A stretch of 64,000 nucleotides of DNA, taken from contig CAVUPH010000014.1 of assembly GCA_963743305.1 (NCBI GenBank), positions 384,001 through 448,000 on the forward strand, written 5' to 3'. Origin of the DNA: an uncultured delta proteobacterium (GTDB lineage Bacteria > Desulfobacterota > RBG-13-43-22). Positions 1 to 64,000 of this stretch are shown here, piece after piece; within the stretch, counting starts at the first letter, position 1; each line of letters starts with the position of its first letter. A program made the translations under genes and the position numbers. A model generated the notes under the pieces. The model worked only from the letters and a program-made list of their open reading frames with translations. It was not told the DNA's origin and searched no databases.

Positions 1-472
1 CCAGCAGGTTGCTCCCGGAATGCAGCATTTCCCACATGGCATCGGTCATCTCGCCGTGGGTTAGCCTCTGGCCCCAGCGGGCGGTTTTCAATACATAGGG
101 GGCGCTGCTCATGGACTCCACTCCGCCGGCCAGCACGAACTGCGAGTCCCCGGTTTTGATCTGCTGGGTGGCGAAGGCCAAAGCGGCCATGGCCGACGAA
201 CACTGACGCTGGATGGTGACCGCCGGAACTTCAACCGGAATTCCGGCTTTGAGGGCCGCCGTTCGGGCCGTATTGGCCTCATCCGGGCACTGGACACAGT
301 CCCCTAAAATAAGGTCATCGAGCAGACCCGGGTCGATTTTGGAGCGCTGAAGCACTTCATTAATAACCACGGCAGCCAGTTCGTAGGCCCGGAGCGTACG
401 GAAGGCCTCCCCGAATTTGCCGATCGGGGTCCGGGCGGCGGCGACGATAACGACATCGTTTGGATTTTTCAC
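1..472 (-). CDS. Thiolase (acetyl-CoA C-acyltransferase), 5' part; runs off the window start
   Basis: Manual translation from GTG at 472 (RBS AAGGAGG): MKNPNDVVIVAAARTPIGKFG...TIQRQCSSAM...AGGVESMS. These are thiolase N-terminal and active-site Cys motifs. Missing from the ORF track. Confidence 0.92.
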   Translation of the reverse strand, partial: MKNPNDVVIVAAARTPIGKFGEAFRTLRAYELAAVVINEVLQRSKIDPGLLDDLILGDCVQCPDEANTARTAALKAGIPVEVPAVTIQRQCSSAMAALAFATQQIKTGDSQFVLAGGVESMSSAPYVLKTARWGQRLTHGEMTDAMWEMLHSGSNLL

Positions 473-671
473 GATGATTTCCTCCTTGAAAATAATGAAT
501 TGTCATTCATTTTTACCTTAAAACCCAAGGGCCGTCAACTCTCAAGTGATGCGAAGGTTTAATGCTTGTCTTTAATCGATGAAATATTTTACAATCCAAT
601 CAGTGAAGTGGGCTTCCGGGGATAAGCGGCCCCGCTTTTAATCTTATAATTCAAAATTGAGGAGGATTACG

Positions 672-2096
672 ATGTCACCAAAATCGACAGTCAGGCTTTC
701 ACCTTTGATTCAGGGGGCCGTTCACCTGGACGACGATAACCGGATGAGCATCTCCAATCTCCAAAAGCTTCGGCAAGAAACCATCGATCACCTGATAAAC
801 CAGGCCGTTTTCGCCGACCCGGAGCAGAAAGCCCTGGGCCGCTGGCTCATCTGGGAACTGGGCTGGAAGCTGGGCATTTATCCGGCCTCGATTCACGAGC
901 TTTACCTGACCAAAGGTCGGGGAGACATCGTGGAGCGTTTTACCGTGCCGGCCATCAACCTGCGGGCCCTGGCCTATGACAGCGCCCGGGCGGTATTTCA
1001 GGCGGCCATCCCCCGGAAAGTAGGCGCCCTTATCTTTGAAATCGCCCGCTCCGAGATCGGTTACACGGATCAACGGCCCCAGGAATATTTCACCGCGATC
1101 CTGGCTGCCGCCATCAAAGAAGGCTACCAGGGACCTCTGTTCGTGCAGGGAGACCACTTCCAGGTAAGCGGGAAAAAGTTCAAGGAGCAACCCGATGAGG
1201 AAGTCCAGGCCATTGAACAGCTCATTCAGGAGGCCATTCAGGCCGGCTTCTATAATATCGACATCGATACCTCCACGCTGGTGGATTTGAGTCAACCCAC
1301 GATCGACGAACAGCAGCGGGTCAACTGCGACCAGTGCGCCCATTTCACCGCCTTCATCCGCAAACACCAACCAGCCGGCATCACCGTCTCCGTGGGCGGA
1401 GAGATCGGGGAAGTGGGCGGTAAAAACAGCGACGAGACCGAACTGCGGGCCTTTATGGACGGCTACCGCCGCGCCCTTCCGGCCGGCTTGGCGAGCTTGT
1501 CCAAAATCAGCATCCAGACCGGCACCAGTCATGGGGGAGTAGTCCTGCCCGATGGGACCTTGGCCCAGGTGGCCATCGATTTCAATGTCTTGAAAAACCT
1601 GTCCGAGATCAGCCGCAGCAGTTACGGGATGGGCGGCACGGTGCAGCATGGGGCCTCCACCCTGCCGGATGAGGCCTTCAACCAGTTCGTGACCCACGAA
1701 GCCATCGAAGTGCACCTGGCTACCGGATTTCAAAACATCATCTACGATCACGAAAAATTTCCGGCGGAACTGCGCCGGCGCATCTACGATTACCTCAAGG
1801 AGAAGCACGCCAATGAGTGGAAGTCCGGGAAAACGGAAGAACAGTTTCTTTATAGCACCCGCAAGAAGGGTTTAGGCCCCTTCAAGGCCGATCTCTGGGG
1901 TCTGCCGGAAGATATCCGGGCCGCTTTGCGAGCCGGCCTGGAGGAGAAATTCGGATTCCTGTTCGACCAACTCCGGGTGGGCAATACGCTGGAGCTGGTC
2001 AAAAAATATGTTCCGCCGGTGGAAGTGAAAAAAGGACTGAAGGATTTCGGCTTTAAAAAAGCCGGGGAAGAAGACGTTTCCGATTTGTCGGACTAA
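672..2096 (+). CDS. Class II fructose-bisphosphate aldolase-family protein (long form)
   Basis: QGDHFQ, GEIGEVG, GTSHGG and VQHGASTL metal-binding motifs; RBS GGAGG before ATG 672. Confidence 0.8.
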   Translation: MSPKSTVRLSPLIQGAVHLDDDNRMSISNLQKLRQETIDHLINQAVFADPEQKALGRWLIWELGWKLGIYPASIHELYLTKGRGDIVERFTVPAINLRALAYDSARAVFQAAIPRKVGALIFEIARSEIGYTDQRPQEYFTAILAAAIKEGYQGPLFVQGDHFQVSGKKFKEQPDEEVQAIEQLIQEAIQAGFYNIDIDTSTLVDLSQPTIDEQQRVNCDQCAHFTAFIRKHQPAGITVSVGGEIGEVGGKNSDETELRAFMDGYRRALPAGLASLSKISIQTGTSHGGVVLPDGTLAQVAIDFNVLKNLSEISRSSYGMGGTVQHGASTLPDEAFNQFVTHEAIEVHLATGFQNIIYDHEKFPAELRRRIYDYLKEKHANEWKSGKTEEQFLYSTRKKGLGPFKADLWGLPEDIRAALRAGLEEKFGFLFDQLRVGNTLELVKKYVPPVEVKKGLKDFGFKKAGEEDVSDLSD

Positions 2097-2151
2097 CTCG
2101 AAATTCTGATGCAAACCCCAAAATTAACACGGAAACAGCTCCTCTTTTTTT

Positions 2152-2249
2152 GTCATTGCGAGAGAAGCGAAGCAATCCCCTGGGTGAGCTTGGAGGGGAG
2201 GACCAAGCCACAGGAGGGATTGCTTCGTCGCTTCACTCCTCGCAATGAC
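2152..2249. repeat. GTCATTGCGAG...CTCGCAATGAC palindromic intergenic repeat (REP-like)
   Basis: Terminal inverted repeat gtcattgcgag/ctcgcaatgac and inner gaagcaatccc/gggattgcttc, between convergent genes. Confidence 0.75.
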
Positions 2250-2340
2250 GAACAGTTCGATTGTTTTCAGGTCTAACGGGGGCTCCAAGGACCTGGGAAG
2301 TAAATAAGGAATCGGCCAACCCTTTCAAAAATCGGGAGGA

Positions 2341-3855
2341 TTATTCGTTCGGCAGATCCTGCTTTTGTATTTTTCCCATGGCGTTACGGGGAAGGTCCGG
2401 CAGCAGGAATACCTTCTTGGGGCATTTATAGGGGGCCAGGCGGTCACGGCAGTAGGCGATGAGATCCTCCGGAGAAGGGGCGGCGCCCTCCCTTAAGACC
2501 ATTGCGGCCAGGACTCTTTCCCCCAGATCCTCATCCGGGCGCCCGTACACGGCGGCCTCCAGGACGGCTTCATGGGTTTCCAGGATGTTTTCCACCTCCT
2601 TGGGATAGACGTTCAGGCCACCGGAGATGATCAGCTCTTTGGCCCGCCCTACTAAAAAAAGACGACCGGCATCGGCCGGGTCCTGATAGCCCAGATCTCC
2701 ACTTTTGAACCAGCCGTCCTGAAAGGCTTCCACCGTTTTCTCCGACTGCCGCCAGTATCCCTTGAAGATATTATTCCCCCGGATTTGAACTTCCCCAACC
2801 TCCCCGGGAAGTACATCATCCCCTTTGGAATCCGCCATACGCAGTTGAACGCCGGCCAAAGGATATCCTACGCTTTTGGCTATTCTCCTTTTCGAGAGAT
2901 AGGGGTTGGAGGCGATCATCCCCGCCTCGGTCATGCCGTAGCGTTCCAGGATGGTGTGGCCGGTCTGCTCCCGGAAGCGATGGAATAGGGGCTCGGACAA
3001 TGGGGCCGACCCGGAAACAAAGACGCGCAAGTTTCTTATTTGGGGTTTTTCGGGCAGTCGTTCCCAAGTCTGGCTCATTCGCTGGTACATGGTGGGCACC
3101 CCCATGAAAAGGGTGCAGGATTCCCGATCGAGGGTTTCCCAGACCGTTTGAGGATCGAAGTGTTCCAGCAGGATCAGCGAGGCCCCGGCCAGAAGACAAC
3201 CGTGCAGGGCCACTACCAGTCCGTGAATGTGAAACAAGGGCAGCGCGTGCAGGAGGATATCCCGATCCGACCACTGCCAGGCCTGGTGCAGGGCCCTCAG
3301 ATTGTGAATTAGGTTGCCGTGAGTGATCATGGCCCCTTTGGAGCGGCCGGTAGTACCGGAAGTGTAACAAAGAAGAGCGAGGTCCTCTTCTGAAGTAGGA
3401 TAGGGGGGATGCGCGCCAAAGGGGGTTTTGGCCAGCAGGCCTTCGTAAGACAGGCAGTTGGGGCATTCCCCGTCGATCGACAACACCGGGATATCGGGAA
3501 ATCCGATTAAACCGTTCTTGAGTTCATCGTATTTTTCTTGATAGGTGACCAGCAGGTTGGTTTCGGAGTCGAACAGGAAATAGGCGATCTCCTCCGGACG
3601 GTATCCGGGATTGAGGGGCAGGACTACCGCTCCAAGGGCTAAGGCCGCCAGGTGGATTTCGATGAATTCCAGTCCCTTGGGCAGGAGGAGACCAACTCGG
3701 TCCCCCTTAGCAATTCCTAAAGTTTGCAAGCAAACGGCCGAACGGCCAATTTGTTGTTGAAGATCGGCGTAGGATAAGTCCCGACGGTTGAAGCGAATGG
3801 CGATTTTGTCGCCGAGACCTAATCTATTTTCTATCAGAGTTTCGGTCAGATTCAT
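2341..3855 (-). CDS. AMP-forming acyl-CoA synthetase (MatB/malonyl-CoA synthetase-like)
   Basis: YTSGTTGRSKG, LPLFHIHGL, ERYGMTE, GWFKSGDLG, PRNAMGKIQK. Start placed at MNLTETL. Confidence 0.85.
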   Translation of the reverse strand: MNLTETLIENRLGLGDKIAIRFNRRDLSYADLQQQIGRSAVCLQTLGIAKGDRVGLLLPKGLEFIEIHLAALALGAVVLPLNPGYRPEEIAYFLFDSETNLLVTYQEKYDELKNGLIGFPDIPVLSIDGECPNCLSYEGLLAKTPFGAHPPYPTSEEDLALLCYTSGTTGRSKGAMITHGNLIHNLRALHQAWQWSDRDILLHALPLFHIHGLVVALHGCLLAGASLILLEHFDPQTVWETLDRESCTLFMGVPTMYQRMSQTWERLPEKPQIRNLRVFVSGSAPLSEPLFHRFREQTGHTILERYGMTEAGMIASNPYLSKRRIAKSVGYPLAGVQLRMADSKGDDVLPGEVGEVQIRGNNIFKGYWRQSEKTVEAFQDGWFKSGDLGYQDPADAGRLFLVGRAKELIISGGLNVYPKEVENILETHEAVLEAAVYGRPDEDLGERVLAAMVLREGAAPSPEDLIAYCRDRLAPYKCPKKVFLLPDLPRNAMGKIQKQDLPNE

Positions 3856-4105
3856 GGTTCGGTACCGCTTAACCTGCTTCATCCCTCGATTGTTAGCCCG
3901 ACCGGTCTCCTGATCATTGGAAGCCGCCGGGGTCAGGGGGCCTAATCTTTGGCCGTCGGGCATCGATCCCACCTGTTGGACCAAATGGTGGAGCACCGCC
4001 TAGGCGCGGGGCTGGGGTAGTTTAATAGTATTCCAATTGTTTGATTTGTTCAAGCGTTCAAAATCTGCTATGAATAATTTAAATCAATTTTTGGTGGGGG
4101 TTGAT

Positions 4106-4783
4106 ATGCGCATCTTATTGGTAGAGGACGACGTCAAAATCGCCTCTTTTATCATGACGGGCTTAAAAGCCGCCGGCTATGCCGTGGATCATGCCCTCGA
4201 TGGAGAACTGGGCCTGGATCTGGCCTTAACCGAGTCCTACGATACCGCGATCATTGATATTATGCTGCCCAAACGGGATGGGTTATCTCTCATCGAAACG
4301 ATACGGAAGGAGAAGATCCGCACCCCGGTTATCATTTTGAGCGCCAAGGGGTCGATTGACGACCGGATAAAAGGGCTGCAGACCGGGGGCGATGACTATA
4401 TTACCAAACCATTTGCTTTTTCCGAGCTTCTGGCCAGGGTTCAGGCCCTGATTCGCCGGGCCAGCGGACTTTCGGAACCAACCCATTTGACCGTGAGTGA
4501 CCTATCCGTCAACCTGCTTACCCGAGAAGTAATTCGGGGGGGGAGAAGAATCGACCTCCAACCGATCGAGTTTTCCTTGCTCGAATATTTGATGCGCAGT
4601 GCCGGTCGGGTCGTTTCCAAAACCATGATCATGGAACATGTCTGGAACTACAATTTTGATCCCCAGACCAATGTGGTCGAAGCCAGGATCTGCCGGTTAA
4701 GGGAGAAAATCGACCGGGATTTTGAACGAAAACTAATCCATACCCTTCGGGGGGTGGGCTATGTCCTTAAAGAAACGGATTAG
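4106..4783 (+). CDS. OmpR-family response regulator (CusR/CzcR-like)
   Basis: MRILLVEDD, DIMLP, DDYITKPF, HTLRGVGY; VWNYNFDPQTNVVE resembles heavy-metal response regulators. Confidence 0.92.
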   Translation: MRILLVEDDVKIASFIMTGLKAAGYAVDHALDGELGLDLALTESYDTAIIDIMLPKRDGLSLIETIRKEKIRTPVIILSAKGSIDDRIKGLQTGGDDYITKPFAFSELLARVQALIRRASGLSEPTHLTVSDLSVNLLTREVIRGGRRIDLQPIEFSLLEYLMRSAGRVVSKTMIMEHVWNYNFDPQTNVVEARICRLREKIDRDFERKLIHTLRGVGYVLKETD

Positions 4784-6179
4784 ACCTCGCCTCACCCTCG
4801 CCTTTCGCCTGACGCTCTGGTATGCCGGGATCTTCACCCTCTCGTCGGCTATCGCCTTTCTCTTGTTTTATACGCTGATCAACTCTTTCCTGCGAGAACA
4901 GACCGATCAGGAACTTTTAGGACAGGTTAATCGCTTCTCGACGCTTCTGGCCTCGGAAGGGGTCGAGGCCGTCCAAAACGCCGCCCTGATTGAAGCCCAG
5001 GCCGCCGGCGTTAAAAAGGTCTTCTTTCGTTTCCTTTCCATCGACGGACAGGTTTTTTCCTCTTCCAATATGGCCTACTGGAAAAATATCTATATTACCG
5101 AAGGGGCTATTCGGACCGTGCTTCGTGAAGGGAGGCCGGTTTTGGAAACCATTACTATTCCCGACCACCCGGATCAAGTCCGGATCCTTTATGCCCGGAT
5201 CTCTCCCACCATCATTGCGCAGGTAGGGGAAACCATGGAGAGTCATTCCAGGTTTCTGGCGGCCTTTAAGGGGATCTTTATCGGTACCATGACCTTGCTT
5301 ATCCTGGTGGCTGCCGGACTGGGCTGGTTCATGGCCCGCCGGGCCGTCTCCGGGGTGGAAGCGGTGACGCAGACTGCCCGAAAGATATCTGCCGGCACGC
5401 TGGAAGAGCGGGTCCCGGTTAAAAGGGGGGGGGATGAAATCGATCAACTGGCCCTGACCTTTAATCAGATGCTGGACCGTATTCAAACCCTGCTGACCGA
5501 AATCAAAGAAATGACCGACCACCTGGCGCATGATCTGCGCAGCCCCCTGACCCGGATCCGCGGGATCGCCGAAGTGACCCTCACCACCGCCAACTCCCTG
5601 AATGAATACCAGAGCATGGCCGCCAGCACCATCGAGGAGTGCGACCGCCTGCTGGACATGATCAATACCATGTTGCTTATTTCAAAAACCGAATCGGGCG
5701 TAGATACGTTCTCCTTCGAGGAGGTCGATCTAGCCGTCCTGGCGCGGGAAGCCTGCGAATTGTTTTCTCCCACGGCGGAAGATAAAGGGGTGACCCTGCG
5801 TTGCGATCTCCCGGGGAGGGCCCTTCTGGCCGGAAATACTCGAATGATTCAACGTCTGCTCTCCAACCTTTTGGACAATGCCATCAAATATACCTCTGCC
5901 GGGGGATCCGTGACCGTTTCCCTGGAGGAAAAGAGGGACCAACTGGTGATCTCGGTAAAGGACACCGGGATCGGTATATCCCCCGGCGAACTTCCCCGCA
6001 TTTTTGAACGATTCTATCGTTGCGACCGGAGCCGGTCCCAGGTAGGCATCGGGTTGGGCTTGAGCCTGGCCCGGGCCTTTGCCCGAGCCCACAACGGAGA
6101 ACTGACCGCCACCAGCCAAATGAATCAAGGAAGTACTTTTAGGGTTACCCTCCCCAAGTTCCGAACCTTCCCATCCTGA
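4761..6179 (+). CDS. Sensor histidine kinase (TM-HAMP-HisKA-HATPase)
   Basis: Two TM segments, AHDLRSPL H-box, NLLDNAIKY, DTGIG, GLGLSL. Confidence 0.93.
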   Translation: MSLKKRIRPRLTLAFRLTLWYAGIFTLSSAIAFLLFYTLINSFLREQTDQELLGQVNRFSTLLASEGVEAVQNAALIEAQAAGVKKVFFRFLSIDGQVFSSSNMAYWKNIYITEGAIRTVLREGRPVLETITIPDHPDQVRILYARISPTIIAQVGETMESHSRFLAAFKGIFIGTMTLLILVAAGLGWFMARRAVSGVEAVTQTARKISAGTLEERVPVKRGGDEIDQLALTFNQMLDRIQTLLTEIKEMTDHLAHDLRSPLTRIRGIAEVTLTTANSLNEYQSMAASTIEECDRLLDMINTMLLISKTESGVDTFSFEEVDLAVLAREACELFSPTAEDKGVTLRCDLPGRALLAGNTRMIQRLLSNLLDNAIKYTSAGGSVTVSLEEKRDQLVISVKDTGIGISPGELPRIFERFYRCDRSRSQVGIGLGLSLARAFARAHNGELTATSQMNQGSTFRVTLPKFRTFPS

Positions 6180-6196
6180 TCGCCCGCACTCCCAAC

Positions 6197-6241
6197 ATTA
6201 CCAACTTGTAATCTTCCGGTCAGCTTCCGGTCAGCTTCCGG
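6197..6241 (+). promoter_or_regulatory. Candidate response-regulator box ATTAC-N6-GTAAT followed by 11-bp tandem repeats, upstream of degP
   Basis: attaccaacttgtaat at 6197-6212, then cttccggtcag twice plus cttccgg. Confidence 0.5.
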
Positions 6242-6316
6242 GCTTATCATTCAGTCAAGAGAAAGAGAAAAGGCTGGAAGCAGCCGAAAATCCACCATTC
6301 AAATGAGGAGAAAAAC

Positions 6317-7780
6317 ATGGAACAGAAAAAAAAGATCAAGACAATATTTATCGCCCTGATCCTCTTCGGGGCACTGCTGGGAGTCGGGCTGGGGGTACCC
6401 GCCGCTGTCAGACACTCCGAGACGGCGGGGTCGGCCAGCCCGGTCCTTTCCGAGACCCCCATGGTCCCGGCAAACTTCAGTGAGCTGGCGGAAAAGGTTC
6501 GTCCGGGGGTGGTCAATATCCAGGTGGTTAAGAAAATAAAGAACGTGGGCTTGGGATTCCCCAATTTCCCCGGCCATCCCTTTGGGGACCGGAACCCCTT
6601 CGGGGATTTCTTTGGACCTTTTTCTCAGGGGAATCAGCCCAGGAGTTTTGAACAGCAGGGTGTCGGGTCCGGCGTGGTCATCAGCCGAGACGGGTATATC
6701 CTGACCAACAACCACGTGGTTGAAGAGGCCGACCAGATCAAAGTAAAGCTCAGCAACGGCAAGGAGTACCGGGGCAAGGTCGTGGGACGGGATCCCAAGA
6801 CCGACCTGGCCCTGCTCAAGATTGAAGGGGCCTCGGAACTTCAGCCCCTCAAGCTGGGCAATTCTGAAGAAATGAAGGTGGGCAGTTGGGTAGTGGCCGT
6901 CGGGAGTCCTTTCGGACTGGAACAGACCGTTACGGCGGGCATTATCAGCGCCAAGGGAAGAATAATCGGCTCCGGGCCCTATGATAACTTTATTCAAACG
7001 GACGCCTCCATCAATCCCGGGAACAGCGGCGGTCCCCTGATCAACATGAAGGGCGAAGTGGTCGGCATCAACACGGCCATTATGGCCCAAGGCCAGGGGA
7101 TCGGCTTTGCCATCCCGATCAACATGGCCAAACAGGTGGAGGTGCAACTCCAGAATAAGGGCCATGTCACCCGAGGCTGGCTGGGGGTGACCATTCAAGA
7201 AGTGACCCCGGAACTGGCCAAATCGTTTGGTCTCAATGACAATAAAGGAGCCCTGGTGGCCCAGGTAGGTCCGGGCAGTCCGGCCGAAAAAGCAGGGATC
7301 AAGCAGGGGGATATCATCCTGGCTTTTGACGGTCAGGCGATCTCGGATTCGAAAGACCTCCCTCGGATCGTAGCCTCAACCGTGGTGGGTAAAACGGTCA
7401 CGGTGAAGCTTTTCCGAGAGGGAAAAGAGATGGACCGTTCGTTGAAAGTGGGAGAATTGGAGGAAAAGGTCGATCGGGAAAAGGCAGGCTCTTCCCATAA
7501 AACCTTAGGTGCTTCGGTTCAGGATCTGACCCCTGATATCGCTCAGGGACTCGGCTTAAAGAAGTCCGGAGGGGTAGTGGTGACTCAGGTGGAACCCGGG
7601 AGCCCGGCCGATGAGGCGGGTCTTCAAAACGGGGATGTCATCCGAGAGGTCAACCGGAAACCGGTCAAGAATACCGATGATTTTGTCCAGAAGCTGGAAA
7701 AAGCCCAGGGTCAGGGTACCCTTCTGCTCTCCATCCAGAGAGGGGAAAACCATCTTTTTGCGGCCGTAAAACTAAAGTAG
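6317..7780 (+). CDS. degP: DegP/HtrA periplasmic serine protease with 2 PDZ domains
   Basis: TNNHVV, DLALLK, DASINPGNSGGPL; N-terminal hydrophobic segment; two PDZ domains. Confidence 0.92.
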   Translation: MEQKKKIKTIFIALILFGALLGVGLGVPAAVRHSETAGSASPVLSETPMVPANFSELAEKVRPGVVNIQVVKKIKNVGLGFPNFPGHPFGDRNPFGDFFGPFSQGNQPRSFEQQGVGSGVVISRDGYILTNNHVVEEADQIKVKLSNGKEYRGKVVGRDPKTDLALLKIEGASELQPLKLGNSEEMKVGSWVVAVGSPFGLEQTVTAGIISAKGRIIGSGPYDNFIQTDASINPGNSGGPLINMKGEVVGINTAIMAQGQGIGFAIPINMAKQVEVQLQNKGHVTRGWLGVTIQEVTPELAKSFGLNDNKGALVAQVGPGSPAEKAGIKQGDIILAFDGQAISDSKDLPRIVASTVVGKTVTVKLFREGKEMDRSLKVGELEEKVDREKAGSSHKTLGASVQDLTPDIAQGLGLKKSGGVVVTQVEPGSPADEAGLQNGDVIREVNRKPVKNTDDFVQKLEKAQGQGTLLLSIQRGENHLFAAVKLK

Positions 7781-7790
7781 TTAGGATACA

Positions 7791-7836
7791 CGCCCGATCG
7801 GGGAAGCAGCCAAGGTTTCCTCGATCGGGCGGCTTT
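7791..7836 (+). terminator. Hairpin after degP, probable terminator
   Basis: cgcccgatcgggga...tcctcgatcgggcg inverted repeat followed by a short T run. Confidence 0.5.
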
Positions 7837-8134
7837 CCCCCCTCCTGCCAATATCACCTTCTTAATTAAATCAATCCCAACCGGCAATAGTCTAGCCAAA
7901 GACATTTGAATTTCGAAACTCGAAACAAATTCAAACGGGCTCGTTTCGAATTTAGGGATTCTATTACCCGGGCGCCTCGTTTTGATTGCCCGGCCGGAAT
8001 AACCGGAGTAGCCAGGTTCCGGCTTTACTAAGTTTCTGGGTAAAGGTAAAATGGCTGAGTGAAAAAATTTTTCCCTACCTTTGCGAATTATGGACGGGTC
8101 TGAAAACGCCGGGGGGCGATGATTCGATACAACC

Positions 8135-8734
8135 ATGTCTTTTATACCCAACATTGAACACTTTCCCTATATAGGGCTGTTTATTCTCCTCCTCCTGGGA
8201 GGTGTTGGGCTTCCTGTTCCGGAAGACACGACACTAATCCTTTGTGGATTTTTGATCGCCACCTTAGTGATAGAACCTATCCCCGCAGTGCTCACCGTCT
8301 ATGCCGGCCTCTTGATCTCCGATTTGTCCCTTCATTTTATTGGCCGAAAATACGGCCGCCAAATCGTTTCCCATAAACGGTTCAGCCAATGGATTTCTCC
8401 CGAAAGGCTGTCCCTGCTTGAGGAAAAGTTTAATCGTCGTGGTGTACTAATCATCCTGCTGGGAAGACACCTGGTCGGACTTCGAGCCCAAATTTTTTTG
8501 GTGTCGGGCGTCTTGCGAATGCCGACGTTAAAATTTTTATTGGCCGATGGCGTATCTTCCCTCTTCACCATGGGGATCATGGTCGGGGCCGGTTACCTGG
8601 GAGGAAACAGTCTGCGGATCCTGCGACGGGGCGTAACCCGCCTGGAACATGTAGGGATCCTGCTCCTGGTGGTCGCCCTGGCTGTTTTTTTAGCCTACAG
8701 ATATTTTAATACATTGAAGAAAGGGAAGCCGGCC
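8135..8734 (+). CDS. DedA/VTT-family membrane protein; as assembled it reads in frame into the mgtA N-terminus
   Basis: GLPVPEDTTL, GRHLVGLR, FLLADG. No stop codon before GTG at 8735. Confidence 0.8.
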
Positions 8735-11258
8735 GTGAATCAAACCCCCAGCGACTTTTGGAGCCTTCCCGCCGATCAATTGCTGCAGCAATTGGAGACG
8801 ACCCCGGAGGGCCTCAAGGAGGCCGAAGCCCGGGAACGGTTGCAGCGCTATGGACCCAACCTCCTTAAACCGGCCAGAAGATCCGACACCCTGACCCTTT
8901 TCTTGGGTCAATTCAAGAGCCCCATCATCTTGATTCTGATCTTTGCCGCCGGGTTATCCCTCGCTACTTAAGGACTCGGTCGATGCCTTGATCATCCTGG
9001 GCATTGTGCTGGTCAGCGGCCTCCTGGGATATTGGCAGGAACGGGGGGCCGCTAATGCGATCAAGGAATTATTGGCGTTGGTCCAAATAAAGGCCATGGT
9101 CTTGCGTGACGGGGATCCCAGGGAACTTCCGGTCGAAGAGATCGTTCCCGGGGATATCATCCAACTGACAGCCGGAGATGTCATACCCGGAGATGGAGTG
9201 CTTCTCCAATCCAAGGATCTATTTGTGGATGAGGCCACCTTGACCGGAGAAACCTATCCGGTGGAAAAAATAGCCGCGGTGCTGGCGCCCGAAACCCCGC
9301 TGGCTAAAAGGACCAATACCCTTTTTATGGGAACCCATGTGGTCAGCGGCAGCGCCCGTGCCCTGGTAGTTCAAACCGGGATCGAAACCGAATTCGGACG
9401 GGTTTCCGAACGGCTGAAACTCAGACCTCCCGAAACCGAGTTTGAACGCGGCGTCCGGCGTTTCGGCTACCTGCTCATGGAAGTGACCTTGATCCTGGTG
9501 ATCGCCATCTTTGCCATCAACGTCTATTTGGCCCGGCCGGTGCTGGAGTCCTTCCTTTTTTCCATGGCCTTGGCCGTTGGGTTAACCCCCCAGCTTCTGC
9601 CGGCGATTATCAGTATCAACCTGGCCCATGGCGCCAAAAAGATGGCCCAGTCCAAGGTGATCGTCAAGCGCTTATCCGCGATTGAAAATTTCGGCAGCAT
9701 GAACGTTCTTTGTTCCGATAAGACCGGTACGTTGACCGAGGGGTTGGTCAAGGTCCACTCGGCCCTGGATGGGGATGGCCGGGATAACGAAAAGGTCCTG
9801 TTCTATGCCTACCTGAATGCCTATTACGAGACCGGCTTTACCAACCCCATCGACCAGGCCATCCGTACCTTTCGCACTTTTGACCTAACCGGCTTTCAGA
9901 AACTCGACGAGGTACCCTATGATTTTATTCGTAAGCGACTGAGTATCCTGGTTTCCCAAGGAGAGAAGCATCTTATTATTACCAAGGGGGCCCTTTCCAA
10001 TGTCCTGACCTCCTGTTCCCGGGCGGAGACCTCTAGCGGGACCTTGGTGGAACTGAGCCAGGTCCGGGAGCAGATCGACCACCATTTCAAAGAGTTCAGC
10101 AGTCAAGGGTTCCGCATGCTCGGGGTGGCCTACCGGGAATGGGATCCCAATCTGGTCCTGACCAAAGACTCGGAGAGTGGGTTGATTTTTCTGGGATTCC
10201 TGGTCCTCTTCGACCCGCCCAAGAGCGGCATTGTGGAGACGATTCGTCAACTCAAGAATCTGGGCGTTTCACTCAAGATCATTACGGGGGATAACCACCT
10301 GGTGGCGGCTACGATCGGCCAAGAGATGGGGCTTTCGAATCTTAACCTGATTACCGGCCCCGAAATTCAAAAGACTAGCGGCCGGGCCTTGTTACAAAAA
10401 GTCAATGAGGTGGATATCTTTGCCGAGGTGGAACCCAACCAGAAAGAGCAGGTCATTCTGGCCCTGAGAAAAGCGGGGAATGTCGTCGGCTACATGGGGG
10501 ATGGCATGAATGATGTCTCGGCCTTGCACGCGGCTGATGTGGCTATCTCCGTGGACCAAGCCGTGGATGTAGCCAAAGAGGCGGCGGATATCGTCCTGCT
10601 GGAAAAGGACTTAAAGGTCCTGGCCCAGGGCATCGCCGAAGGACGGAGCACCTTTGCCAATACCCTCAAGTATGTCTTCATGGCCACCAGCGCCAACTTC
10701 GGGAATATGTTCAGCATGGCCGGGGCCTCCCTCTTTTTGCCCTTTCTGCCCCTGCTCCCCAAGCAGATCCTGCTGACCAATCTGCTGACCGATTTTCCGG
10801 AGTTGACCATTGCCACCGACCGCGTGGACCCGGAAATGGTCGAAAAACCTCGCCGCTGGAATATCCGCTTCATACGTAATTTTATGATCACTTTCGGCTT
10901 GATCAGTTCGATCTTTGATTATTTGACTTTTGGCGTGCTCATTTTTCTATTGAAGGCCCGGCCCGAACAGTTTCGAAGCGGCTGGTTTATTGAGTCCGTC
11001 ATTTCGGCCTCTCTGATCGTGCTGGTGATACGCACCCGCCAGCCCTTTTTTAGGAGCCGGCCCAGTAAATATCTGACGTGGGCCACCCTGCTGGTAACCG
11101 GAGTAACCCTGTTATTTCCCTTTACTCCTCTGGGGGGGGTGTTCGGCTTCAAGCCGCTGCCCTTTTATTTTCTCTTGCTATTGGCCGTCATCATGGGGAT
11201 GTATATTATTACTGCCGAAGCGGCCAAAAAGATCTTTTATCGGAAAATGAAATTCTGA
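8735..11258 (+). CDS. mgtA: Mg2+-translocating P-type ATPase, frameshifted near 8960
   Basis: N-domain GLKEAEARERLQRYGPN lies in the upstream frame; LTGE, VGLTPQLLP, DKTGTLT, MGDGMND and SANFGNMFS in the downstream frame. Confidence 0.88.
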
Positions 11259-11259
11259 T

Positions 11260-11982
11260 ATGCGGCCAGCCCCTCCGGAAAAGATTATTGAACTGCCGGA
11301 TTTCCGAGATCAAGTCCGGATTTTTCGAAACCGGGATCACGCTGGCCGGGTGGTGGCCGGTATGCTGGAAAAATTTAAGGAGACCGATTCCCTGGTCCTG
11401 GCGATTCCTTCGGGCGGGGTCCCGGTGGGGGTGGCCATTGCCGAAGAATTGAACCTGCCGCTGGAGGCCGCCGTGGTCAGCAAGATTACCCTGCCCTGGA
11501 ACACGGAGGCCGGGTATGGAGCCGTGGCTTTCGACGGTACGGTGCGGATCAACGAGGACCTGCTGCCCCACCTGCGGTTGAGCGAACAGCAGATCGCCGA
11601 GGGGATCGAGAAGACCCGGCAGAAAGTGCAACGGCGGGTCAGTAAATTTCTGGGGAGACGGCCTTTCCCGGATCTCACCCGTAAAGCCGTCATCCTGGTG
11701 GACGACGGCTTGGCCTCCGGGTTCACCTTGCTGGTGTCGATAGAGGCTGTTCGCCGCCTGGGGTCCGGGGAGATCATCATCGCCGTACCGACCGGCAGCG
11801 CCGACCGGGTGCGCAAGGTGGCGCGGGAGGTGGATGCCCTCTACTGCGCCAATATCCGCGAAGGCTGGGGGTTTGCCGTGGCCGAGGCCTATCGGCGCTG
11901 GGTTGACCTGGAGGAAGAGGAGGCCGTACGGCTATTCAAGGATTATCAGGTTCACTTTGAGAAGGCCCCTATCCCCAGTTGA
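11260..11982 (+). CDS. Phosphoribosyltransferase-family protein
   Basis: IFRNRDHAG, IPSGGVPV, VILVDDGLASG PRPP-binding loop. Confidence 0.85.
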   Translation: MRPAPPEKIIELPDFRDQVRIFRNRDHAGRVVAGMLEKFKETDSLVLAIPSGGVPVGVAIAEELNLPLEAAVVSKITLPWNTEAGYGAVAFDGTVRINEDLLPHLRLSEQQIAEGIEKTRQKVQRRVSKFLGRRPFPDLTRKAVILVDDGLASGFTLLVSIEAVRRLGSGEIIIAVPTGSADRVRKVAREVDALYCANIREGWGFAVAEAYRRWVDLEEEEAVRLFKDYQVHFEKAPIPS

Positions 11983-12063
11983 AAAACCAGATTCGTCGCT
12001 CTCGCTCAAAATGACATACTCTCCCTGACGGACTTTTTGCGATTCGGTCACAATTAAGAATTG

Positions 12064-12843
12064 CTATTCTTCTTTCCACTCCGGCTGTCTCTTTTCAATG
12101 GAAGCTGTCATGCCTTCGATGGCGTCGGGCCACTGGGCCTGGGAGGCCATCAACTCCTTGGCATAATGATAGGCTTGGCGTTCGGGCATGTCGCTCTGCT
12201 GGTAGAAATGCTGCTTGGCCGTACCCAGGACCAGGATACTGTACTGGGCAATTTCCCGGGCTAGCTTCCAGGTCTCTTCTTCGAGTTTTTCATCGGCGAC
12301 CACGCGGTTGATCAAACCCCACTCCAGGGCCTGTTGGGCGCTAATAAAGTTTCCGGTGAAAAGCATCTCCAGGCAGCGCTTGGAGCCGATCGCCCGGCTG
12401 ACGGCCACCGTGGGCGTAGAACAGTTGTAGCCGATCTTGACCCCGGTCATGGCAAACTGGGCTTTTTTTTCACCGGCCACGCCCAGGTCGCAGCCGGCGA
12501 CCAGGTGACAGCCCCCGGCCATGGCGATCCCCTGGACCTGGGCGATAACCGGCTGGGGGATGGACCGCAAGGCGTCGTACATATCGATGCAGGTTTGAAA
12601 GAACCGGCGGACGTCGTTGATCGGCTGGTTCAGAATCTCCAAGCGGTCATGGCCGGAGCAGAACAGATCCCCTGCGGCCTTGATGATGATCACCCGGACG
12701 GTTTTTTCGTGGCCGGCCACTTTCAAGCAATGGGTCATTTCCAGTTCGGCCTGGATGCCCAGAGCATTGCGCTTCTCCGGCCGGTTCAAAGTCAAGATGC
12801 CAATTTGTTCTTTTTCTTCATAAAGGATGTGCTGGTAGGACAT
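12064..12843 (-). CDS. Enoyl-CoA hydratase/isomerase-family protein
   Basis: LTLNRPEKRNAL, FCSGHD, IAMAGGC, ALEWGLINRVV. Confidence 0.9.
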   Translation of the reverse strand: MSYQHILYEEKEQIGILTLNRPEKRNALGIQAELEMTHCLKVAGHEKTVRVIIIKAAGDLFCSGHDRLEILNQPINDVRRFFQTCIDMYDALRSIPQPVIAQVQGIAMAGGCHLVAGCDLGVAGEKKAQFAMTGVKIGYNCSTPTVAVSRAIGSKRCLEMLFTGNFISAQQALEWGLINRVVADEKLEEETWKLAREIAQYSILVLGTAKQHFYQQSDMPERQAYHYAKELMASQAQWPDAIEGMTASIEKRQPEWKEE

Positions 12844-12880
12844 GAGGACCTCCTAAAAAACAAATGGGGGGAATTAATTA

Positions 12881-12968
12881 TGGAAGATTGGAATAATGGA
12901 ATAATGGGGAAAAAAGCCCCGGAGTCTGAAGTCTTAATCGTTATTCCACTATTCCAGCATTCCATTAC
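12881..12968. repeat. TGGAATAA-unit inverted repeat element
   Basis: tggaagattggaataatggaataatgg ... ttattccactattccagcattccatta. Confidence 0.6.
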
Positions 12969-12998
12969 TTCCCGACAAGTGATTTCTCTGTTAACCGG

Positions 12999-14513
12999 TT
13001 ACCGGGCTGTTTCCCGATCCCGGAGCAGCCGCCGCAGGGCCTTGCCGGCTGCGGACCGGGGTATCTCGTCAATGAACTCCACAGCCGACGGGACTTTGTA
13101 GGGGGCCATTTTGGCCTTGCAGAAAGCCCGGATTTCTTCGGCGGTGGCCGTCTCACCTTCCTTGATCTGGATGAAAGCCTTCGGGGTCTCTCCCTTAAGT
13201 TCATCGGCGATGCCGACGACGACCACATCCTTAATCCGGGGATGGGCCAGCATCATATCCTCCACCTCGGAGGGGAAGACCTTTTCCCCACCCACATTGA
13301 TCATGTCTTTCAGGCGATCAACGATATAGGCATAACCCTCTTCATCCAGGTAGGCGATGTCCCCCGAGTGGAACCAGCCTTCGCCATCAAAGACCTGCCG
13401 GGTGGCCTCGGGTTTGTTCAGATACCCGCGGGTGACACAGGTCCCCCGCACGCAAAGTTCTCCCTGCTCCCCCGGGGAAAGGGTCCGGCCGCTGGGATCG
13501 ACCACTTTCATCTGGGCATCGGCCATTCCTCGTCCGCAGGAGCCGATCCGGGTTTCGGTGTAGGGGGAGGTGGCGCCCACGCAGGAGACCTCGGTCAGGC
13601 CCCAGGCTTCAGCGTAACGCCAGTTCATTTTTTCCTGGACCTGGTGGATGAGATTTTCCGGCATTTTGGTGGCGGCGGACAGACAAAAGACCACGGAAGA
13701 GAGATCCCGTTGAGTCAGGTCCGGCTGCTTGAGGAGCAGGTTGTACATGGGGGGGACGCCGATAAAGATCGTGGGCCTTAAGCGCTCGATATCATTAACG
13801 GCTTTCTCGGGATAAAAACGCTCTACCGTGATCACCGTGCCTCCTCGGGAGAGCATGCCGAAGGTCCCATTGATCAAGCCCCAGCAATGGAAAATCGGGG
13901 TGGCCACCATAATGGTGTCCTGAGGGTTAAGATGGACTTTTCCGAACTCGACGGCGTTATGCCAAATGTTCAGATGGGTGGCCATTACCCCTTTAGGCCA
14001 TCCCGTGGTTCCGGAGGTGTACATGAGGTGGCAGGTATCGCTGCCTTTAGTTCCCGGGTCCGCGAAAACGGGGTCCGTTTCCCGCAGAATGGTTTCAAAG
14101 GCGGCATAGGCCGATTTTCCCGATTTCTTCAACGGGATCACTGTGCTCAAAGAGGGGATCTTCGGTTGAATGGACTCGATGATCGGGAATCGGGTTTCGT
14201 CCACCAGGACCGCCCTGGATTGGCAGTCCTTGAGAATGTAGGCCACTTCCTGGTCTTTGAGCAGGGCATTGACCACGTTGACGATCAATCCGGCTCGGAT
14301 CGTTCCCAGATACCCGATGATCAACTCCGGAAGGCTGGGGAGAAAGAGGGACAAGACGTCCCCTTTCTGCAATCCCAGTTTCAGGAATCCGGCAGCCGCC
14401 CGATCGATCAGCGAATCGAGTTCCGCGTAAGAGATGCGCCGATCTTCGAAGACAATCGCGGTTTTTTGAGGGGTATCTTTTAAAGGTTTATTGATGATTC
14501 GGGAAACATTCAT
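12999..14513 (-). CDS. Long-chain-fatty-acid--CoA ligase-family protein
   Basis: YTSGTTGWPKG, EAWGLTE, GWFHSGDI, PRSAAGK. Confidence 0.88.
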   Translation of the reverse strand: MNVSRIINKPLKDTPQKTAIVFEDRRISYAELDSLIDRAAAGFLKLGLQKGDVLSLFLPSLPELIIGYLGTIRAGLIVNVVNALLKDQEVAYILKDCQSRAVLVDETRFPIIESIQPKIPSLSTVIPLKKSGKSAYAAFETILRETDPVFADPGTKGSDTCHLMYTSGTTGWPKGVMATHLNIWHNAVEFGKVHLNPQDTIMVATPIFHCWGLINGTFGMLSRGGTVITVERFYPEKAVNDIERLRPTIFIGVPPMYNLLLKQPDLTQRDLSSVVFCLSAATKMPENLIHQVQEKMNWRYAEAWGLTEVSCVGATSPYTETRIGSCGRGMADAQMKVVDPSGRTLSPGEQGELCVRGTCVTRGYLNKPEATRQVFDGEGWFHSGDIAYLDEEGYAYIVDRLKDMINVGGEKVFPSEVEDMMLAHPRIKDVVVVGIADELKGETPKAFIQIKEGETATAEEIRAFCKAKMAPYKVPSAVEFIDEIPRSAAGKALRRLLRDRETAR

Positions 14514-14614
14514 ATCTTATCGAAACTCCTTGCTTTTTGCAAAACTTATAATTAATGTCTGGGATTGTCAATATTTTTCCCTTTGGCCGATAGACGAAGC
14601 AGGAGGACAAAACC

Positions 14615-17242
14615 TTGAAGGACCATATCCCCTTGGGCGTCGGGTTTTACCCGGACTGGTGGAACAAGCATTACGGCATCTCGTACGACCGGAATTATTA
14701 TTTCGACCCGGAAACCCGGATCGCGGCCCGTTTGGAAATGGACCAAAGACTGCACGAACGTTTTGGGGACGTCGGCCTGGGAGACCCGGACCCGAAGCCC
14801 AAACCCTTCATCACCTTCGGCATGGTCATGCTGCCGGCCATTTTCGGCTGCGAGATCGTCTTCAAGAAGGACGCCCTGCCCTGGGCCCTGCCGCTAAACC
14901 TATCCGAAGACCGGATCATGAAACTGGAGGTCCCGGACATTAGTAAGGGCTATCCCCTGACCGAGATAATTAAGCAGATTGATTATCTCCAGGGTAAATA
15001 CGGGCGGGTCGTGGGGGATATCAACACGACCGGGGTGCAGAATCTGGCCCTGAAGCTGCGCGGCGAACAGCTTTATTTTGATTATTTTGAAAACCCGGAC
15101 CTCTGCCATCACCTGCTGAGGGTCTGCACCCGGGCCATCATCCAATTATTCCAATGGGTCTATAAAATTACCGGGACCGGGGCGCTGGACGTGACCCCCA
15201 TGTGCGACCCCCGGTTGTTTGTCCTGCCCAACTGCACGGTGGAGCAGGTTTCCCTGGCCACTTACGAAAAATTTAATCTACCCTATGACAATCAGGTGGC
15301 CAAGGCCTGTCATCCCCTGGGTATTCACCATTGCGGATCGGTGAACCAGGTACTGGAGGGTTATGCCCGGGTCCGCCATCTGAAATTCTTAGAGATCGGT
15401 TTCGGATCGGACGTCCGGCGGACCCGCGAGGTCCTGGGGCCCAAGGTGGCGGTCAACGCCCGCATCAACCCCGTCCTGATGAAGAACGGGACCCCGGAAG
15501 AGGTCTCCCAAGAAGTGCGCCGGTTGATCGACCAGGGCGATCCTCTGAAAAATTTTTCCATCGATACGGTCGGGCTGACCTTTGGTACCCCCGATGAAAA
15601 TGTGAAGGCGGCCCGGCAGGCGGCGGCCGACTATGGAAAAATTATGAAAAAGATGACTTCCATAAATAAAAAAGTCTTGGTTTCAGGCTTAGCAAAAAAA
15701 AGGAAGCTCCTGGAAACAGCCGTTCAGAGCCCCACCCGGACGGTATGGATCGGGTCTCACCATCCTCTGGTGATCATCGGTGAACGGATCAATCCGACCG
15801 GACGGAAAAAACTGGCCCGGGCCCTGGAGGAAGGGGACCTGAAAATGGTGCAGGAAGAGGCTCTGGCCCAGGTTCGGGAAGGGGCGCATATTCTGGACGT
15901 CAATGTCGGGGTTTCCGGGATTGATGAACCGCAGGTCCTTGCGGAGGCCGTCCGGGCCATTCAGGAAGTGACCGATATTCCGCTCTGCCTCGACTCGGCC
16001 CTGCCCCGGGCACTGGAAGCCGGCCTGGAAGTCTATCGGGGCAAGGCTCTGGTGAATTCCGTGAACGGCGAGCAGGAAAAGCTGGAGCGGATTCTGCCCC
16101 TGGTCAAGGCCAACGGAGCGGCGGTGATAGGTCTGACCATGGACGAGCGGGGGATCCCCTCGAAGGCCGAGGACCGACTGGAGATCGCCCGAACCATTGT
16201 GAAGCGTGCTGAAAAAATGGGAATATCCCGGGAAGACGTGATCATCGATCCCCTGGCCATGGCCCTGAGCGCCGACCACCTTACCGCCCTGGAAACCCTG
16301 AAGGCCCTGTGGATGATCCGCGAAGAACTGGGCGTCAACCTGACCCTCGGCCTATCCAATATTTCCTTCGGTCTGCCGGACCGCACGGCGATCAACGCGG
16401 CCTTTTTAAATATGGCGGTTTGGAGCGGGCTCACTTGCGCCATCATGGATCCCACGGTTCGGGAGATGCGTGGAGCCGCCCTGCTGGGGGATCTGCTGCT
16501 GGGCAAAGATGAAAACTGCCTGAGATACATCGCGGTAAGGGGCCGAATGGGTGGAGGTGAGGATGCGGCGCCGTCGCGACCGGCTGCGGCCGAGGCCCCC
16601 TCCGGCGACCTGGAAAAGCTGAAGGCGGCGGTGATCGACGGGAAACGCAGGGAGGCGGAAGACCTCACCCGCCAGGTCCTGGAAGAAGGGACCGACCCGC
16701 AGGAGATCATCCAGGGGACGCTGATCCCGGCCCTGAACGTGGTGGGGGAGCGTTTCGAAAACCGGAAGATCTTCGTACCGGAAATGATGGTCTCGGCCAA
16801 GGCCATGCAGGCCTGCGTGGATCTGGTCAAGCCTCATTTACGGCAGGGGGCCGCGCAAGTGCCGCTGGCGACCATCGTGTTGGGCACGGTATTCGGTGAT
16901 CTCCACGACATCGGAAAAAACCTGGTGAAGCTGCTCCTGGAATCGGCCGGCTTCCGGGTGGTCGATCTGGGGGAAAACGTCCCGGCCGAGCGGTTCGTGG
17001 CGGCGGCCCGGGAACATCAGGCCCGGGTGGTCGGACTGTCATCGCTCCTGACCACCGGCGATCCTTTTGTGGAGCAGACTATCAAGGCGATTAAGGCCAG
17101 CGACATCGCCGGAACGGTCAAGGTGGTCTGCGGCGGCGCGGCCCTCACCCCGAAATTCGTCCTGGAAACATGCGGCGCCGACGCCCACGCCAAAGACGCC
17201 GCCGACGGGTTGAAGAAGATCAAGGAGATGGTGAGAATATAA
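14615..17242 (+). CDS. Corrinoid methyltransferase: URO-D/MtaA-like domain, pterin-binding domain, B12 cap and B12-binding domains (single ORF as assembled)
   Basis: IHHCG in the URO-D-like part; IIGERINPTGRK, LDVNVG, GLSNISFGLP (pterin-binding); FVPEMM and GDLHDIGKNLV (DxHxxG). Confidence 0.82.
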   Translation: MKDHIPLGVGFYPDWWNKHYGISYDRNYYFDPETRIAARLEMDQRLHERFGDVGLGDPDPKPKPFITFGMVMLPAIFGCEIVFKKDALPWALPLNLSEDRIMKLEVPDISKGYPLTEIIKQIDYLQGKYGRVVGDINTTGVQNLALKLRGEQLYFDYFENPDLCHHLLRVCTRAIIQLFQWVYKITGTGALDVTPMCDPRLFVLPNCTVEQVSLATYEKFNLPYDNQVAKACHPLGIHHCGSVNQVLEGYARVRHLKFLEIGFGSDVRRTREVLGPKVAVNARINPVLMKNGTPEEVSQEVRRLIDQGDPLKNFSIDTVGLTFGTPDENVKAARQAAADYGKIMKKMTSINKKVLVSGLAKKRKLLETAVQSPTRTVWIGSHHPLVIIGERINPTGRKKLARALEEGDLKMVQEEALAQVREGAHILDVNVGVSGIDEPQVLAEAVRAIQEVTDIPLCLDSALPRALEAGLEVYRGKALVNSVNGEQEKLERILPLVKANGAAVIGLTMDERGIPSKAEDRLEIARTIVKRAEKMGISREDVIIDPLAMALSADHLTALETLKALWMIREELGVNLTLGLSNISFGLPDRTAINAAFLNMAVWSGLTCAIMDPTVREMRGAALLGDLLLGKDENCLRYIAVRGRMGGGEDAAPSRPAAAEAPSGDLEKLKAAVIDGKRREAEDLTRQVLEEGTDPQEIIQGTLIPALNVVGERFENRKIFVPEMMVSAKAMQACVDLVKPHLRQGAAQVPLATIVLGTVFGDLHDIGKNLVKLLLESAGFRVVDLGENVPAERFVAAAREHQARVVGLSSLLTTGDPFVEQTIKAIKASDIAGTVKVVCGGAALTPKFVLETCGADAHAKDAADGLKKIKEMVRI

Positions 17243-17281
17243 TTCAAAAGGGTTACGAACTTTTTTGTCCTCAGTCCTTTT

Positions 17282-19136
17282 ATGGTCTCCATACTTTTCC
17301 TGCCTTTTCAAAAATCAATCGAGGCCGACGGCCAGCGGACCCTGCTGGAACTGGCCCGGGAGTTGGGTTTGCCGCTGCAGACCGCCTGCGGGGGGAAGAA
17401 GATCTGTGGACGGTGCCGGGTCATCATCGAGGAAAGCCGGGAGCCTTTACCGCCGCCTACGGGAAGGGAACGGGAGTCCCTGGGGGATTTGGTTGAAAAT
17501 GGCTACCGGCTGGCCTGTGAAACAATCTTGTCCGGCGAGGCCCAAGTCCGCATTCCGGAAAAGAGTCAAACCCATCCACCCGTTATCTTAACTTCTGACG
17601 GGTTCGGCGAACTCCCGGTCCGTCTACGGCCCACGGTGGAACCGTATTATCTGGAGGTGCCGCCTCCGGTCCTGGGGCGGGTGACCGCCGATCTGGAAAG
17701 ACTGCTTCAAGCCCTGGAAGCGGGTTATGGGTTGAAAATAGAGTGATGTCGACCCGCTCGTTCTGCCGCACCTCCCCCAAACCCTTCGGGCCAGGGAAAA
17801 CGGGGTCACGGCGGCCGTACGGAACGGCCGGGAGGTAGTGGGGTTATTCCCGGGACGGGAAGAACGGCTGCTGGGCCTGGCCGTGGATATCGGGACGACC
17901 ACGCTGGTGGCCTATCTCCTCGATCTTCAGAGCGGAAGGCGCCTGGCGGTCTCTTCGGGCCTGAACCCACAGGTTCATTTTGGCGACGATATTATCAGCC
18001 GGATCGCCTTTGGCCAGAAGGACCCGGAAGGAGCGGTTCAACTCCGGGAGGCCGTCAGGGTGGGAATCAATGATCTGATCGGCCGGGTGGTGGAAAAGGC
18101 CGGCGTCCGGACGGAGCTGATCCTGGAGGCGGCCGTGGTGGGAAATACGGCCATGCATCATTTTTTCCTGGGTTTGGAAACACAATTTTTGGCCAGGGCG
18201 CCGTACCCTCCGGTGGTCCAGGAAAGTTTGTTTATAAAGGCCCGCGACACCGGTCTGGCTATCAACCTTTCCGGAACGGTGCATCTGCTGCCGCTCAAGG
18301 CCGGGTTTGTCGGCAGCGATATCATCGCCGGCATTTTGGCCACGGGACTGCATAAGTCCAGCCGGGTCCGGCTGCTGATCGATTTGGGTACAAACGGGGA
18401 AATCGTTTTAGGAAATAAAGACCGGATCCTCTGTTGCTCCACGGCTGCCGGTCCGGCCTTCGAAGGCGGGCATATCCGCTGGGGCATGCGGGCCTCGGCC
18501 GGGGCAGTGGAAAAGGTGCGGATCGATCCGGGGTCCTTGGAGATCAGCCTGAAGACGATAGAGGACCAGCCTCCCCAGGGCCTCTGCGGATCCGGTATCC
18601 TTTCCCTGGTGGCCGAGATGATCCGGAGAGGGGTTCTTCTGGCCAAGGGAAATTTTAATCCGGCGATCATCTCCCCTCGCTTGCGGATGGGCCTGGATGG
18701 GCAGGAGATGGTGCTCCTCCGCAACGGAGAGTCCCTGACCGACCAGGAGACCGTCTTTACTCAAAGGGATGTGGCTGAGGTACAAATGGCCAAGGCGGCC
18801 ATTCAAGCCGGCGTCGGTCTGCTGAAGGAATTGTTCGGGAATAATCCGATCGAGGAAATTCTTCTGGCCGGAGCCTTTGGGAATTATGCCGATCCCGAGG
18901 ATACCCGGACCCTGGGATTTATTCCGGCTTTACCGGCACCCAAGGTCCGCGGCGTGGGCAACGCGGCCGGATACGGGGCCTGCCTGACCCTGTTAAATAA
19001 AAACCGGGCGAAGGAAGCCGACCGGATCGCCCGAAAGTTGGAGTACGTGGAGCTGGCCGGGAACAGCCGGTTCCAGGAGCTGCTGGTGGACAGCTTGCTT
19101 TTTCCGGAGGCGAAGGATTATAAGGATTTTATTTAA
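17282..19136 (+). CDS. ASKHA/RACE corrinoid-activating ATPase with N-terminal [2Fe-2S] ferredoxin; frameshift near 17745
   Basis: ACGGKKICGRC...RLAC; AVDIGTTT, GFVGSD, DLGTNGE, AAGPAFEG, AGAFG, GNAA. Confidence 0.88.
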
Positions 19137-19181
19137 ACCGGAACGGGTAACGGTTGTGATTTTTACTGGAGGGGTATCAAT

Positions 19182-19331
19182 ATGCGCATCAAAGGCCTGG
19201 TGCTGCTCGGCGTCATGATTGCGGCCACAATCTTTTACTTATTCGCCGGGAATTTGAAAGGCTGCACCGTCACCCGGGTCGGCAACCAACCGACACAGGA
19301 CTCAAAAACCGTTGCACCTGAAAAGAGGTAA
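19182..19331 (+). CDS. Small (49 aa) membrane-anchored protein
   Basis: RBS GGAGG; MRIKGLVLLGVMIAATIFYLFAGNLKGCTVTRVG...; below the ORF-track length cutoff. Confidence 0.5.
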   Translation: MRIKGLVLLGVMIAATIFYLFAGNLKGCTVTRVGNQPTQDSKTVAPEKR

Positions 19332-19332
19332 T

Positions 19333-20022
19333 TCAACCCAGTATGATCAAGGCATCCACTGCGATGGGTTGGCCGTCCGGTTGAATTTTCAAGGGATTGA
19401 TGTCGATTTCACGAATGACGGGATTTTCCAGGCCTATGGTTCCCAAGGCGATTAAAATATCGGCTAAGGCTTCCCGATCAACCGGCGGCATCCCCCGAAA
19501 GGTGTCCAGGATCTTTCGGCCGCGAAATTCTTCCATCATTTGCCGGGCGTCCCAGCGGGACAGCGGCGCCACCCGGAAAGCCACATCTTCCAAAGCCTCC
19601 GTGTAAATTCCCCCTAACCCGATCATCACACTGGGCCCGAACTGAGGATCGCGAACCAGTCCGGCTACCAACTCTCGCTCGCCCGCTACCATCTGCTGCA
19701 CCAGCATTTGCTTCAACGGCACTTGGGTAGCGGCGGCAAGCTGCTCATAGGCTTCCCTGAGGGCCGAATCGTCTTTTAGACCGAGCTTAACCAGACCCAA
19801 TTCCGTTTTGTGAAGCACTTCCTCCCCCGAGCCTTTGAGCGCCAGCGGATAGCCGATGGCCGCGGCCGCCGCCAGGGCCGCCTTCAAGGAGCTAACGGCT
19901 TTCTCGGGTGTAGTCGGAATACCATAGTCCGCAAGAAACCGTTTGGAATGGTACTCGCTCAGGGCGCGGGCGCCGCGCGATCGGGCCTGTTGAAGTACTT
20001 CGTCTCGGAGCGCCACGGTCAA
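19333..20022 (-). CDS. ADP-forming acyl-CoA ligase, beta (ATP-grasp) subunit
   Basis: GYPLALK, HKTELGLV, RDPQFGP, GLGGIYTE, EIDINPL. Confidence 0.88.
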   Translation of the reverse strand: MTVALRDEVLQQARSRGARALSEYHSKRFLADYGIPTTPEKAVSSLKAALAAAAAIGYPLALKGSGEEVLHKTELGLVKLGLKDDSALREAYEQLAAATQVPLKQMLVQQMVAGERELVAGLVRDPQFGPSVMIGLGGIYTEALEDVAFRVAPLSRWDARQMMEEFRGRKILDTFRGMPPVDREALADILIALGTIGLENPVIREIDINPLKIQPDGQPIAVDALIILG

Positions 20023-21488
20023 TCCTCCTCCCGGGCGTTTAGAAATTTCCCGTAATCGACCATCATTCGCAGGACCCGCACCGCCCTTTCCGGCGTAGGG
20101 TAGGAGGCCAAGCCGTAGACTTCCATTGATTCCTTATGGAAATCCTGGGAACCCATGGTCACCGAAATGATGGGCTTTCCGGTTTCCTTGATTAAGGACC
20201 CGGTGAAATTCATGACTTTGTGGTGGCTTTCCTGATAATAGGCGGCGATCTGTTTCAAGAGTCCTTCCTGGGCCTTCAACTGTTCCTGGAAGCGGGGCTT
20301 GTCCGAAACCCGTCCGGGGATGCTGGCCCGTCCTCCCAGGGCGATGATCGCGTCGATCCCCTTCCAGCGGGCCAGTGTCTCCAGGCATTCCATGAAGGGT
20401 TCGGCGGTGATGACGGCGGCCATGTCCACCGGGTTGTTGCGGCTCCAGTACCGGGGGAGAATTTTATCCAGCTTGTGGATAATTTCTTCGGGAAGCGGGG
20501 GGACGATCAATCCGGCTTCCTCGCAGGCATCGGTAGTGATTACCCCCCAACCGCCGCCCCGGGTCAAAATCGCCACCCGGTTTCCACGGGGGATCGGGAA
20601 GAGGGTCAGGGCCTTGGTGCAATCCATGATTTCCTGGGTGGTTGAGGCCTCGATTAAGCCCGTTTGCCGAAAGACCCCCTGATAGATGCGGTAGGAGCCG
20701 GCCAGGGCACCGCTGTGGGAGGCGGCGGCCCGCGTGCCGGCTTGGGTCCGGCCCCCCTTGAAGACCACTACCGGTTTTTTTTGGGAAGCCTCCCTGGCCG
20801 CGGGCAGGAAGTCGGAGTCGGCATCAACCCCTTCCAGGTAGGCCAGGATAACCCGGGTCGCAGCATCCTCGGCGAAGTACTTCAGGTAGTCTACGCAGGT
20901 CAGGTCCCCTTCATTGCCGCTGCTGACAAACTTCTCAAAACCGATGCCGGCCTCCACCCCCCAGGCCAGTATCTGGGTGCCAATGTTCCCGCTTTGGGAA
21001 AACATGGAGACCGGCCCCGGAAGCGGCTCCACCGGCGGCATCAGGGCATGAAGGCTGGACTGGGCGCTGAAAAGACCCATGGTATTGGGGCCCACCAGGC
21101 GGATACCATACCCCCGAGCCTTGGCTACCACCATCTGCTCCAGGGCCGCGCCTTCGACCCCGGTTTCACTGAAATCCGAGGTGATGACTACCAGATTGGG
21201 GATCTTTTTGGCGCCACAGGCATCGATCAATCCCAGGACGGTTTCCGCCGGGGTGGCGATAACGGCCAGGTCTACGGGACCGGGGATATCCTCAATTTTG
21301 GCAAAACAGGGAACCCCTAAAACCTCCTTGGCCCGGGCATTGACCGGGTAAATCGTACCCTGGTAATTGCCTTTGAGGATATTTAAGAAAACGAAGAAGC
21401 CCCACTTGCCTGGGGTGCCGGAGGCGCCGATCAAAGCCATCTGATGCGGATTGAAGAGCAGGTCGAGATTCGGGAGTGTTTTTTCCAT
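20019..21488 (-). CDS. ADP-forming acyl-CoA ligase, alpha (CoA-binding) subunit
   Basis: ALIGAS, IYPVN, LVGPNTMG, SQSG, SSGNEGD, AAASHSGALAG (phospho-His), NNPVD. Confidence 0.88.
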   Translation of the reverse strand: MEKTLPNLDLLFNPHQMALIGASGTPGKWGFFVFLNILKGNYQGTIYPVNARAKEVLGVPCFAKIEDIPGPVDLAVIATPAETVLGLIDACGAKKIPNLVVITSDFSETGVEGAALEQMVVAKARGYGIRLVGPNTMGLFSAQSSLHALMPPVEPLPGPVSMFSQSGNIGTQILAWGVEAGIGFEKFVSSGNEGDLTCVDYLKYFAEDAATRVILAYLEGVDADSDFLPAAREASQKKPVVVFKGGRTQAGTRAAASHSGALAGSYRIYQGVFRQTGLIEASTTQEIMDCTKALTLFPIPRGNRVAILTRGGGWGVITTDACEEAGLIVPPLPEEIIHKLDKILPRYWSRNNPVDMAAVITAEPFMECLETLARWKGIDAIIALGGRASIPGRVSDKPRFQEQLKAQEGLLKQIAAYYQESHHKVMNFTGSLIKETGKPIISVTMGSQDFHKESMEVYGLASYPTPERAVRVLRMMVDYGKFLNAREED

Positions 21489-21659
21489 AATAATAAGGAT
21501 GCCAAAAGAAGGCAGTAAGTTGATTGATAAGTCAATCAATAATATACAGCAAAGAGAGGAATCCGGTCAACTAAAAACGGTTTGGTATAATTCTAGAAAC
21601 CGTTTATAATCAGTCCGGATTTGCAGGCTGAAAAATATTTTCTGAGGGAGGACGCAGCC

Positions 21660-22233
21660 ATGGATCAAGATTTTATAGTCGCGGAATTGGGCGAAAAACC
21701 GGAGATTAAAGGGGACCACCTGAGTTGAAGAGGTCACCGCCCAGGAGGTCAATATAACCCACAGCGACGTCCAGGATGTGCGGGCGGCCAACGTGACCCT
21801 GCGGCAGGCGGGCGCCCGCTCTGTAACCGCCGATCACCTGACCATCAAGCAGGGAGGAGCCGTAAAAGCCGAGGCCGAGAACCTGGAAATGACCCAGGGA
21901 TGCCTGGTCGCGGCCAAGACCAAAACGGCCAAGCTGAACACCTCCATGGCGACCCTGCTCGTTGCCCAGGGCGACGTAGAGATGGAGCAGTCCGGCGCCC
22001 AGTTGCTTTTGGCTAAAGGAGAGGTGAAAATGGACCAGAGTGGAGCGGTCATTCTGGTTTCCAGAAGTGTCAAGGCGGTACATTCCGGGGCCACCTTTTT
22101 GATAGCCCGTGAGGTGGAAGGAGACCTCAAGGTCTCCTTTGGTCCCAGGGAATCCTTTATTTTTGGCACTGTAGCCGGCCTGGTGGGCGGGCTGACGTAT
22201 TACCTCTTGCGTCGGCTGCAGCCAGGGAGATGA
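21660..22233 (+). CDS. Hypothetical protein with repetitive beta-strand region and C-terminal TM; frameshift near 21720
   Basis: RBS GGAGG before ATG 21660; repeats such as QGDVEMEQSGA / KGEVKMDQSGA; hydrophobic C-terminus. Confidence 0.55.
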
Positions 22234-22303
22234 AAACCCGCCACTTGGCCCGCGCCAGTTGTTTAAAATTGGCAAGGTTATCCTTCCCGGTGGGTGTTGA
22301 AAC

Positions 22304-24528
22304 TTGACCTGGCCCCGGATCCAAGACCTCAGCCTTAAATGGAAATTGGTCATTCCCTTTCTTTTCCTCGCGGTCATGGGGGCGGCCGCCCTGTTTGTTG
22401 TTTCCTATCGGTTCCAGGCCAGCCTGATCCAGGTTAATGAAGACACGCGGCTGAGAAATCTTTATCAGGTCTTCTTAAACGACATTGAATCGCGAAAAAA
22501 TGCAGCCCTGAGTCTGGCCTACCTGGTCGCCAAAAACCCGGAGGTGGCCGAGGCCCTGGCCCAAAGAGACCGAAACCGTTTGATCACCCTGCTGTATCCC
22601 GCTTATCAGATCCTGGAAAGGGATTTCGGGGTCAGGCAGTTTCACTTTCACCTTCCCCCGGCCACCTCGTTTTTGCGGCTTCACGCCCTGGGCCAGTACG
22701 GGGAAAAAATGGAAGCCTACCGGCCGACGATCAACCAGGCCCGGGAGACCGGAGTCGGGGTGGGCGGGATCGAACGGGGGGTCCTGGGCTTGAGCATCCG
22801 CAGTGTGGCACCTGTTTTTTATCAGGGCCGCCAAATCGGGACGGTGGAATTCGGGCTCTCCCTGGAGAAGCCGCTTTTGGATGAATTCAAGAAGAATTAT
22901 GGTTCGGACGTCGTTCTCTATATCCTGGAAAGACCCGATCAGGATGGACCCAAAGTCTTTGCCTCCACCCTGGATCAGACCTTCCTGCCGACGAAACTTT
23001 TCAGTCGATTGCTGGCTTCCGGAGAGGTGGTATTTCAACCGGAAATTCTGGGAAACCGTAAGGTGGCCTCAATCATCGGACCGGTCCGGGACTTTTCCTC
23101 CAAGATTATCGGGGATGGTGAAAATAAGCGTCGATCGAAGCCCGACCCTCTCCTTGCTCAACCGATATGCCTTTCTGGCCGCCGGGCTCGGTCTCCTGGG
23201 GTTGGCCGCCTCCATTTGCTTTGTCTGGTTTATTTCCGTTGTCTTTACTCGGCGGATTGGTGAGGTGGTCAAGGGTGCCGACGAAATCGCCTCCGGCCGC
23301 CGCGATACCCGTCTGGCCATAAAAAGCGGGGATGAACTGGGAGTCATGGCCCGGGCCATTAACCAGATGTTGGCATCTTTGGAGACTTCACAATCCCGGC
23401 TCCAAGAGTATGCCCAAAACCTGGAGTCGATGGTCGAACAGCGGACACGGAGCCTGAAAGAATCCGAGAAGACCTACCGGACCCTGGTGGAAAATGTACC
23501 CCTTATCGTCTATATGATCCAACCGGATGGGACCACGGCTTTTTTGAACCGTTCGGTTGAACAGATCCTCGGCGCGTCTCCTCAACAGATGAATGGTCGG
23601 TACGAAATATGGACCGGCTACATCCATCCGGAAGACCGCGATCGCATCGTTGCCCTAAGGGAAAACTGCCTGAGGGATAGAAAAGAACTTCACACGGAAT
23701 ACCGGATGGTTCATAAGGGAGGCGCCTTGGTCCATGTTTTTGAACACGCGGTTCCCGTTTACGATGAGGAAAAGAATTTTATTCGGATGGACGGTATCGT
23801 GGTTGACGTTACGGTGAACAAAGAACTGCAGGAGAAGATCCTTCAGGCCCAGGAACTGGAAACCCTGGGACAGATTTCGGCCCGTATGGCCCATGAAGTG
23901 CGCAACCCGCTCACTTCGATCGGCGGACTGACCAGGCGTTTGGTTAAATCCTTCGAACCCTCGGATCCCAGGGTGGAAAAAGGCCGACTGATCGTCGACC
24001 AGGTTCAAAAACTCGAAAAGATATTGCAAATGATGCTCGCCTATATTGAGCCTCCCTCGATCCGCTTGCAGCCCGGAGACCTTAACCTGGCAGTCACCCG
24101 GGCTATTGCCGGCCTTCGAACGGAAAACCTCGCAAGACGGTTTTTCCGTCAGAACCACCCTGGATCAGAGCCTGGGTCTGATAAAGCTGGACCAGGACCT
24201 GTTGGAAGAAACACTGACGCACTTGCTGGAACACGCCCGGCAGCAAATGGGGGGAAAAGGCGAACTGGAAGTGGCCACCCGCAAGAATGGAACCCAGGCA
24301 ACCGTAACGCTGGGTTACCCGGCGCCCAGACTGTCCGAGGAGGATCTGGAGCATTTTTTCTATCCCTTTGCCCTGGACGCCTCCCCGGAAAAAGGGGAGC
24401 AGGGAACCGAGCGGGGGGACGTTTCCCTGGTCAAAATCGTTATTCACCGGCACGGCGGCGTGATCAACGTCAGCAAAGAAAATGCTGAGCGGATAAAAAT
24501 CACCCTCTCCCTTCCTCGGGCTTTCTGA
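22304..24528 (+). CDS. Cache-HAMP-PAS-HisKA sensor kinase-like protein split by two frameshifts (~23115, ~24125), with a degenerate ATPase domain
   Basis: FHFHLPPATSFLRLH (dCache), DELGVMARAIN (HAMP), IHPEDR (PAS), MAHEVRNPL (H-box); spread over three ORFs. Confidence 0.8.
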
Positions 24529-24632
24529 AACGCCCGTACTTCCAAGGAGGCGTCAGATCCCCGGTTGCCTCGGGGGCCCGTATCGAGGCGCAAGCACCTA
24601 AAAAAATTTCAGAGAGGGAAAGGAGAGAGGTT

Positions 24633-25538
24633 ATGGCTGATGTTAGAAGCCGGGTGGTGTTGGCGAAGACCGGTGATCGCCAGAAAGGGGTGAAGGCCTC
24701 CATTCGGGCCTTGGGGCTCAACCCGGTCAAGGGGAAGGTCGTCCTGATCAAACCCAATTTCAACACCGCCGATGCCCCTCCGGGGTCCACCCATAACGAC
24801 ACCTTGGTCGCCTTGGTGGAAGAATTGTGGGCCATGGGGGCCAAGTCGATCAGCCTCGGGGAGCGGAGCTACCCGCCCACTAAAGAAGTCATGGAGGAGA
24901 AGGGAATCCCGCAACTCTTGGACCGGTTGCAGGTGAAGATCATCGATTTCGACGAACTGTCCCAGAAGGATTGGGTGGAGGTGATTCCCAGGGAAAGCCA
25001 CTGGAAGAAAGGGTTCCGTGTCGCCCGGCCGGTGCTTGAAGCCGAATGCCTGGTTTCCACCGGGTGCCTGAAGACCCACCAGTACGGCGGCGTCTTCACC
25101 CTCTCCCTGAAGCTGCACGTGGGGGTGGTGCCCACCTCCCGCCAGGGATTCGATTACATGAAGGAACTCCATACTTCTCCTTTTCAGCGGAAGCTGATCG
25201 CCGAGATCAACCAAGCCTTCAAACCGGCCCTGGTGGTCATGGACGGAGTGGAAGCCTTCGTGGACGGCGGTCCAATGACTGGAAAATTGGCCAAGGGAGA
25301 GGTTTTTCTGGCTTCCGCCGACCGGGTAGCCATCGACGCTGTGGGGGTGGCCGTGTTAAAGTTCCTGGGGAGTAATCCGTCGATAATGAAGACCAGAATT
25401 TTCGATCAGGAGCAGATCGCCCGGGCCGTGGAACTCGGGCTGGGAGCCTCATCTTCGGAGGCCATCGAACTGATCGCCGCCGATGAAAAGAGCCGCCTGG
25501 TTCGGGACCAGATCTGGGAGGTTCTCCAGCAAGGCTGA
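24633..25538 (+). CDS. DUF362 domain protein
   Basis: VLIKPNF, LKTH, FTLSLKLHVG, VMDG, DRVAIDA. Confidence 0.85.
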   Translation: MADVRSRVVLAKTGDRQKGVKASIRALGLNPVKGKVVLIKPNFNTADAPPGSTHNDTLVALVEELWAMGAKSISLGERSYPPTKEVMEEKGIPQLLDRLQVKIIDFDELSQKDWVEVIPRESHWKKGFRVARPVLEAECLVSTGCLKTHQYGGVFTLSLKLHVGVVPTSRQGFDYMKELHTSPFQRKLIAEINQAFKPALVVMDGVEAFVDGGPMTGKLAKGEVFLASADRVAIDAVGVAVLKFLGSNPSIMKTRIFDQEQIARAVELGLGASSSEAIELIAADEKSRLVRDQIWEVLQQG

Positions 25539-25636
25539 TGGGGTAATCCGGCAGTACTTCCGGATAATGGAGATCGCCATTGCTGGGCTGAAAATAGGGT
25601 TAGCGTTATTAGGCCCGGCGGGGGTGTCTTTCCCGG

Positions 25637-26033
25637 TTAGGTACGGTTTTCGTCAAAGGGCGGGGCACCCTCCAGGTCTTCATAGGCTTCGGGGATAAAG
25701 CGAGGGGTACAGACGCAGAGAAAAACCAAATCCTGCTCACCGGTATTGGTGATCCGTTGGCGGCAGTCCGGCGGGATCAGCACCACGTCGCCGGGGTTCA
25801 CTTCCCGCGGGGGCAGGCGGCCGACCTCCACGCGCCCCTTTCCTTCCAGGATGAGATAGCGCTCAACGGTCGTCCGGACCCGATGCCAGCGGGTGGCCTT
25901 GCCCGGGGCGACCCGGGCCCGGGCGATGGACGCCGCCGGATCGTCGGGGGTGTTGGACAAGTTCCAGGATGTAGCAGCCTTCGGGGGTAAAGAATTCTCG
26001 AAGGGGATCGAAGGGGAAAACCGTTTCTTTCAT
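25637..26033 (-). CDS. Cupin domain protein; frameshift near 25960
   Basis: MKETVFPFDPLREFFTPEGCYILE / SNTPDDPAASIARARV...WH...ERYLILEGKG...RQRITN...FLCVCTPRF. Confidence 0.8.
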
Positions 26034-26055
26034 TTTTTTTAGGAGTGGTATCGTT

Positions 26056-26758
26056 TTAAGCCCTCTGGGTAAGGGCCAGGAGCCAGCGGTGCAGGGGGAG
26101 CATATTTTTATAATGATCGAAACAGAAATCCACCAGGCCGGCGGAAAAAACCTTCGGAGTAATTGCGAAGTCCACGGCCGCGTGGAGGCCGTTGTAGAGG
26201 AGGAACTCCGCCCGGGGATGTTTAGTGTCGTAGCCGGACGGTATTTTTTTATAGTGTTTTCCGCCTATCTGATAGTTTCCCGTTACTTTGACCTTGGCTA
26301 ATGCCTGGTCCAGGGCTTTTCCCTCCCGAGGATGGACCACGGATTGCCGATAAGGTTCCACCATATCCCTGGGAAAACAGTAGAGCCCCGTTCCCAATAA
26401 AATTTTGGCGGGTTCCAGGTGAAAGTAAAAACCGGAACACTCCATCCGCGGGCGGGACCCTTCCCAGAACCAGAGGGCCAGATGAGTCTTGTAGGGGGTT
26501 TTATCATGGCGGAAACGGGTATCCCGGTTGATGCGGAAAAGGGTTTTGTTTACTCGCGGATCGGCCTGGATACCGGGAGCGATGGCTCTTTAACCGTTTC
26601 CCCAGGGCGACAATAAACTCTCGTGCCGGACCCAGGACATAATTCTCATAGTCAACCCGATGGTCATCAAACCATATCTTATCGTTGTTTTCAGCCAGTT
26701 CCTTAAAAAAGGTCAGGCCCTTTTGTGGGAAACCAGTGAAGGCCGGGGGAGGATTCAT
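26056..26758 (-). CDS. DUF2461 (TIGR02453-like) protein, frameshifted
   Basis: FTGF...FFKELAENNDKIWFDDHR in one frame; GFYFHLEP, KKIPSGY, HPRAEFL in another. Confidence 0.75.
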
Positions 26759-26899
26759 GACTTATCCTTTCCAGAGGAGAAGGTGCAATGTGCATGATTC
26801 TATTGGAAACAGTATAGTGGAATGGAGGGACCTTAAGCAAGCCGAAATCATCAGGCCGGTATTTCTCGGGACTAAGAAATTAAACAGCCAAGCCTAACG

Positions 26900-27220
26900 G
26901 GAAGGGAGGCCACAATCTTCTTGACCGGATTCGGTTGGCTTCTTATACTCTGTTCGCCGATCCGCCTCCTGTTATAATGAATATCAGGCGCGGTCCCGAT
27001 TGCTTGCCGACCTTCACGCGCCCCTTTCACCCCAAGAGGATATAACGCTTGACGCTGTCCCAAATCCGATTCCCCAGGGTAGTAGCACCCAGGGGGACCC
27101 GGGCCCGGACGATGGGGACCGCCGGATGTTCGGTGGAGTTTGACAGTCTCAGGATGTAGCAGCCCTCAGGGGTAAATAATTCTCGGCGGGGATTGAGGGT
27201 TGAAATGGATTCTATCGTGG
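26900..27220 (-). pseudogene. Decayed paralog of the cupin gene at 25637-26033
   Basis: Minus strand reads ...RELFTPEGCYILRLSNSTEHPAVPIVRARV...VKRYILL then a stop; DNA at 27098-27200 resembles 25911-26010. Boundaries approximate. Confidence 0.65.
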
Positions 27221-27459
27221 TTTTGGGTGGTGTGTATATTCGCAGACCCGGTGACCACGGCTGCCCTGCGGATCATTAGGCCATTAAATCACAGCCGAGG
27301 GCGGCCGTGCTACTGGGGGGATGAACCGTGCCCCGGGCCGGTCGGCCTGGGAAAGACTTCCGCGGTATACTAACGCTCTCTGGGAAGACCATTTGTTGGG
27401 TAGAGGAGGCTTTCGCCTCCCCTTTCAAAAGAGCCAAGTGAAAGTTTCAAATTCCTGTC

Positions 27460-28782
27460 TTATCCCAAGAAGCCATAGCCTTGTTCTCCATGGAGGCTTT
27501 GATCCATCCCGATCATCTCGTCCTGTTCATCCAGACGGAAGCCCATCAGTTTGTTGACCAGCCAGACTAAAAACAAGGTCAGCAGCCCGGCATAGAGGAT
27601 GGCTATGGCCGTACCGGCAGCCTGAACGCCCAATTGATTGAACGCGGTCCAGCTTCCGCCAACCTTCCTTGCGGCTTCGGCCATCCAGCTCGGCCGGATG
27701 AAGAAGGACAGGAGCAGCACGCCAAGGCCGCTGCCGACGCCGTGAACCCCGAAAACGTCGAGTGTGTCATCGTAGCCAAGTTTATATTTCATCAGGATGG
27801 CCCCATAACAGACCAAGGAGGAAGCCGCCCCGAGAATGATGGCCCCGTAGGGCTGGACCACCCCGGCCGCCGGGGTGATGACCACCAGGCCGGCTAGAAT
27901 GCCGGTAACGAAACCCAAGGAAGTGGCTTTTTTAAGGTGCAGGGCCTCGATCAGCATCCAGGTTAAGGCCCCGGAGGCCGCAGAGATCTGGGTCATGGTT
28001 AAGGCCCGGGCCGTATCCAGGCCGCTGGATATAGTACTTCCGGCATTGAATCCAAACCAGCCGACCCATAAGAGCCCCGCGCCGATCATGGTGATGACCA
28101 GGTTGTTCGGTGTGGCGGAGAGGCGTGGGTACCCTTTCCGGGCACCCAAAAATAACACGGCCACCAAGGCGCTTACTCCGGCGGATACATGGATCACGGT
28201 GCCGCCGGCCAGGTCGATAATCCCCCGGGCACCCATGGTAAAAAGGAAGCCATCCTCGGCCCAGACCCAATGGCACAAGGGGCAGTATACCAGAAGGAAC
28301 CAAAGGGTAATAAAAACACAGTAACTGCGAAAACGGACCCGTTCGGCAAAAGCCCCGGCGATCAGGGCCGGAGTGATAATGGCAAACTTGCCTTGAAACA
28401 TGGCCACTACATATTCGGGAACCCCGGCGGGATGAATGGCCTCGTCAATCCCTTTCAGAAAAAAGTAGTCAGGATTCCAACCGATCCAGCCCCCCAATAT
28501 ATTTTTTCCGAAGGACAGGGCGTATCCGCAGACCGCCCAGAGTACCCCGATTATGGCCATGGAAACAAAACTATGCATCATGGTCCCCAATACATTCTTG
28601 GTCCGGACCAGGCCGCCGTAAAACATAGCCAGTCCGGGAACCATCAAAAGGACCAGCCCGGTCGAAATCAGCATCCAAGCGGTAGAACCGGTGTCAATCG
28701 GGATTTTGTCGGCGGAAAAAGCGATTTCCGGCAAACCCCATAAGGGCCAAAATAACAGGCAGAGCCAACTTTTTCTAATCAT
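27460..28782 (-). CDS. amtB: Ammonium transporter
   Basis: PGLAMFYGG, FQGKFAIIT, DLAGGTVIH, LLWVGWFGFNAGS, DDTLDVFGVHG. Confidence 0.95.
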   Translation of the reverse strand: MIRKSWLCLLFWPLWGLPEIAFSADKIPIDTGSTAWMLISTGLVLLMVPGLAMFYGGLVRTKNVLGTMMHSFVSMAIIGVLWAVCGYALSFGKNILGGWIGWNPDYFFLKGIDEAIHPAGVPEYVVAMFQGKFAIITPALIAGAFAERVRFRSYCVFITLWFLLVYCPLCHWVWAEDGFLFTMGARGIIDLAGGTVIHVSAGVSALVAVLFLGARKGYPRLSATPNNLVITMIGAGLLWVGWFGFNAGSTISSGLDTARALTMTQISAASGALTWMLIEALHLKKATSLGFVTGILAGLVVITPAAGVVQPYGAIILGAASSLVCYGAILMKYKLGYDDTLDVFGVHGVGSGLGVLLLSFFIRPSWMAEAARKVGGSWTAFNQLGVQAAGTAIAILYAGLLTLFLVWLVNKLMGFRLDEQDEMIGMDQSLHGEQGYGFLG

Positions 28783-28874
28783 TAGGATCTCCTTAATACT
28801 AGCCAAAAAGATTTGAAATATTTTTGGCTGTAATAAAAACCACTTAACAGATATAAAGATAACGTCTTCTAGTT

Positions 28875-28932
28875 TAGATTCTTCCATCCATTGTTAGAGA
28901 CAAATTCTCAGAACAATGGATGGAAGAATCTA
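28875..28932. repeat. 58-bp palindromic repeat (TAG...CTA), copy 1
   Basis: tagattcttccatccattgtt / aacaatggatggaagaatcta form perfect 21-bp arms. Confidence 0.8.
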
Positions 28933-28948
28933 TTTCCACCGGTTCCAA

Positions 28949-28964
28949 TGCAAAGGAAGTGCCC
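28949..28964 (-). promoter_or_regulatory. Sigma-54 (-24/-12) promoter of amtB
   Basis: Minus strand GGGCACTTCCTTTGCA = GG-N10-GC. Confidence 0.7.
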
Positions 28965-29026
28965 GCCGGGCGTTAATATAAAAATACAATAATACTAATA
29001 TGTTGTATATTTATCGCCCCAAAATA

Positions 29027-29074
29027 AATTACATTATTGTAATTATATGATAAAAAAAAATTACATTAATGTAT
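29027..29074. promoter_or_regulatory. Paired palindromic operator/enhancer sites upstream of amtB
   Basis: aattacattattgtaatt (29027) and aattacattaatgtat (29059), 32 bp apart. Confidence 0.55.
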
Positions 29075-29112
29075 CATAATAGGTGGCGGTAAGCTCGAAA
29101 AAATGGGTGACG

Positions 29113-29128
29113 TGTTCCACGTGGAACT
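29113..29128. other. parS: parS centromere-like site
   Basis: TGTTCCACGTGGAACT versus consensus TGTTTCACGTGAAACA, immediately upstream of parA. Confidence 0.88.
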
Positions 29129-29185
29129 TTTTAATCGTTGAAAAAAAAATAGTTCTGGCCTAATGATAACAATTAGAAACAGGGG

Positions 29186-29965
29186 GTGATTATGGGTAAA
29201 GTCATTGCGGTGGTCAATCAAAAGGGGGGGGTGGGTAAGACCGCCACGGTGATCAACTTAGCGGCAGCCCTCGCCCTGGGTGAAAATAGGACACTGATCG
29301 TGGACTGCGATCCGCAGGGAAACGCCAGCAGTGGATTGGGAGTACCGGAAGTGGAGGGCCGACTAACCCTATATCATTTATTGACCGGATCCATTCCGGC
29401 CGGGGAATTGATTCTCCCTACAGCTTTCCCGTTACTTCAGTTGCTTCCCGCCGATATCAATCTCGTAGGGGCTGAAATCGAATTGGTCCAATCTCCTGAG
29501 CGCGAAGGGGTCCTGAGGGAAAAGATTGCCCCTTTGGTCTCCCGATATGATTTTATTTTACTGGATGCCCCGCCCTCATTAGGGTTGTTGACCTTAAACG
29601 CTCTGACGGCGGCCCAGACCTTGATTGTCCCCACCCAATGTGAATATTATGCCATGGAAGGGCTGAGCAAGCTGCTTAAAACCGTTGCCCTGGTCCAGCA
29701 AAAGCTCAATCCTTCCCTGAGAATCGAGGGAATCCTCTTAACCATGTTCGATTCCAGAAACAACCTATCCAGTCAGGTGGAAGAAGAGGTCCGGGCGCAT
29801 TTTGAAGCTCTGGTTTTCAAAACCGTGATTCACAGAAACGTGCGCATCAGCGAAAGCCCCAGTCACGGGATGCCGGTAATCCACTATGATCTTCATTCAC
29901 GGGGGGCCCAAAGCTATTTGGAGTTGGGAAAAGAATTATTGGAAAGGGGGCAGGTGGATGGTTGA
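29186..29965 (+). CDS. parA: Chromosome partitioning ATPase ParA/Soj
   Basis: NQKGGVGKT, DCDPQGN, DAPPSLGLL, ESPSHG. Confidence 0.95.
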   Translation: MIMGKVIAVVNQKGGVGKTATVINLAAALALGENRTLIVDCDPQGNASSGLGVPEVEGRLTLYHLLTGSIPAGELILPTAFPLLQLLPADINLVGAEIELVQSPEREGVLREKIAPLVSRYDFILLDAPPSLGLLTLNALTAAQTLIVPTQCEYYAMEGLSKLLKTVALVQQKLNPSLRIEGILLTMFDSRNNLSSQVEEEVRAHFEALVFKTVIHRNVRISESPSHGMPVIHYDLHSRGAQSYLELGKELLERGQVDG

Positions 29966-30818
29966 AGCGAAATATCAAAAAAAAGGTTTAGGGAAGGGAT
30001 TGGGGGCTTTGATTCCCCAGGCGCAACCGGCCCCGGACGTCCGAAAACGAACTTATTTGCTGGTGGGGATTGAGGAAATCCGGCCAAACCCCTGGCAGCC
30101 CAGGAAAAAGGTGGGAAGTGCGGCGATAGATCAATTGGCCGAGTCCATCCGGGAGCATGGTATCATTCAACCCCTGGTAGTCAGGTCAGCGGAAAATGGC
30201 TACGAATTGATCGCCGGGGAACGACGCTGGCGGGCGGCTCAAAAGGCAGGCCTTCATGAAGTGCCGGTGGTCATCAAGGAAACCGACACGCATCAACAAC
30301 TGGAATTGGCGCTGATAGAAAATATTCAGCGGCAGAATTTGAATCCCCTGGAGGAGGCGGAGGCTTATCAACAATTGCTGGAAAAATTCGGGTTGTCTCA
30401 GGAGGAAATCGGGCAAAGGGTAGGAAAGGATCGCTCGACCATTGCCAATTTGTTAAGGATTTTGAAACTTCCTTTTCAAATTCGGGAAAAAATCCTGGAG
30501 GGACAGTTATCGCTGGGACAGGCCAAGTGTCTGTTAAGTCTGGATTCGTCCCAAGAGCAGTTGGAGTTGGCTGATCTCATCATCAAACGCGGGCTTTCCG
30601 TCCGTGAACTGGAAAAACGGATCAAAAAGGGAGGGGGCGGAGTAGAACGGAAGAGCTCTCCTGTGGCGGAACGCGAGGAGGATTGGGTCAAGCCTCTAAT
30701 ACGTCAATACCAAACAAAAGTTCAAGTCAAGAGAGGAAAAAAAGGGGGCCGCATCGAAATTCATTTCCTCTCGGAAGAAGAATTGATTCGCCTGGTCGAC
30801 CTTCTGATGCACCGTTAG
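29958..30818 (+). CDS. parB: Chromosome partitioning protein ParB/Spo0J
   Basis: GLGKGLGAL, NPWQPR, IAGERRWRAA, LIENIQR, RSTIANLLR. Confidence 0.95.
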   Translation: MVEAKYQKKGLGKGLGALIPQAQPAPDVRKRTYLLVGIEEIRPNPWQPRKKVGSAAIDQLAESIREHGIIQPLVVRSAENGYELIAGERRWRAAQKAGLHEVPVVIKETDTHQQLELALIENIQRQNLNPLEEAEAYQQLLEKFGLSQEEIGQRVGKDRSTIANLLRILKLPFQIREKILEGQLSLGQAKCLLSLDSSQEQLELADLIIKRGLSVRELEKRIKKGGGGVERKSSPVAEREEDWVKPLIRQYQTKVQVKRGKKGGRIEIHFLSEEELIRLVDLLMHR

Positions 30819-30956
30819 ATTCTTCCATCCATCTTTTGAAATGGCAGGATTCTTCTTCCCGCGCTCTCGCGGGACGAAGAATGACGAAAGCTCTCTGACG
30901 GACTTTTTGCAAATATCTCATAATTGCAGCCATAAATATTCTTAGCTCGGGGCGGT

Positions 30957-31478
30957 ATGGCGGTTCAAATAATAATTGACGGGTATAACCTGATCCGACT
31001 TTACCCACCCCTGGCCCGGGCAGAGCAGAAAAACTTTTCGCAGGGACGTGAAGAATTGCTTCGCTGGTTGGAGGAGTACCGGAGAACAAAGCCACTCCCT
31101 TTGACCGTGGTTTTTGATGGCGGCCGAGGAGGGGGGTTGAAGGAAGAACATGACCGGTATAAGGGAATAAAAATCACCTATTCCCCTTTGGGGGTGACGG
31201 CCGATGATATCATAAAACGTTTAGTCAGGAAGGATCCAGCTCAGATTCTGGTGGTAACTTCCGACCTGGAATTAGCCAATTACTGCCAGTCTCAAGGGGC
31301 CGGGGCCATGGGGTCTCTGGAATTCGCGTCCCGGGTGAACGCCAAATTGGAAGAGGAGGCTTATTTTTCAGATAAAGAGGAGGTGGAGGAAAACCTAAAC
31401 ACCAGAAAAAAGAAGGGCGCATCCCATAGAATCTCCAAGCGGAAGAAACGGGAGACGCGCTTGTGGAACAAGATTTAG
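30957..31478 (+). CDS. NYN/YacP-like PIN ribonuclease domain protein
   Basis: IIIDGYNL, VVFDG, TADDII, VVTSD. Confidence 0.85.
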   Translation: MAVQIIIDGYNLIRLYPPLARAEQKNFSQGREELLRWLEEYRRTKPLPLTVVFDGGRGGGLKEEHDRYKGIKITYSPLGVTADDIIKRLVRKDPAQILVVTSDLELANYCQSQGAGAMGSLEFASRVNAKLEEEAYFSDKEEVEENLNTRKKKGASHRISKRKKRETRLWNKI

Positions 31479-31488
31479 CCAAAAAAAT

Positions 31489-31546
31489 TAGAATTTTACA
31501 TCCGTTGTTAGAAACAAATTTTCAGAACAATGGGTGAAAAAATCTA
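31489..31546. repeat. 58-bp palindromic repeat, copy 2, overlapping the plsY stop
   Basis: tagaattttacatccgttgttagaaacaaattttcagaacaatgggtgaaaaaatcta; same length as and colinear with 28875-28932. Confidence 0.75.
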
Positions 31547-32149
31547 ATTTTTCCAGGATTTCTCTTCCCCTCGAATAATTCTTTTGATGTTCTCGTGGTG
31601 TTTGAGGATGATGCCTAAGGCTATGAAGAGGGAAAGAACCACGGTTTCGGTCGGGTAGTGTAACCACCAGAGAAAAACCGGAAAGGAAATGGCCGATACC
31701 ATTGAACCCAAAGACACGAATTTCCCGAGGTAGGTAGTTACCAGAAAGATCGGAATGGCCAGCAGCACAACCAGAGGGCTGAATATCAGGAAAATGCCTA
31801 AGGCGGTTGCCACGCCTTTTCCCCCCTTGAAGCCCAGGTAGACTGGAAAACAATGCCCCAAAAAGGCCCCAAAGGCGATCATGGCCAACAGGTATCCGCC
31901 AGAACCGGGAAAACCGCTTAATCCCCATTGTCCGATCCAAACCGCGATCATTCCTTTAAATACATCACCCAGAAGGGTCAGAATCCCCCATTTTTTGCCC
32001 ATTACCCGGGAGACGTTGGTGGCTCCGATATTCCTACTGCCCTGCCGCTGAAGATCTCCTTGACCAAAGAGACTTGATAAAATTACACCGGTCGGTATCG
32101 CACCGATCAGGTAAGCGATTACAAATAACAAGGAAAGGTAGAGTATCAT
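31544..32149 (-). CDS. plsY: Glycerol-3-phosphate acyltransferase PlsY
   Basis: YLIGAIP, GSRNIGATN, GHCFPV...FKGGKGVAT, HHENIKR. Confidence 0.95.
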   Translation of the reverse strand: MILYLSLLFVIAYLIGAIPTGVILSSLFGQGDLQRQGSRNIGATNVSRVMGKKWGILTLLGDVFKGMIAVWIGQWGLSGFPGSGGYLLAMIAFGAFLGHCFPVYLGFKGGKGVATALGIFLIFSPLVVLLAIPIFLVTTYLGKFVSLGSMVSAISFPVFLWWLHYPTETVVLSLFIALGIILKHHENIKRIIRGEEKSWKN

Positions 32150-32170
32150 AAGGCCCTATGGTTATTAAGA

Positions 32171-33082
32171 TTATTTAATTAACTTGGATAGGGAGACGAT
32201 TTCCACCCTGCTTTTGATGGAAGGGAGCTGCTCTCTCATCACCTGCAATAACAGAGGATAAGGATGGCCAGAGCCTACCGCGAACTCTCGGGTCCGGGCC
32301 AAACGGATCAGTTTTTCAAATTGCTGCTGAATAGGCCCCACGGCGATTTCGTTATCCAGAAAGATATTTCTCTGGAGATATTTAACTCCTAAGTCTTCAG
32401 CCAAAGAAGGAACCACCGATTGGGCGGTGGTAAGGCTGTCCAAGAAAAATAGATTTCTTTTCTTTAGGGATTCTAAAACTACCGTCATCTTTTCTCTGTT
32501 CTCAGTAAAACGGGAGCCCATATGGTTATTAGCCCCCGGAACAAAAGGGAACTCTTTAAAATCATTATCGATAATATGACTGATCTCGGCGGCGCTCATA
32601 GAAAGCAGCAGCGCCCCGGGACCGGGATTGGTTTTGGGGTAGTCAAGGGGTTCCATCGGTAAATGTAATATAATTTCCTTGCCCTTTTCCAAGGCTAAAA
32701 GGGCCATTTCTTTGGCGTGAGGGGCCTGAGGCAAAAAGGAAAGCGTCAAAGGGGCTTGAAGATCGATAAATTCCTGGGCTATATGCCGATCATATCCTAA
32801 GTCATCGATTACTATAGCTATTTTGTGTAGTTCGGGAATTGGTTTAACCGCGGTCTCCTGCTTCGAGAGGGGGGCTTGAGGGGCGAATATATCTTTGGGG
32901 GGCTGCGGTTCCACGGCTTCGTAAGGAAGTTCAGGAACCTTCCTTGAAGTTTGATAGTTTTTCCAGAAATAATAACCTCCAATAGTGGAAAGAAGCAGGG
33001 TAAGCCCAAAAAGGAGAAGGATTCCCTGGTATAAGGGAATCCTTCTTTTTTTTTCGGGAGAGGTTTTGTTTTTCGGGGGCAC
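32171..33082 (-). CDS. Divergent polysaccharide deacetylase (YibQ-like)
   Basis: IAIVIDDLG, LHLPMEP, NNHMGS, FLDS, FLDN, GHP. Confidence 0.88.
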   Translation of the reverse strand: MPPKNKTSPEKKRRIPLYQGILLLFGLTLLLSTIGGYYFWKNYQTSRKVPELPYEAVEPQPPKDIFAPQAPLSKQETAVKPIPELHKIAIVIDDLGYDRHIAQEFIDLQAPLTLSFLPQAPHAKEMALLALEKGKEIILHLPMEPLDYPKTNPGPGALLLSMSAAEISHIIDNDFKEFPFVPGANNHMGSRFTENREKMTVVLESLKKRNLFFLDSLTTAQSVVPSLAEDLGVKYLQRNIFLDNEIAVGPIQQQFEKLIRLARTREFAVGSGHPYPLLLQVMREQLPSIKSRVEIVSLSKLIK

Positions 33083-33090
33083 CGGGGGCT

Positions 33091-34434
33091 TTAAGGAGCA
33101 GCCGATTTAAATACCTGGGAAAACACACCCCAGCTTTTTAATAAGTGCAAAGCACTGGCCAATTGGGGGTCGTCAGCCTCTTCCTCGGCTGGGGTCTTTT
33201 TACTTTCCGGTGGAAGAATCTCTTTGCCATTAGCGGGAACTTTGGTCTTCACTTCTTCTTCCATATGCCGTTCCAGGTCTTTTTCCCGCAACATCCGTGG
33301 TTCCTTTTCCGTGGGTTCGCCCTTTTTCAGGGGCTTCCCTTTCACCAGGATATCCGGAATGATCCCCTTGGCCTGAATGGACCGGCCGTTGGGGGTGTAG
33401 TACCGCGCGGTGGTCAGTTTTAGGCCGGACCCGTCGTCCAGGGGAATGATTGTCTGGACCGAACCCTTGCCAAACGTGGGCGTACCTAAAATAATGGCCC
33501 TTTTTTGGTCTTGAAGTGCTCCGGCGACAATCTCGGAGGCGCTGGCGCTGCCCTCATTGACCAAGACCACCATCGGGTATTTTTGGGGGGTCTTATTAGG
33601 ATGCGCGTTGAACTTTAAGTTTTGATCTTTGAGTCGCCCTTGGGTATAGACAATCAATCCGGACTCCAGAAATTCATCGGCTATTTTCACCGCTTCGTTC
33701 AATAGCCCGCCCGGATCGTTTCGCAAGTCCAAAATCAATCCCTTTAATCCCCCCGGAGCGGCTTCCAACTTCTTTAAGGCCGCCTGGAAATCTTCGGTAG
33801 TTTTATCCTGAAAGGTGCTAATTCGGATATAACCAAAATTATCTTCCAAACTTTTGGATTTAACGCTCTTTATGGGGATGACTTCCCGGGTGATGCTATA
33901 CTTTTTGGTTTCTTTTTCGCCTTCGTGCAGGATGGTCAGATTAACTTTTGTTCCTCTTGTTCCCCGGATCAAACGGACCGCCTCGGTCAAGCTCATATTC
34001 TTGGAGGATTTTTCGTTGATTTGAAGAATTTTATCGCCGGCCCGCAATCCGGCCTTATCCGCCGGGGTTCCCTCAATGGGTGAAACCACGGTCAGGATGC
34101 CATCTTTCAAAGTGATTTCAATTCCGATGCCGCTGAAGATCCCGGTGGTTTCGATTTCCAGTTCTTTAAATTCCTCCGGGGTCAAAAAGGCCGAATGGGG
34201 GTCCAGGGTGTTGACCATCCCTTTGATGGCTCCATAAATGAGGTCCTTGGAGTCCTTTTCCTCCACATATTTTTTTTGAATTTCCGAAAGGGCTTCACCA
34301 AAAATCTTAATTTTCTGGAAGGTCTTGTCCGAGTCCGCGGCGATGGTCGGACCGCCCTGTTGGTCGATGAAGACGAAGAAAGTAAGGAGCACGAGAATCA
34401 GACTGGCATATTTAATTTTTGCCGTTTTAGACAT
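33091..34434 (-). CDS. ctpA: C-terminal processing protease, S41 family
   Basis: LDPHS, GIGI (PDZ), DLRNDPGGLL, SASASEI, FGKGSVQ. Confidence 0.92.
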   Translation of the reverse strand: MSKTAKIKYASLILVLLTFFVFIDQQGGPTIAADSDKTFQKIKIFGEALSEIQKKYVEEKDSKDLIYGAIKGMVNTLDPHSAFLTPEEFKELEIETTGIFSGIGIEITLKDGILTVVSPIEGTPADKAGLRAGDKILQINEKSSKNMSLTEAVRLIRGTRGTKVNLTILHEGEKETKKYSITREVIPIKSVKSKSLEDNFGYIRISTFQDKTTEDFQAALKKLEAAPGGLKGLILDLRNDPGGLLNEAVKIADEFLESGLIVYTQGRLKDQNLKFNAHPNKTPQKYPMVVLVNEGSASASEIVAGALQDQKRAIILGTPTFGKGSVQTIIPLDDGSGLKLTTARYYTPNGRSIQAKGIIPDILVKGKPLKKGEPTEKEPRMLREKDLERHMEEEVKTKVPANGKEILPPESKKTPAEEEADDPQLASALHLLKSWGVFSQVFKSAAP

Positions 34435-34470
34435 AAATCCCCCAGGAAATAAGATAAGGTTAAATTAAAT

Positions 34471-34630
34471 TTGACGGACTCACAAAAAGTTCGTCAACAG
34501 ACCGACGGCGATCAAGCCCCGGTCTGAGGTAGGGGTGGAACCATTGGAATTCACTTCCAATGGCGGGGGAGGGGAAGCCATCCCCCGCCGAGCAGAAAGT
34601 CGTTTTTTGGACTTTTTGCGAGGTTATCAA
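34471..34630. mobile_element. MITE-like element with imperfect 22-bp terminal inverted repeats
   Basis: Left end ttgacggactcacaaaaagttc; reverse complement of right end ttgataacctcgcaaaaagtcc; no ORF. Related ends (ggactttttgc) occur near 12030 and 30900. Confidence 0.6.
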
Positions 34631-34632
34631 CT

Positions 34633-35988
34633 TTATTGATTTCCCATCGCCTTCTGCAGTCTGGCATCGCCAATCTGAAACCCATATAGGGCGCGGTAAT
34701 AATTCACTTTGGCCTGGGTCAGCAGAGTCTGGGCGTCAAACAATTCCAAGGTTGTGGCCACTTGCTCACGGAAGCGGACCTCACTGATTCGAAAGTTTTC
34801 TTCGGCCTGCTCGATAGCTTTGAGAGCCACGCCGATATTTTTTTCCGATTCTTTCAGGTTAATATAGGCTTCCTGCACTTCCAATTGAACGGAGTCCTGG
34901 ACCTGGGTTAAGGCGGCCTTCATCTGCTCCCGCTCCAAAATTTTTTCTTGAACCAGATAATGGGTCCGACCCCATTCCCAGAAATTCCACTTTATCCCGG
35001 CACTGATTTCAAAATTATCGGCATAGGTAAAATCGCTGCCGGAGACGTTGGGGGTGTCGCCCTCTTTCTTGTACCGACTTTGGAAATAGACCTGGGGGTA
35101 GTATTCACTCCGGGCTAATTGGATATTTTTTTGGGCTATCTCCAGTTGGGTATGCACTTCTTTTACTTCCGGACGTTTTTGCAGGGCCTCCTGCTGGCAT
35201 TCGCTCAATCTCTTTTCATAGGGTTCGTACTGCTGGATATCCTGAACCGACACCCGTTGCTCCAAAGGCAGTCGTAAAAGGGTGTTTAATTGAGATTGGC
35301 TCAATAAGACCAGATTTTCCGCCCGAACCAGCTTTTGCCGGGCATCGGCTAACTCGACTTCGGATTTCAACAAGTCATTTAAAGGGATCAGGCCCACTTG
35401 AAAAAAGTCCTGAGCGATGCGGACATTATCCACGATTTGAAGAACTGTTTGCTCGGCCACCAGTTTGAGTTGCTGGTTTCCCAGCAAGTTAAAATAGGTT
35501 TCCTTGACGCGCAGGGCCAATTGGAGTTGCTCCTGCTGAAATTTTATTTTTGAGAGATCCACTCCCAATTGGGCCAAGTCATAATTAGTAATCAGAGCCA
35601 GACCGGTAAAAATAGGCTGCTCCAAGGTGACATTGAAACTGTAATTGTCTTGGGTGCCAACGGCAAAGGTACTTTCCGGTATGGTAAACACACCAAAGTC
35701 CTGGGCCGGGATCTTGGCCTTGGCGGGATTGTCAATATAAGTATAATTATATTGACTAGTTAGCTTAGGAAAAAAACCGGTTTGCGCCCTTTTCTTTTTA
35801 TAGGCAGCCGATTCGATGGCTTCTTTGGAAGCTTGTAAAGTTGGACTGACCTCAAAAGCCCGGGCGATAGCCTCTGCCAGGGTCCAGGTTTTCAACGAGG
35901 TCTCCGAGGCCGGGGCGACTCCGGTCAAGCAGGCCAGGAGCAATCCCGGGATGAGGACTCGAAAAGACCATGTAATCAAAGGCAGCAT
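34633..35988 (-). CDS. TolC-family outer membrane efflux protein
   Basis: Signal peptide; two OEP-like repeats (FFPKL...LEQPIF; YYPQV...WNFWEWG). Confidence 0.88.
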   Translation of the reverse strand: MLPLITWSFRVLIPGLLLACLTGVAPASETSLKTWTLAEAIARAFEVSPTLQASKEAIESAAYKKKRAQTGFFPKLTSQYNYTYIDNPAKAKIPAQDFGVFTIPESTFAVGTQDNYSFNVTLEQPIFTGLALITNYDLAQLGVDLSKIKFQQEQLQLALRVKETYFNLLGNQQLKLVAEQTVLQIVDNVRIAQDFFQVGLIPLNDLLKSEVELADARQKLVRAENLVLLSQSQLNTLLRLPLEQRVSVQDIQQYEPYEKRLSECQQEALQKRPEVKEVHTQLEIAQKNIQLARSEYYPQVYFQSRYKKEGDTPNVSGSDFTYADNFEISAGIKWNFWEWGRTHYLVQEKILEREQMKAALTQVQDSVQLEVQEAYINLKESEKNIGVALKAIEQAEENFRISEVRFREQVATTLELFDAQTLLTQAKVNYYRALYGFQIGDARLQKAMGNQ

Positions 35989-36188
35989 AAATCCAGGATC
36001 GTTTTTCTATTTATAATTAAAAAAGCATTATAATCCGAATCAGGTTAAGTCAAGTGAAAAAGCAGGGAATATCTTTATTTAATTAAAATAGTTGTCGAGG
36101 ACTTAGCCGGTGGGGGAAAAGTGGGGAACCTTGTCGAGACAGGGTTCCTCACCGTTTGAACCAGCGGTATCTGAGAGAGATCCGGTGA

Positions 36189-36974
36189 TTAACCCGAATG
36201 CTTCACCGTATTAAACAATTCCAGGGCTTGCCGGGGGGTCGCTTTTTCGTGGACTACGGCCCGAACGGCCTGGATCATGGCCTTGGGATTCTCGGATTGA
36301 AAGATGTTCCGCCCCATGTCCACGCCCACGGCCCCCCGTTGCACGGCATTGTAGGCCAACTCCAGGGCCTCGGGTTCAGGCAGTTTCTTACCACCGGCGA
36401 TCACCACCGGGACCGGGCAACTGTTGACCAGTTTGTCGAAATCTTCACAATAATATGTTTTTATCAAATGCGCTCCCAGTTCAGCAGCTATTCGCGAAGC
36501 CAGGCTTAAGTAGCGGACATCCCTGCCCATTTCCTTGCCGACGGCCGTGACGGCCAAAATGGGAATGCCGTATTTTTCCCCTTCATTAATCAGGTTGGAC
36601 AAGGAGACCAAGGTCTGTTTTTCATATTCCGCACCGATAAAAATGGACAGGGCCAGTCCGGAAGCATTCAGCCGGATGGCGTCTTCCATAGATAGGGTGA
36701 TTTCTTCATTGGACAGCTCTTTCAGGACACTGGAGCCTCCCGAGACCCTCAGGACGATCGGGACCTGGACTTCCTCGGGGATCGAACTCCTTAACATCCC
36801 CCGGTTAAGCATCAGGCAATCCGCATAGGGAATCAACGGAACAATGGTTTCACCGGGCTTTTCCAGGCCTGAAGTAGGCCCTAAAAAATAACCATGATCC
36901 ACGGCCAGCATCACGGTCCGGCCGGTATCCGGTTTGATAATCTTCGCTAAACGATTTTTCATGCCCCAATCCAC
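36189..36974 (-). CDS. lsrF: LsrF-type class I aldolase/thiolase
   Basis: DWGMKNRL, AVDHGYFLGP, IKTYY, IAGGKK, DMGRNIFQ. Confidence 0.85.
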   Translation of the reverse strand: MDWGMKNRLAKIIKPDTGRTVMLAVDHGYFLGPTSGLEKPGETIVPLIPYADCLMLNRGMLRSSIPEEVQVPIVLRVSGGSSVLKELSNEEITLSMEDAIRLNASGLALSIFIGAEYEKQTLVSLSNLINEGEKYGIPILAVTAVGKEMGRDVRYLSLASRIAAELGAHLIKTYYCEDFDKLVNSCPVPVVIAGGKKLPEPEALELAYNAVQRGAVGVDMGRNIFQSENPKAMIQAVRAVVHEKATPRQALELFNTVKHSG

Positions 36975-37115
36975 GATAATTTTCCTCCTTCCGAGTCTGA
37001 TATATTGATCAAATGAACGACAGACTAATGTCCGGGACAGCCCGGATTTTGACTGAAATTACTTAGGTATCTATACAATTTAACAGCGCCGCCCCTATAA
37101 AACAAGGGATTTTTG

Positions 37116-38144
37116 TCACTTTTGCGGAGCGATGATGACTTTTAGGGAGGTATCGCCTTCGGCCACTAAACGAAACCCCTCCTGGGTCTGGGCTAAAGGG
37201 TAGCGGTGGGTGATCAACCGGTCCAGATCCAGGATGCCGGTCTGGATGAGTTGACTGGCCCGCCAGTGGTCTGCCGGGCTGCCGGCGTAAGAGGTGGTCA
37301 GGGTGATGTCGTTTCGGAAAAAAAGATCGTTGATGGACAAAGGGATGGTCACCCCCTGGTCGGTGGGGGCAAAAAAAAGAACCGTTCCTCCCCGTTCCAC
37401 GGAGGCCAAGGCCTGAAGCTGGGCTTGCCGGGCCCCGGTGCAGACCAGAACTCGGTCGGCCAAAAGACCGCCGTTAACTTCCTGAAGCAAGGATGGTATG
37501 AAGTGGTCGGCGGGGAAAACGAAATCGGCCCCCAGTCGGCGGGCCGCCTCCAGACGGAAGGAACTGAGATCGGTGGCCACAATCCGGCCGGCCCCCAAGG
37601 ATCGGGCCAGTTGAATATGAAGCAAACCGGCCAGGCCGCTCCCCAGGACCAGGACCGTCTGCCCGGGACTGATCCGGGCGATCTGCTGGGCCCTAAGCAC
37701 GCAGGCCAGGGGCTCGATGAAGGTGGCGGCTTCATAGGACAGGTCCTCCGGCAGAGGGTAGATCCCGCGGTCCACATTGATGGCCGGAAGACGGACGAAT
37801 TCGGCAAACCCTCCGGGATAGAAGTTGGTTCGGCGCAGGGTCTCACAAACGGTCGGATGGCCGCTCAGGCAATAATGACAGGTGTTACAGGGCACGTGAT
37901 GGGAGGCGGCCACCCGGTCCCCGGGGCGGTATTTCTCGACCTGGGCCCCCACCTCCACAATTTCGCCGCCGATTTCATGGCCCAGGACCAGGGGGGCCTT
38001 GTGAATTCGATACCATTCCATCACGTCGCTGCCGCAGATCCCGCTGGCTTCAATGCGTATCAGGACCTCCTCGGGCCCGATTTCCGGCCGGGGCAGCTCT
38101 TCGATCCGGATGTCCCGGTTGTTATAGTACATGGCTACACGCAT
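37116..38144 (-). CDS. Zinc-dependent medium-chain (polyol/threonine-type) dehydrogenase
   Basis: GICGSD, LGHE, CNTCHYC...C, EPLAC, LGSGLAG. Confidence 0.88.
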   Translation of the reverse strand: MRVAMYYNNRDIRIEELPRPEIGPEEVLIRIEASGICGSDVMEWYRIHKAPLVLGHEIGGEIVEVGAQVEKYRPGDRVAASHHVPCNTCHYCLSGHPTVCETLRRTNFYPGGFAEFVRLPAINVDRGIYPLPEDLSYEAATFIEPLACVLRAQQIARISPGQTVLVLGSGLAGLLHIQLARSLGAGRIVATDLSSFRLEAARRLGADFVFPADHFIPSLLQEVNGGLLADRVLVCTGARQAQLQALASVERGGTVLFFAPTDQGVTIPLSINDLFFRNDITLTTSYAGSPADHWRASQLIQTGILDLDRLITHRYPLAQTQEGFRLVAEGDTSLKVIIAPQK

Positions 38145-38275
38145 ACCTGACTCCTGAAACCCTTCCGAGGGGAGGGAAAGGGGAATTTAATTTTTTCCCA
38201 TATTACGAGATGGAGGGCGATAATATCCAGAAAAAAGAAAGACCTTCAAGAGGACTGAAGAAGGATTAAGCGGCG

Positions 38276-38599
38276 ATGAAGAAAGACAAGAATATCAAAA
38301 GCTATACGGCGGCAGAGCTTAAAGTCAAACGTGCGGAAAGCCACACCGATTTGAACAAGCTTGACGCCATGACGGATGCAAAACTGGAACGGCTGATCGC
38401 CGAGGACGAAGACGAGCGCGGTATTCGGCCCGACTGGACGCAGGCAAGACTCATTTTACCACAAGCCAAGCAATCCGTACACTTACGCCTTGAACAAGAC
38501 ATTATTAGGTACTTTAAGGCGTAGAGGAAGGGGCATATTTCCCGAATGCAAGCCGTTCTCAAGGCTTATGTCGATGCCCACCGGCCACACGTCAAGTGA
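38276..38599 (+). pseudogene. BrnA-family antitoxin interrupted by an in-frame TAG (38522-38524)
   Basis: KQSVHLRLEQDIIRYFKA*RKGHISRMQAVLKAYV; the BrnA-like motif continues after the stop. Confidence 0.7.
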
Positions 38600-38619
38600 G
38601 GGAAGGTCGAAAACACGCC

Positions 38620-38709
38620 ATGACCATGAAGAACCCCCCCCATCCGGGCGAGATTATCCGGGACTTGTGCATCAAACCACTTTATGACTCAAACAGGCCC
38701 CAGATTTGA
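38620..38709 (+). pseudogene. N-terminal fragment of a HigA-family antitoxin
   Basis: MTMKNPPHPGEIIRDLCIKPL, then loss of similarity and a stop. Confidence 0.7.
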
Positions 38710-38922
38710 GCGGCTAATGCCGAAGGTTGCTTAAGCCCATCAATGACCGACCTCAAGACCATTCCTTGAAAACCTGGGGCGGAACGGGAGGGTTGGTTCG
38801 AGTTATCCGGGAAATGATCGAGGCCCTGACTTCTTTTATAAGGTCCGATCGGGGAGGGGACATGGGGAACCTCCCGAGAGCCCTCCCCCCGATACCCTGA
38901 GGGGAGGGCCATTGAAAGATTT

Positions 38923-40344
38923 CTAGGAAAGAACTTCCCCCGGTTTTTCTTCCAACCCGTATTTCCATTTTAAAAACTGCTCGCCGGTGGTGGGATAGAG
39001 GGCATAAATGAGCAGGTCAAAATCGTCCTTGGCCAGGTCCCCGATTTTTTTACGGGCCTCTTCCAGTTCCGGTTCCAGGTAGTCGGCCGCCCGCCCGGTA
39101 ACCGGGGTCTGGCCCCGCTTGTAGTTTTTAAGCACCAATTTCTGCACTTCAGGGTCAATGGGGGTGGGGGTCTTACCATAGAGGCCGTAGACCAGATCCT
39201 TGACCTGATTGGTGACCACCTTGTATTTCCCCAAAAGGACATTCAGGACGGCCTGCACTCCCACGATCTGGGAGGTGGGAGTGACCAGGGGCGGCGTGCC
39301 TAATTCCTTCCGTGTTTTTGGGACCTCAGCATAGACCTCGTTCAGGCGATCCAGGGCCTTGGCCTCTTTTAATTGGCTGACCAGGTTGGAGATCATACCG
39401 CCCGGGACCTGGTGGACCAGGACCGCCGTGTCGATCACCGACATGCGGTTGGTGGCCAGGTATTCTTTATATTTAGGAGCAATGGTTTCCAGATATTCAC
39501 CCATCTCGAGCAGGGCATTCAAGTTCAATCCGGGATCCCGGGGGGTTCCTGCCAGCGTGGCCACAATGGGTTCAATGGCCGGCTGGGAAGTCCTTAAAGC
39601 AAAAGGGGCCAGGCAGGTATCGATGATATCGACACCGGCTTCAATGGCCTTGAGATAGGTCATGGAGGCCATGCCGCTGGTATAATGGGTGTGCAAATGG
39701 ATGGGGATGGTGATGTTCTTTTTGAGCTCGGAAATCAACCAGGCGATATCGTAAGGAGCCATAATGCCGGCCATGTCCTTGATGCAGAGGGTGTCGGCGC
39801 CCATCGCTTCCAGCTCCTTGGCCTTATTCACGTAATAGTCCATGTTGAAGACCGGACCGCCCAAGGTTTTTTCCGTCAGGGAATAACAGATGGCCGCCTG
39901 AAAATGCTTGCCGTTGGCCTTGATCCGCTCCACACAGGTCTCGAAGTTTCGAAAATCATTCAAGGCGTCGAATACCCGGAAAATATCCATGCCGGCTTCA
40001 CAGGTTTTGTCCACGAAGAGACGGCAGACATCATCGGCGTAGTTGCGGTATCCCACTAAATTTTGTCCCCGCAGGAGCATGGTCAGAGGGGTCTTCTTAA
40101 TATGCTTTTTTAGGGTACGCAACCGGTCAAAGGGATCTTCGGCCAAGAAGCGGTGCATGGTGTCAAAGGTCGCACCGCCCCAGACTTCCATGGCCCAAAA
40201 GCCCATTTCATCCATCCGTTCGGCGATAGGCAGCATGTCTTCGAGACGCATTCGGGTAGCCAGCAAAGACTGGTGGCCGTCCCGCAGGGTGTTGTCCTGA
40301 ATTTTAATCGGGTTCTTCGGCCCATCCATAAACATATGATTCAT
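38923..40344 (-). CDS. Biotin-dependent carboxyltransferase subunit (PycB/OadA/transcarboxylase 5S-like) lacking a biotin-carrier domain
   Basis: LRDGHQSLLATRM, WGGATFD, IKDMAG, HLHTH, VPGGM, LVTPTSQIVG; no AMKM motif. Confidence 0.88.
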   Translation of the reverse strand: MNHMFMDGPKNPIKIQDNTLRDGHQSLLATRMRLEDMLPIAERMDEMGFWAMEVWGGATFDTMHRFLAEDPFDRLRTLKKHIKKTPLTMLLRGQNLVGYRNYADDVCRLFVDKTCEAGMDIFRVFDALNDFRNFETCVERIKANGKHFQAAICYSLTEKTLGGPVFNMDYYVNKAKELEAMGADTLCIKDMAGIMAPYDIAWLISELKKNITIPIHLHTHYTSGMASMTYLKAIEAGVDIIDTCLAPFALRTSQPAIEPIVATLAGTPRDPGLNLNALLEMGEYLETIAPKYKEYLATNRMSVIDTAVLVHQVPGGMISNLVSQLKEAKALDRLNEVYAEVPKTRKELGTPPLVTPTSQIVGVQAVLNVLLGKYKVVTNQVKDLVYGLYGKTPTPIDPEVQKLVLKNYKRGQTPVTGRAADYLEPELEEARKKIGDLAKDDFDLLIYALYPTTGEQFLKWKYGLEEKPGEVLS

Positions 40345-40594
40345 TCCAATATCCCCCTTTACAAAAGGTTATCTATCCGCGAATTCCCCGATTCGCCGGT
40401 TAATCTAAATTTACTTTAAAAAAAGAATGGCGTCAAGAAAGGGATTAATTTCATTTTTGATATGTCTTTTTCAGATGACACCTCAGACATTTCAGGTTTC
40501 AACTCCCGATCACGGCCAAGAGACTTATAATCCGCCAAGTTCTTAACTTATTATTATCAGAAGAAATTTAAGCAAAATGAGCTTCCAGCGAATG

Positions 40595-40610
40595 TGGCAT
40601 AGATATTGCC
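40595..40610 (+). promoter_or_regulatory. Sigma-54 promoter upstream of the usp-DVU0150-tauE operon
   Basis: TGGCATAGATATTGCC = GG-N10-GC. Confidence 0.72.
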
Positions 40611-40668
40611 AATGAATAAGGTGTTCAAATATTTCGGGTAAGCTAATCCTAGCAAAAGGAGGTCTTAT

Positions 40669-41082
40669 ATGAAAGTACTCGTGGCAACCGACGGCTCGGA
40701 ACATTCGATGAAGGCCGTTCAAAAAGCCCTGGAGATGGCCCAGAAGGAAGGGGTACTGGTCACCCTCATGTCCGTGGCCTATTTCTCCAAAGATGACTTC
40801 GATGACATGCCACCCAATATCCAGGACAAGTTGGAAGCCCAGGCGGCCTCGGCCTTAAAGAAAGCCAAGTCGGTCTTTGAGGCGCAAAAGATCCCCGTGG
40901 AAGCGGTGCTTGAAGCCGGGGTGGTGCCGGCCAATAACATCCTCAAGCGGGCCCAGGAAGGCCAGTATGATCTTCTGCTGATCGGCAGCACCGGGGTGTC
41001 CGGGATCAAACTGGCGCTCATGGGCAGCACGGCGGCCAAGGTGGTGGCTCAGGCCCCGTGCAGCGTCATGGTTATCCGCTGA
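40669..41082 (+). CDS. Universal stress protein
   Basis: VLVATDGSEHS, DLLLIGS.G, LMGSTAAKVV..APCSV. Confidence 0.92.
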   Translation: MKVLVATDGSEHSMKAVQKALEMAQKEGVLVTLMSVAYFSKDDFDDMPPNIQDKLEAQAASALKKAKSVFEAQKIPVEAVLEAGVVPANNILKRAQEGQYDLLLIGSTGVSGIKLALMGSTAAKVVAQAPCSVMVIR

Positions 41083-41182
41083 TTTTTTCCGGGGAGGTGA
41101 TTTCAACCCTCGACGGACGTTGGACGGTACTAAGGATTTAGTAATTCGTATGGAAATAAATAATAGACAATGGAGGATAACG

Positions 41183-41476
41183 ATGAAGATTTGGACAAAG
41201 ATCACCACTCTTATCACCGGTTTGCTTTTATTTTTTCCGGCTATGGTCCTGGCGTCAGGGCCCAAGGCAGCCAACCTGGTCATCGTGGCCGATACCCGGA
41301 AGTTCACCGGCTGGGAGGCCTGGTGGACCAATCTTTATAATGAAAGCCATTTGTATTTTACGCTGCTCACGGTGGCCATCATCCCCCTGGTGGGAGTGAT
41401 TTTTGGGACCATCGCCGACCTGGTCATGAGTCGTATCGGTCTCGACTTGAAGTCCAGGGAATTAGCCGAACATTAA
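41183..41476 (+). CDS. Small membrane protein, DVU0150-like
   Basis: RBS GGAGG; signal peptide, LVIVADTRK...NLYNES, one TM, DL..RELAEH. Confidence 0.65.
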   Translation: MKIWTKITTLITGLLLFFPAMVLASGPKAANLVIVADTRKFTGWEAWWTNLYNESHLYFTLLTVAIIPLVGVIFGTIADLVMSRIGLDLKSRELAEH

Positions 41477-41569
41477 TTGATTTCCCCTTCAGCCTCCGGC
41501 TCTCGGCGGAGATGGGGGAAGCGTTTTAGTCGAACGGGTTAATAATTCTAATTTTAGGAGGTCACACTT

Positions 41570-42622
41570 ATGGATTGGTTATATGTTCTCATGCCTATCG
41601 CCGGGGTCCAGATTTTTTGGCCCGGACTGATCATCCTCGGCGTAGGGGTCGGTGTCATTGGCGGGTTCTTCGGAATGGGCGGCGCCTGGATGGTAACGCC
41701 GGGCCTCAACATACTCGGCTTCCCCATGGCCTTTGCCATCGGCACCGATATAGCCCACATGGCCGGAAAATCCCTTATCGCCACCATGCGCCACGGCAAG
41801 TTCGGCAACGTGGATTATAAATTGGGCTTTATCATGCTGGGCGGCACGGTGGTCGGATTTGAAGTGGGCGCCCAGATGGTTATGTGGCTGGAACGATTAG
41901 GTAAGGTAGAAATGTATGTCCGCTATTTGTATCTGGTCCTCCTGGCTCTGATCGCCTGGATGGTCTTCGCCGATGTGGCCAAGAAAAAGAGGAAAGAACA
42001 GGCGGCCAAAGCAGCGGGCCAAGAGATCGATCAGTTGGCCACTGGCTTCGAATGGCATAAGACCCTGCATAAGCTGAAGATCCCCCCGATGGTCCATTTC
42101 AAAGAGGCCCAGATCTATTGCACCGCCTGGTTGCCCATTCTGGTGAGTTTTTTGACCGGCTGGCTGGCCGGGATCCTGGGCATCGGCGGGGGCTTGATTC
42201 GCATGCCGGCTTTGATCTACTTTGTCGGCTGCCCCACTCACGTGGCGGTGGGGACGGACCTTTTTGAGGTCATGATCTCCGGTCTTTACGGGGCCGCCAC
42301 CTATACCTATAAGGGGCGGACGGAACTGGTGGCGGCGATCATCATGCTGGTCGGCGCTTCGATCGGCGCCCAGGTGGGGACCGTGGCCACCAAGTATATC
42401 AAAGGCTACGGGATCCGCATCGCCTTCGGTTTGGCCGTTATCGGCTGTTTTTTTTCCATTGTGCTGAAGCTGATAGCCAAGGCGGTTCCGCCGGCTACGG
42501 GGGCCTGGTTTGACGGGGCGGCCACGGTCCTGGTTCTGGGCCTGGTGGCGGCCATGTCGCTCTATATCTTTGTCAGGATGTTGGCGGGCGCCAAGTTGGA
42601 ATTGGCGGCCAAAAAAAGATAA
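41570..42622 (+). CDS. TauE/SafE-family transporter
   Basis: GFFGMGG...AIGTD and GILGIGGG...AVGTD repeats; multiple TM segments. Confidence 0.88.
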   Translation: MDWLYVLMPIAGVQIFWPGLIILGVGVGVIGGFFGMGGAWMVTPGLNILGFPMAFAIGTDIAHMAGKSLIATMRHGKFGNVDYKLGFIMLGGTVVGFEVGAQMVMWLERLGKVEMYVRYLYLVLLALIAWMVFADVAKKKRKEQAAKAAGQEIDQLATGFEWHKTLHKLKIPPMVHFKEAQIYCTAWLPILVSFLTGWLAGILGIGGGLIRMPALIYFVGCPTHVAVGTDLFEVMISGLYGAATYTYKGRTELVAAIIMLVGASIGAQVGTVATKYIKGYGIRIAFGLAVIGCFFSIVLKLIAKAVPPATGAWFDGAATVLVLGLVAAMSLYIFVRMLAGAKLELAAKKR

Positions 42623-42661
42623 GGGTCATTTAGATCCCTAAAGCAAAAGGAGAAAAGCGTT

Positions 42662-43255
42662 ATGCTGAAAAAATATTGCGGATTGACTCTGCTGGTGATT
42701 CTGCCTCTCATCCTGGCCTACGGCTGCGGGGAAATGGGTAAAGTGGACCAAGGCCGGGTCATTGAATTCGATAAAGCCAAAGGGACGGTTACCCTGATCC
42801 AGGATATGAAAGCCGATCCTAAAAATCCGGATTACAGCCATCTGCCGCCCGTCACCTATGAAATTCCCAAGAACCCGGATGAGATGGGACCGGAACCCAA
42901 GGCCGGGTTGCGAATGAAACTGGATGCCAAGGCCAAACAGATCATTATCTTCGATCCGGTCTCCCAGAATTTCAAAACAATCGATTATACCCTGATCGAT
43001 CAGAAGGAAGGGGTGGATGCCGAAAATCCTTTGGTCATGGACAAGAAATTCCCGCTGGTGGAAAAGGAGAAGAAGGCCATTACCCTCTATTCCAAGAGAC
43101 AAAAGCTTCTGACTACCTTCAGCGTCCCGGATGAGTATTTCGCCCTTCCGGACAGCGCCTGGGATGCGGGCGACGAGGTGCGGATTTATTATAAGGAAAC
43201 CGGGAAGGCCCGACGGTTGATGAATATCAGCAAGACCAATATTTATAAAAAATAG
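42662..43255 (+). CDS. Lipoprotein (DUF4881-like)
   Basis: Lipobox LAYGC; VDQGRVI, GPEPKAG, GDEVRIYYK. Confidence 0.6.
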   Translation: MLKKYCGLTLLVILPLILAYGCGEMGKVDQGRVIEFDKAKGTVTLIQDMKADPKNPDYSHLPPVTYEIPKNPDEMGPEPKAGLRMKLDAKAKQIIIFDPVSQNFKTIDYTLIDQKEGVDAENPLVMDKKFPLVEKEKKAITLYSKRQKLLTTFSVPDEYFALPDSAWDAGDEVRIYYKETGKARRLMNISKTNIYKK

Positions 43256-43274
43256 CCGCCCCTGCTGGTGAAAC

Positions 43275-43328
43275 GCAAGAAGATCGCCGGGGGATCCGTG
43301 GGGCTCCCTGGCGATCCTCTTGCTTTTT
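43275..43328 (+). terminator. Rho-independent terminator
   Basis: gcaagaagatcgccgggg...ccctggcgatcctcttgc followed by TTTTT. Confidence 0.7.
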
Positions 43329-43390
43329 AGGGGGTTTATTGGTTTAATGATAATTCAAATTTCAACACCCAGGAACCGACCGGTCTGACG

Positions 43391-43600
43391 ATGAACATTC
43401 AACAAAAAATAGGAGTAGCCGTACTGGATGTGCTGATTTTAATCGAGTTGGGAATCAGTATGTATCGGGCCAACAAGACCCCCGATTTATTCACCCCGAT
43501 TTTTTTCAAGACCTTTTTTGTCCTGGTCATCCCCACCTTGATCGTGGCCGGGATAGTCATTAAAATGCTCCGGACCATTGAAGCCTCACCGAGCGCATGA
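43391..43600 (+). CDS. Small two-TM membrane protein
   Basis: 69 aa, two hydrophobic segments, ATGA overlap with the next gene. Confidence 0.6.
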   Translation: MNIQQKIGVAVLDVLILIELGISMYRANKTPDLFTPIFFKTFFVLVIPTLIVAGIVIKMLRTIEASPSA

Positions 43601-44385
43601 ACCTGGATCGGATTTCACGGTGGAGGAGATGGGCCGGCATTGCCGGCTCGATTTTTTGTCTCCTCAGCCTGTTGGCGGTCATAGACGCCCTGGTGGCGCG
43701 ATTTAAGCAGCCGCCCAGTTTATTTCAAGTGCTTCCGGGGACCGTCCTGGAGATCCAAGGGCCTCTGCGGGGGAAGGCAGACACCCCCGATAAACTGGCT
43801 TTTCAATGCGATTCCCGGGAAATCCGGATCCTTTTTGATGGAGTTCAGACCGGCTACTGGATGGGGGGGTATCTCTGGCGAGGGCGTCTGGTCATCGGCC
43901 CTGAAACCCGGCCAGGTCTCTATACACTTAAGATCCTCGGTCCTGGAATGGCCGCCAACCCGCCCTTCCCTCCTTTTCAGATCCGGGTATTCGGGGATGC
44001 GGATACGTATCGCCGGGCCCTGCCTTCTCTTGTTCAAAGATACTCCGGGGTGGTGCCCTGGGTGGCGGCGGTCTTCGCTTTTATCCCGGCCCTGGGATGC
44101 TTTGCCCTGGTTTTCTTTTTGTCCCAAAGGATAGAAGGCCTGCTGGCCGGGGAAGGCCGAGCGGAAATCTACCGGGTCCGTCAAACGAAGCGGGGTATCG
44201 AAATCTCCTTTGGCCTGGGCAGGGATCAGGGCTTGGAAGAAGGGACCCGGTTGAAACTGTTTGATGATAAAGGCCGGTCCCTGGGTACGGTAGAGGTCCG
44301 GAGCGTAACCGCCGGAGATGCCGTGGCCCTGGCCGTCGAGGAGCAGGGGGTACGCCCCGGCTATTGGTTGGCTAAAATCAGCTAG
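43597..44385 (+). CDS. Hypothetical membrane protein
   Basis: Two TM segments, GYWMGG.LWRG; translationally coupled. Confidence 0.65.
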   Translation: MNLDRISRWRRWAGIAGSIFCLLSLLAVIDALVARFKQPPSLFQVLPGTVLEIQGPLRGKADTPDKLAFQCDSREIRILFDGVQTGYWMGGYLWRGRLVIGPETRPGLYTLKILGPGMAANPPFPPFQIRVFGDADTYRRALPSLVQRYSGVVPWVAAVFAFIPALGCFALVFFLSQRIEGLLAGEGRAEIYRVRQTKRGIEISFGLGRDQGLEEGTRLKLFDDKGRSLGTVEVRSVTAGDAVALAVEEQGVRPGYWLAKIS

Positions 44386-44409
44386 TTGATCAACGGATGG
44401 AATAAGCGA

Positions 44410-46062
44410 ATGAAAGAGAAGGAATACCGCACCTTATGGTGGAAGATCGTATTTACCACCCTGGGTTTCTCTCTGATCCCCTTGTTCGGCCTGGGGTTTA
44501 CCATCTATTATCAGTTCAGCGTGTCGTACACCGCCAAGGTCATGGAGAACCTGAAAACCCTGGCGGAAAACCGCCGTAGTGCCATGGACCTTTTTTTTGA
44601 CGAGCGGATCTCCCAGTTGGTCACCATGGCCCATACCCACTCGCTCCAGCAACTGGCCGATGAAAATTACCTCAACAGAGTCTTTAATATCATGCAAACC
44701 CGATCCAAATCCTATATCGATATCGGGGTCATTGATCAGGAAGGTAACCATTTAGCCTATGTGGGTCCCTACCCTGAGCTTAAGGAAGTCAATTACAAAA
44801 AAGAAGACTGGTTTCAATCGGTCATGTCGGGCGGGATATACATCAGCGACGTTTTTTTAGGTTTTCGAAAATACCCTCATTTTATCATTGCCGTGATGAG
44901 TCGCGAAGGAAACCAGACTTGGATCCTGCGGGCGACCATTAACTCCGAAATCATCGACCAGGTTGTCCGGGCCGGCCAGATCGGGAAGAAGGGGGATGCC
45001 TTCATTGTCAATAAGCGGAATATCTTGCAGACCGCACCCCGCTTCAGCGGGGAAATTTTCGGCCACCCCAAAACCCCGGATTTTTCCCGGGTGATCGAGA
45101 ATCAAGTGGAAGAACAGTCCCTGGAAGGGGAAAGGGCCCTCTTTGCCGCCACGGTGATTAGTAATACCAAGTGGGTCCTGGTAATCAAGGAGGATCCTCA
45201 GGAACAGCTTACCCCGCTTTTGCGAGCCCGTTATTTGGCGGTTTTTCTTTTATTGGCCGGCGTTTTATTGATTGTCGGCGGGACGATTGTTACTTCCCGC
45301 TTGATGATGAAAAGGCTGATTCAAATCGACCGGGAAAAGGCGGTGAGTGAGGATTTGGTCATTCAGTCCAGTAAAATGGCGGCCCTGGGAAAAATGGCGG
45401 CCGGGATCGCCCACGAGATCAATAATCCCTTAGCCGTAATCGGCGAGAAAGCGGGCTGGATGAAAGACCTGCTGGCCGAAGAGGATATCTCGCGAAGTGA
45501 AAATTTCAAGGAGTTTGAAGATTCCATCCACAAGATTGAGTACCACGTGGAACGGGCTAAAAAAGTCACCCATCGCCTCTTAGGGTTTGCCCGAAGAATG
45601 GAACCGCTTCAGGAAACCGTGGATGTGAACAAAACTTTGGACGAAACCATCGATTTTCTGAAAAACGAGTCCCGGTATCGCAATATCGACCTTCAAACCG
45701 ACTTCTCCCCCGATTTGCCAAATATTACCAGTGATTCCTCTCAGTTACAACAAGTCTTTTTAAACATCCTGAACAATGCCATCGATGCCATCGGCAAGAA
45801 TGGGATGGTGATGATAAAAACCAGATTCCTCCCCAAAAATAGTGAACTTTCTGTTGAAATTACGGATAATGGCCCGGGAATCCCCAAGGAGATGGTAGCC
45901 AAAATTTTTGATCCTTTTTTTACGACCAAGGAAGTGGGCAAGGGAACGGGCCTGGGTCTATCCATTGTTTTCAGCATACTGGAAAAACTGGGGGGAAGAA
46001 TCATGGTGGCCAGCGAAGAGGGGAAAGGCACTACCTTTACGATTTATCTTCCGACCAAGTAA
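44410..46062 (+). CDS. Cache-domain sensor histidine kinase (NtrB-type core)
   Basis: [38 protein letters not shown]. Confidence 0.93.
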
Positions 46063-46085
46063 AGTGTTTCCGAGGGAGGTGACCC

Positions 46086-46487
46086 ATGGAAGAATTCAAG
46101 ATACTGGTGGTAGACGATGAAGACGATTTTCGGGAGACGATTGTCAAACGATTGCAAAAACGGAAGATGACGGCCCGGGGGGCGGAAAGCGGGGAAAAAG
46201 CGCTCGAATTCATTGAGGCCCAGCCTTTTGATGTGGTGGTTCTAGATGTCAAAATGCCCGGTCTGGACGGAATAGATACCCTGCGGGAGATTAAACAAAG
46301 AAGACCCCTGATCGAGGTGATTTTGCTCACCGGGCATGCCTCGATGGAATCGGGCATCGAGGGGATGAAATTAGGGGCCTTCGATTACGTGATGAAACCG
46401 GCCAACCTGGAGGAGCTGATTGAAAAAATGCGCCAGGCCTATGAAAAAAAAGTGGTCTCCGAAGCCCAGGAACTGGAAGGTCGCTAA
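46086..46487 (+). CDS. Single-domain response regulator
   Basis: ILVVDDE, LDVKMP, LTGH, DYVMKP; no output domain. Confidence 0.92.
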   Translation: MEEFKILVVDDEDDFRETIVKRLQKRKMTARGAESGEKALEFIEAQPFDVVVLDVKMPGLDGIDTLREIKQRRPLIEVILLTGHASMESGIEGMKLGAFDYVMKPANLEELIEKMRQAYEKKVVSEAQELEGR

Positions 46488-46499
46488 TCCCCTAGCCCC

Positions 46500-47441
46500 T
46501 CAAGGGTTGATGGGGGATTTTTTGGGATCGTTAGTCCCGAACAGATTTTGGAGGGCCTTCTTCAACTCCGGGAATTCAAAGTGGAAACCCAGGCCGACCA
46601 GTTTTTGCGGGAGTACCTTCTGGCCTTTCAACAGGACATTCCCAAATTCCCCCAGGATAAGTTTAAGCATAAACCCGGGGACGGCCGGAAGAAAGGCCGG
46701 CTTGCCGAGCACTTCGGCCAATATTCGGGTCAATTCTTTATTCCTCACCGGAGTGGGGCTCGTGCAGTTAATGGGACCGGCGGCTTCTTTTTGTTCCAAT
46801 AAGAAAAGAAAGATTCGAGTCAGATCCTGCTGGTGGATCCAGGGAAACCACTGGTTTCCAGTGCCCAGCGGGCTGCCTAACCCTTTATTAAACAAAGGGA
46901 TCATCTGATCCAGGGCGCCGCCTCTCCCGCCTAGAACAATCCCGAAGCGGCAACGAACTACTCGAACCCCGAAGATTTCGGCTTTCCGGGCCTCAGCCTC
47001 CCAGTCTCGGGCCATTAAAGCCAGGAAGTCGGACCCCGGCGGGGTGTCCTCCGTGATCTCTTCATCTTCGTGAAAGCCGTAATAGCCTACGGCCGAAGTG
47101 CTGAGCAGGACGGTCTCCAGCCCTTTTCGATCGGCTAAAGCGGAAACCAAGTTGCGGGTAGTCAGGATACGGCTGTCCCGCATTTCTTTTTTTGAAGCTT
47201 CGGTCCAGCGGCTGAAGATCGAAGCCCCCGCCAGGTTGATGAAGGCCTGGTGGTCAGCCACCGCTTTTTGCCAGGGACCTGGTTCCTGAGGATTGCCTTC
47301 CAGGAAGGCAGCCCCGGGAGGCAGGGGGCGGCCGGGTTTGATGGCCCGGGTCAAAAGGGTGACCAGATGGCCCTGGCCGGTCAACCGGGTAGTCAAATGG
47401 CTACCGACAAAACCCGTTCCGCCAGTGATAAGAATTTTCAT
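46500..47441 (-). CDS. TIGR01777-family NAD-dependent epimerase/oxidoreductase
   Basis: ITGGTGFVG, INLAGA, SAVGYYG, GNQWFPWIH. Confidence 0.9.
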   Translation of the reverse strand: MKILITGGTGFVGSHLTTRLTGQGHLVTLLTRAIKPGRPLPPGAAFLEGNPQEPGPWQKAVADHQAFINLAGASIFSRWTEASKKEMRDSRILTTRNLVSALADRKGLETVLLSTSAVGYYGFHEDEEITEDTPPGSDFLALMARDWEAEARKAEIFGVRVVRCRFGIVLGGRGGALDQMIPLFNKGLGSPLGTGNQWFPWIHQQDLTRIFLFLLEQKEAAGPINCTSPTPVRNKELTRILAEVLGKPAFLPAVPGFMLKLILGEFGNVLLKGQKVLPQKLVGLGFHFEFPELKKALQNLFGTNDPKKSPINP

Positions 47442-47444
47442 AAT

Positions 47445-48845
47445 TCAGATTGTATCAAAACCATCCACTTTGGCAATATTTTTGATATCCATCCCGAATT
47501 CCCTGATCCGATTCCAGACCGTGACCCGCGAAACCCCCAAGATTCGGGCGGCCTCGGATTGATTGCCAGCGGATCGCTTCAAGGCTTCCCGCAGGGCTTT
47601 CTTTTTCATTTCTTTTCGATCGGAGGGAGCGTTTGGAGTCGAACTATTAAAACGTTTTCCCTGGAAAATTCCGAGAGGAAGGTGCTGGGGCTGAATCAGG
47701 GCTTCCTGACAAGTCACCAAGGCGTATTCAAAGGCGCTTTTTAATTCCCGTACATTCCCCGGCCATTCGTAGCTGATCAAGGCCTCCATGGTCTCCGGGC
47801 TGATCCCCTGGATCGGCTTGCCGGTTTTCAACTGGATTCGCTTAAAGAAAAATTCCGCCAGCAGGGGAATGTCTTCCACCCGGTCGCGCAACGGGGGTAA
47901 GACGATAGGGATGACGTTGATTCGGAAAAACAGATCCTCCCGAAAGCCCCCCGTGGCGACGAGTTGTTTCAGATTTTTGTTGGTGGCCGAAATAATCCGG
48001 ACATCCACCGGAACCGGCCGATTTTCGCCCACCCGCTCAATAACTTTTTCCTCCAGGACCCGAAGCAGTTTCACTTGAGTGGAAAGCGGCAGGTCCCCGA
48101 TCTCATCAAAAAAAATGTCCCCCCCGTGGGCCGCTTCAAAGCGTCCTTTGCGGCCCTCATACGCTCCGGTGTAGGCACCCCGTACGTGTCCAAAAAGTTC
48201 GCTCTCCAATAACGTTTCGGTTAAAGCGGCACTATTGACCTTGACAAACGGCTTTCGTTTTCGCGGACCGATTTCATGGAGGGCTTTGGCAGCCAGCTCT
48301 TTTCCGGTGCCACTCTCACCCAGGATAATCACCGGGGCATCGGAAGGGGCCGCATTCGTGATCAAATTCAGGGCCAGTTGCAAAGGAGCAGCGTGGCCCA
48401 ATATTCCATGAAAGCTATCTTCTTCCCGCAGTTCCCGCCGGAAGGCCTCTATCTGGCTGTCTTTTTCCACGATCTCGGTCAGGTCGGTCAGTGTTTCCAC
48501 GGCCCCGATAACCTGTTTTCCGTCATCATGTAGAAGGGAAGCATTTTTTAGGACCGGGACATTGTTCCCGTCCTTTCGCTGGATGGCGCAGCGGCGCCGA
48601 TTCAGGCTGCCAAATTCAAAAACCGAACAAAACATCCGTCCCTTTTTGTCTCGCGCTTCTTTGCAAATATTACACTTCAGGACCGAACAGGGCTGTCCCA
48701 AGATCCCCTCCCGGGAATAGCCGGTAATTTTTTCAAAGGCCTGATTTACCGAGACGATAAGACCCATTGGATCGACAATCATTACCCCATCCTGGATCGT
48801 GTCCACTACCGTCTTCCAGTAACGACTCAACTCCTGTTCAAGCAT
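47445..48845 (-). CDS. PAS-domain sigma-54 enhancer-binding protein
   Basis: PAS with CSVLKCNIC; GESGTGKE, ESELFGHVRGAYTGA, WPGNVREL; Fis-type HTH. Confidence 0.93.
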   Translation of the reverse strand: MLEQELSRYWKTVVDTIQDGVMIVDPMGLIVSVNQAFEKITGYSREGILGQPCSVLKCNICKEARDKKGRMFCSVFEFGSLNRRRCAIQRKDGNNVPVLKNASLLHDDGKQVIGAVETLTDLTEIVEKDSQIEAFRRELREEDSFHGILGHAAPLQLALNLITNAAPSDAPVIILGESGTGKELAAKALHEIGPRKRKPFVKVNSAALTETLLESELFGHVRGAYTGAYEGRKGRFEAAHGGDIFFDEIGDLPLSTQVKLLRVLEEKVIERVGENRPVPVDVRIISATNKNLKQLVATGGFREDLFFRINVIPIVLPPLRDRVEDIPLLAEFFFKRIQLKTGKPIQGISPETMEALISYEWPGNVRELKSAFEYALVTCQEALIQPQHLPLGIFQGKRFNSSTPNAPSDRKEMKKKALREALKRSAGNQSEAARILGVSRVTVWNRIREFGMDIKNIAKVDGFDTI

Positions 48846-48857
48846 GGCCCCCCTCCC

Positions 48858-48903
48858 GTTAAAATTTAACAGGGCATTAAATATTTAATTTAACATTTTA
48901 ACA
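48858..48903. promoter_or_regulatory. Candidate enhancer (UAS) palindromes between the EBP gene and the tusA operon
   Basis: gttaaaatttaac, attaaatatttaat, ttaacattttaaca; ~135-180 bp upstream of the sigma-54 promoter. Confidence 0.45.
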
Positions 48904-49035
48904 TCTTTAAGACTACAAAAATAACCCTTTCTCCCCTATTCTTCATTCTAAGCGTAGGGCCAATAAATATTTATATAATCAAATTCAAATGGTTAAGAAA
49001 GATATGGCTGAATCGAACAAACCCTGGGGGACAAT

Positions 49036-49051
49036 TGGCCAAGACCTTGCT
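49036..49051 (+). promoter_or_regulatory. Sigma-54 promoter of the tusA-hdr-dsrE operon
   Basis: TGGCCAAGACCTTGCT = GG-N10-GC, divergent from the EBP gene. Confidence 0.75.
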
Positions 49052-49135
49052 AATTAAATTATTGAAATCCCCATTTTTCCCTGTGGGGGAGGAACGTTGC
49101 CCAACAATTTCAGAACCTATTCAAGGAGGTAAAAA

Positions 49136-49390
49136 ATGGCTGACACAGATCTGAACAGCATTACCGTGGCCAATACCGTCGATGCCCGGGGAAGCGCGTG
49201 CCCCGGACCGCTTTTGGAAGCCAAAAAAGGGATCGGCAAGGTCAAGGTGGGAGAGATCCTGGAAGTCCTGTCCGGTGATCCCGGGACCCGGGATGACATC
49301 CCGGCCTGGGCCGATAAAGTCGGACATGAATACCTGGGTCTGCTGGAAGCGAGCGGCTATACCCGGCTTTTTGTGCGTCGGAAAAAATAA
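49136..49390 (+). CDS. tusA: TusA-family sulfur carrier
   Basis: VDARGSACPGPLL, GEILEV, D.G...DIPAW. Confidence 0.88.
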   Translation: MADTDLNSITVANTVDARGSACPGPLLEAKKGIGKVKVGEILEVLSGDPGTRDDIPAWADKVGHEYLGLLEASGYTRLFVRRKK

Positions 49391-49407
49391 TCAGGGGCGT
49401 CAGGACC

Positions 49408-49830
49408 GTGCCGGAACAGGAAGGGAAGATTCTCATCTTAGCTACGGAACACTGTGCCTACCCGGGGGCCAATTCCGTGGGACAGGCCCACAGCTCGTAC
49501 CCGGCCAACACCTATATCCTCCGGGTGCCGGCACCGGTGCTGTTTCCCGAATCGTTTTACTTGAATTGCTTCAAAAAAGGGATCAGCGGCTTGATCATTA
49601 TGACCTGCGGGACCGAATGCCCTTACGAGGGGGCTTACCCGGCCCTGGCCAAGCGGATCGATCGGGTGTACGCCCTGATGAAGGCGCAGGACCTGGACCT
49701 GCGCCGGCTCCGGCTGACGGCGATCTGCACGGTTTGCAATCGGGCGTTTCTGAAGGAGGTCGAGGAGATGAATGCCCTGGTCCAAGAATTAGGACCTCCG
49801 GTCTTCGGAAAGGCCTCTCCGAGTGAATGA
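49408..49830 (+). CDS. MvhD/FlpD-like iron-sulfur subunit with atypical Cys pattern
   Basis: CAYPGA..VG....YP.N..I.RVP, CGTECPY, RLRL; adjacent to hdrA. Confidence 0.78.
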   Translation: MPEQEGKILILATEHCAYPGANSVGQAHSSYPANTYILRVPAPVLFPESFYLNCFKKGISGLIIMTCGTECPYEGAYPALAKRIDRVYALMKAQDLDLRRLRLTAICTVCNRAFLKEVEEMNALVQELGPPVFGKASPSE

Positions 49831-49840
49831 GGAGGAAGCC

Positions 49841-51193
49841 ATGGAACCCAGTCAAACCCTGACGTTTGACGCCCTGGTGGTGGGAGGCGGTATCGCCGGC
49901 CTGCAGGCGGCGTTGGATCTGGCGGAGCAGGATTATCGCGTGGCGGTAGTGGAGAAAGACACCACCATCGGCGGAAAGATGATCCGGCTTTCCAAGGTTT
50001 TTCCGACGCTCGATTGCGCCAGTTGCATTACCACCCCCAAGATGGCCGCGGCGGCCCATCATGAGCGGATTACGCTGTTCACCTATTGTGAACTGAACAA
50101 TCTGGATCGGACTCCGGAAGGTTTGACGGCAACCATCACCCAGAAACCCCGTTATGTGGACGCCCGTAAGTGCATCGGCTGTCGGCAATGCGAGTATACT
50201 TGTCCGGTTTATGTGCGGGATGAAGAACAGGGTGGATTCTCCGCCAGGAAAGCCATCTATATCCCTTTCTCCAACGCCATCCCTCAGACGGCCCTGCTGG
50301 ATGTAGAAAATTGTTTGTTGTGCGGTAAATGCGAAAAGATCTGTCCGACTCAGGCCGTGGATTTTTTTCAGGAACCCCGGGTTTTTCGGGTGGAGGCTAA
50401 AACGGCTGTTCTGGCCACCGGCTTCGAACCGATCCCGCTCGCCGACAAGGTCCAGTACGGCAACGGGGAGATCCCCAATGTCATTACCGCGCTGCAGATG
50501 GAGCGGCTCCTGGCCCCCCATGGGCCCTATGCCCGGGTCCTGCGTCCCTCGGACGGTATGGAGCCGGATTCGATCGCCTTTATTCAATGCGTCGGCTCCC
50601 GGGACCAGAGTCTGGGGGTTCCCTATTGTTCCCGGGTCTGTTGCATGTACGCCATCAAGCAGGCCATGCTCCTTTCCGGCGCCCTGCCTCTGGCGGACAT
50701 AATTATTTATTACATTGATATCCGGGCCTTTGGAAAAGGCTACGAACAGTTTTTCCAAAATGCTCAGGCCATGGGGATCCAGTTTGTCAAAGCCAAAGTG
50801 GCCACCCTGAGCGAAGGCGAAAGCGGACGGGTCACGGTCCGCTACGAAGCCCAGGATGGAGAAGGGGTGACCACGGCGGATCATGATCTGGTGGTGCTCT
50901 CCCTGGGGATGCTCCCGGGATGGAACCCCGAGGGTCTCTGTGCCGTGTCTCGGGATTCAGACGGTTTTATAAAAACCATTCAACCCAAAATCGCCCCGAC
51001 CTTGACGGACCTGGAGGGCGTTCTGGTGACCGGCGCGGCAGCCGGTCCTAAGGACATCGTGGATACGATCGCGGAGTCCGGCGCCGCGGCTATGGAGGCC
51101 GCGAAGTACCTGACGGTCCGAGCATCTTCCCCCCCAGGTCCTGACCGATTGAAAACCGGCCGGATAAATCCAGTGGATCGGGAGATCGGATAA
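49841..51193 (+). CDS. hdrA: HdrA-like FAD/Fe-S protein (short form)
   Basis: VGGGIAG, KVFPTLDCASC, two CxxCxxCxxxCP motifs, QCVGSR, YCSRVCCMY. Confidence 0.85.
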   Translation: MEPSQTLTFDALVVGGGIAGLQAALDLAEQDYRVAVVEKDTTIGGKMIRLSKVFPTLDCASCITTPKMAAAAHHERITLFTYCELNNLDRTPEGLTATITQKPRYVDARKCIGCRQCEYTCPVYVRDEEQGGFSARKAIYIPFSNAIPQTALLDVENCLLCGKCEKICPTQAVDFFQEPRVFRVEAKTAVLATGFEPIPLADKVQYGNGEIPNVITALQMERLLAPHGPYARVLRPSDGMEPDSIAFIQCVGSRDQSLGVPYCSRVCCMYAIKQAMLLSGALPLADIIIYYIDIRAFGKGYEQFFQNAQAMGIQFVKAKVATLSEGESGRVTVRYEAQDGEGVTTADHDLVVLSLGMLPGWNPEGLCAVSRDSDGFIKTIQPKIAPTLTDLEGVLVTGAAAGPKDIVDTIAESGAAAMEAAKYLTVRASSPPGPDRLKTGRINPVDREIG

Positions 51194-53115
51194 TGGCGGA
51201 AGAAACGAAAGAGCGCAACAACTCAGGGGAGAAGATCGGGGTTTACCTCTGTCATTGTGGAGGAAACATCTCCGATCAGGTAGCGGTGGAAAAGGTCCGG
51301 GAGCGGGCCGAGAAGATCCCCGGTGTGGCCGTGGTCCGCACCAACCCTTTCATGTGTTCGGATCCCGGCCAGGAACTGATTGCCGAAGACCTTAAAACGG
51401 GAACCGTCGAGCGGGTGGTGGTGGCCTCCTGCGCTCCCAGTCTTCATGAGACTACTTTTCGCGACGTCATGGTCCGGGCGGGCGCTAATCCCTATCTCTA
51501 TGAACACGCCAACATCCGGGAGCAAGTGAGCTGGGTCCACCACGGTGACGCGGCCACGGACAAAGCGACCCGGCTGGTGGCGGCCGCGGTGGGAAAGGCT
51601 AAATACCTAAAACCTCTGAAACCCTTGCGGGTCGAGGCCAGAAGGCATGCCACCGTGATCGGCGGAGGACTGGCGGGGCTTCGGGCGGCTAAAGACCTGG
51701 CCGTCAGGGGATTTAAGGTGGCCTTGGTGGAACGCTCTCCTTTTTTGGGGGGGCGGTCGGCCTTATTGGACCGCATTGCCCCCACGGGAGAACCGGCCGC
51801 CGATCTGGTCTCCAACCTGGCCCGGGAGGTCCTGAGCGATCCGGCCGTCAGCCCGTATACCTGTTCCCAGGTAATCGGTTTCGAAGGGACTATCGGGAAT
51901 TTCAACCTTCGGATCAGATCCGCGCCTCCGGACTCGGAAGCGGACCACGAAAAGATCCGACGACTGCCGGCCTCCGGTGTCGGATCGAGAGAATTTGTCC
52001 CTCTGGCGGGAATGTTTCCGGGCGGCATTCCTGAGCGGACCGAAGATCGAACGATCGAAACCGGGGTGATCATCCTGGCCACGGGTTTTAAACCGTACAC
52101 GCCCCGCCAGGGAGAGTACGGGCAGGGGGTATTCCCGGAGAGCCTGACCCTTCCCCAGTTTATCTTGGAGAGAGCCCGCCAAAAAACCAACGGGAAGGTT
52201 CTGGAGTTGGGCGGACGACCGATTCGAAGCCTGGCCATGATTCACTGCGTGGGCAGCCGGCAGATCCCCGGCATTCATGAGGCGGATGAGGGCGGGGTCC
52301 TTAACGAATATTGCTCCCGCACCTGTTGCACCGCCACCATTCAGGCGGCGCTTCAGGTTCGACAAAACTATCCGGGGACGCGCGTCTATGAATTCTATCG
52401 GGATATTCGCACCTATGGCCGGGGCCAGGAGGAGCTCTATCGGCAAGCCTCCAACAGCGGAGTAGTCTTCCTGCGCTTCCAGGCGGAAGAACCCCCCCAA
52501 GTGTCCCGACCGATCGACGATAACGGGTTTCCTCTTCGGATCACAGTCAAGGACACCCTGACTTTTGGAGAGGAGGTGGAAGTTCCGGTGGACCTGGTGG
52601 TGCTCGCGGTGGGCATGGAGCCGAATCCCGTGCCCGACCTGGTGGAGATGATGAAGCTTCCGGTAGGCGTCGACCGGTTTCTGTTGGAGGTTCATCCCAA
52701 GCTGCGACCGGTGGAGATTTCCGTATCCGGGATTCTGCTGGCCGGAACCTGCCAGGCCCCCATGGATATCGGCGAAGCCTGTGCCGGCGCCGGGGCGGCA
52801 GCGGTCAAAGCCTCGGGCATCCTTTCCCGGGGCTACGTGGAGTTGGATCCCTTCGTAGCCGAAGTGGATATTCAGAAGTGCCGGGGAACAGGGGCTTGTG
52901 TGGAAGCCTGTCTGAATCCGGGGGCGCTGACGATGGTGGAGACCGAAGTCGAGGGGCGGCAGATCCGGCAAGCCCGGGTGAATCCGGCCCTCTGCCGGGG
53001 TTGCGGCGCCTGTGTGGCGGTTTGTCCGGAAAACGCCATCCAGGTCAACGGGTGGACGCTGCGGCAATACGAGGAAATGGTGGATATGATCCTGGCCGAT
53101 GAATTGATTTGCTGA
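51193..53115 (+). CDS. hdrA: HdrA-like FAD/Fe-S protein (long form)
   Basis: IGVYLCHCGGNI, MCS, ASC, NIREQ, IGGGLAG, HCVGSR, YCSRTCC, C-terminal ferredoxin. Confidence 0.85.
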   Translation: MAEETKERNNSGEKIGVYLCHCGGNISDQVAVEKVRERAEKIPGVAVVRTNPFMCSDPGQELIAEDLKTGTVERVVVASCAPSLHETTFRDVMVRAGANPYLYEHANIREQVSWVHHGDAATDKATRLVAAAVGKAKYLKPLKPLRVEARRHATVIGGGLAGLRAAKDLAVRGFKVALVERSPFLGGRSALLDRIAPTGEPAADLVSNLAREVLSDPAVSPYTCSQVIGFEGTIGNFNLRIRSAPPDSEADHEKIRRLPASGVGSREFVPLAGMFPGGIPERTEDRTIETGVIILATGFKPYTPRQGEYGQGVFPESLTLPQFILERARQKTNGKVLELGGRPIRSLAMIHCVGSRQIPGIHEADEGGVLNEYCSRTCCTATIQAALQVRQNYPGTRVYEFYRDIRTYGRGQEELYRQASNSGVVFLRFQAEEPPQVSRPIDDNGFPLRITVKDTLTFGEEVEVPVDLVVLAVGMEPNPVPDLVEMMKLPVGVDRFLLEVHPKLRPVEISVSGILLAGTCQAPMDIGEACAGAGAAAVKASGILSRGYVELDPFVAEVDIQKCRGTGACVEACLNPGALTMVETEVEGRQIRQARVNPALCRGCGACVAVCPENAIQVNGWTLRQYEEMVDMILADELIC

Positions 53116-53137
53116 TAAGGAGAAGGAAAAGGTTCCA

Positions 53138-53473
53138 ATGACAGCAGCCGAAACGGATAAAGAAGCACGGAATAAACTCCGATTGGCCCGAAAAGGGGTG
53201 ATCGCGGGGGTTGCGGTCCGGGTCAAGGAGCAGCAGCAGGCCGTCAAGGCCCTGAAGCAGTCCCTGCAGGCGGGCGGCAAAACGGTGCCGGAACTGGCTC
53301 AGGATACCGGTCTGCCGCCTTCTGAAATCCTGTGGTATCTGGCGGCCTTGAAAAAGTATGGTGAAATCGCCGAAGGGGCCAAAGCGGGGAGCTATTTTCG
53401 CTACATGCTGGCAACCGTCCTTCCCGGTGAAAAGGCGGTGGACCAGGAGATTTCAGAAGGGGCCGCGAAATGA
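53138..53473 (+). CDS. Winged-helix domain protein
   Basis: KTVPELAQDTGLPPSEILWYLAALKKYG. Confidence 0.65.
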   Translation: MTAAETDKEARNKLRLARKGVIAGVAVRVKEQQQAVKALKQSLQAGGKTVPELAQDTGLPPSEILWYLAALKKYGEIAEGAKAGSYFRYMLATVLPGEKAVDQEISEGAAK

Positions 53474-53772
53474 TCACGGTTAACCCCTCGTTTGCGGAAG
53501 AGTTGGCCCGTTTTGGCGTGGATAGCGCCCTGGATTGTTTTCACTGCGGGACCTGCGCCGCCATCTGCCCGTTGATCTATGAGCATTTTCCTCGAAAGAT
53601 GATTCGTTATATCCAGTTGGGCGCCAGGGAAAGGATTCTGGAAGACCCGAACGATCTGTGGCGTTGCCTGCACTGCGGACTTTGCACCCAAACCTGCCCG
53701 CGGAAAGCCGATCCTGGAGAGCTGATTCTGGGCTTGAAGCGTTTTGTTGTGGACCACTGGAGGAATCATTAA
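53470..53772 (+). CDS. HdrC-like 2x[4Fe-4S] protein
   Basis: CFHCGTCAAICP, WRCLHCGLCTQTCPR. Confidence 0.85.
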   Translation: MITVNPSFAEELARFGVDSALDCFHCGTCAAICPLIYEHFPRKMIRYIQLGARERILEDPNDLWRCLHCGLCTQTCPRKADPGELILGLKRFVVDHWRNH

Positions 53773-53773
53773 C

Positions 53774-54706
53774 ATGTACCGACCCCAGGATATCATCGAG
53801 GTCTTGGCCGGTAATGTACGCCGGACCGGGAGCCCCTTCGGCATCCCGAAATTCTTGGTGAACAATTGGTGGAAAGAACTGGGGCTCCGGCAGCAGGGTG
53901 AGTCCCTGCTGTTTACGGGATTGATGTATCAGTTCGTCCCCTACATCGAGAAGGCCACCAGCATTCTGGAAAAATTTGAAGATCGCCCACTGGCCGAATG
54001 GGTGCGGTTTGGGCGGTATCAGCCCAAACGATTGGCCGGTCTGGGGCTGGCCATGATTACTCCCGGTGCAGCCAAGAAAAGAGCCCAGGTCACTCTCCGG
54101 AATATCACCCGAATCCTCACCCAATCCGGAGTGGACTTTTTTTATCAACCGCAACTGGACGAATACAGCGGGATCCTGCTTTACGATTTGGGTGATCAGG
54201 AGAGCTTTGTGACGCACGCCCGGTATGTGGCCGGCCGACTAAAAAAAGCGGGAGTACGGAAGATCATTACCGTGGACCCCCACACGACCTATGCCTTGAA
54301 GGTTCTCTATCCCCAATACGTCGAGGAGCAATTTGAAGTGAGGACTTATTTTGAACTGGCCAACGTATCATCTCAGAATGGCCGAGGCCAGGTCACCCTC
54401 CATGATCCCTGTTTTTACGGGCGATATCTGGAATTGTCCGCTGCGCCGCGAAAGGCCCTGGAAAGGGTAGGCATCGAATGCCTGGAAGTCCGGAACTCCG
54501 GCGCCTTCACCCAATGCTGCGGCGGGCCGGCGGAGTCCATCTCCCCCCTTCTGGCCCGGGAGATTATGGGGCGCAGGGTGGAAGAGTTGAAATCCACCGG
54601 CGCCCCTTTGGTGGCCATGTGCCCCATCTGCCTGGGCAACCTGAGAAAGTCCGGGGCGGAGGTAGAGGACCTGTCGACTATCCTGGCCCGCGGGTTACCG
54701 GCTTGA
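53774..54706 (+). CDS. CCG-domain (HdrB/HdrD-like) Fe-S protein
   Basis: C-terminal HDPC, QCCGG, MCPIC; N-terminal CCG domain lacks Cys. Confidence 0.8.
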   Translation: MYRPQDIIEVLAGNVRRTGSPFGIPKFLVNNWWKELGLRQQGESLLFTGLMYQFVPYIEKATSILEKFEDRPLAEWVRFGRYQPKRLAGLGLAMITPGAAKKRAQVTLRNITRILTQSGVDFFYQPQLDEYSGILLYDLGDQESFVTHARYVAGRLKKAGVRKIITVDPHTTYALKVLYPQYVEEQFEVRTYFELANVSSQNGRGQVTLHDPCFYGRYLELSAAPRKALERVGIECLEVRNSGAFTQCCGGPAESISPLLAREIMGRRVEELKSTGAPLVAMCPICLGNLRKSGAEVEDLSTILARGLPA

Positions 54707-54789
54707 AACCCGGCAAATTTTGGATCGGCTAACGTCTTTGAACGTAACGTAAATATAACCCATTTCCAAGCAAAGAAAGGAGCAGTATC

Positions 54790-55164
54790 ATGGCGGAAAA
54801 AGAAGAAAAGATCCTGGTGATCGGCACCCATGCCTCAGACAATCCGGAGAAGGCGGCCATGCCCTTTGTCATGGCCAACGCGGCCCTGGCCATGGATGTC
54901 AAGGCCATGGTGGTGTTGCAGGGAGAAGGCGTTTATCTGGCCAAGAAGGGGTATATTGAAAACCTGGTCAAGCCGGGAGGCTTCAGCCCTTTCACCAAAC
55001 TGATGGCCGACTTCCTGGAACTGGGGGGGGCCCTCAGAGTTTGCGTGCCCTGCATCAAGGAGAGGAACATTGAAGAGTCCGATCTGATCCCAGGGGCTCA
55101 GACCACGGCCGCCGGCCGCCTGATTACCGAAGCGCTCCTGGCGGACGCCGTTTTCACCTATTAA
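54790..55164 (+). CDS. DsrE-family sulfur relay protein
   Basis: PFVMANAALAM, LQGEGV, VCVPCIKER. Confidence 0.85.
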   Translation: MAEKEEKILVIGTHASDNPEKAAMPFVMANAALAMDVKAMVVLQGEGVYLAKKGYIENLVKPGGFSPFTKLMADFLELGGALRVCVPCIKERNIEESDLIPGAQTTAAGRLITEALLADAVFTY

Positions 55165-55225
55165 AACCTTTTGTCGAAATCCGGTTGGGTCCGGGTAGAT
55201 CTGGGCGAAATGCGGAAAATAATGG

Positions 55226-55262
55226 CCAAGGGGGGGCAAAGCCCCCCTTGGTCTTTATTATT
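55226..55262 (+). terminator. Hairpin after dsrE, probable terminator
   Basis: ccaaggggggg-c-aaa-gccccccttgg followed by T-rich sequence. Confidence 0.55.
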
Positions 55263-55380
55263 AATAATAGTATATAAACAACCCAAGTGGTCGGATTCCG
55301 GCCATCGACCAAGCTCATGGCCCTGAGCCGGCCGAAGGGCTTTCGCCGGAATGTCGTGCAAGAAATCATGGGTGTGGGTC

Positions 55381-55408
55381 GTCACCCCGGCGAAGGCCGG
55401 GGTCCAGA
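55381..55408. repeat. GTCA-type REP-like palindrome (related copy at 56039-56066)
   Basis: gtcaccccggcgaaggccggggtccaga; gtcatgccggacccgatccggcatccag. Confidence 0.6.
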
Positions 55409-55471
55409 CATTAATCTGGGATGAACTAAGATGTTGCTCCGATTAGGAGACCCTTAATAAAAGGAGGAGCT

Positions 55472-55994
55472 ATGGAACTTCAAGGGAAGAAGGTCATTAT
55501 CTTTCGCCGAAGAGATGTATAACGAATTTGAACTCTGGTACCCGTATTATCGGTTGCTGGAAGCCGGGGCGGCGGTGACCCTGGTCGGATCCGGGAGCGC
55601 CCAGGTTTATAAGAGCAAATTAGGACTCCCGGTCAGGGTCCAGGCGAGCGCCGACCAGGTTGATCCGAAAAATTTCAACGGGCTGATCATCCCGGGCGGG
55701 TATGCCCCGGATCATATGCGACGCTACCCGGCCATGGTCCGCCTGGTGAAGGAGATCTTTGACGCCGGGAAGGTGGTGGCGGCCATCTGCCACGCCGGCT
55801 GGATGCTGGCTTCCGCCGAGGTGGTCCGAGGGAAAAAGGTGACCTCCTTTTTTGCCATCAAAGACGACTTGATTCATGCCGGGGCGGAATGGGTCGATCA
55901 GGAGGTCGTGGTGGACGGCAATCTGATCACCAGCCGGAAACCGGACGACCTGCCGGCCTTCATGCGGGCCGTGATTACAGCCCTTAAGGGTTAA
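55472..55994 (+). CDS. PfpI/DJ-1 family protein; frameshift near 55502
   Basis: RBS AAGGAGG and MELQGKKVII in an offset frame; E.ELWYP, IPGG, AICHAGW, SRKPDDL. Confidence 0.88.
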
Positions 55995-56298
55995 TACGAA
56001 AATAAAAACGATCACGCGTTCGGGAAGTTGTTTTTGCCGTCATGCCGGACCCGATCCGGCATCCAGGGTATTCGAAGCTCAAAGGGCTCTAGACATACGA
56101 CTATTTCCTGGACTCACTATTGATCGAAATCTCCATTTTTTGGATAGAACAGCAGCCTGGGGGGGGGGTGGTTTACGAGTCGGCGTGAGAACTCGAAGCC
56201 AAATCAAGGCCGAAAATATGACCCTGGATGGCCTGGCCATTCGATATGGGCAGTTATAGAGAAGGTGCCGGGAGATGAACGATCCTCCCGGTCTGAGG

Positions 56299-57042
56299 TT
56301 ATTTTAACAGGTTTCCCCGAACGCCGATCACTCTTTCCGCCAGGGGGATATTCTTTCCGGCCTTTTCCATGGCCTGCTTGACGATCCAGGGCAGGCCGGC
56401 GCAGCAGGGGACCTCCATGACCACGGTGGTCACGCTGTTGATCTGGGCCGTGTTAAAAATATCCGTAAACTTCTGAATATATTCCTGGACATCGTCAAAC
56501 TTGGGGCAGCCCATCATGACCACCTTGCCCTGGAGAAAATCTCGGTGAAAGTCGGGATAAGCCAAGGGGGTGCAGTCGGCGACTACCAGGAGGTTGGCGT
56601 TTTTAAGGAAGGGCGCCGTCGGGGGCACCAGTTTGATCTGCACCGGCCAATGGCTGAGGGCCGATCCCTGGACGGTTTGGGTCTTCGGCTGGTTGGCTTC
56701 CTGACAGGAGGAGACCGGGGCAAAGGTCTGCAGCGTGGTGGAGGGGCAGCCGCAGGGCAGTTTGGTTTCAGGCTGCGGAGCGGCCGGGGGTCTTATGGCC
56801 TTCAAATGCTCCTCGACGGCCTGTTCGTCGAAATCCTCGGACTCCCGTTCGATGATGTGCAAGGCGTCGTTGGGGCATTCGCCCAGGCAGGCCCCCAGGC
56901 CGTCGCAATATTTTTCGGCGGTCAGGGTAGCCTTGCCGTCTATGATCTGGATGGCGCCTTCGGCGCAGGAGGGAACGCACAGACCGCAGCCGTCGCAACG
57001 TTCGGGATCGATTTCAATGATTTTTCGTTTAATTATCATCAT
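56299..57042 (-). CDS. Hcp-associated 4Fe-4S ferredoxin-domain protein
   Basis: CDGCGLCVPSC, CDGLGACLGECP, CGCP, HWPVQI, ADC, GCPK, MEVPCC. Confidence 0.85.
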   Translation of the reverse strand: MMIIKRKIIEIDPERCDGCGLCVPSCAEGAIQIIDGKATLTAEKYCDGLGACLGECPNDALHIIERESEDFDEQAVEEHLKAIRPPAAPQPETKLPCGCPSTTLQTFAPVSSCQEANQPKTQTVQGSALSHWPVQIKLVPPTAPFLKNANLLVVADCTPLAYPDFHRDFLQGKVVMMGCPKFDDVQEYIQKFTDIFNTAQINSVTTVVMEVPCCAGLPWIVKQAMEKAGKNIPLAERVIGVRGNLLK

Positions 57043-57143
57043 TTTTTCCTTTGGATAAGAAAGGTTCACCCACCCCCCAACGTTCGGCTGAGCCACGTCG
57101 AAGCCCCCCTCCTCAAGGGAGGGGGAGTAGGAAGCGTTTGAAG

Positions 57144-57887
57144 TTAGGAGTTCTGCGGGGTTTTTAAAAACACCTTAATGGCCAGTTCCCGGCCGCTGTC
57201 GGTTAAAAAAGATCGATCAATGATCGCGGCCAGCCGTTCCGGGGATGATGCCTTTTCTTTCTGATTTTCCTCCAGGTTGACGATCAGGTCCGCGTCGTAG
57301 ATCGCTTTGAAATTGATGGTTTCCTTTTCCCGGGGATGATGGTGATGGCCGACTATATCGCAGACCTCCTCGATCAGTTCTTCCCGGGCGCCCAGTTTGG
57401 TCAGGATCTGCCGGGCAATGGGCGGTCCTTCTTCCTCCTGGTAGCGGGCGGCCGTGCTCTGGTATTTCCGTTCCGCCTCATGGATGCCGATGTCGTGCAG
57501 ATAGGCGGCCGAGAGGATCACCGCCGGATTCCCCTTTTCCTTTCTGGCCAGCTCCTCGGCATAGCGGGCCACCCGGGTGGCATGGCCGATCCGTTTGAAA
57601 TCGGTAGTGAAGTAGCGCTTCATTTCAATGGCCACCCGGTCCTTCAGGAGATCCTCTTTTTGGGCGATTAGTTCCGGGGGCAGCCCCCCCAGGCACTGCT
57701 CCGCATGAGGGCAGTAAGAGGCGCAACCGAAATCCATTTGGGGGTTGATGATCCGCTTCCCGCATTTCTTGCAGAGTCGGGTCGTATCATCTTTAAAGAA
57801 TTCGAGCTCGGCACCGCAATGGGGGCATTGGGTCTCGAAGATCGACCCGGGTTTCCAGTAACGGCTGTCCTGTCCTGGGCATTTCAT
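57144..57887 (-). CDS. HD-domain phosphohydrolase with N-terminal Zn-ribbon
   Basis: MKCPGQD, CPHC, CKKC, CASYC; IGH...LHDIG...HHH...DAD. Confidence 0.82.
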   Translation of the reverse strand: MKCPGQDSRYWKPGSIFETQCPHCGAELEFFKDDTTRLCKKCGKRIINPQMDFGCASYCPHAEQCLGGLPPELIAQKEDLLKDRVAIEMKRYFTTDFKRIGHATRVARYAEELARKEKGNPAVILSAAYLHDIGIHEAERKYQSTAARYQEEEGPPIARQILTKLGAREELIEEVCDIVGHHHHPREKETINFKAIYDADLIVNLEENQKEKASSPERLAAIIDRSFLTDSGRELAIKVFLKTPQNS

Positions 57888-57937
57888 AAAAAATCCTTTT
57901 ATCCTTGAATTCGGGTTGATCCGTGATCGGGGTCCAT

Positions 57938-57965
57938 TAGGGGCGGGTTTTGAACCCGCCCCTAC
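57938..57965. repeat. GTAG-type REP-like palindrome
   Basis: taggggcgggttttgaacccgcccctac. Confidence 0.6.
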
Positions 57966-57992
57966 GACAACCATTTATGAAAACAGGATTTT

Positions 57993-59621
57993 TTATCCCA
58001 ATATCGCCTTGAGATCCTCGTCCGGGGTGGTGATGGGCATGACGTTGAACGTCTTTACCAACACATCCAGGACGTTGGGGGTGATGAAGGCCGGCAGGGA
58101 GGGCCCCAGCCGAATGTTCTTGATCCCCAGGTAAAACAAGGTCAACAAAATGGCTACGGCCTTCTGCTCATACCAGGAAAGGATCATGGACAAGGGCAGG
58201 TCATTGACCCCCACATTAAAGGCCTTGGACAAGGCCACAGCGATCTGGATGGCCGAATAGGCATCGTTGCACTGCCCCACGTCCAGGAGGCGCGGGATCC
58301 CGCCGATGTCGCCCAGGTCTTTGTCGAAGAATCGGAACTTGCCGCAGGCCAGGGTCAGGACCACCGTATCTTTCGGTGCTTTTTCAACGAATTCGGTATA
58401 GTAATTACGTCCGGGTTTGGCCCCGTCGCAGCCGGCCACCAGAAAGAAGTGGCGGATGGCCTTGTTTTTTACGGCCTCGATGACCGCTCCGGCCACACCC
58501 ATGACGGTGTTGCGGCCGAACCCGACCGTGACCGTTTTCCCGTTGCTGTCTTCCGCAAAACCGGGTAAGGCCAACGCCTTTTCAATCACCGGAGCGAAGT
58601 TTTTATCGGCGATATGAGTGACCCCCGGGAAGCCCACCAAGCCGGTGGTGAAAATATTTCCCTGGTAGGATTCCTTGGGCTTCTGGATACAGTTGGTGGT
58701 CATCAGGATGGCCCCGGGAAATTCGCCGAACTCCTTGTGCTGATTCTGCCAGGCCGTGCCGTAATGGCCGTAGAAATGGGCATATTTTTTCAATGCGGGA
58801 TAGCCGTGGGTGGGCAGCATCTCGCCGTGGGTATAAACGTTGATCCCTTTGCCTTCGGTCTGTTTCAGGATCAGTTCCAGGTCTTTCAGGTCATGGCCGG
58901 AAACCAGGATGGCCTTGCCCTTTTTATGCCCTAGGGGAACCTTGGTCGGTACGGGATGTCCGTAGGTTTCCGTATTGGCGGCATCCAGGATTTCCATGGC
59001 TTTTAAATTGGCCTCCCCGCATTTCAAGGTCAGGCCCACCCAGTCGTTCAGGGTCAGGTCTTTGTTCAGGGCGGCGGCCAATCCTTCATGGATAAAGGCA
59101 TAGACGGACTCGTCTTCCTTGCCCAAGATCTGGGCATGGTCAGCGTAAGCGGCGACCCCCTTAATCCCGAAAGTGACGGTCCAAATCAGCGCATGAATGT
59201 CTCTATCCGTAGTGGTGTCTGATTGAATTCCAACCTTCTCTCCTTGGGCGATCATTCCCTCCAGGGTATCGGCCAGGATTAAATTCGCCGGTCCCTTCGG
59301 GAAATCCACTTTTCCGCCGGCCGCTTTTACCTTGGCTTTCAATTTTTCCCGCAGGGCCACGGTCTCTTTCAGTAGAGGAGCGAACCGATCGGCGTCAAAA
59401 TCCACATTGGTCAAGGTCGAAAACAAGGCCTTGACGGTAAAAATATTGGCCTCCGGGTCGCTGATGCCCACCTTGCGGCCTTCCACGGCCACCTGGGACA
59501 ATCCCCGCATGGCATACACCACCAGATCCTGCAGAGCGGCTACTTCGGGTTGCTTCCCGCAGACCCCGACTTTGGTACAGCCTTCCCCTTTGGCGGTTTG
59601 TTCACATTGATAACAAAACAT
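57993..59621 (-). CDS. hcp: Hybrid cluster protein (hydroxylamine/NO reductase)
   Basis: MFCYQCEQT...C...CGK, SGHD, YTHGEMLP, TTNC, GCDG, LACG, GQCND, WYEQKA. Confidence 0.97.
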   Translation of the reverse strand: MFCYQCEQTAKGEGCTKVGVCGKQPEVAALQDLVVYAMRGLSQVAVEGRKVGISDPEANIFTVKALFSTLTNVDFDADRFAPLLKETVALREKLKAKVKAAGGKVDFPKGPANLILADTLEGMIAQGEKVGIQSDTTTDRDIHALIWTVTFGIKGVAAYADHAQILGKEDESVYAFIHEGLAAALNKDLTLNDWVGLTLKCGEANLKAMEILDAANTETYGHPVPTKVPLGHKKGKAILVSGHDLKDLELILKQTEGKGINVYTHGEMLPTHGYPALKKYAHFYGHYGTAWQNQHKEFGEFPGAILMTTNCIQKPKESYQGNIFTTGLVGFPGVTHIADKNFAPVIEKALALPGFAEDSNGKTVTVGFGRNTVMGVAGAVIEAVKNKAIRHFFLVAGCDGAKPGRNYYTEFVEKAPKDTVVLTLACGKFRFFDKDLGDIGGIPRLLDVGQCNDAYSAIQIAVALSKAFNVGVNDLPLSMILSWYEQKAVAILLTLFYLGIKNIRLGPSLPAFITPNVLDVLVKTFNVMPITTPDEDLKAILG

Positions 59622-59726
59622 GATCGATCTCCTTTCTTGGTTAAAGTTAGTTTAATTAATTCGGAACCAACAAGGCCCGTTTCAACGTCTTACGGTTAAT
59701 AATAAGGTGATAACGGACGAATTGCC

Positions 59727-59740
59727 TTGATTTAAGTCAA
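59727..59740. promoter_or_regulatory. Crp/Fnr-family (HcpR/Fnr-type) box upstream of hcp
   Basis: TTGATTTAAGTCAA = TTGA-N6-TCAA. Confidence 0.7.
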
Positions 59741-59962
59741 CAATCGACTTTTATTAGACAAGAAAGAATGGAAACGATATCGATGGTTAATAATTATTAT
59801 TATTTGAAATAAATTAATACATTTGCCAGTGGGCGCAAGTAAGGCCGGAAAATTTTTTTTATTATCCTAATTTTTTTCTTGATTTCTCTTGAAATAAACA
59901 TATAAATGATTATTTATATACTTGTTGCTTCAATGGCTGATTTCAAGAATCAGGAATTTATA

Positions 59963-60343
59963 ATGATCAAAAAGAGCAGAAACAAGATGAAGGGAATAGC
60001 GTCTGAGGCTTTTCCGGAGGAGATGGGAAACCAGACGGAATGGGAACAGTCCCTATCCACGGTGGCTTTCTTAGCCAAAAGTTTGTCGGATGAAAACCGT
60101 TTGCGGGTGCTCATCAGTCTTCGCGAGGGCCGGCTTTCGGTATCCAGCCTGGTAGAGGCTTTACAATTGTCCCAGCCGCTGATTTCCCATCATTTAAAGG
60201 AATTAAAAAGGTCGCTGTTAGTCAAGGTCGAGCGCAATGGGCCTTTTATCTATTACGAACTGGCCGACAAAAGAATCCTTCAGATCATGAAAGACCTGGA
60301 GACCGTGGCCGGGGAATTACTGGCCAACCGTCGAACTTTTTAG
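59963..60343 (+). CDS. ArsR/SmtB-family regulator with no Cys (start uncertain)
   Basis: KSLSDENRLRVL, LSQPLISHHLKEL, R.GPFIYY. Confidence 0.88.
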   Translation: MIKKSRNKMKGIASEAFPEEMGNQTEWEQSLSTVAFLAKSLSDENRLRVLISLREGRLSVSSLVEALQLSQPLISHHLKELKRSLLVKVERNGPFIYYELADKRILQIMKDLETVAGELLANRRTF

Positions 60344-60358
60344 TCAGGAGAACACCCG

Positions 60359-60814
60359 ATGCCTGGAAAAACGATACTGGAATTTATCGAGAAACTCGAG
60401 CCGGAAAAAGCCTTAAAAGAAATTTCTCTGGCGGTCAAAACCCTTTTCCCCATGCTGGACCAGGAATCCCGTCTGAATTTTGTGGTCAGCCTGATCGGGG
60501 ATGCCGGGGCGGACAAGGTGGCCAGCCTGGTGAACCTCTGACTGGCGGAATGCATGGACGAAGGTGTCGATCCAACCAAGATGTGCCAGAGTTTAGTGGA
60601 TAAGGTCTTTCAATCCAAACAGTTAAGAACCGTGGCCGAACCGGATATTTTAGCGCTTTTTGAAGACTGGCTGGAGGAATTGGAAGAGGAAATCATAAAT
60701 ATGGTAAAAAAGACCGGTTCCGATGATCTGGGGAAGTTGGCCCGAGGATTGGGGTTGTCCCGGGCCGGCGTAAATTTCCTGATCACCAAATTAAAGAGGG
60801 AAGAAAGGATTTAA
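60359..60814 (+). CDS. tsoA: Predicted selenoprotein with LULAEC motif and C-terminal HTH-like segment (TsoA-like)
   Basis: In-frame TGA at 60539-60541 joins ORFs 60359..60541 and 60554..60814 (VNL-U-LAECMDEG); hairpin at 60555-60574. Family name recalled, not searched. Confidence 0.8.
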
Positions 60815-60848
60815 AAAAGCCCTGACTTTTTCAGTGGAGGTGTTCGTT

Positions 60849-62583
60849 ATGAAGTAGAAAACCATTTTATTGCCGCATTCTCGGTGGCTCTGGTAATCGG
60901 GGCTCTCTGGTTTACCAACCGGGCCGTAACTCCAACGGCGGCTACCTGGGAAGATGTTCTCCAGGAAGCCCAGCGCGGCGGCTATCGGATCATCAAGACG
61001 GATGAGATCTGGGAACGGTATCAAAGAAATCCGCAGGACCTGATGCTGGTGGATACCCGTCAGGAATGGGAATATCGAACCGGACACCTCAAAGGAGCGG
61101 TTAATTTTCCCATGGAACCCACGGCCTGGTCCCGCTGGCGGAAACAGAAGGAGATGGCGACCTTTTTGGGACCCGATAAAAACCGCTTCCTCGTCTTTTA
61201 CTGAGCGGGCTTGACCTGAGTCCGCAGCGACTCCGCAGCCCGGGTGGCTGTCAAACTTGGCTACAAAAATGTATATCGCGATCCCTACGGATTTCCGGAA
61301 TGGCAGGCCAAAGGTTATCCCATCAGCAGCGCTCCGGCCGGCCTGTCCGGGGAAGCGGCCCCTCCCCAGACCCCCGGCCCCTTGTACGGCTGGGCCATGG
61401 TCTGGACCCTGCTGGGCATTTTTGCCGGAGGGATTGCCTTGAACCTGACACCATGTGTCTATCCCATGATCCCTATTACCGTTTCCTATTTTGGAGGGCG
61501 GAGCGGAGAGGGAAAGGGAAAACTATTGACCCATGGCCTGTTATACCTGGGGGGCCTATCGGCCACCAACTCCATTTTGGGGGTTGTCGCGGCCTTGACC
61601 GGTGGTCTTATGGGGGCCATGCTTCAAAACCCGATGGTCCTACTGGTCGTGGCCGCTATTCTGGTTTTTTTCGCCTCCAGCCTCTTCGGGTTTTGGGAAC
61701 TTCGTCTTCCCGGCGGCCTGACCCAGCATGGCTTCCAAATCTTATGCCGGATATTTCGGTTCCCTGTTTATGGGCTTGACGCTGGGCGTGGTGGCCGCAC
61801 CCTGCATCGGTCCTTTCGTTCTCGGACTCTTAACCTGGGTGGCCAGTATGGGGTCCCCATGGCTGGGGTTTATTGTCTTTTTTACCTTGAGCCTGGGCCT
61901 GGGGCTGCCTTTATTTTTTCTGGCCATGTTTTCCGGCAAGATCGAAAAACTACCCCGATCCGGAGAGTGGATGATCTGGGTTCGAAAACTGATGGGCTGG
62001 ATCCTGGTGGGCATGGCAGCCTATTTCATTCGGCCCCTCCTACCTGAAACCGTAGCGGTATTCCTTTTCGTTCTGGTAGCCTTGGGCGCCGGACTGCACC
62101 TCGGCTGGCTGGACAAGTCCCAGGCCGGCTTTCGGGCCTTCGCCTGGATGAAGGGTGGGGCCGGGATCGCCGGTCTGGTGATAGCCACTTTTATCCTGGG
62201 TTCCTGGATGATCCGCGGGCCGGGGGTGGCCTGGAATGCTTATTCGGACAAGCTTCTGGCGGAAGCGGCCCAAAACCGGAAACCGGTCATCATCGATTTC
62301 TATGCCACTTGGTGTACCCCCTGCCGGGAACTGGAGGAAATCACCTTTCACCAGCCTGAGGTGGTCACAAAGGGGAACCGGGATTATATTATGATAAAAG
62401 TGGACGTGACCCAAGCCGGGAACCCACTGAATGAACGGCTTCTCAGTCAGTATGGAATTAAAGGGGTCCCGACTGTGGTTTTTATAGATTCGAGCGGGAA
62501 AGAGCATCTGGAACTTAAGGCTGGTCGATTATCTTCCGCCGGACCAGTTCCTGAAGAAAATGGAAACAATAAATCAAAAATAA
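60849..62583 (+). CDS. tsoB: Predicted double-Sec rhodanese / DsbD-TM / thioredoxin fusion (TsoB-like); apparent indels at ~60853, ~61722, ~62518
   Basis: VDTR..WEY..GHLKGAVNFP; FY-U-AGLT-U-VRS (TGA 61202 and 61217, in frame with 61244); LTPCVYP, APCIGP; DFYATWCTPC, GVPT. Confidence 0.8.
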
Positions 62584-62596
62584 GAACACGGGAGGT

Positions 62597-63109
62597 TTGA
62601 TGGCGTATATAGAAAAATTTTTGGGAAGACGGGTCGAGGTCCCGGAGGATCGACGTTATGTCGTCAAACCGGGACTTTGGGCCAAGGCCGAAGGGGCGGA
62701 GGTGCGATTTGGGTTAACCGAACCGGAGTTGGTATTAGCCGGCGGTGTCAATGACCTGGAATGGCTGGTCTGGGATGGAGAAGAGGTGGAACAGGGACAA
62801 TCCATTGCCATCGCCATCACCGGAAAAATTAAATATATTGACGCTCCCGTAGCCGGGGTCCTGCGGCTGAATCCCGGGATAAAGGAAGCCACGGCCCTCA
62901 TTGCCCGGGACTCCTATGGAGAGGGATGGTTGTTTCAAATCAAAACCAGGTCCGAAGCGAATTTCGCCCTGGAGGAACTGTCTTCGGCTGAAGCCTATGT
63001 AGAGAGCCTCCAAAATTCAGAAGGATGCAAGAATCCGGAAGGACTAAAGGGCGGGGTTTCCGGGATCTGCAAGGCGGTTTATACCGGGATCAAAGAACAA
63101 AAATTTTAG
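62597..63109 (+). CDS. GcvH-like (lipoyl-carrier fold) protein with Cys-containing C-terminal extension
   Basis: RRY...LW, VRFGLT, APVAG...NP, DSYGEGWLF; canonical ESxK replaced by AITGK. Confidence 0.75.
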   Translation: MMAYIEKFLGRRVEVPEDRRYVVKPGLWAKAEGAEVRFGLTEPELVLAGGVNDLEWLVWDGEEVEQGQSIAIAITGKIKYIDAPVAGVLRLNPGIKEATALIARDSYGEGWLFQIKTRSEANFALEELSSAEAYVESLQNSEGCKNPEGLKGGVSGICKAVYTGIKEQKF

Positions 63110-63130
63110 AAAAAAGAAAGGAGAACCCCA

Positions 63131-63448
63131 ATGGTCAAAGTTCGCTGTTTTTATAATGAACCCAATGGAAAGCCTTGAAAGCATTTTCAGGAAATGATGC
63201 CCAGGTTGGGCCAAAAGTACGAAATTGAGGTTGAAATACTATCCAAACCTATAGCTGAATACAATACGGATGAATATTTTGAGTTGGAATTGCCGGTGGC
63301 TCCAGCCATCATGGTGGATGACCAGATCCTGGTGGAAGGCTCCGATGTTTCTGAAGAAAAATTGGAGAACGCCATCCGCGCCAAACTGGGCCTGGAGGCT
63401 ATAGTGATAGAAAAAAAAGGGGTTCTGGGGCGGCTTTTCGGTCGGTAA
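63131..63448 (+). CDS. tsoC: Predicted thioredoxin-fold selenoprotein with NEPNGKPU motif (TsoC-like)
   Basis: RBS AAGGAG, ATG 63131, MVKVRCFYNEPNGKP-U(63176)-KHFQEMMPR in frame with ORF 63194; APAIMVD; hairpin at 63199-63211. Confidence 0.82.
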
Positions 63449-63472
63449 AGGCCGTCCGACGGGTAGATCTTC

Positions 63473-63589
63473 ATGCCTGGAGCAGAGGTTTTCGACCGGC
63501 AGGCGGAACGGTACGACGCCTGGTTTGAACGGCATCCGCCAGACAATCTTTCATCCGACAAAAGGAACGGAACAGGCGATACCGGTTGA
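63473..63589 (+). pseudogene. N-terminal remnant of a class I SAM-dependent methyltransferase
   Basis: MPGAEVFDRQAERYDAWFERHP, then unrelated sequence and a stop. Confidence 0.55.
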
Positions 63590-63653
63590 AGAGGGATATG
63601 GCGGGGGGCTCTTTATAGTAATTAAAGCGAATAAATAATAGGGGACAAAATAA

Positions 63654-64000
63654 GTGAAAGGGAAAACCGGTCCAGGAAAAGGGGCTATGGTAAAAGCCTT
63701 GGTATTGGTTGCATTTATTGCCGCTGCGGTATATGTTATTCGCTTTAGCCCGGTTAAAGATTTTTTGACTGTCGAGGCGATGAGACGATTCCTGGACATC
63801 TCCGGGTTTTGGGCGCCGGTGATCTTTATATTGATTTATACGGCTGGGATCTGTCTGTTGGTGCCCGGTTCGCTCCTGACCACCCTCGGGGCGGCGATCT
63901 TCGGGGCCTATTGGGGATTTCTCTACGTCCTGATCGGGGCTGTGCTGGGGGCCACCGCCGCCTTTTTTATCGGCCGGTATCTGGGCCGGGACTTTGCCGC
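63654..64000 (+). CDS. TVP38/TMEM64 (VTT/DedA superfamily) membrane protein, partial
   Basis: Manual translation: ...GFWAPVIFILIY...LLVPGSLLTTLGAAIFGAYWG...GAVLGATAAFFIGRYLGRDF; runs off the window end. Confidence 0.85.
   Translation, partial: MKGKTGPGKGAMVKALVLVAFIAAAVYVIRFSPVKDFLTVEAMRRFLDISGFWAPVIFILIYTAGICLLVPGSLLTTLGAAIFGAYWGFLYVLIGAVLGATAAFFIGRYLGRDFA

Follow-up and report, generated by a model that had tools for sequence, protein, structure and literature searches.

A conserved sigma-54 operon of sulfate-reducing bacteria places paired HdrA flavoproteins between the sulfur carriers TusA and DsrE and may serve the reduction of carrier-bound sulfur

In the MetFV-HdrABC-MvhD system of acetogens, HdrA, HdrB, HdrC and MvhD are not accompanied by a hydrogenase, and DsrK of DsrMK(JOP) is a reductase of DsrC trisulfide with one CCG domain. 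Since DsrK acts on protein-bound sulfur with one noncubane-cluster site, a single site of this kind can suffice for such chemistry. The methanogen HdrABC-MvhAGD complex (PDB 5odc, 8rvu, 7bkb) combines FAD, N-terminal, inserted and C-terminal cluster domains, MvhD, HdrC and HdrB. In the QmoABC and QmoAB-HdrCB systems of sulfate reducers, including the 'type II Qmo' outlined in the excerpt of PMC10504309 available to us, two unequal HdrA-like flavoproteins lie side by side with an MvhD module and an HdrC-like ferredoxin, and the module at the end is either a membrane protein of the QmoC type or a soluble pair of HdrC and HdrB. According to excerpts of PMC11094781 and PMC6067878, sHdr-LbpA systems link TusA and a DsrE3-type transferase to an Hdr-like complex, carry a small unknown gene between hdrA and hdrC-hdrB, and include, among type II systems, a one-cluster form of HdrB (sHdrB3); their DsrE3 proteins bind polysulfide sulfur and hand it on to TusA (PMC11094781, in part).

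Here we compare these systems with an operon in a 64,000-nucleotide stretch of the genome of an uncultured delta proteobacterium (hereafter the window). We found no description of this operon type in the literature, where the nearest is 'type II Qmo' (Neukirchen et al. 2023, PMC10504309), which that paper, in the part available, leaves uncharacterised and to which our operon is likened by description only; the operon has apparently never been studied so far. An earlier note on this DNA had described a divergent activator gene, a -24/-12 site and eight tightly spaced genes in which an Hdr-like module is bracketed by sulfur carriers, and all of these elements are present:

47445-48845, minus strand: activator gene, 466 aa; PAS_9 (1e-16), Sigma54_activat (1.4e-65), AAA_lid_14 and HTH_8 (Pfam)
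48855-48874, no strand: palindrome of the GTTAAA-TTTAAC type, an inverted repeat and candidate activator site
49036-49051, plus strand: sigma-54 promoter; -24 GG at 49037-38, -12 GC at 49049-50; 9/11 consensus
49136-49390, plus strand: tusA, 84 aa; Pfam TusA 1.6e-20; CPGP motif with Cys22
49408-49830, plus strand: mvhD-like gene for an iron-sulfur protein, 140 aa; Pfam FlpD 2.2e-17
49823-51193, plus strand: short hdrA, 456 aa from GTG; HdrA2 profile 2.1e-137
51193-53115, plus strand: long hdrA, 640 aa; HdrA2 profile 3.5e-143
53138-53473, plus strand: orf111, Cys-less; ArsR/SmtB-type winged helix in the AF2 model
53470-53772, plus strand: hdrC-like gene, 100 aa; Fer4 families; eight Cys; 2x[4Fe-4S] ferredoxin
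53774-54706, plus strand: HdrB* (CCG protein), 310 aa from ATG; one Pfam CCG domain, 1.3e-10
54790-55164, plus strand: dsrE-like gene, 124 aa; Pfam DsrE 5.9e-16; Cys85/Cys88 in VCxPC
55224-55253, plus strand: terminator-like hairpin; 12-bp stem with 9 G-C pairs, T-rich tail

The intergenic gaps from tusA to dsrE are 17, -8, -1, 22, -4, 1 and 83 nt, the 4-nt overlap being that of orf111 and hdrC, and the hairpin begins 60 nt past the dsrE stop. Because the genes overlap or nearly touch and share one promoter and one terminator, they are probably read as one transcript. Pfam and NCBIfam searches detected no hydrogenase, formate dehydrogenase or flx domain in the eight products, as the earlier note had claimed. 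The operon's neighbors in the window include a DJ-1/PfpI gene, a hybrid cluster protein and a rhodanese/DsbD-type island.

On the genomic evidence, the operon is conserved in many sulfate-reducing bacteria, and nearly the same gene order is seen in 80 Desulfobacterota loci, including those of Desulfosarcina variabilis and strain NaphS2. Counting only loci with enough flanking DNA (denominators of 57 to 64, depending on the gene), TusA and MvhD are each present in 64/64, orf111 in 62/62, HdrC in 61/62 and the CCG protein in 57/62, while DsrE is found in 58/62 at an identity of at least 35% and in 61/62 at 25% or more. The earlier note had held that its reading would fall if the proteins belonged to characterised Flx-Hdr or Qmo clades and the tusA/dsrE linkage were not conserved; the linkage is conserved, with the two genes holding the operon ends in 64/64 and 58 to 61 of 62 loci. 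Outside the genus the operon is not accompanied by these neighboring genes. No linked candidate partner enzyme emerged across the 80 loci, the only recurrent extras being a second tusA-like gene and a Cys-rich orf234, both present in most loci and absent in the window, and sometimes metVF, likewise absent in the window. Within the phylum the distribution is patchy: HdrB* occurs in 15 of 401 sampled genomes, and one sister genus has the operon in 7 of 14. Among the 15 HdrB*-bearing genomes, 14 encode dsrA; the remaining one is the MAG that contains the window, which is 90% complete and has dsrA-bearing relatives in its genus.

Among solved structures, the HdrA of the methanogen complex is the nearest to both HdrAs. 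The short HdrA (about 435 aa in orthologs) aligns to the HdrA2 profile (777 positions) from 136 to 561. It consists of the FAD domain, into which a 2x[4Fe-4S] ferredoxin domain is inserted, and lacks both the N-terminal domain and the C-terminal ferredoxin domain; fifteen Cys are retained in 70/70 orthologs. The long HdrA matches the same profile in two stretches that skip the insert, and comprises an N-terminal 4-Cys domain, the FAD domain and a C-terminal ferredoxin domain. Against solved chains the short protein scores 1e-108 to 4e-114 with methanogen HdrA and 5.5e-36 with sHdrA 6tjr, and the long one 6.9e-115 with HdrA 5odc_A and 1.1e-27 with 6tjr. From this architecture we infer that the two HdrAs are complementary halves, which together would hold one copy of all that the methanogen HdrA homodimer has twice and would form a single-track electron-bifurcation core. 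Compared with the methanogen complex, the HdrA domains are distributed between two polypeptides, HdrB* has a single cluster site in place of two, HdrC lacks its C-terminal extension and there is no hydrogenase. To our knowledge the host bacterium, unlike methanogens, has neither CoM nor CoB.

In the tree each HdrA forms its own clade (100 SH-aLRT) outside the apr-linked QmoA/QmoB clade, and no membrane segment was found in any of the eight operon products, in line with the distinct cytoplasmic Hdr-like module that the earlier note had put forward. That note had also asked for a phylogeny against HdrA, sHdrA and QmoAB; this placement covers apr-linked Qmo. As to Flx-linked HdrA, the operon has no flx gene, and the genome's one canonical full-length HdrA paralog falls outside both operon HdrA clades. 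The operon further differs from Qmo systems in that it does not adjoin aprBA, the genome having a separate aprBA-qmoAB-hdrCB locus, and in having tusA and dsrE at its ends and sigma-54 as its driver. MvhD has a gene of its own in the operon, and its Cys pattern is altered: six Cys are retained in 68/68 orthologs, and relative to the genome's four MvhD paralogs three canonical Cys are kept, two are absent, and C54 and C107-x2-C110 are gained.

The HdrC-like ferredoxin, whose eight Cys are retained in 72/72 orthologs, has the N-terminal part of QmoC as its best NCBIfam match (2.1e-21). HdrB* has, in the AF2 model (pLDDT 86.5), the whole two-lobed HdrB fold, but only the five Cys of the second lobe (C213, C248, C249, C283, C286), a single noncubane-cluster set beside a Cys-free first lobe. 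By VIA-align the model superimposes residues 42-310 on residues 1-270 of HdrB 5odc_B (Z 17.3, rmsd 2.5 A, 218 aligned), the closest solved relative among the Hdr systems compared, while EtfD 9ojn (Z 25.5) and LutA (Z 19.6) score higher. In an alignment of 111 family sequences, made up of the window protein and 110 representatives, conservation of the five Cys is 93-99%. The family also includes fusions of HdrC to HdrB*, which occur in MAGs of Thermoplasmata and Nitrososphaeria. The single site is shared with DsrK; DsrK differs in being membrane-associated, quinol-linked and without an HdrA partner, and the operon has no gene for DsrC, the substrate of DsrK. The product of orf111 has no Pfam match at E<=0.001, HTH_24 being matched below threshold in 27/42 members; its AF2 model (pLDDT 86) shows a long N-terminal helix (H3-43) followed by a winged helix-turn-helix, and the top Foldseek rows are ArsR-family repressors (SqrR at 1.3e-3, NolR, HlyU, SmtB; TM 0.45-0.5).

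Both carriers keep their reactive residues, TusA Cys22 in 66/66 sequences and DsrE C85 and C88 in 61/61. By homology the operon's DsrE is a sulfurtransferase of the DsrE3 type: its best solved relative is 3mc3 (1.9e-8), named DsrE3A in the excerpt of PMC11094781, and Cys85 aligns to a Cys of that structure.

We tentatively suggest, as a real possibility that stops short of even confidence, that the operon's products form a soluble flavin-FeS complex of the Hdr/Qmo type, reducing DsrE/TusA-borne sulfane sulfur at a single noncubane cluster. The complex would comprise the modified MvhD (MvhD'), the short and the long HdrA, the modified HdrC (HdrC') and HdrB*, plus the two carriers. Cys85 of DsrE would take up sulfane sulfur, whether from a polysulfide, a persulfide or perhaps a thiosulfonate, and hand it to Cys22 of TusA, which would offer it to the [4Fe-4S] site of HdrB* for reduction to sulfide. 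Electrons would reach HdrB* through HdrC' from the HdrA flavin, and the two remaining ports, the ferredoxin domains and MvhD', would link the reaction to ferredoxin and to a donor whose gene lies outside the operon. In favor of this reading count the domains and complementary HdrA architecture, the HdrB* fold with its five-Cys site, the DsrE3 type, the position of the carriers at the two ends, the cluster-binding Cys that are invariant or nearly so across 56-74 orthologs, the signs of a single transcript, and the co-occurrence with dsrA. Against it count loci in which a QmoC-like protein is swapped in while both carriers are kept, the lack of a donor enzyme in the operon, and metVF in 9/49 loci. 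HdrA1 of Desulfococcus multivorans was detected with butanol, propanol and butanoate and not with sulfur treatment (PMC5109826, in part), which also weighs against it if the hdrA1-mvhD1 cluster, a putative match, is the same operon.

The swap bears on an alternative that we regard as unlikely but worth serious weight, namely that the HdrA pair and MvhD' act purely as an electron wire, in the way that QmoAB serves AprAB. One end of the wire would be a high-potential port, and the other a sulfur enzyme or carrier reaction located apart from the complex. In some loci the port would be menaquinone via QmoC; in the window it would be a thiol/disulfide couple, for example DsrC, acting at HdrB*. TusA and DsrE would serve the separate partner and not HdrB*. 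In a minority of loci (L034, L061, L081 and L088 among 62, probably also L008-L010) the HdrB* gene is missing and HdrC has diverged. In L061, the single such locus read, a 390-aa QmoC-like membrane protein replaces hdrC and the HdrB* gene, and tusA, dsrE and orf111 are kept; because of this, the carriers are not strictly dependent on the CCG site. The same interchange is known for apr-linked Qmo, of which the window's genome has the HdrCB version, and the QmoC match of HdrC' points the same way. However, the HdrAs lie outside the apr-linked clade, the HdrB* cluster site is strictly conserved, and none of the 80 loci offers a linked candidate for the partner enzyme.

Regulation is relevant to a second alternative. 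The promoter TGGCCAAGACCTTGCT (49036-49051) has the canonical GG-N10-GC spacing with nine of the eleven specified consensus positions matched; sites of at least 9/11 occur in 62/66 upstream regions of orthologous loci versus 187/6600 shuffles, and rpoN is encoded in the same genome. The activator, a sigma-54 enhancer-binding protein with an N-terminal Cys-rich PAS domain, is present in 54/57 loci and lies divergently upstream in 52 of these 54. Its candidate binding site is the palindrome, past which TTTAAC repeats continue to about 48905; a dyad GTTAA-N3-TTAAC or TTAAC-N4-GTTAA is found upstream of the promoter in 17-18 of 52 orthologous loci. The PAS cysteines C53, C58, C61, C73 and C86 are retained in 55-56 of 56 activator orthologs, and the activator would turn the operon on upon a redox or sulfur signal. 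The spacing C58-x2-C61-x11-C73 presumably resembles that of the Fe-S-binding PAS domain of NreB. Such dedicated inducible control, together with the patchy, accessory distribution and the window's neighbors, would fit a stress or repair function, in which the activator senses oxidants or reactive sulfur and the complex clears cytoplasmic protein persulfides or disulfides, or supplies sulfur for cofactor repair, outside energy metabolism. We consider this rather improbable, as the neighbors do not follow the operon beyond the genus, a seven-cluster, two-flavin machine would be costly for repair, and the strict tie to dsrA-bearing genomes points to dissimilatory sulfur metabolism.

It is slightly less probable still that the complex works oxidatively, as in sHdr, with carrier sulfane being oxidised, or sulfide being converted to carrier-bound sulfane, and electrons passing to ferredoxin and a high-potential acceptor. 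TusA, DsrE3 and an Hdr-like complex together are the sHdr signature (PMC11094781, in part), the order hdrA, small gene, hdrC, hdrB parallels the hdrA-hyp-hdrC2-hdrB2 given in the excerpt of PMC6067878, and the HdrC-HdrB* fusions fit sHdrB3 as a one-cluster fusion, as the accessible part of PMC11094781 describes it. On the other hand, the operon lacks a lipoate-binding protein (LbpA) and a lipoate ligase and has one HdrC/HdrB pair in place of two, its HdrAs are of the large methanogen type and not the 350-aa sHdrA (about 1e-115 against 1e-27 to 5e-36 for 6tjr), and its hosts are anaerobic sulfate reducers.

That the operon is the electron-bifurcating partner of the methylene-tetrahydrofolate reductase MetFV, as in the acetogen system (cited in PMC10553843, in part), is very improbable: metV (DUF5981) and metF (MTHFR) do follow orf234 immediately, and in the same orientation, in the 9 loci concerned (for example D. 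variabilis, L091:10786-12438), but they are missing in the other 40 of 49 as well as in the window, TusA and DsrE have no role in the MetFV reaction, the operon departs from that system in its split HdrA, one-cluster HdrB* and sulfur carriers, and the four metVF pairs of the genome each adjoin another HdrA paralog.

An earlier note on this DNA had described a divergent sigma-54 activator, eight genes and a sigma-54 site at window positions 47445-55164, and domain search together with sequence reading found all of them present as listed:

sigma-54 activator, minus strand: 466 aa, with PAS domains, Sigma54_activat (1.4e-65), an AAA lid and HTH_8
48855-48874: palindrome adjoining the activator start, followed by TTTAAC repeats
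49036-49051: sigma-54 promoter TGGCCAAGACCTTGCT, the tusA start lying 85 nt further on
tusA, plus strand: 84 aa, with the CPGP cysteine
mvhD/FlpD, plus strand: 140 aa, FlpD (2.2e-17)
short hdrA, plus strand: 456 aa, covering HdrA2 profile positions 136-561
long hdrA, plus strand: 640 aa, covering HdrA2 profile positions 1-233 and 324-651
orf111, plus strand: predicted winged-helix protein, no Pfam family at E<=0.001
hdrC-like gene, plus strand: 100 aa, eight cysteines
HdrB* gene, plus strand: CCG protein of 310 aa, one CCG domain by Pfam
dsrE-family gene, plus strand: 124 aa
55224-55253: terminator-like hairpin with a 12-bp stem and a T tail, closing the operon

The gaps between the eight genes are 17, -8, -1, 22, -4, 1 and 83 nt, and membrane-type hydrophobic segments are found in none of their products. 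The unit has the make-up of a sigma-54 regulon member, with the AAA+ sigma-54 interaction domain in the activator, a -24/-12 promoter and an rpoN gene in the genome. The domain search also bore out the claim that hydrogenase, formate dehydrogenase and flx genes are missing, none being found among the operon products; nor do the recurrent neighbors of orthologous loci include a linked hydrogenase or formate dehydrogenase.

The linkage of the redox genes to the two sulfur carriers, on which the earlier note had staked its case, held in a synteny survey. A scan of one genome per species gave 295 stretches that encode relatives of the long HdrA, of which the best 80 were fetched, and gene presence was counted only in those of the 80 with sufficient DNA on the relevant side. 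The record titles of these 80 are of Desulfobacterota type, save for one short contig binned as Gammaproteobacteria, and the carriers among them include Desulfosarcina variabilis, strain NaphS2, Desulfatiglandales, Ca. Desulfatibia, Desulfarculaceae and Syntrophobacterales. TusA is encoded in 64 of 64 loci and DsrE in 58 of 62 at an identity of at least 35% (61 of 62 at 25% or above), together with MvhD (64/64), orf111 (62/62), HdrC (61/62) and the CCG protein (57/62). The activator is present in 54 of 57 loci and lies divergently upstream in 52. A sigma-54 site matching at least 9 of the 11 consensus positions precedes the genes in 62 out of 66 upstream regions, versus 187 out of 6600 shuffled regions, and a GTTAA/TTAAC dyad lies upstream of the site in 17-18 of 52 loci. 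We conclude that the operon is real, has clear boundaries and is strongly conserved.

Two further genes recur in the orthologous loci. A second TusA-like gene stands between the promoter and tusA in 30 out of 62 loci, 11 with the Cys motif and 19 without the active-site Cys motif, and it explains why the promoter there lies 330-410 nt upstream of tusA; it is absent from the window. Examples are L091:3470-3763, from D. variabilis, whose copy is without the active-site Cys motif, and L064:3489-3848. A soluble protein of ~234 aa, with no Pfam family, is encoded 3' of dsrE in 38 out of 59 loci, one genus mate included, and was found neither in the window nor in its own genome. Across this family, exemplified by L091:10042-10743 and L013:10209-10862, the Cys motifs KCYARGC..NLCPH and RCLAC are conserved.

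The closest match of both HdrA proteins is methanogen HdrA (E about 1e-108 to 1e-115), and the sHdrA structure 6tjr matches far more weakly (1.1e-27 for the long and 5.5e-36 for the short HdrA). The short HdrA has an FAD domain with an inserted two-cluster ferredoxin domain and a CxxC motif; the long HdrA has an N-terminal four-Cys domain, an FAD domain without the insert and a C-terminal ferredoxin domain. Judged by sequence, the domain contents of the two proteins are thus complementary. The FAD-domain cluster Cys set is retained in both, and the cluster cysteines of the two proteins are kept in 65-74 of 70-74 orthologs. The distinctness claimed for the system was upheld by a phylogeny against QmoAB (46 rows, quick IQ-TREE search, two long-branch rows flagged), in which the tusA-linked short and long HdrA form separate clades, each with an SH-aLRT of 100. 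The apr-linked QmoA (3 genomes) and QmoB (5 genomes) sequences, which come from four named genomes and this one, make up a further clade (100), and the short HdrA is sister to the first module of the fused double-HdrA paralogs of its own genome (96). Among the matches listed, 120 close orthologs of the short HdrA carry generic names only. In the variant MvhD (MvhD'), three canonical cysteines are kept and two are missing, while C54 and C107-x2-C110 are gained, all the cysteines present being kept in 68 of 68 sequences; the eight cysteines of the variant HdrC (HdrC') are kept in 72 of 72.

The putative active-site subunit is HdrB*, a CCG protein with an HdrB fold and a single noncubane cluster Cys set. 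Its predicted model (pLDDT 86.5) superposes on the whole of HdrB 5odc_B (Z 17.3, rmsd 2.5 A over 218 residues, model residues 42-310 on chain residues 1-270), with Z scores of 19.6 against LutA and 25.5 against the C-terminal part of mycobacterial EtfD. The cluster cysteines C213, C248, C249, C283 and C286 all lie in the second lobe, the first having no Cys, and are kept in 93-99% of 110 family representatives, in which first-lobe cysteines occur only at the L50 (28%) and S132 (15%) positions. Sequence comparison did not detect a degenerate first CCG domain: the first half matched the second with E 0.12, Pfam recognized one CCG domain, and only residues 228-306 aligned with canonical HdrB. It took the fold, together with the residual family cysteines at L50 and S132, to settle the question. 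At E<=1e-30 the family comprises 147 clusters, reaches several archaeal phyla and includes HdrC fusions of 380-433 aa; ten of its clusters that were looked up have generic names only. In an even phylum sample, an HdrB* ortholog is found in 15 out of 401 genomes and 11 out of 254 genera. Fourteen of these 15 genomes have dsrA, versus 203 of 401 overall, and the fifteenth is the present metagenome-assembled genome (MAG); because related genomes are not independent, this association is a tendency rather than a test.

The DsrE protein is closest to 3mc3 (1.9e-8), with Cys85 aligned, and 3mc3 is DsrE3A according to the relevant passage of PMC11094781. The predicted model of orf111 (pLDDT 86) consists of a long helix and a winged helix, and its nearest folds are ArsR/SmtB repressors, with the sulfide sensor SqrR first (E 1.3e-3) and TM of 0.45-0.5. 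The protein has no Cys and its Pfam matches all fall below threshold; going by the model, it may be either a regulator or a subunit. We also considered orf111 as the missing HdrC extension, which was rejected when hhalign against the C-terminal part of the full-length HdrC of its own genome gave no match (E 0.19). A complex prediction of orf111 with HdrC' and HdrB* gave a score of 0.00, where the mark is 0.32, and is uninformative either way on binding.

The operon differs from canonical Qmo, from methanogen Hdr and from sHdr. It shares with methanogen HdrABC-MvhD a two-cluster HdrC and an MvhD subunit, the latter with an altered Cys pattern. However, the four HdrA domain types that methanogens hold in one polypeptide are split here over two proteins, the two noncubane [4Fe-4S] Cys sets of methanogen HdrB are reduced to one within a still HdrB-like fold, and the linked hydrogenase or formate dehydrogenase donor of the methanogen system has no counterpart. 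FlxABCD-HdrABC has flxABCD beside hdrABC, whereas Flx-type domains are absent from this operon. Full-text searching of the main articles in the literature found no description of the operon. Among the nearest published statements is one in the text excerpted from PMC5109826, which reports an hdrA1-mvhD1-oxidoreductase cluster in Desulfococcus multivorans, with HdrA1 seen only with some alcohols and butanoate; on that excerpt, the cluster is only a candidate counterpart.

Our best reading, by analogy, is that the operon product may be a soluble complex reducing carrier-bound sulfur at HdrB*. The seven redox proteins would assemble into one soluble complex containing a single track of the bifurcation type. 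Its flavin site and ferredoxin port would come from the HdrA pair, a second port from MvhD', and the high-potential end from HdrC'-HdrB*. In sHdr systems, sulfane sulfur is taken up from polysulfide by DsrE3 proteins and handed on to TusA, as stated in the section of PMC11094781 concerned. The DsrE of the operon could load TusA in the same way, and the carrier-bound sulfur might then be reduced at HdrB*, much as in one-site CCG enzymes.

The leading rival reading is a Qmo-like wire that would serve an unlinked partner. The main weakness of the sulfur-reduction reading is a QmoC-type variant of the operon. At four of 62 loci (L034, L061, L081 and L088), and probably also at three further loci from relatives (L008-L010), HdrC is diverged and HdrB* is missing. 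L061 encodes at 8246-9418, instead of hdrC and hdrB*, a 390-aa QmoC-like protein whose HdrC-like head is joined to a membrane body of several helices, flanked as usual by orf111 and dsrE and with the rest of the operon retained; extrapolating from L061, the other HdrB*-less loci would carry a similar replacement. The end module can therefore take a soluble form bearing a CCG site or a quinone-type form, an alternation known for apr-linked Qmo. Canonical QmoABC differs from the operon: the operon HdrA proteins fall outside the QmoA and QmoB clades, canonical qmo adjoins aprBA while the aprA here is on a separate contig, and the operon is without the membrane cytochrome b QmoC. Type II Qmo, in the portion of Neukirchen 2023 (PMC10504309) that defines it, is a qmoAB-like pair that resembles hdrA more than canonical qmoAB and occurs whether or not Apr and Dsr are present. 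The operon fits this published description, and the comparison is one with the description alone.

A stress or repair role is suggested by the Cys-rich sensor; compared on its own with NCBIfam, the PAS domain of the activator matched no named sensor, its hits all being to generic PAS families. An sHdr-like oxidative direction would draw on the linked TusA and DsrE3-type transferases, which the operon shares with sHdr-LbpA. However, that system has a small sHdrA where the operon has methanogen-like HdrA proteins (~1e-115), and its LbpA, lipoate ligase and two HdrC/HdrB pairs are not among the operon products. Last, a role as partner of MetFV, as in MetFV-HdrABC-MvhD with metV and metF in the cluster, would be in keeping with the nine of 49 orthologous loci, D. 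variabilis included, in which these genes directly follow, and the window has neither.

It might also be speculated that the complex carries out flavin-based electron bifurcation driven by sulfur, with a sulfide/sulfane couple bound to TusA and DsrE as the mid-potential two-electron partner, although we regard this as unlikely. Electrons from the sulfur couple would be split between ferredoxin and a high-potential acceptor; at loci of the QmoC type this acceptor would be menaquinone, and for the soluble form it would be a thiol or a trisulfide at HdrB*. The potential of the sulfide/sulfane couple is ~-270 mV, and it is matched by the mean of those of ferredoxin (~-450 mV) and menaquinone (~-75 mV). 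If true, such a bifurcase would enable sulfate reducers and disproportionators to produce reduced ferredoxin from sulfide, and in reverse ferredoxin and quinol would drive cytoplasmic sulfur or thiosulfonate reduction.

Sulfate reducers have many HdrA-like proteins, mostly without assigned partners or substrates, and the operon may bear on their handling of cytoplasmic zero-valent sulfur, be it reduction, disproportionation, thiosulfate cleavage or polysulfide tolerance. In it, two dedicated sulfur carriers and a dedicated sensor accompany a complete core of the bifurcation type. If carrier-bound sulfur is indeed reduced, the complex would stand as a bacterial equivalent of heterodisulfide reductase in which a protein persulfide takes the place of the "heterodisulfide", and part of the type II Qmo group would gain a function. 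Since the operon is present in cultured D. variabilis and NaphS2, it is directly testable.

The host is a 4.9-Mb MAG, 90% complete, in which dsrA was not found. Because dsrA is present in both genus mates searched and in three genomes of a sister genus, we read the lineage as sulfate-reducing and the missing dsrA as an assembly gap. Its aprA is followed by its own qmoA, qmoB, hdrC and hdrB, and QmoC was not found in the genome above the cut-off. This locus (contig C40:39045-46769, equal to L099:2045-9769) has the order aprB-aprA-qmoA-qmoB-hdrC-hdrB without QmoC, the soluble Qmo form that has been reported from Gram-positive sulfate reducers and some deltaproteobacterial ones. The genome also has four metV-metF pairs, on contigs C10 (47570-57573 and 121919-123507), C26 (87756-94332) and C8 (50123-55227), three of which adjoin other HdrA paralogs, some of them fusions of 900-1500 aa that join short-type and long-type HdrA modules.

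No sequencing run contains half of the stretch. Two metatranscriptome runs from one study gave contigs 90-97% alike that span the tusA-mvhD and mvhD-hdrA junctions (window 49319-50137), and their contigs also hold parts of both hdrA genes and hdrB*. We do not count these as proof of expression because they come from relatives and DNA carry-over is possible.

A sulfur-related island lies on the plus strand at 59906-63109, 4.7 kb downstream of the operon. It encodes a TsoR-type ArsR regulator (NF045707, 4.4e-46), a TsoB-like rhodanese/DsbD selenoprotein whose two in-frame TGA codons, read through, lie in a YUAGLTU motif, and a GcvH-related protein (NF045810, 1.6e-75) whose gene is 7.4 kb downstream of the operon; the TsoB-like gene has a frame change near 61.7 kb. 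Between the terminator and the island (55515-59621) are a DJ-1/PfpI gene on the plus strand and, on the minus strand, genes for a ferredoxin-domain protein, an HD-domain protein and a hybrid cluster protein (Prismane, 3.2e-172), neighbors that are common to the genus only. Just upstream of the neighbor of the activator, the plus strand at 41570-46487 encodes a TauE/SafE-family exporter, a DUF4881 protein, an unknown 262-aa protein, a dCache histidine kinase and a single-domain response regulator. Farther away (14615-19136, plus strand), an 875-aa fusion protein combines URO-D-like, pterin-binding and B12-binding domains, and next to it comes a corrinoid activation (RACo) protein split over two reading frames, 17282-17746 and 17838-19136.

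What the first reader, a model, noticed from the sequence alone, without database searches (positions are those of the whole stretch)
59963..64000. Hidden ArsR-led operon with three selenoprotein genes and four in-frame UGA codons: candidate transmembrane Se/S redox system
Seen: the ORF track breaks this region into fragments, but four TGAs (60539, 61202, 61217, 63176) are followed by in-frame coding sequence, and each of the three genes has a downstream hairpin with a GGT-containing loop. Gene order is arsR, LULAEC protein, rhodanese/DsbD/Trx fusion, GcvH-like, NEPNGKPU thioredoxin-fold protein, methyltransferase remnant, TVP38. Known: DsbD TM domains move electrons from cytoplasmic thioredoxins to extracytoplasmic partners, and rhodaneses carry sulfane S or Se. 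From memory the motifs match the TsoA/B/C models, and I know of no established function for them. Inference: electrons pass from TsoC through the DsbD cysteines to the Trx domain and an exported selenyl rhodanese, for handling polysulfide, selenium or a metalloid.
Basis: partly seen in the sequence, partly recalled or inferred. Interest (0 to 1): 0.93.

Follow-up and report, generated by a model that had tools for sequence, protein, structure and literature searches.

The report
Known Tso three-selenoprotein operon
This stretch holds a real operon of three selenium-containing proteins with four recoded UGA codons, but it belongs to the already described Tso operon, whose function is still unknown, and one of its genes is broken in this assembly.

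Summary
The four TGAs sit at 60539, 61202, 61217 and 63176 and are followed by conserved in-frame coding sequence. NCBIfam names the genes TsoR, TsoA, TsoB, GcvH-related protein and TsoC. The system is in print as the Tso "three selenoprotein operon" (Haft & Tolstoy 2025, seen only through review PMC13188914), so it is not new.

Sec is used in every relative examined:
- TsoA: 80 of 80
- TsoB: 46 of 46, both sites
- TsoC: 72 of 72
- 41 of 41 full-length TsoA matches in a sample of 401 genomes of the phylum

The hairpins after the UGAs of tsoA and tsoB keep their pairs through compensatory changes. The genome holds selB, selD and tRNA-Sec. selA was not found.

They are probably assembly indels.

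My additions:
- TsoB has DsbD's three redox pairs, with a U-x4-U rhodanese in place of DsbD-alpha.
- TsoA ends in an Lrp/AsnC-like HTH.
- tsoR and tsoA are adjacent in 79 of 79 loci.
- A conserved palindrome, a candidate operator, lies at 59900-59919.

The substrate remains unknown.

The parts
59900..59919 (.). Palindrome ATATAAA-N6-TTTATAT, a candidate TsoR operator, lying between a promoter-like -35 (59895-59900) and -10 (59917-59922)
   Evidence: It is the only match in the 64-kb window and is exact. With up to 2 mismatches it occurs within 300 nt upstream of the TsoR core in 52 of 78 loci and within 600 nt in 66 of 79. Of the 22 hits outside the 300-nt zone in 863 kb of loci, 18 lie further upstream of tsoR and 4 lie elsewhere. 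Promoter-like site. Binding by TsoR is inferred.
59963..60343 (+). tsoR, ArsR/SmtB-type regulator (start at ATG 59963 assumed; the ATG at 59906 lies inside the palindrome)
   Evidence: NF045707 155.2 bits, cut-off 115. PF01022 HTH_5. The window's protein has no cysteine. 25 of 79 orthologous segments have none, and no Cys column is conserved.
60359..60814 (+). tsoA, LULAxC-motif selenoprotein; UGA at 60539-60541 (U61); C-terminal HTH-like part about 60668-60811
   Evidence: NF045695 227.4 bits, cut-off 170. U in 80 of 80 orthologs. 41 of 41 full-length matches in the phylum sample have 1 TGA. HTH_24 matched by 51 of 75 members at E<=1, best 1.7e-6; the window's own protein gives E 0.031. Residues 104-151 of the model resemble Lrp/AsnC HTH domains, Z 8.1 to 7.5.
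60556..60573 (+). SECIS-like hairpin of tsoA, loop AGGUG
   Evidence: 99.8% of cells paired. Pair 20-33 is AU 43, GC 28, GU 1 of 72. 0 of 500 shuffles reach the covariation score.
60849..62583 (+). tsoB, rhodanese/DsbD-TM/thioredoxin selenoprotein; UGAs at 61202-61204 and 61217-61219. Broken in this assembly: TAG at 60855-60857, frame change near 60866-60871, extra base at 61722, extra base at 62512
   Evidence: NF045694 490.5 bits (model 4-290) plus 480.6 bits (model 291-554); cut-off 805 for one protein. PF00581, PF02683, PF13899 and PF00085. The lesions are absent from 4 same-genus copies. U....U in 46 of 46 orthologs. The first U aligns with the catalytic Cys of solved rhodaneses.
61235..61251 (+). 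SECIS-like hairpin of tsoB, loop CGGGU. Its loop starts 25 nt from UGA2 and 40 nt from UGA1
   Evidence: 98.6% paired. Pair 37-49 is GC 32, AU 12, CG 1; pair 40-46 is CG 43, UA 3; pair 35-51 is GU 44, CG 1, GC 1. RNAalifold predicts the same hairpin.
61218..61233 (+). Small near-invariant hairpin GAGUC-CGCAGC-GACUC that includes UGA2; a candidate second element for UGA1 (weak)
   Evidence: 97.4% paired with no covariation. The third-codon positions inside the stem are C in 45 of 46 and 46 of 46 sequences, while neighbouring third positions vary. The loop has no GGU.
62600..63109 (+). GcvH-related protein, an accessory gene
   Evidence: NF045810 252.4 bits, cut-off 150. K76 aligns with the lipoyl-lysine of GcvH 1onl and 3a8i. 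K is kept in 9 of 9 sequences. Present in 5 of 59 loci.
63131..63448 (+). tsoC, NEPxGxxU selenoprotein with a thioredoxin fold; UGA at 63176-63178 (U16)
   Evidence: NF045708 144.8 bits, cut-off 45. Model pLDDT 92.3, pTM 0.81. Foldseek matches thioredoxins at E 2.5e-4 and weaker, TM about 0.5. U in 72 of 72 family members.
63199..63211 (+). SECIS-like hairpin of tsoC, GCCCA-GGU-UGGGC
   Evidence: 98.6% paired. Pair 24-36 is GC 60, GU 4, UA 2, other 4 of 70. This is weak covariation and is confounded with the conserved MPRLG peptide.
63473..63638 (+). Methyltransferase remnant: the N-terminal and C-terminal ends of a gene that has lost its middle
   Evidence: Related locus L041 has an intact 210-aa gene at the same place. 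The related copy carries about 460 nt more between the matching ends.
63654..64000 (+). TVP38/VTT (DedA-like) membrane protein gene, which runs off the window
   Evidence: PF09335 E 1e-8. Downstream of the tso genes in 22 of 59 loci.

Best explanation
This is a Tso (three selenoprotein operon) locus of a Thermodesulfobacteriota genome: tsoR-tsoA-tsoB-(gcvH-related)-tsoC, followed by a TVP38-type membrane protein gene. All four in-frame UGAs encode selenocysteine.

Shown:
- Family membership.
- Sec at every aligned site in relatives.
- Covarying SECIS hairpins for tsoA and tsoB.

Inferred mechanism:
1. TsoR represses the operon at the palindrome at 59900-59919.
2. TsoB works like DsbD. Reducing equivalents enter from the cytoplasm through the two membrane cysteines (TM1 and TM4), pass to the periplasmic WCTPC thioredoxin domain, and then reach a periplasmic, membrane-tethered rhodanese domain. 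The catalytic loop of that domain holds two selenocysteines (U-x4-U) in place of the cysteine pair of DsbD-alpha. The selenol pair then reduces or carries an extracytoplasmic sulfur, selenium or metalloid species that is still unknown.
3. TsoC (thioredoxin fold, single Sec) and TsoA (Sec plus two invariant Cys, C-terminal HTH-like domain) are the cytoplasmic partners. Because tsoR-tsoA is the invariant core and tsoB is optional, I think TsoA and TsoC form a Sec-based sensing or relay pair, and are not only the electron donor for TsoB.

The frame breaks in tsoB are most likely assembly indels (about 70%) and less likely real decay.
For: Identity: NCBIfam hits above cut-off for TsoR, TsoA, TsoC and the GcvH-related protein. 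TsoB matches in two contiguous halves. The operon is named in review PMC13188914 (passages read).

Sec:
- U at all sites in 80 of 80 TsoA, 46 of 46 TsoB and 72 of 72 TsoC.
- 41 of 41 full-length TsoA matches in 401 sampled genomes of the phylum have 1 TGA.
- All 10 TsoB matches over cut-off in relatives have 2 TGA.
- Compensatory pairs in the hairpins.
- selB 363.5 bits, Sec-type selD, and tRNA-Sec.

DsbD-like logic:
- 8 TM helices plus an N-terminal anchor, and exactly three redox pairs.
- The DsbD model aligns over the TM and Trx parts.
- The first U sits at the rhodanese catalytic Cys position.

TsoC fold. TsoA HTH.

Core and operator:
- tsoR-tsoA adjacent in 79 of 79 loci.
- TsoB in 36 of 59 loci and TsoC in 51 of 59.
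- Palindrome in 66 of 79 loci.

Assembly indels:
- 10 other window-private single extra bases shorten ORFs relative to G002 over about 59 kb.
- selD is also split.
- tsoB dN/dS is 0.08-0.11, the same as among relatives.
Against: No experiment or expression data bears on function. The primary paper was not readable.

Against the mechanism:
- TsoC lacks a CxxC, so it cannot by itself do thioredoxin's two-electron chemistry.
- The TsoA HTH evidence is modest. The window's own protein scores 14.3 bits against a cut-off of 21.9, and Z about 8 is common for small helical units by the tool's own note. The Sec region of the model has low confidence (pLDDT 50-57).
- UGA1 of tsoB lies 40 nt from the loop of the covarying hairpin, further than the other three UGAs (about 24-29 nt). 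How it is decoded is open.

Against a working Sec system in this genome:
- selA was not found with two models, and the assembly is 90% complete.

Against the assembly-error reading:
- tsoB carries 3 frame changes in 1.7 kb, against a background of about 1 per 6 kb.
- rpoB, rpoC and dnaE (about 11 kb) are intact.
- Real decay is therefore not excluded.
Confidence: 0.75

Rival explanations
1. In this organism the locus is decaying. tsoB is a true pseudogene and the Sec trait is being lost, so the operon no longer works here, although the kind is real.
For: - tsoB has TAG at codon 3 and three frame changes, all private to this genome.
- Metagenome contigs of relatives also lack the extra bases at 61722 and around 62510-62518.
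- selD is split.
- selA was not found.
- rpoB, rpoC and dnaE are intact, so indels are not everywhere.
Against: - About 8 genes in this window carry window-private single extra bases. That is too many for a free-living 4.9-Mb genome and is typical of consensus errors.
- dN/dS of tsoB is not raised (0.08-0.11).
- tsoR, tsoA, tsoC, selB and tRNA-Sec are intact.
- The selA neighbourhood of relatives, not only selA itself, finds no match in the assembly. That points to an assembly gap.
- Related assemblies have their own private indels in tsoA, tsoB and tsoC.
Confidence: 0.28
2. The TGAs are ordinary stops, and the region is a set of short genes or gene fragments. There are no selenoproteins.
For: Under table 11 the region reads as fragments. 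The folding energies of the hairpins are not unusual.
Against: - Coding conservation runs through every TGA in all relatives examined.
- The curated family models span the TGAs.
- Compensatory changes keep the hairpins.
- Sec machinery is present.
Confidence: 0.02
3. The system is mainly a cytoplasmic sensing and regulation module. TsoA is a Sec-dependent HTH sensor, reset by TsoC, that acts with or on TsoR. TsoB, TVP38 and the GcvH-related protein are variable effectors under its control.
For: - tsoR-tsoA adjacent in 79 of 79 loci.
- 7 of 59 loci have neither tsoB nor tsoC, and 16 of 59 have tsoC without tsoB.
- TsoR has no conserved Cys.
- TsoA has an HTH-like C-terminus.
- A conserved operator is present.
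Against: - The HTH evidence is below family thresholds for the window's protein.
- The HTH has no wing and sits at the very end of the protein.
- A small HTH can also serve protein contacts.
Confidence: 0.2
4. The system acquires or traffics selenium (or detoxifies a soft metal or metalloid) and is not a general periplasmic reductase. The periplasmic diselenol rhodanese captures Se, S or a metal. TVP38 helps passage across the membrane. TsoC and TsoA carry it in the cytoplasm.
For: - A rhodanese fold with Sec at the catalytic site.
- An ArsR/SmtB-type regulator.
- TsoC's only other NCBIfam hit is the MTH895/ArsE thioredoxin-like family, and it is weak (E 0.004).
- TVP38 is linked in 22 of 59 loci.
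- From memory, not from a call: rhodaneses can carry selenium, and DedA-type proteins have been tied to selenite uptake.
Against: No conserved transporter, selD or metal-resistance gene is linked. No other neighbour family occurs in more than 13 of 79 loci. There are no data on inducers.
Confidence: 0.25

Closest known systems
Tso, the three selenoprotein operon (NCBIfam NF045707 TsoR, NF045695 TsoA, NF045694 TsoB, NF045708 TsoC; Haft & Tolstoy 2025, mSystems 10:e0141724, known to me only through review PMC13188914)
   Same: Same families, same motifs (LULAxC, UxxxxU, NEPxGxxU) and same gene order, in the same bacterial group.
   Different: Here tsoB is frame-broken. A GcvH-related gene sits between tsoB and tsoC (5 of 59 loci). 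A methyltransferase remnant separates tsoC from the TVP38 gene.
DsbD of E. coli (NF001419; alpha, beta and gamma domains)
   Same: A transmembrane domain with one cysteine in TM1 and one in TM4, a C-terminal periplasmic thioredoxin domain with CxxC, and three redox pairs in all.
   Different: The N-terminal alpha domain is replaced by a rhodanese whose pair is two selenocysteines. The scores (83.7 and 143.2 bits) are below DsbD's cut-off of 330. The cytoplasmic donor is unknown.
Single-domain rhodaneses and rhodanese-related selenoproteins (PF00581; NF041203 rhodanese_LYCAU)
   Same: The rhodanese fold, with Sec at the position of the catalytic Cys.
   Different: The catalytic loop is two residues longer and holds a second Sec. 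The domain is tethered to the membrane and fused to a DsbD core.
ArsR/SmtB metalloregulators
   Same: A winged-helix repressor with an AT-rich palindromic site at its own promoter.
   Different: No conserved cysteine (25 of 79 have none). The inducer is unknown. It is always paired with the selenoprotein TsoA.
Thioredoxin-fold proteins (thioredoxin; MTH895/ArsE family TIGR00412)
   Same: TsoC has the fold, with its Sec at the start of helix 1, where the CxxC motif sits, and an invariant proline loop.
   Different: It has GKPU in place of CxxC, so a single redox residue. The TIGR00412 score is 17.5 bits against a cut-off of 62.
Lrp/AsnC-type helix-turn-helix (PF13412 HTH_24)
   Same: The last 48 residues of TsoA superpose on the N-terminal HTH of Lrp/AsnC regulators (Z 8.1 to 7.5, rmsd 1.4-3.5). 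51 of 75 members hit HTH_24 at E<=1.
   Different: There is no wing and no effector domain. The HTH lies at the C-terminus, after a Sec/Cys motif. The window's own score is below the cut-off.

Membership tests
Tso operon | TsoR equivalog model over cut-off | tested here: met
   NF045707 155.2 bits against 115.
Tso operon | TsoA model over cut-off, with Sec in the LULAxC motif | tested here: met
   NF045695 227.4 bits against 170. LULAEC with U61 at 60539.
Tso operon | TsoB model over cut-off as one protein, with UxxxxU | tested here: inconclusive
   Two halves in different frames score 490.5 bits (model 4-290) and 480.6 bits (291-554). Each is below the cut-off of 805, and together they cover the model. 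The UAGLTU motif is present. Intact single-frame orthologs in 9 of 41 related genomes score 977-1012 bits.
Tso operon | TsoC model over cut-off, with the NEPxGxxU motif | tested here: met
   NF045708 144.8 bits against 45. NEPNGKPU with U16.
Tso operon | The genes lie together, on one strand, in the usual order | tested here: met
   R-A-B-(GcvH-related)-C on the + strand. The same order is seen in related loci.
Bacterial selenoprotein genes | A SECIS-like hairpin downstream of each UGA, kept across relatives | tested here: met
   tsoA and tsoB (UGA2) show compensatory changes. The tsoC hairpin is conserved with weak covariation. UGA1 of tsoB has no covarying hairpin of its own.
Bacterial selenoprotein genes | Sec machinery in the genome (selA, selB, selC, selD) | tested here: inconclusive
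   - selB: 363.5 bits.
- selD: present with its own TGA, but split by a frame change.
- tRNA-Sec: C6:26761-26857.
- selA: not found with TIGR00474 or PF03841.

The assembly is 90% complete. The selA neighbourhood of relatives has no match in it.
DsbD | Transmembrane domain with two conserved cysteines | tested here: met
   PF02683 matches in both halves. C203 in TM1 and C319 in TM4 of the intact ortholog.
DsbD | C-terminal thioredoxin-like domain with CxxC | tested here: met
   PF13899 and PF00085. WCTPC.
DsbD | N-terminal alpha domain with its cysteine pair, and the DsbD model over cut-off | tested here: not met
   The DsbD model aligns only from position 168 onward. Scores of 83.7 and 143.2 bits against 330. 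The N-terminal domain is a rhodanese.
Rhodanese | Pfam domain over cut-off, with Cys or Sec at the catalytic position | tested here: met
   PF00581 54.2 bits against 22.2. The first U aligns with the catalytic Cys of 6mxv, 3d1p and 6k6r.
Rhodanese | Catalytic loop of canonical length | tested here: not met
   All three printed alignments open a two-residue gap in the solved rhodanese opposite the LT of UAGLTUVRS.
Thioredoxin fold (TsoC) | The fold | tested here: met
   Model pLDDT 92.3. 10 Foldseek matches at E<=0.001; 9 are thioredoxins and one carries a different entry title.
Thioredoxin fold (TsoC) | CxxC active site | tested here: not met
   GKPU in the window. G13 and U16 are invariant in 65 sequences. 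A paralog has CGxTU.
ArsR/SmtB (TsoR) | HTH_5 domain | tested here: met
   PF01022 43.8 bits against 22. NF033788 77 bits against 55.
ArsR/SmtB (TsoR) | Conserved cysteine-based sensing site | tested here: not met
   There is none in the window's protein. 25 of 79 orthologous segments have no Cys. Non-cysteine metal sites were not examined.
Lrp/AsnC-type HTH (TsoA C-terminus) | HTH_24 profile match and a structural match | tested here: inconclusive
   - Window's protein: 14.3 bits against 21.9.
- 51 of 75 members match at E<=1, best 1.7e-6.
- VIA Z 8.1 to 7.5 over 47-50 residues.
- Foldseek E 0.6-2.
- PDB profile search gives nothing below E 0.4.
GcvH | GCV_H domain with a lysine at the lipoylation position | tested here: met
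   PF01597 41.6 bits against 22.2. K76 aligns with the K of ESVK in 1onl and 3a8i. Actual lipoylation cannot be tested here.

The most novel reading that the evidence does not exclude
TsoA is a selenocysteine-dependent sensor with its own Lrp/AsnC-like HTH. Together with the cysteine-free repressor TsoR and the conserved palindrome, it forms a Sec-based transcriptional switch, with TsoC resetting its selenenylsulfide. This would be the first selenoprotein acting directly in gene regulation. In addition, the two UGAs of tsoB, 15 nt apart, may be decoded with one covarying SECIS plus a minimal invariant hairpin, an arrangement outside the usual spacing rule.
Probability: 0.15. Interest if true: 0.8.

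Novelty: already known. Interest (0 to 1): 0.3.

Why it matters
The Tso system packs four selenocysteines into three proteins. No Cys form appeared in any relative examined here. Only Sec appears to serve for this chemistry, so the system is a good place to ask what selenium does that sulfur cannot.

It occurs in about a tenth of the sampled Thermodesulfobacteriota (40 of 401 genomes), which are common in sulfidic sediments, soils and wetlands. Its function is unknown.

This window adds no new kind. The analysis gives testable handles:
- a DsbD-like three-pair relay ending in a periplasmic diselenol rhodanese;
- an invariant tsoR-tsoA core;
- a candidate operator;
- an HTH-like end on TsoA;
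- an open question about how two UGAs 15 nt apart are decoded.

It also warns that this assembly carries scattered single-base insertions that break genes.

Tried and rejected
**Hairpin right after UGA1 of tsoB** (alignment columns 4-11 with 17-24): 83.7% paired, equal to the shuffles, with 0 compensatory changes. Rejected as a conserved element.

**Folding energy as evidence for the hairpins:** z-scores of -1.1, -1.2, -0.6 and +0.2. Not informative.

**Further conserved partner genes:**
- I clustered all ORFs of 79 loci. Reading TGA through fused neighbouring genes and made the clusters messy.
- Beyond the core, no family occurs in more than 13 of 79 loci. Those seen were a second ArsR-type gene on the opposite strand, an ABC ATPase, sensor kinases, sigma-54 regulators and TypA.

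**Fold of the TsoA core:**
- Foldseek against PDB found nothing at E<=0.001.
- The PDB profile search found nothing below E 0.4.
- Only the C-terminal HTH gave a consistent signal. The N-terminal and Sec-bearing parts remain unassigned. Their fold was not searched alone.

**Reads of the source assembly:**
- No run holds the stretch; the best share of words was 0.18. The lesions and the TGAs could not be checked in the organism's own reads.
- The contigs laid are from relatives, 85-99% alike. They leave out the extra base at 61722: X1 15.9 of 15.9 depth, X2 13.1 of 21.6, X5 6.26 of 9.16. In X1 they also leave one out within 62510-62518 (rows summing to 33.2 of 33.2).
- No shown row changes a TGA codon, but 862 rows were not shown, so this says nothing.
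- RNA-run contigs (X19) overlap parts of the locus but do not show transcription.

**selA:** not found in G000. It is present in 4 of 4 relatives searched. The G002 and G003 selA loci with 1.5-kb flanks have no blastn match in G000. An assembly gap and a real loss cannot be told apart.

**Papers:**
- Haft & Tolstoy 2025 is not held. I know it only from the reference list and passages of review PMC13188914 and from a search listing that names two citing papers. I cannot say whether the operator, the HTH of TsoA or the DsbD parallel are already described there or in its supplements.
- A search for TsoB, TsoC, TsoR and the motif names found only the review; the other listed papers use those letter strings for unrelated things.
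- Searches for rhodanese + DsbD + selenocysteine (only the review) and for the locus tags Dbac_1935 to Dbac_1939 (0 papers) gave nothing more.

Full report
**What is in the sequence**

Under table 11 the stretch 59963-64000 reads as fragments. With TGA read as selenocysteine three frames close up:
- 60359-60814: 151 aa, U61 at 60539
- 60851-61726: U118 at 61202 and U123 at 61217
- 63131-63448: 105 aa, U16 at 63176

**What the genes are**

NCBIfam gives:
- TsoR, NF045707: 155.2 bits, cut-off 115, for 59963-60340.
- TsoA, NF045695: 227.4 bits, cut-off 170.
- TsoB, NF045694: two halves of 490.5 bits (model 4-290) and 480.6 bits (model 291-554), against a cut-off of 805 for the whole protein.
- GcvH-related protein, NF045810: 252.4 bits, cut-off 150.
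- TsoC, NF045708: 144.8 bits, cut-off 45.

Pfam finds Rhodanese, DsbD_TM and thioredoxin domains in TsoB, GCV_H in the GcvH-related protein, HTH_5 in TsoR and a VTT domain in the last, cut-off gene. It finds nothing for TsoA and TsoC.

The methyltransferase "remnant" is real. A related locus has an intact 210-aa gene there, and the window lacks about 460 nt of its middle.

**Is it known**

Yes. Review PMC13188914 (passages read) lists TsoA (LULAxC), TsoB (UxxxxU, "rhodanese/DsbD fusion-like") and TsoC (GxxU) with these NCBIfam accessions. [quoted passage not shown] That paper is not held, so I could not read what it says about function. A search for rhodanese, DsbD and selenocysteine together returned only the review. 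Locus tags around Dbac_1936, taken from the name of the TsoR model, returned nothing.

**Are the UGAs selenocysteine codons**

In 11 loci from related genomes, TsoA has U in 10 of 10 sequences and TsoC in 12 of 12, counting the window.

A scan of one genome per species found 310 stretches that encode a TsoA relative. The best 80 were kept as 79 loci, nearly all from Thermodesulfobacteriota. In those loci:
- TsoA has U in 80 of 80.
- TsoB has U at both sites in 46 of 46.
- The TsoC family has U in 72 of 72: 61 with NEPxGxxU, 10 paralogs with NDPCGxTU or NDPKGKTU, and one whose start the pattern missed.

In an even sample of 401 genomes of the phylum, 40 have TsoA at E<=1e-10. All 41 full-length matches hold exactly one TGA. 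The four matches without a stop cover only the C-terminal part.

All 10 TsoB matches over cut-off in 41 related genomes hold two TGAs. I saw no Cys form.

**The hairpins**

- tsoA (60556-60573, loop AGGUG): 99.8% of cells pair. Pair 20-33 is A-U in 43, G-C in 28 and G-U in 1 of 72 sequences. The A-to-G change also turns Asp into Gly, so the RNA pair is kept at the cost of an amino-acid change.
- tsoB (61235-61251, loop CGGGU): three pairs show compensatory changes, namely 37-49 (GC 32, AU 12, CG 1), 40-46 (CG 43, UA 3) and 35-51 (GU 44, CG 1, GC 1). RNAalifold finds the same hairpin on its own.
- tsoC (63199-63211, GCCCA-GGU-UGGGC): 98.6% paired with only two compensatory cells. It overlaps the conserved MPRLG peptide.

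The loops start about 24 to 29 nt after the U of the tsoA UGA, of tsoB UGA2 and of the tsoC UGA. UGA1 of tsoB lies 40 nt from the loop of the covarying hairpin.

The hairpin drawn right after UGA1 has no support. A small near-invariant hairpin at 61218-61233, which contains UGA2, starts 13 nt after UGA1. Its stem holds third-codon positions that are C in 45 of 46 and 46 of 46 sequences, while neighbouring third positions vary. Its loop lacks GGU. How UGA1 is decoded is open.

**Sec machinery**

- selB is present (363.5 bits).
- selD is present with its own in-frame TGA but split by one frame change.
- tRNA-Sec lies at C6:26761-26857.
- selA was not found with TIGR00474 or PF03841.

All four relatives searched have selA. 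The G002 and G003 selA loci with 1.5-kb flanks have no match at all in G000. The assembly is 90% complete, so an assembly gap is the simplest reading.

**tsoB is broken here**

Against four same-genus copies (87-92% identical) the window alone has four lesions:
- TAG at codon 3 (60855)
- a frame change near 60866-60871
- an extra C at 61722
- an extra A at 62512

An equally short reading of the 5' end is two extra bases in place of a stop plus a deletion.

Evidence that the lesions are real:
- Three indels in 1.7 kb is about ten times the local background.
- rpoB, rpoC and dnaE are intact.

Evidence that they are assembly errors:
- The window is collinear with G002 over about 59 kb. It carries 10 more private single extra bases at places where its ORF is shorter than G002's (8728, 8964, 17742, 23115, 24130, 25961, 26584, 38869, 51129, 55505). 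They are often in pairs and hit about seven other genes.
- G002 and the other relatives have private indels of their own.
- dN/dS of tsoB in pairs with the window is 0.08-0.11, against 0.08-0.14 among relatives.

I put assembly error at about 70%. No public run holds the stretch itself. Contigs of relatives also lack the two extra bases.

**Anatomy and likely mechanism**

*TsoB.* An intact ortholog (577 aa) has a hydrophobic N-terminal segment, a rhodanese domain, eight membrane helices and a C-terminal thioredoxin domain. It has only six redox residues: U119 and U124, C203 (TM1) and C319 (TM4), and C489 and C492 (WCTPC).
- The E. coli DsbD model aligns over the membrane and thioredoxin parts.
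- With an N-terminal anchor and eight helices, both soluble domains fall on the outer side, as DsbD-alpha and DsbD-gamma do. This topology is inferred from hydropathy and from what is known of DsbD.
- The first Sec aligns with the catalytic cysteine of solved rhodaneses. The loop is two residues longer and carries the second Sec.
- The best-supported picture is a DsbD-type relay whose last station is a periplasmic diselenol rhodanese. What it acts on is unknown.

*TsoC.* The model is confident (pLDDT 92.3) and matches thioredoxins (E 2.5e-4 and weaker, TM about 0.5). Its Sec sits at the start of helix 1. The motif is GKPU, so there is one redox residue.

*TsoA.* The model is all-helical, with pLDDT 74.5 overall and 50-57 around the Sec motif.
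- Its last 48 residues superpose on the HTH of Lrp/AsnC regulators (Z 8.1 to 7.5). Foldseek gives only weak rows.
- 51 of 75 members hit Pfam HTH_24 at E<=1, best 1.7e-6. The window's own protein gives E 0.031, below the cut-off.

*TsoR.* No cysteine is conserved, and 25 of 79 orthologs have none.

*Operator.* A palindrome, ATATAAA-N6-TTTATAT, occurs once in the window, at 59900-59919, between a -35-like and a -10-like hexamer. With up to two mismatches it lies within 600 nt upstream of the TsoR core in 66 of 79 loci. Only 4 of the 22 hits outside the 300-nt zone lie anywhere other than upstream of tsoR. It is a strong candidate operator.

**Modularity**

tsoR and tsoA are adjacent in 79 of 79 loci. 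Of the 59 loci with at least 4 kb downstream of tsoA:

| Gene | Loci |
|---|---|
| tsoB | 36 |
| tsoC | 51 |
| TVP38 | 22 |
| GcvH-related | 5 |
| tsoC without tsoB | 16 |
| neither tsoB nor tsoC | 7 |

So tsoR-tsoA is the core and tsoB is an optional arm. It raises the possibility that TsoA, with TsoC, is a Sec-based sensor or relay tied to TsoR.

The lysine of the GcvH-related protein aligns with the lipoyl-lysine of GcvH and is kept in 9 of 9 sequences.

**Verdict**

The interest of this window as a discovery is therefore low. The function of the system remains open, and the points above are leads, not findings.

**Limits**
- The primary paper and all supplements were out of reach.
- There are no reads from the source organism.

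Noticed in passing
window 8728, 8964, 17742, 23115, 24130, 25961, 26584, 38869, 51129, 55505: The window has single extra bases relative to the collinear G002 contig at places where its ORF is shorter than G002's. About seven other genes of this window are therefore frame-broken. G002 has breaks of its own, for example near 15667 and 57690.
   Followed up: partly
G000:C26:75850-76774 (L009, L010): selD is of the Sec-containing type (AAGUASK) and is split into two frames by one frame change.
   Followed up: partly
G000:C14:98758-100652 (L002): A second selB-like gene matches the selB model in two pieces (1-342 and 524-580). It may be another broken gene or a paralog.
   Followed up: no
window 57993-59621 (- strand): An intact hybrid-cluster-protein-like gene (542 aa, N-terminal CxxCxxxxxxxC) is transcribed away from tsoR. 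This neighbour is kept in the same-genus loci, and an hcp-like match lies upstream of tsoR in 6 of the 79 loci (L041, L042, L043, L045, L046, L106); two more loci have one downstream.
   Followed up: partly
L036 and L028 (both from G003): One related genome holds two copies of hcp plus the tso locus on two contigs, about 87% alike. Each copy has private single-base indels (tsoA and tsoB in one, tsoC in the other). This could be a duplication or a mix of strains.
   Followed up: no
L058:2225-5186 and L058:6663-9569: Two complete tsoR-A-B-C sets lie in tandem on one contig. One sampled genome (G070) has four TsoA matches.
   Followed up: no
L096:7834-7923: One TsoB ortholog of 46 lacks the stretch that holds the SECIS hairpin. 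The sequence jumps to the later GFPEWQ region. This may be a deletion or an assembly fault.
   Followed up: no
L092:9781-10188 (- strand), and 11 further loci: A second ArsR-type regulator with a CTCGC motif lies on the opposite strand, between a TsoC paralog (NDPCGxTU) and tsoC, in about 12 of 79 loci.
   Followed up: no
window 62600-63109: The GcvH-related protein has a C-terminal extension after the GcvH fold. It holds an invariant GICKAVY(T/S)GI(K/R)EQ motif, 9 of 9, and a second Cys that is not always kept.
   Followed up: partly

Follow-up and report, generated by a model that had tools for sequence, protein, structure and literature searches.

A disrupted tsoB copy with two predicted selenocysteine codons and a conserved two-hairpin RNA element

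In bacteria, decoding of selenocysteine (Sec) by SelB and the SECIS element normally involves one hairpin per UGA at a fixed spacing. The search tool bSECISearch looks for a loop of 3-9 nt with a G among its first two positions and a stem of 4-16 bp, together with a UGA-to-loop distance of 16-37 nt and an MFE (minimum free energy) no higher than -7.5 kcal/mol (limits as given in the Fig. 2 legend of PMC13188914), and the E. coli SECIS minihelix is placed 11 nt from the UGA in a review passage on it. Several selenoproteins are built on the rhodanese fold, with forms 1-4 given as UxxS, UxxG, and CxU (PMC13188914) and a UxU form noted in 2007 (PMC1976440), while two Sec in a UxxU arrangement have been predicted in a bacterial Prx-like thiol:disulfide oxidoreductase and a putative mercuric reductase (PMC9312934). 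The table of a 2026 review (PMC13188914) also lists TsoB as 'rhodanese-like form 5, UxxxxU, 2 Sec', credited to Haft & Tolstoy 2025. As the family and its UxxxxU motif were already described in 2025, the novelty implied by the original prediction for the locus considered here does not hold, and the present finding is a correct rediscovery.

The locus lies in a window of 64,000 nucleotides (the whole stretch of DNA that was analysed; all features given below are on its + strand) and spans 60849..62583, from an ATG at 60849 to the ancestral stop TAA at 62581-62583. Based on sequence comparison, we assign a probability of roughly 0.85 to the reading that this gene is tsoB, the middle selenoprotein gene of the 'three selenoprotein operon', with both of its UGAs being Sec codons and a two-hairpin RNA element at 61218-61251. 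The predicted product is a fusion of rhodanese, DsbD-type membrane, and thioredoxin domains, and the window holds a disrupted copy in which Pfam identifies Rhodanese and DsbD_TM on a first piece and DsbD_TM and Thioredoxin on a second. A same-genus orthologue, 92% identical to the window in the rhodanese domain, matches the TsoB profile NF045694 ('seleno_TsoB'; curated cut-off, 805 bits) with 1024.6 bits over positions 2-571 of 572. Of the two window pieces, the one matching profile positions 4-291 scores 477.9 bits and the one matching 278-554 scores 486.4 bits; a frameshift at 61722 keeps both under 805 bits. All three domains share a single frame of about 577-633 codons in the orthologues, whereas in the window this frame is broken by indels. 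The locus shares with the described TsoB (NF045694; PMC13188914, as far as its entry there goes) its domain order, its U-x4-U motif, its operon partners (tsoA, tsoC, and a GcvH-related gene), and full-length profile matches by 92%-identical orthologues. It differs in the lesions of the window copy, namely a TAG at codon 3 and three 1-nt indels, and in matching only as two pieces.

In intact TsoB orthologues, a membrane anchor at the N-terminus is followed by a rhodanese domain that is extracytoplasmic and has the active-site loop U-A-G-L-T/A-U-V-R-S; next come a DsbD-type membrane domain of eight helices, which forms the core and holds two invariant Cys, and a C-terminal thioredoxin domain with the motif WCTPC. 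The membrane Cys pair and the CxxC motif are unvarying in 27/27 TsoB sequences, and a hydropathy scan is consistent with a single anchor helix and ~8 membrane helices. E. coli-type DsbD (NF001419) likewise has a two-Cys membrane domain followed by a C-terminal CxxC thioredoxin, and TsoB resembles it further in placing an extracytoplasmic N-terminal domain ahead of ~8 helices, but TsoB has a two-Sec rhodanese there in place of the DsbD N-terminal domain. Against NF001419, a TsoB orthologue scores 238.4 bits, below the cut-off of 330, and only residues 184-574 are matched.

Judged from domain order only, TsoB may work like DsbD, with electrons from the cytoplasm passing to the membrane Cys pair and on to the thioredoxin domain. 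The thioredoxin domain would in turn reduce the rhodanese U-x4-U site, which is placed where DsbD has its N-terminal domain, and this site could alternate between diselenol and diselenide states or carry an adduct of selenium, sulfur, or a metalloid; a diselenide is plausible. Because the two Sec stand where DsbD-like proteins pass electrons outward, TsoB naturally suggests itself as a candidate diselenide redox centre, one that would be extracytoplasmic in the sulfate- and sulfur-cycling Thermodesulfobacteriota. Other rhodanese selenoproteins also carry Sec in or beside the active-site loop, and the forms cited above indicate that this fold has acquired a second Sec before, but TsoB is set apart by its U-x4-U motif, a loop two residues longer, and the fused DsbD core. 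The UxxU selenoproteins are similar to TsoB in that two Sec replace a redox Cys pair; theirs occur in thioredoxin-fold or metal sites with a 9-nt spacing, as opposed to a rhodanese loop with a 15-nt spacing.

At 61196-61228 the window reads TTT TAC TGA GCG GGC TTG ACC TGA GTC CGC AGC, with both TGAs in the frame shared by the open reading frames 60884..61204 and 61244..62047, and read-through with TGA as U gives ...VFYUAGLTUVRSDSAARVAVKLGY. The TGA pair is no chance occurrence: the Pfam Rhodanese match (54.2 bits) spans residues 48-151 of the read-through and takes in both codons. UGA1 (61202..61204) occupies the position of the canonical rhodanese catalytic Cys and matches the Cys of FYC in 6mxv, a rhodanese of solved structure, while UGA2 (61217..61219), placed five codons past UGA1 by the read-through frame and the alignment, falls in a loop that is two residues longer than the canonical loop when aligned with 6mxv. 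The genome also encodes a paralogue with Cys at both positions (IYCGFTKCTRS; G000:C14:114736-115128) and a C-x4-U paralogue with Sec at the UGA2 position (C16:98046).

Conservation of the TGA pair was complete in every set of orthologues, including 12/12 close orthologues among 61 relatives, 29/29 matches above the NF045694 cut-off (from 25 of 401 genomes of the phylum), and 80/80 further loci (the best 80 of 236 relatives), and both codons are TGA in 27/27 complete orthologues. Carriers of the gene include cultured strains, among them Desulfoprunum benzoelyticum DSM 28570. Frames at the TGA/TGA loci stay open over about 580 to 630 codons at identities as low as 63%, and the dN/dS of tsoB is 0.11 to 0.16. 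As the UGAs fall on both Cys positions of a C-x4-C loop and the TGA/TGA pair is conserved, a double-Sec site is by far the best reading, and the two in-frame TGAs almost certainly stand for two selenocysteines. The claim that the UGAs in FYUAGLTUVRS replace both rhodanese-loop Cys was thus borne out by the sequence itself, the Cys paralogues, and the orthologues examined, and the proposed survey of C/C, U/C, and U/U variants returned C-x4-C and C-x4-U paralogues within the genome and exclusively U/U among the orthologues.

Components for Sec insertion were identified in the genome, including SelB (363.5 bits, with winged-helix domains), a tRNA-Sec with anticodon UCA (75.1 bits), and a selD that has its own TGA and is split over two frames; no selA was found in the genome, which is 90.12% complete. 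The operon is ordered tsoA-tsoB-gcvH-like-tsoC, with an ArsR-family regulator (59906..60343; Pfam HTH_5) upstream of tsoA. The LULAxC-motif selenoprotein gene tsoA (60359..60814; NF045695 matches both halves) has its UGA at 60539-60541, a read-through of LULAEC, and a conserved SECIS hairpin with the loop AGGUG 20 nt past the UGA. Downstream of tsoB are a gene for a GcvH-related protein (62597..63109; NF045810, 252.4 bits, cut-off 150) and tsoC (63131..63448; NF045708, 101 bits), a NEPxGxxU-motif selenoprotein gene with a UGA at 63176-63178, a read-through of NEPNGKPU, and a SECIS hairpin with the loop GGU 25 nt past the UGA. The SECIS hairpins of tsoA, tsoC, and the single-Sec paralogues all have loops containing GG and a similar spacing.

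Within tsoB, the hairpin GCAGCC-CGGGU-GGCUGU (hairpin C, 61235..61251) is identified as a canonical bacterial SECIS by covariation, energy, and spacing. Its stem pairs 61235-61240 with 61246-61251 (6 bp) around the 5-nt loop CGGGU, beginning 15 nt past UGA2 and 30 nt past UGA1, with the loop starting 21 nt and 36 nt from the two codons, respectively. The predicted energy is -8.0 kcal/mol, equalled by 9/200 shuffles, and 94/100 orthologues have the hairpin at <= -7.5 kcal/mol. Pairing is 100% in 30 sequences, with compensatory changes at two pairs (AU/GC/CG and CG/UA) and a covariation score matched by 0/500 shuffles. Among 80 loci (the best 80 of 236 relatives) each position is paired in 78 to 80, and the loops are CGUGU (39), CGGGU (35), and AGGGU (6). 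Every bSECISearch limit encloses hairpin C, including the G[G|U] loop pattern and the 16-37 nt spacing, and it is very probably the SelB-binding SECIS for UGA2, as this set of sequence features suggests. The hairpin 15 nt after UGA2 described in the original prediction is therefore present, covarying, and canonical. The element as a whole agrees with a bacterial SECIS of the E. coli fdhF type in all four stated constraints and departs from it in having two UGAs 15 nt apart upstream of hairpin C and an extra conserved mini-hairpin, containing part of UGA2, before the SECIS.

An 8-bp stem (gcgggctt/gagtccgc, 61205..61225) had also been proposed, beginning directly after UGA1 and partly enclosing UGA2. 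The stem is present in the window, pairing 61205-61212 with 61218-61225 at -11.1 kcal/mol (1/200 shuffles as good), but folding and alignment indicate that it is unconserved. Across 30 sequences it is 82.9% paired with zero compensatory change, four pairs fail to form in 7 to 15 of the 30, one pair is kept in just 26/80 loci (the best 80 of 236 relatives), and only 29/100 orthologues have it at <= -7.5 kcal/mol. Since it is unconserved, the stem was rejected as a SECIS. A 4-bp closing helix predicted by RNAalifold (61206-09 with 61256-59) was likewise rejected, its only informative pair being paired in 73% of sequences vs 64% in shuffles (15/2000 shuffles reach the same pairing), too weak a support because the sequences are so related. 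MFE folds of a 61-nt stretch in 100 orthologues gave inconsistent structures and were set aside.

What is conserved around UGA2 is instead a smaller hairpin (hairpin B, 61218..61233; GAGUC-CGCAGC-GACUC, a 5-bp stem and a 6-nt loop) supported by conservation and RNAalifold, which opens with the GA of UGA2, 13 nt past UGA1. The idea of a hairpin enclosing part of UGA2 therefore stands, with GAGUC/GACUC in place of the 8-bp stem. Hairpin B is paired in 98.7% of cells in 30 sequences, with invariant pairs, and in 77 to 80 of 80 loci per position (the best 80 of 236 relatives), and RNAalifold predicts hairpins B and C both. Of 229 columns, only 3 have zero entropy, 2 of them being the stem codons GTC and GAC, and the lowest codon entropy in the whole of tsoB is found at codons +6 to +15 after the first Sec (mean, 0.29 vs 0.71 for the gene). 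Codons between UGA1 and UGA2 vary freely at synonymous sites, with no RNA-level conservation there. As judged by this comparison, the conserved RNA element consists of two adjacent small hairpins, 61218-61251, directly after and overlapping UGA2. As the pairs of hairpin B never covary, its conservation could partly reflect other constraints. A hairpin resembling B was found in 0/7 sequences of the C-x4-U paralogues. The comparative data leave 34 nt as the extent of the RNA element and pinpoint synonymous mutations within it.

With two UGAs five codons apart, tsoB offers a clean natural test of how SelB and the SECIS handle closely spaced Sec codons. For UGA1, decoding may depend on hairpin B, which begins 13 nt downstream. 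We tentatively suggest that the compact, conserved two-hairpin module at 61218-61251 directs decoding of the two UGAs, which lie 15 nt from each other, with hairpin B serving either as a collapsible spacer or as a SelB site of non-canonical type. That hairpin B is a second, weak SECIS, forming a tandem SECIS with hairpin C, is only a little short of an even prospect. Compared with the bSECISearch limits, its loop (6 nt, CG...), 5-bp stem, and distance of 18 nt from UGA1 fit but its energy does not (-4.8 kcal/mol in the window; <= -7.5 kcal/mol in 0/100 orthologues), and no GG/GU motif is present in the loop, whose third base is freely variable among the best 80 of 236 relatives. A role for hairpin B as a folded 16-nt spacer, such that hairpin C would be effectively equidistant from UGA1 and UGA2 once the ribosome melts B, is possible though somewhat doubtful. 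If true, the tandem or the spacer version would represent a SECIS architecture outside the current bacterial model of one UGA and one hairpin.

Alternatively, a single SECIS could serve both codons, with only hairpin C binding SelB and hairpin B acting as a passive element or collapsible spacer, an explanation that deserves some weight but less than even credence. Hairpin C is the only one to combine the canonical loop CG[G/U]GU, covariation, and adequate stability, its loop is 36 nt from UGA1 and so still within the 16-37 nt range of bacterial SECIS elements, and the length of hairpin B (16 nt) is close to the inter-UGA distance (15 nt). Against this, hairpin C starts 30 nt after UGA1, whereas the SECIS hairpins of the tso operon start 13 to 20 nt past their UGA and the E. 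coli minihelix, in the review passage noted above, is 11 nt away, and a single SECIS would need SelB and Sec-tRNA to be reloaded within five codons.

Pairs of a SelB-like protein and a Sec-shaped tRNA-Cys have been reported to insert Cys at UGA, and a SelB-like paralogue in this genome adjoins a 92-nt Sec-shaped tRNA that ARAGORN calls tRNA-Cys. Insertion of Cys at the tsoB UGAs by such a non-canonical recoding system is nevertheless improbable, as the anticodon of this tRNA (GCA) reads UGY rather than UGA, the genome encodes full-length SelB together with a canonical tRNA-Sec (UCA), and Cys would need only TGY codons, as in the C-x4-C paralogue. A genome-wide reassignment of TGA is rejected on the grounds that TGA terminates 887/2439 long open frames.

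The reading of both TGAs as genuine stops, in either a dead gene or a rhodanese fragment followed by a DsbD-like gene restarting at GTG 61244, could draw on the disabling lesions elsewhere in the window copy and on the selA not found and the split selD of the same genome, but is scarcely credible and already contradicted at the family level by TGA/TGA at the same codons with open frames (29/29 above the cut-off; 80/80 loci, the best 80 of 236 relatives), a dN/dS of 0.11 to 0.16, a covarying SECIS downstream of the TGAs, and a GTG that is GTA in 5/80 loci (the best 80 of 236 relatives). As the rhodanese match also runs unbroken across this codon, the independent restart at GTG 61244, named earlier as an outcome that would overturn the Sec reading, is unlikely.

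The window copy of tsoB, as assembled, cannot make the protein, judging from its three 1-nt indels and the TAG at codon 3 of the ancestral frame (60855..60857; alignment with three same-genus orthologues). Gene callers can be expected to split or truncate tsoB, and this copy merits a 'disrupted' flag. In alignment with orthologues, frameshift 1 is a T4 run one base short (60864..60867), frameshift 2 is a CCC run with one extra C (61720..61722) that splits the Pfam DsbD_TM match at profile positions 109/122, and frameshift 3 is one extra A (62512..62512) near the C-terminus of the thioredoxin domain. A search for the source reads among public runs found none with >0.16 of words. RNA-library contigs from relatives cover 61167-61286, which is no proof of transcription. 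Environmental contigs from four runs (>=85% likeness), derived from relatives, are without the extra bases of the window, omitting one letter at 61722 or 61726 where they span frameshift 2 and one letter at 62516-62518 at frameshift 3.

The window sequence at 61196-61228 (TTT TAC TGA GCG GGC TTG ACC TGA GTC CGC AGC) contains two TGAs, UGA1 (61202-61204) and UGA2 (61217-61219), in frame with both flanking ORFs, and read-through with TGA as selenocysteine (Sec, U) gives ...LGPDKNRFLVFYUAGLTUVRSDSAARVAVKLGYKNVYRDPYGFPEWQAKGYP... A Pfam rhodanese domain spans both TGAs. The DsbD membrane domain (DsbD_TM) that comes after it is split in two: its first half is on the same read-through, and its second half lies, together with a thioredoxin domain, on the next ORF in a different frame. 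The sequence and the rhodanese span agree with the original prediction of two in-frame UGAs five codons apart in a rhodanese loop, and on this reading the predicted double-Sec (U-x4-U) site is real. The first Sec (U1) aligns with the catalytic Cys of the solved rhodanese 6mxv, and the second Sec (U2) lies in a loop that exceeds the canonical rhodanese loop by two residues.

The double-Sec site belongs to an already catalogued family, TsoB. An orthologue in a relative (G002) matched the TsoB model NF045694 over profile positions 2-571 of 572 with 1024.6 bits (cut-off, 805 bits), and the neighboring genes, all on the forward strand, include an intact single-Sec tsoA (NF045695; 60359-60814; LULAEC read-through, UGA at 60539-60541), a GcvH-related protein (NF045810 family model match; 62597-63109), and an intact single-Sec tsoC (NF045708; 63131-63448; NEPNGKPU read-through, UGA at 63176-63178), with an ArsR-type regulator (Pfam) upstream of tsoA. 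Automated gene calling would break up or shorten both tsoA and tsoC. A review catalogues TsoB as UxxxxU with two Sec (PMC13188914, after Haft & Tolstoy 2025); earlier precedents for two Sec at a single site include a UxU rhodanese form (PMC1976440) and predicted UxxU proteins (PMC9312934). Added here are the narrowing of the decoding element to 61218-61251, the exclusion of a previously proposed stem, and the disruption of the window copy.

Both TGAs are retained throughout the orthologues. In a rhodanese-domain search of 61 genomes (the window's own and 60 relatives), the 12 best matches, from 12 genomes at 68-98% identity, each had exactly two TGAs, and weaker matches (≤45% identity) were paralogues with one TGA or none. 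Family-model matches over the cut-off occurred in 25 of 401 phylum genomes and all 29 had exactly two TGAs; the window's genome and one relative (G017) missed the cut-off solely through frameshifts that divide their copies, and TGA-free matches were restricted to the DsbD part (profile about 166-571). Of 236 stretches encoding relatives in a species-representative collection, the best 80 were all TGA/TGA (63-99% identity), with record titles naming Syntrophobacteraceae, Desulfobulbaceae, Desulfobacterales, Desulfoprunum benzoelyticum DSM 28570, and Desulforhopalus sp. IMCC35007. Neither the 61-genome set, the 401-genome set, nor the best 80 of the 236 stretches yielded a full-length TsoB having Cys in place of either Sec. 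The proposal that both UGAs replace Cys was upheld by this pattern and by Cys/Cys and Cys/Sec forms among paralogues in the same genome, namely IYCGFTKCTRS (G000:C14:114736-115128) and the C-x4-U rhodanese FYCQGST-TGA-ALS (G000:C16:98046-98348), the latter with a single SECIS hairpin (CCGCCC-GGA-GGGCGG) starting 16 nt after its UGA. Homologues of this C-x4-U paralogue in several relatives also have one TGA. Three genomes (G070, G138, and G164) each have a pair of tsoB copies that are full-length and score over the cut-off, and a second tsoB-like copy in G003 (G003:C27:1522-3154) was found as pieces with extra stops (one TGA plus one TAA, and four TGAs).

Candidate decoding structures were compared in a gap-free alignment of 30 distinct orthologue stretches, from 15 nt before to 90 nt after UGA1. 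An RNAalifold 4-bp helix enclosing the downstream hairpins (61206-61209 with 61256-61259) was weak, with one variable pair 73% paired vs. 64% in shuffled alignments. The 8-bp stem originally proposed to follow UGA1 (61205-61212 with 61218-61225) exists in the window, folding at -11.1 kcal/mol, but is not conserved: it was 82.9% paired without any double-sided change, breaks occurred at four pairs (in 7, 10, 9, and 15 of the 30 sequences), one pair was kept in only 26 of 80 loci, and 29 of 100 reached ≤-7.5 kcal/mol. With its pairs broken across orthologues, it was rejected as part of the decoding element.

The second hairpin of the original prediction, hairpin C (61235-61240 with 61246-61251), has the properties of a SECIS. 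It was 100% paired in the 30 sequences, with compensatory changes at 61237/61249 (GC 18, AU 10, CG 2) and 61240/61246 (CG 29, UA 1), a covariation score equalled in none of 500 shuffles, and a collapse of all slid controls; per-position pairing was 78 to 80 of 80 in the 80-locus set. The published bacterial SECIS model (PMC13188914) has a G[G|U] loop pattern, 16-37 nt spacing, and an energy ≤-7.5 kcal/mol. Hairpin C is within this model in loop (CGUGU, 39; CGGGU, 35; AGGGU, 6 of 80 loci), loop and stem size, and spacing (21 nt from UGA2 and 36 nt from UGA1), and its energy is -8.0 kcal/mol in the window and ≤-7.5 kcal/mol in 94 of 100 orthologues. Directly 5' of it, RNAalifold placed a 5-bp hairpin B (GAGUC-CGNAGY-GACUC; 61218-61222 with 61229-61233), 98.7% paired with pairs so invariant that covariation was not on offer; across the 80 loci its pairs were kept in 77 to 80, with 10 wobble-preserving changes and seven breaks. 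Hairpin B is a weak fold, at -4.8 kcal/mol in the window and with none of 100 sequences as low as -7.5, and its loop lacks the GG/GU motif. It begins 13 nt after UGA1, the spacing of the conserved tsoA SECIS, which has its AGGUG loop 20 nt from the UGA; the conserved tsoC SECIS has a GGU loop 25 nt from the UGA.

Codon entropy provides an independent measure supporting both hairpins. Among 27 complete orthologues (excluding the frameshifted window and G017 copies, the partial G007 copy, and duplicates), only three of 229 conserved-residue columns had zero entropy, two of which, GTC (codon +6) and GAC (codon +9), lie in the stem of hairpin B. Codons +6 to +15 formed the gene's lowest-entropy 8-column windows (mean, 0.29 vs. 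gene mean, 0.71), and the scorable codons between the UGAs (+1 to +3) had entropies of 0.54 to 0.82. In seven C-x4-U single-Sec paralogue sequences (10 regex matches less three spurious), a single hairpin with a GG loop follows the UGA by about 14-17 nt, at a site homologous to hairpin C, and none of the seven has a B-like hairpin, so that B is restricted to the form carrying the additional UGA upstream. From these sequence comparisons, we conclude that UGA2 is probably decoded by hairpin C and that UGA1 would require hairpin B, which may either provide a further site for SelB or serve as a folded spacer. Summed contig depth in four environmental runs peaks sharply over 61166-61287 (200-370 vs. 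3-130 elsewhere in the two DNA runs), which fits the U-x4-U and hairpin stretch being the gene's most nucleotide-conserved part among relatives.

The orthologues share an N-terminal hydrophobic anchor, the rhodanese domain, and about eight hydrophobic segments, and all 27 sequences keep the Cys of LTPCVYP, the Cys of AAPCIGP, and the WCTPC motif. This layout is that of DsbD except for a different N-terminal domain; the DsbD model matched a TsoB orthologue over residues 184-574 at 238.4 bits, under its 330 cut-off. By analogy, electrons may pass via the membrane Cys pair and thioredoxin domain to the U-x4-U loop, which could in turn alternate between the diselenol and diselenide states or hold an adduct with a chalcogen or metalloid.

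The window's own tsoB copy is disrupted. Compared with three same-genus orthologues, it has one base missing from a T-run near 60866, one C too many in the CCC run at 61720-61722, an extra A at 62512, and a TAG at codon 3 (60855-60857); the extra bases are likewise absent from relatives' environmental contigs across 61722-61726 and 62516-62518. Over a syntenic stretch of 22 kb, tsoB is the sole real gene changing frame in the window, and rpoB, rpoC, and dnaE of the same genome are each single-frame (about 11 kb). The dN/dS of the copy (0.107-0.122) is no higher than between intact copies (0.128-0.163). The genome's selD (G000:C26:75850-76774), which also encodes a selenoprotein and has one TGA, is broken near the GGHSIDD region into two frames that overlap, and selA is in two pieces in two same-genus sister assemblies (G001:C29:10438-11614; G003:C2:156266-157625), indicating that sporadic frameshifts occur in those assemblies. 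On this evidence, the tsoB lesions either arose very recently or reflect local errors in the assembly.

The genome encodes a full-length SelB (363.5 bits) with SelB winged-helix domains and a tRNA-Sec (anticodon UCA; 75.1 bits). No selA match was found in this assembly (90.12% complete) with TIGR00474 or PF03841, and selA was found in five of five relatives; the missing selA and split selD reflect either noise in the assembly or a Sec trait in the early stages of decay. TGA terminates 887 of 2439 long open frames and is thus an ordinary stop elsewhere in the genome. Outside the window on the same contig, a SelB-like ORF (G000:C14:98758-100799; TIGR00475, 261.7 bits, profile 1-342) is separated by 58 nt from a 92-nt tRNA that scores 50.8 bits with the Rfam tRNA-Sec model and is called tRNA-Cys (anticodon GCA) by ARAGORN, a pair that we take to resemble reported SelB*/Sec-like tRNA-Cys pairs.
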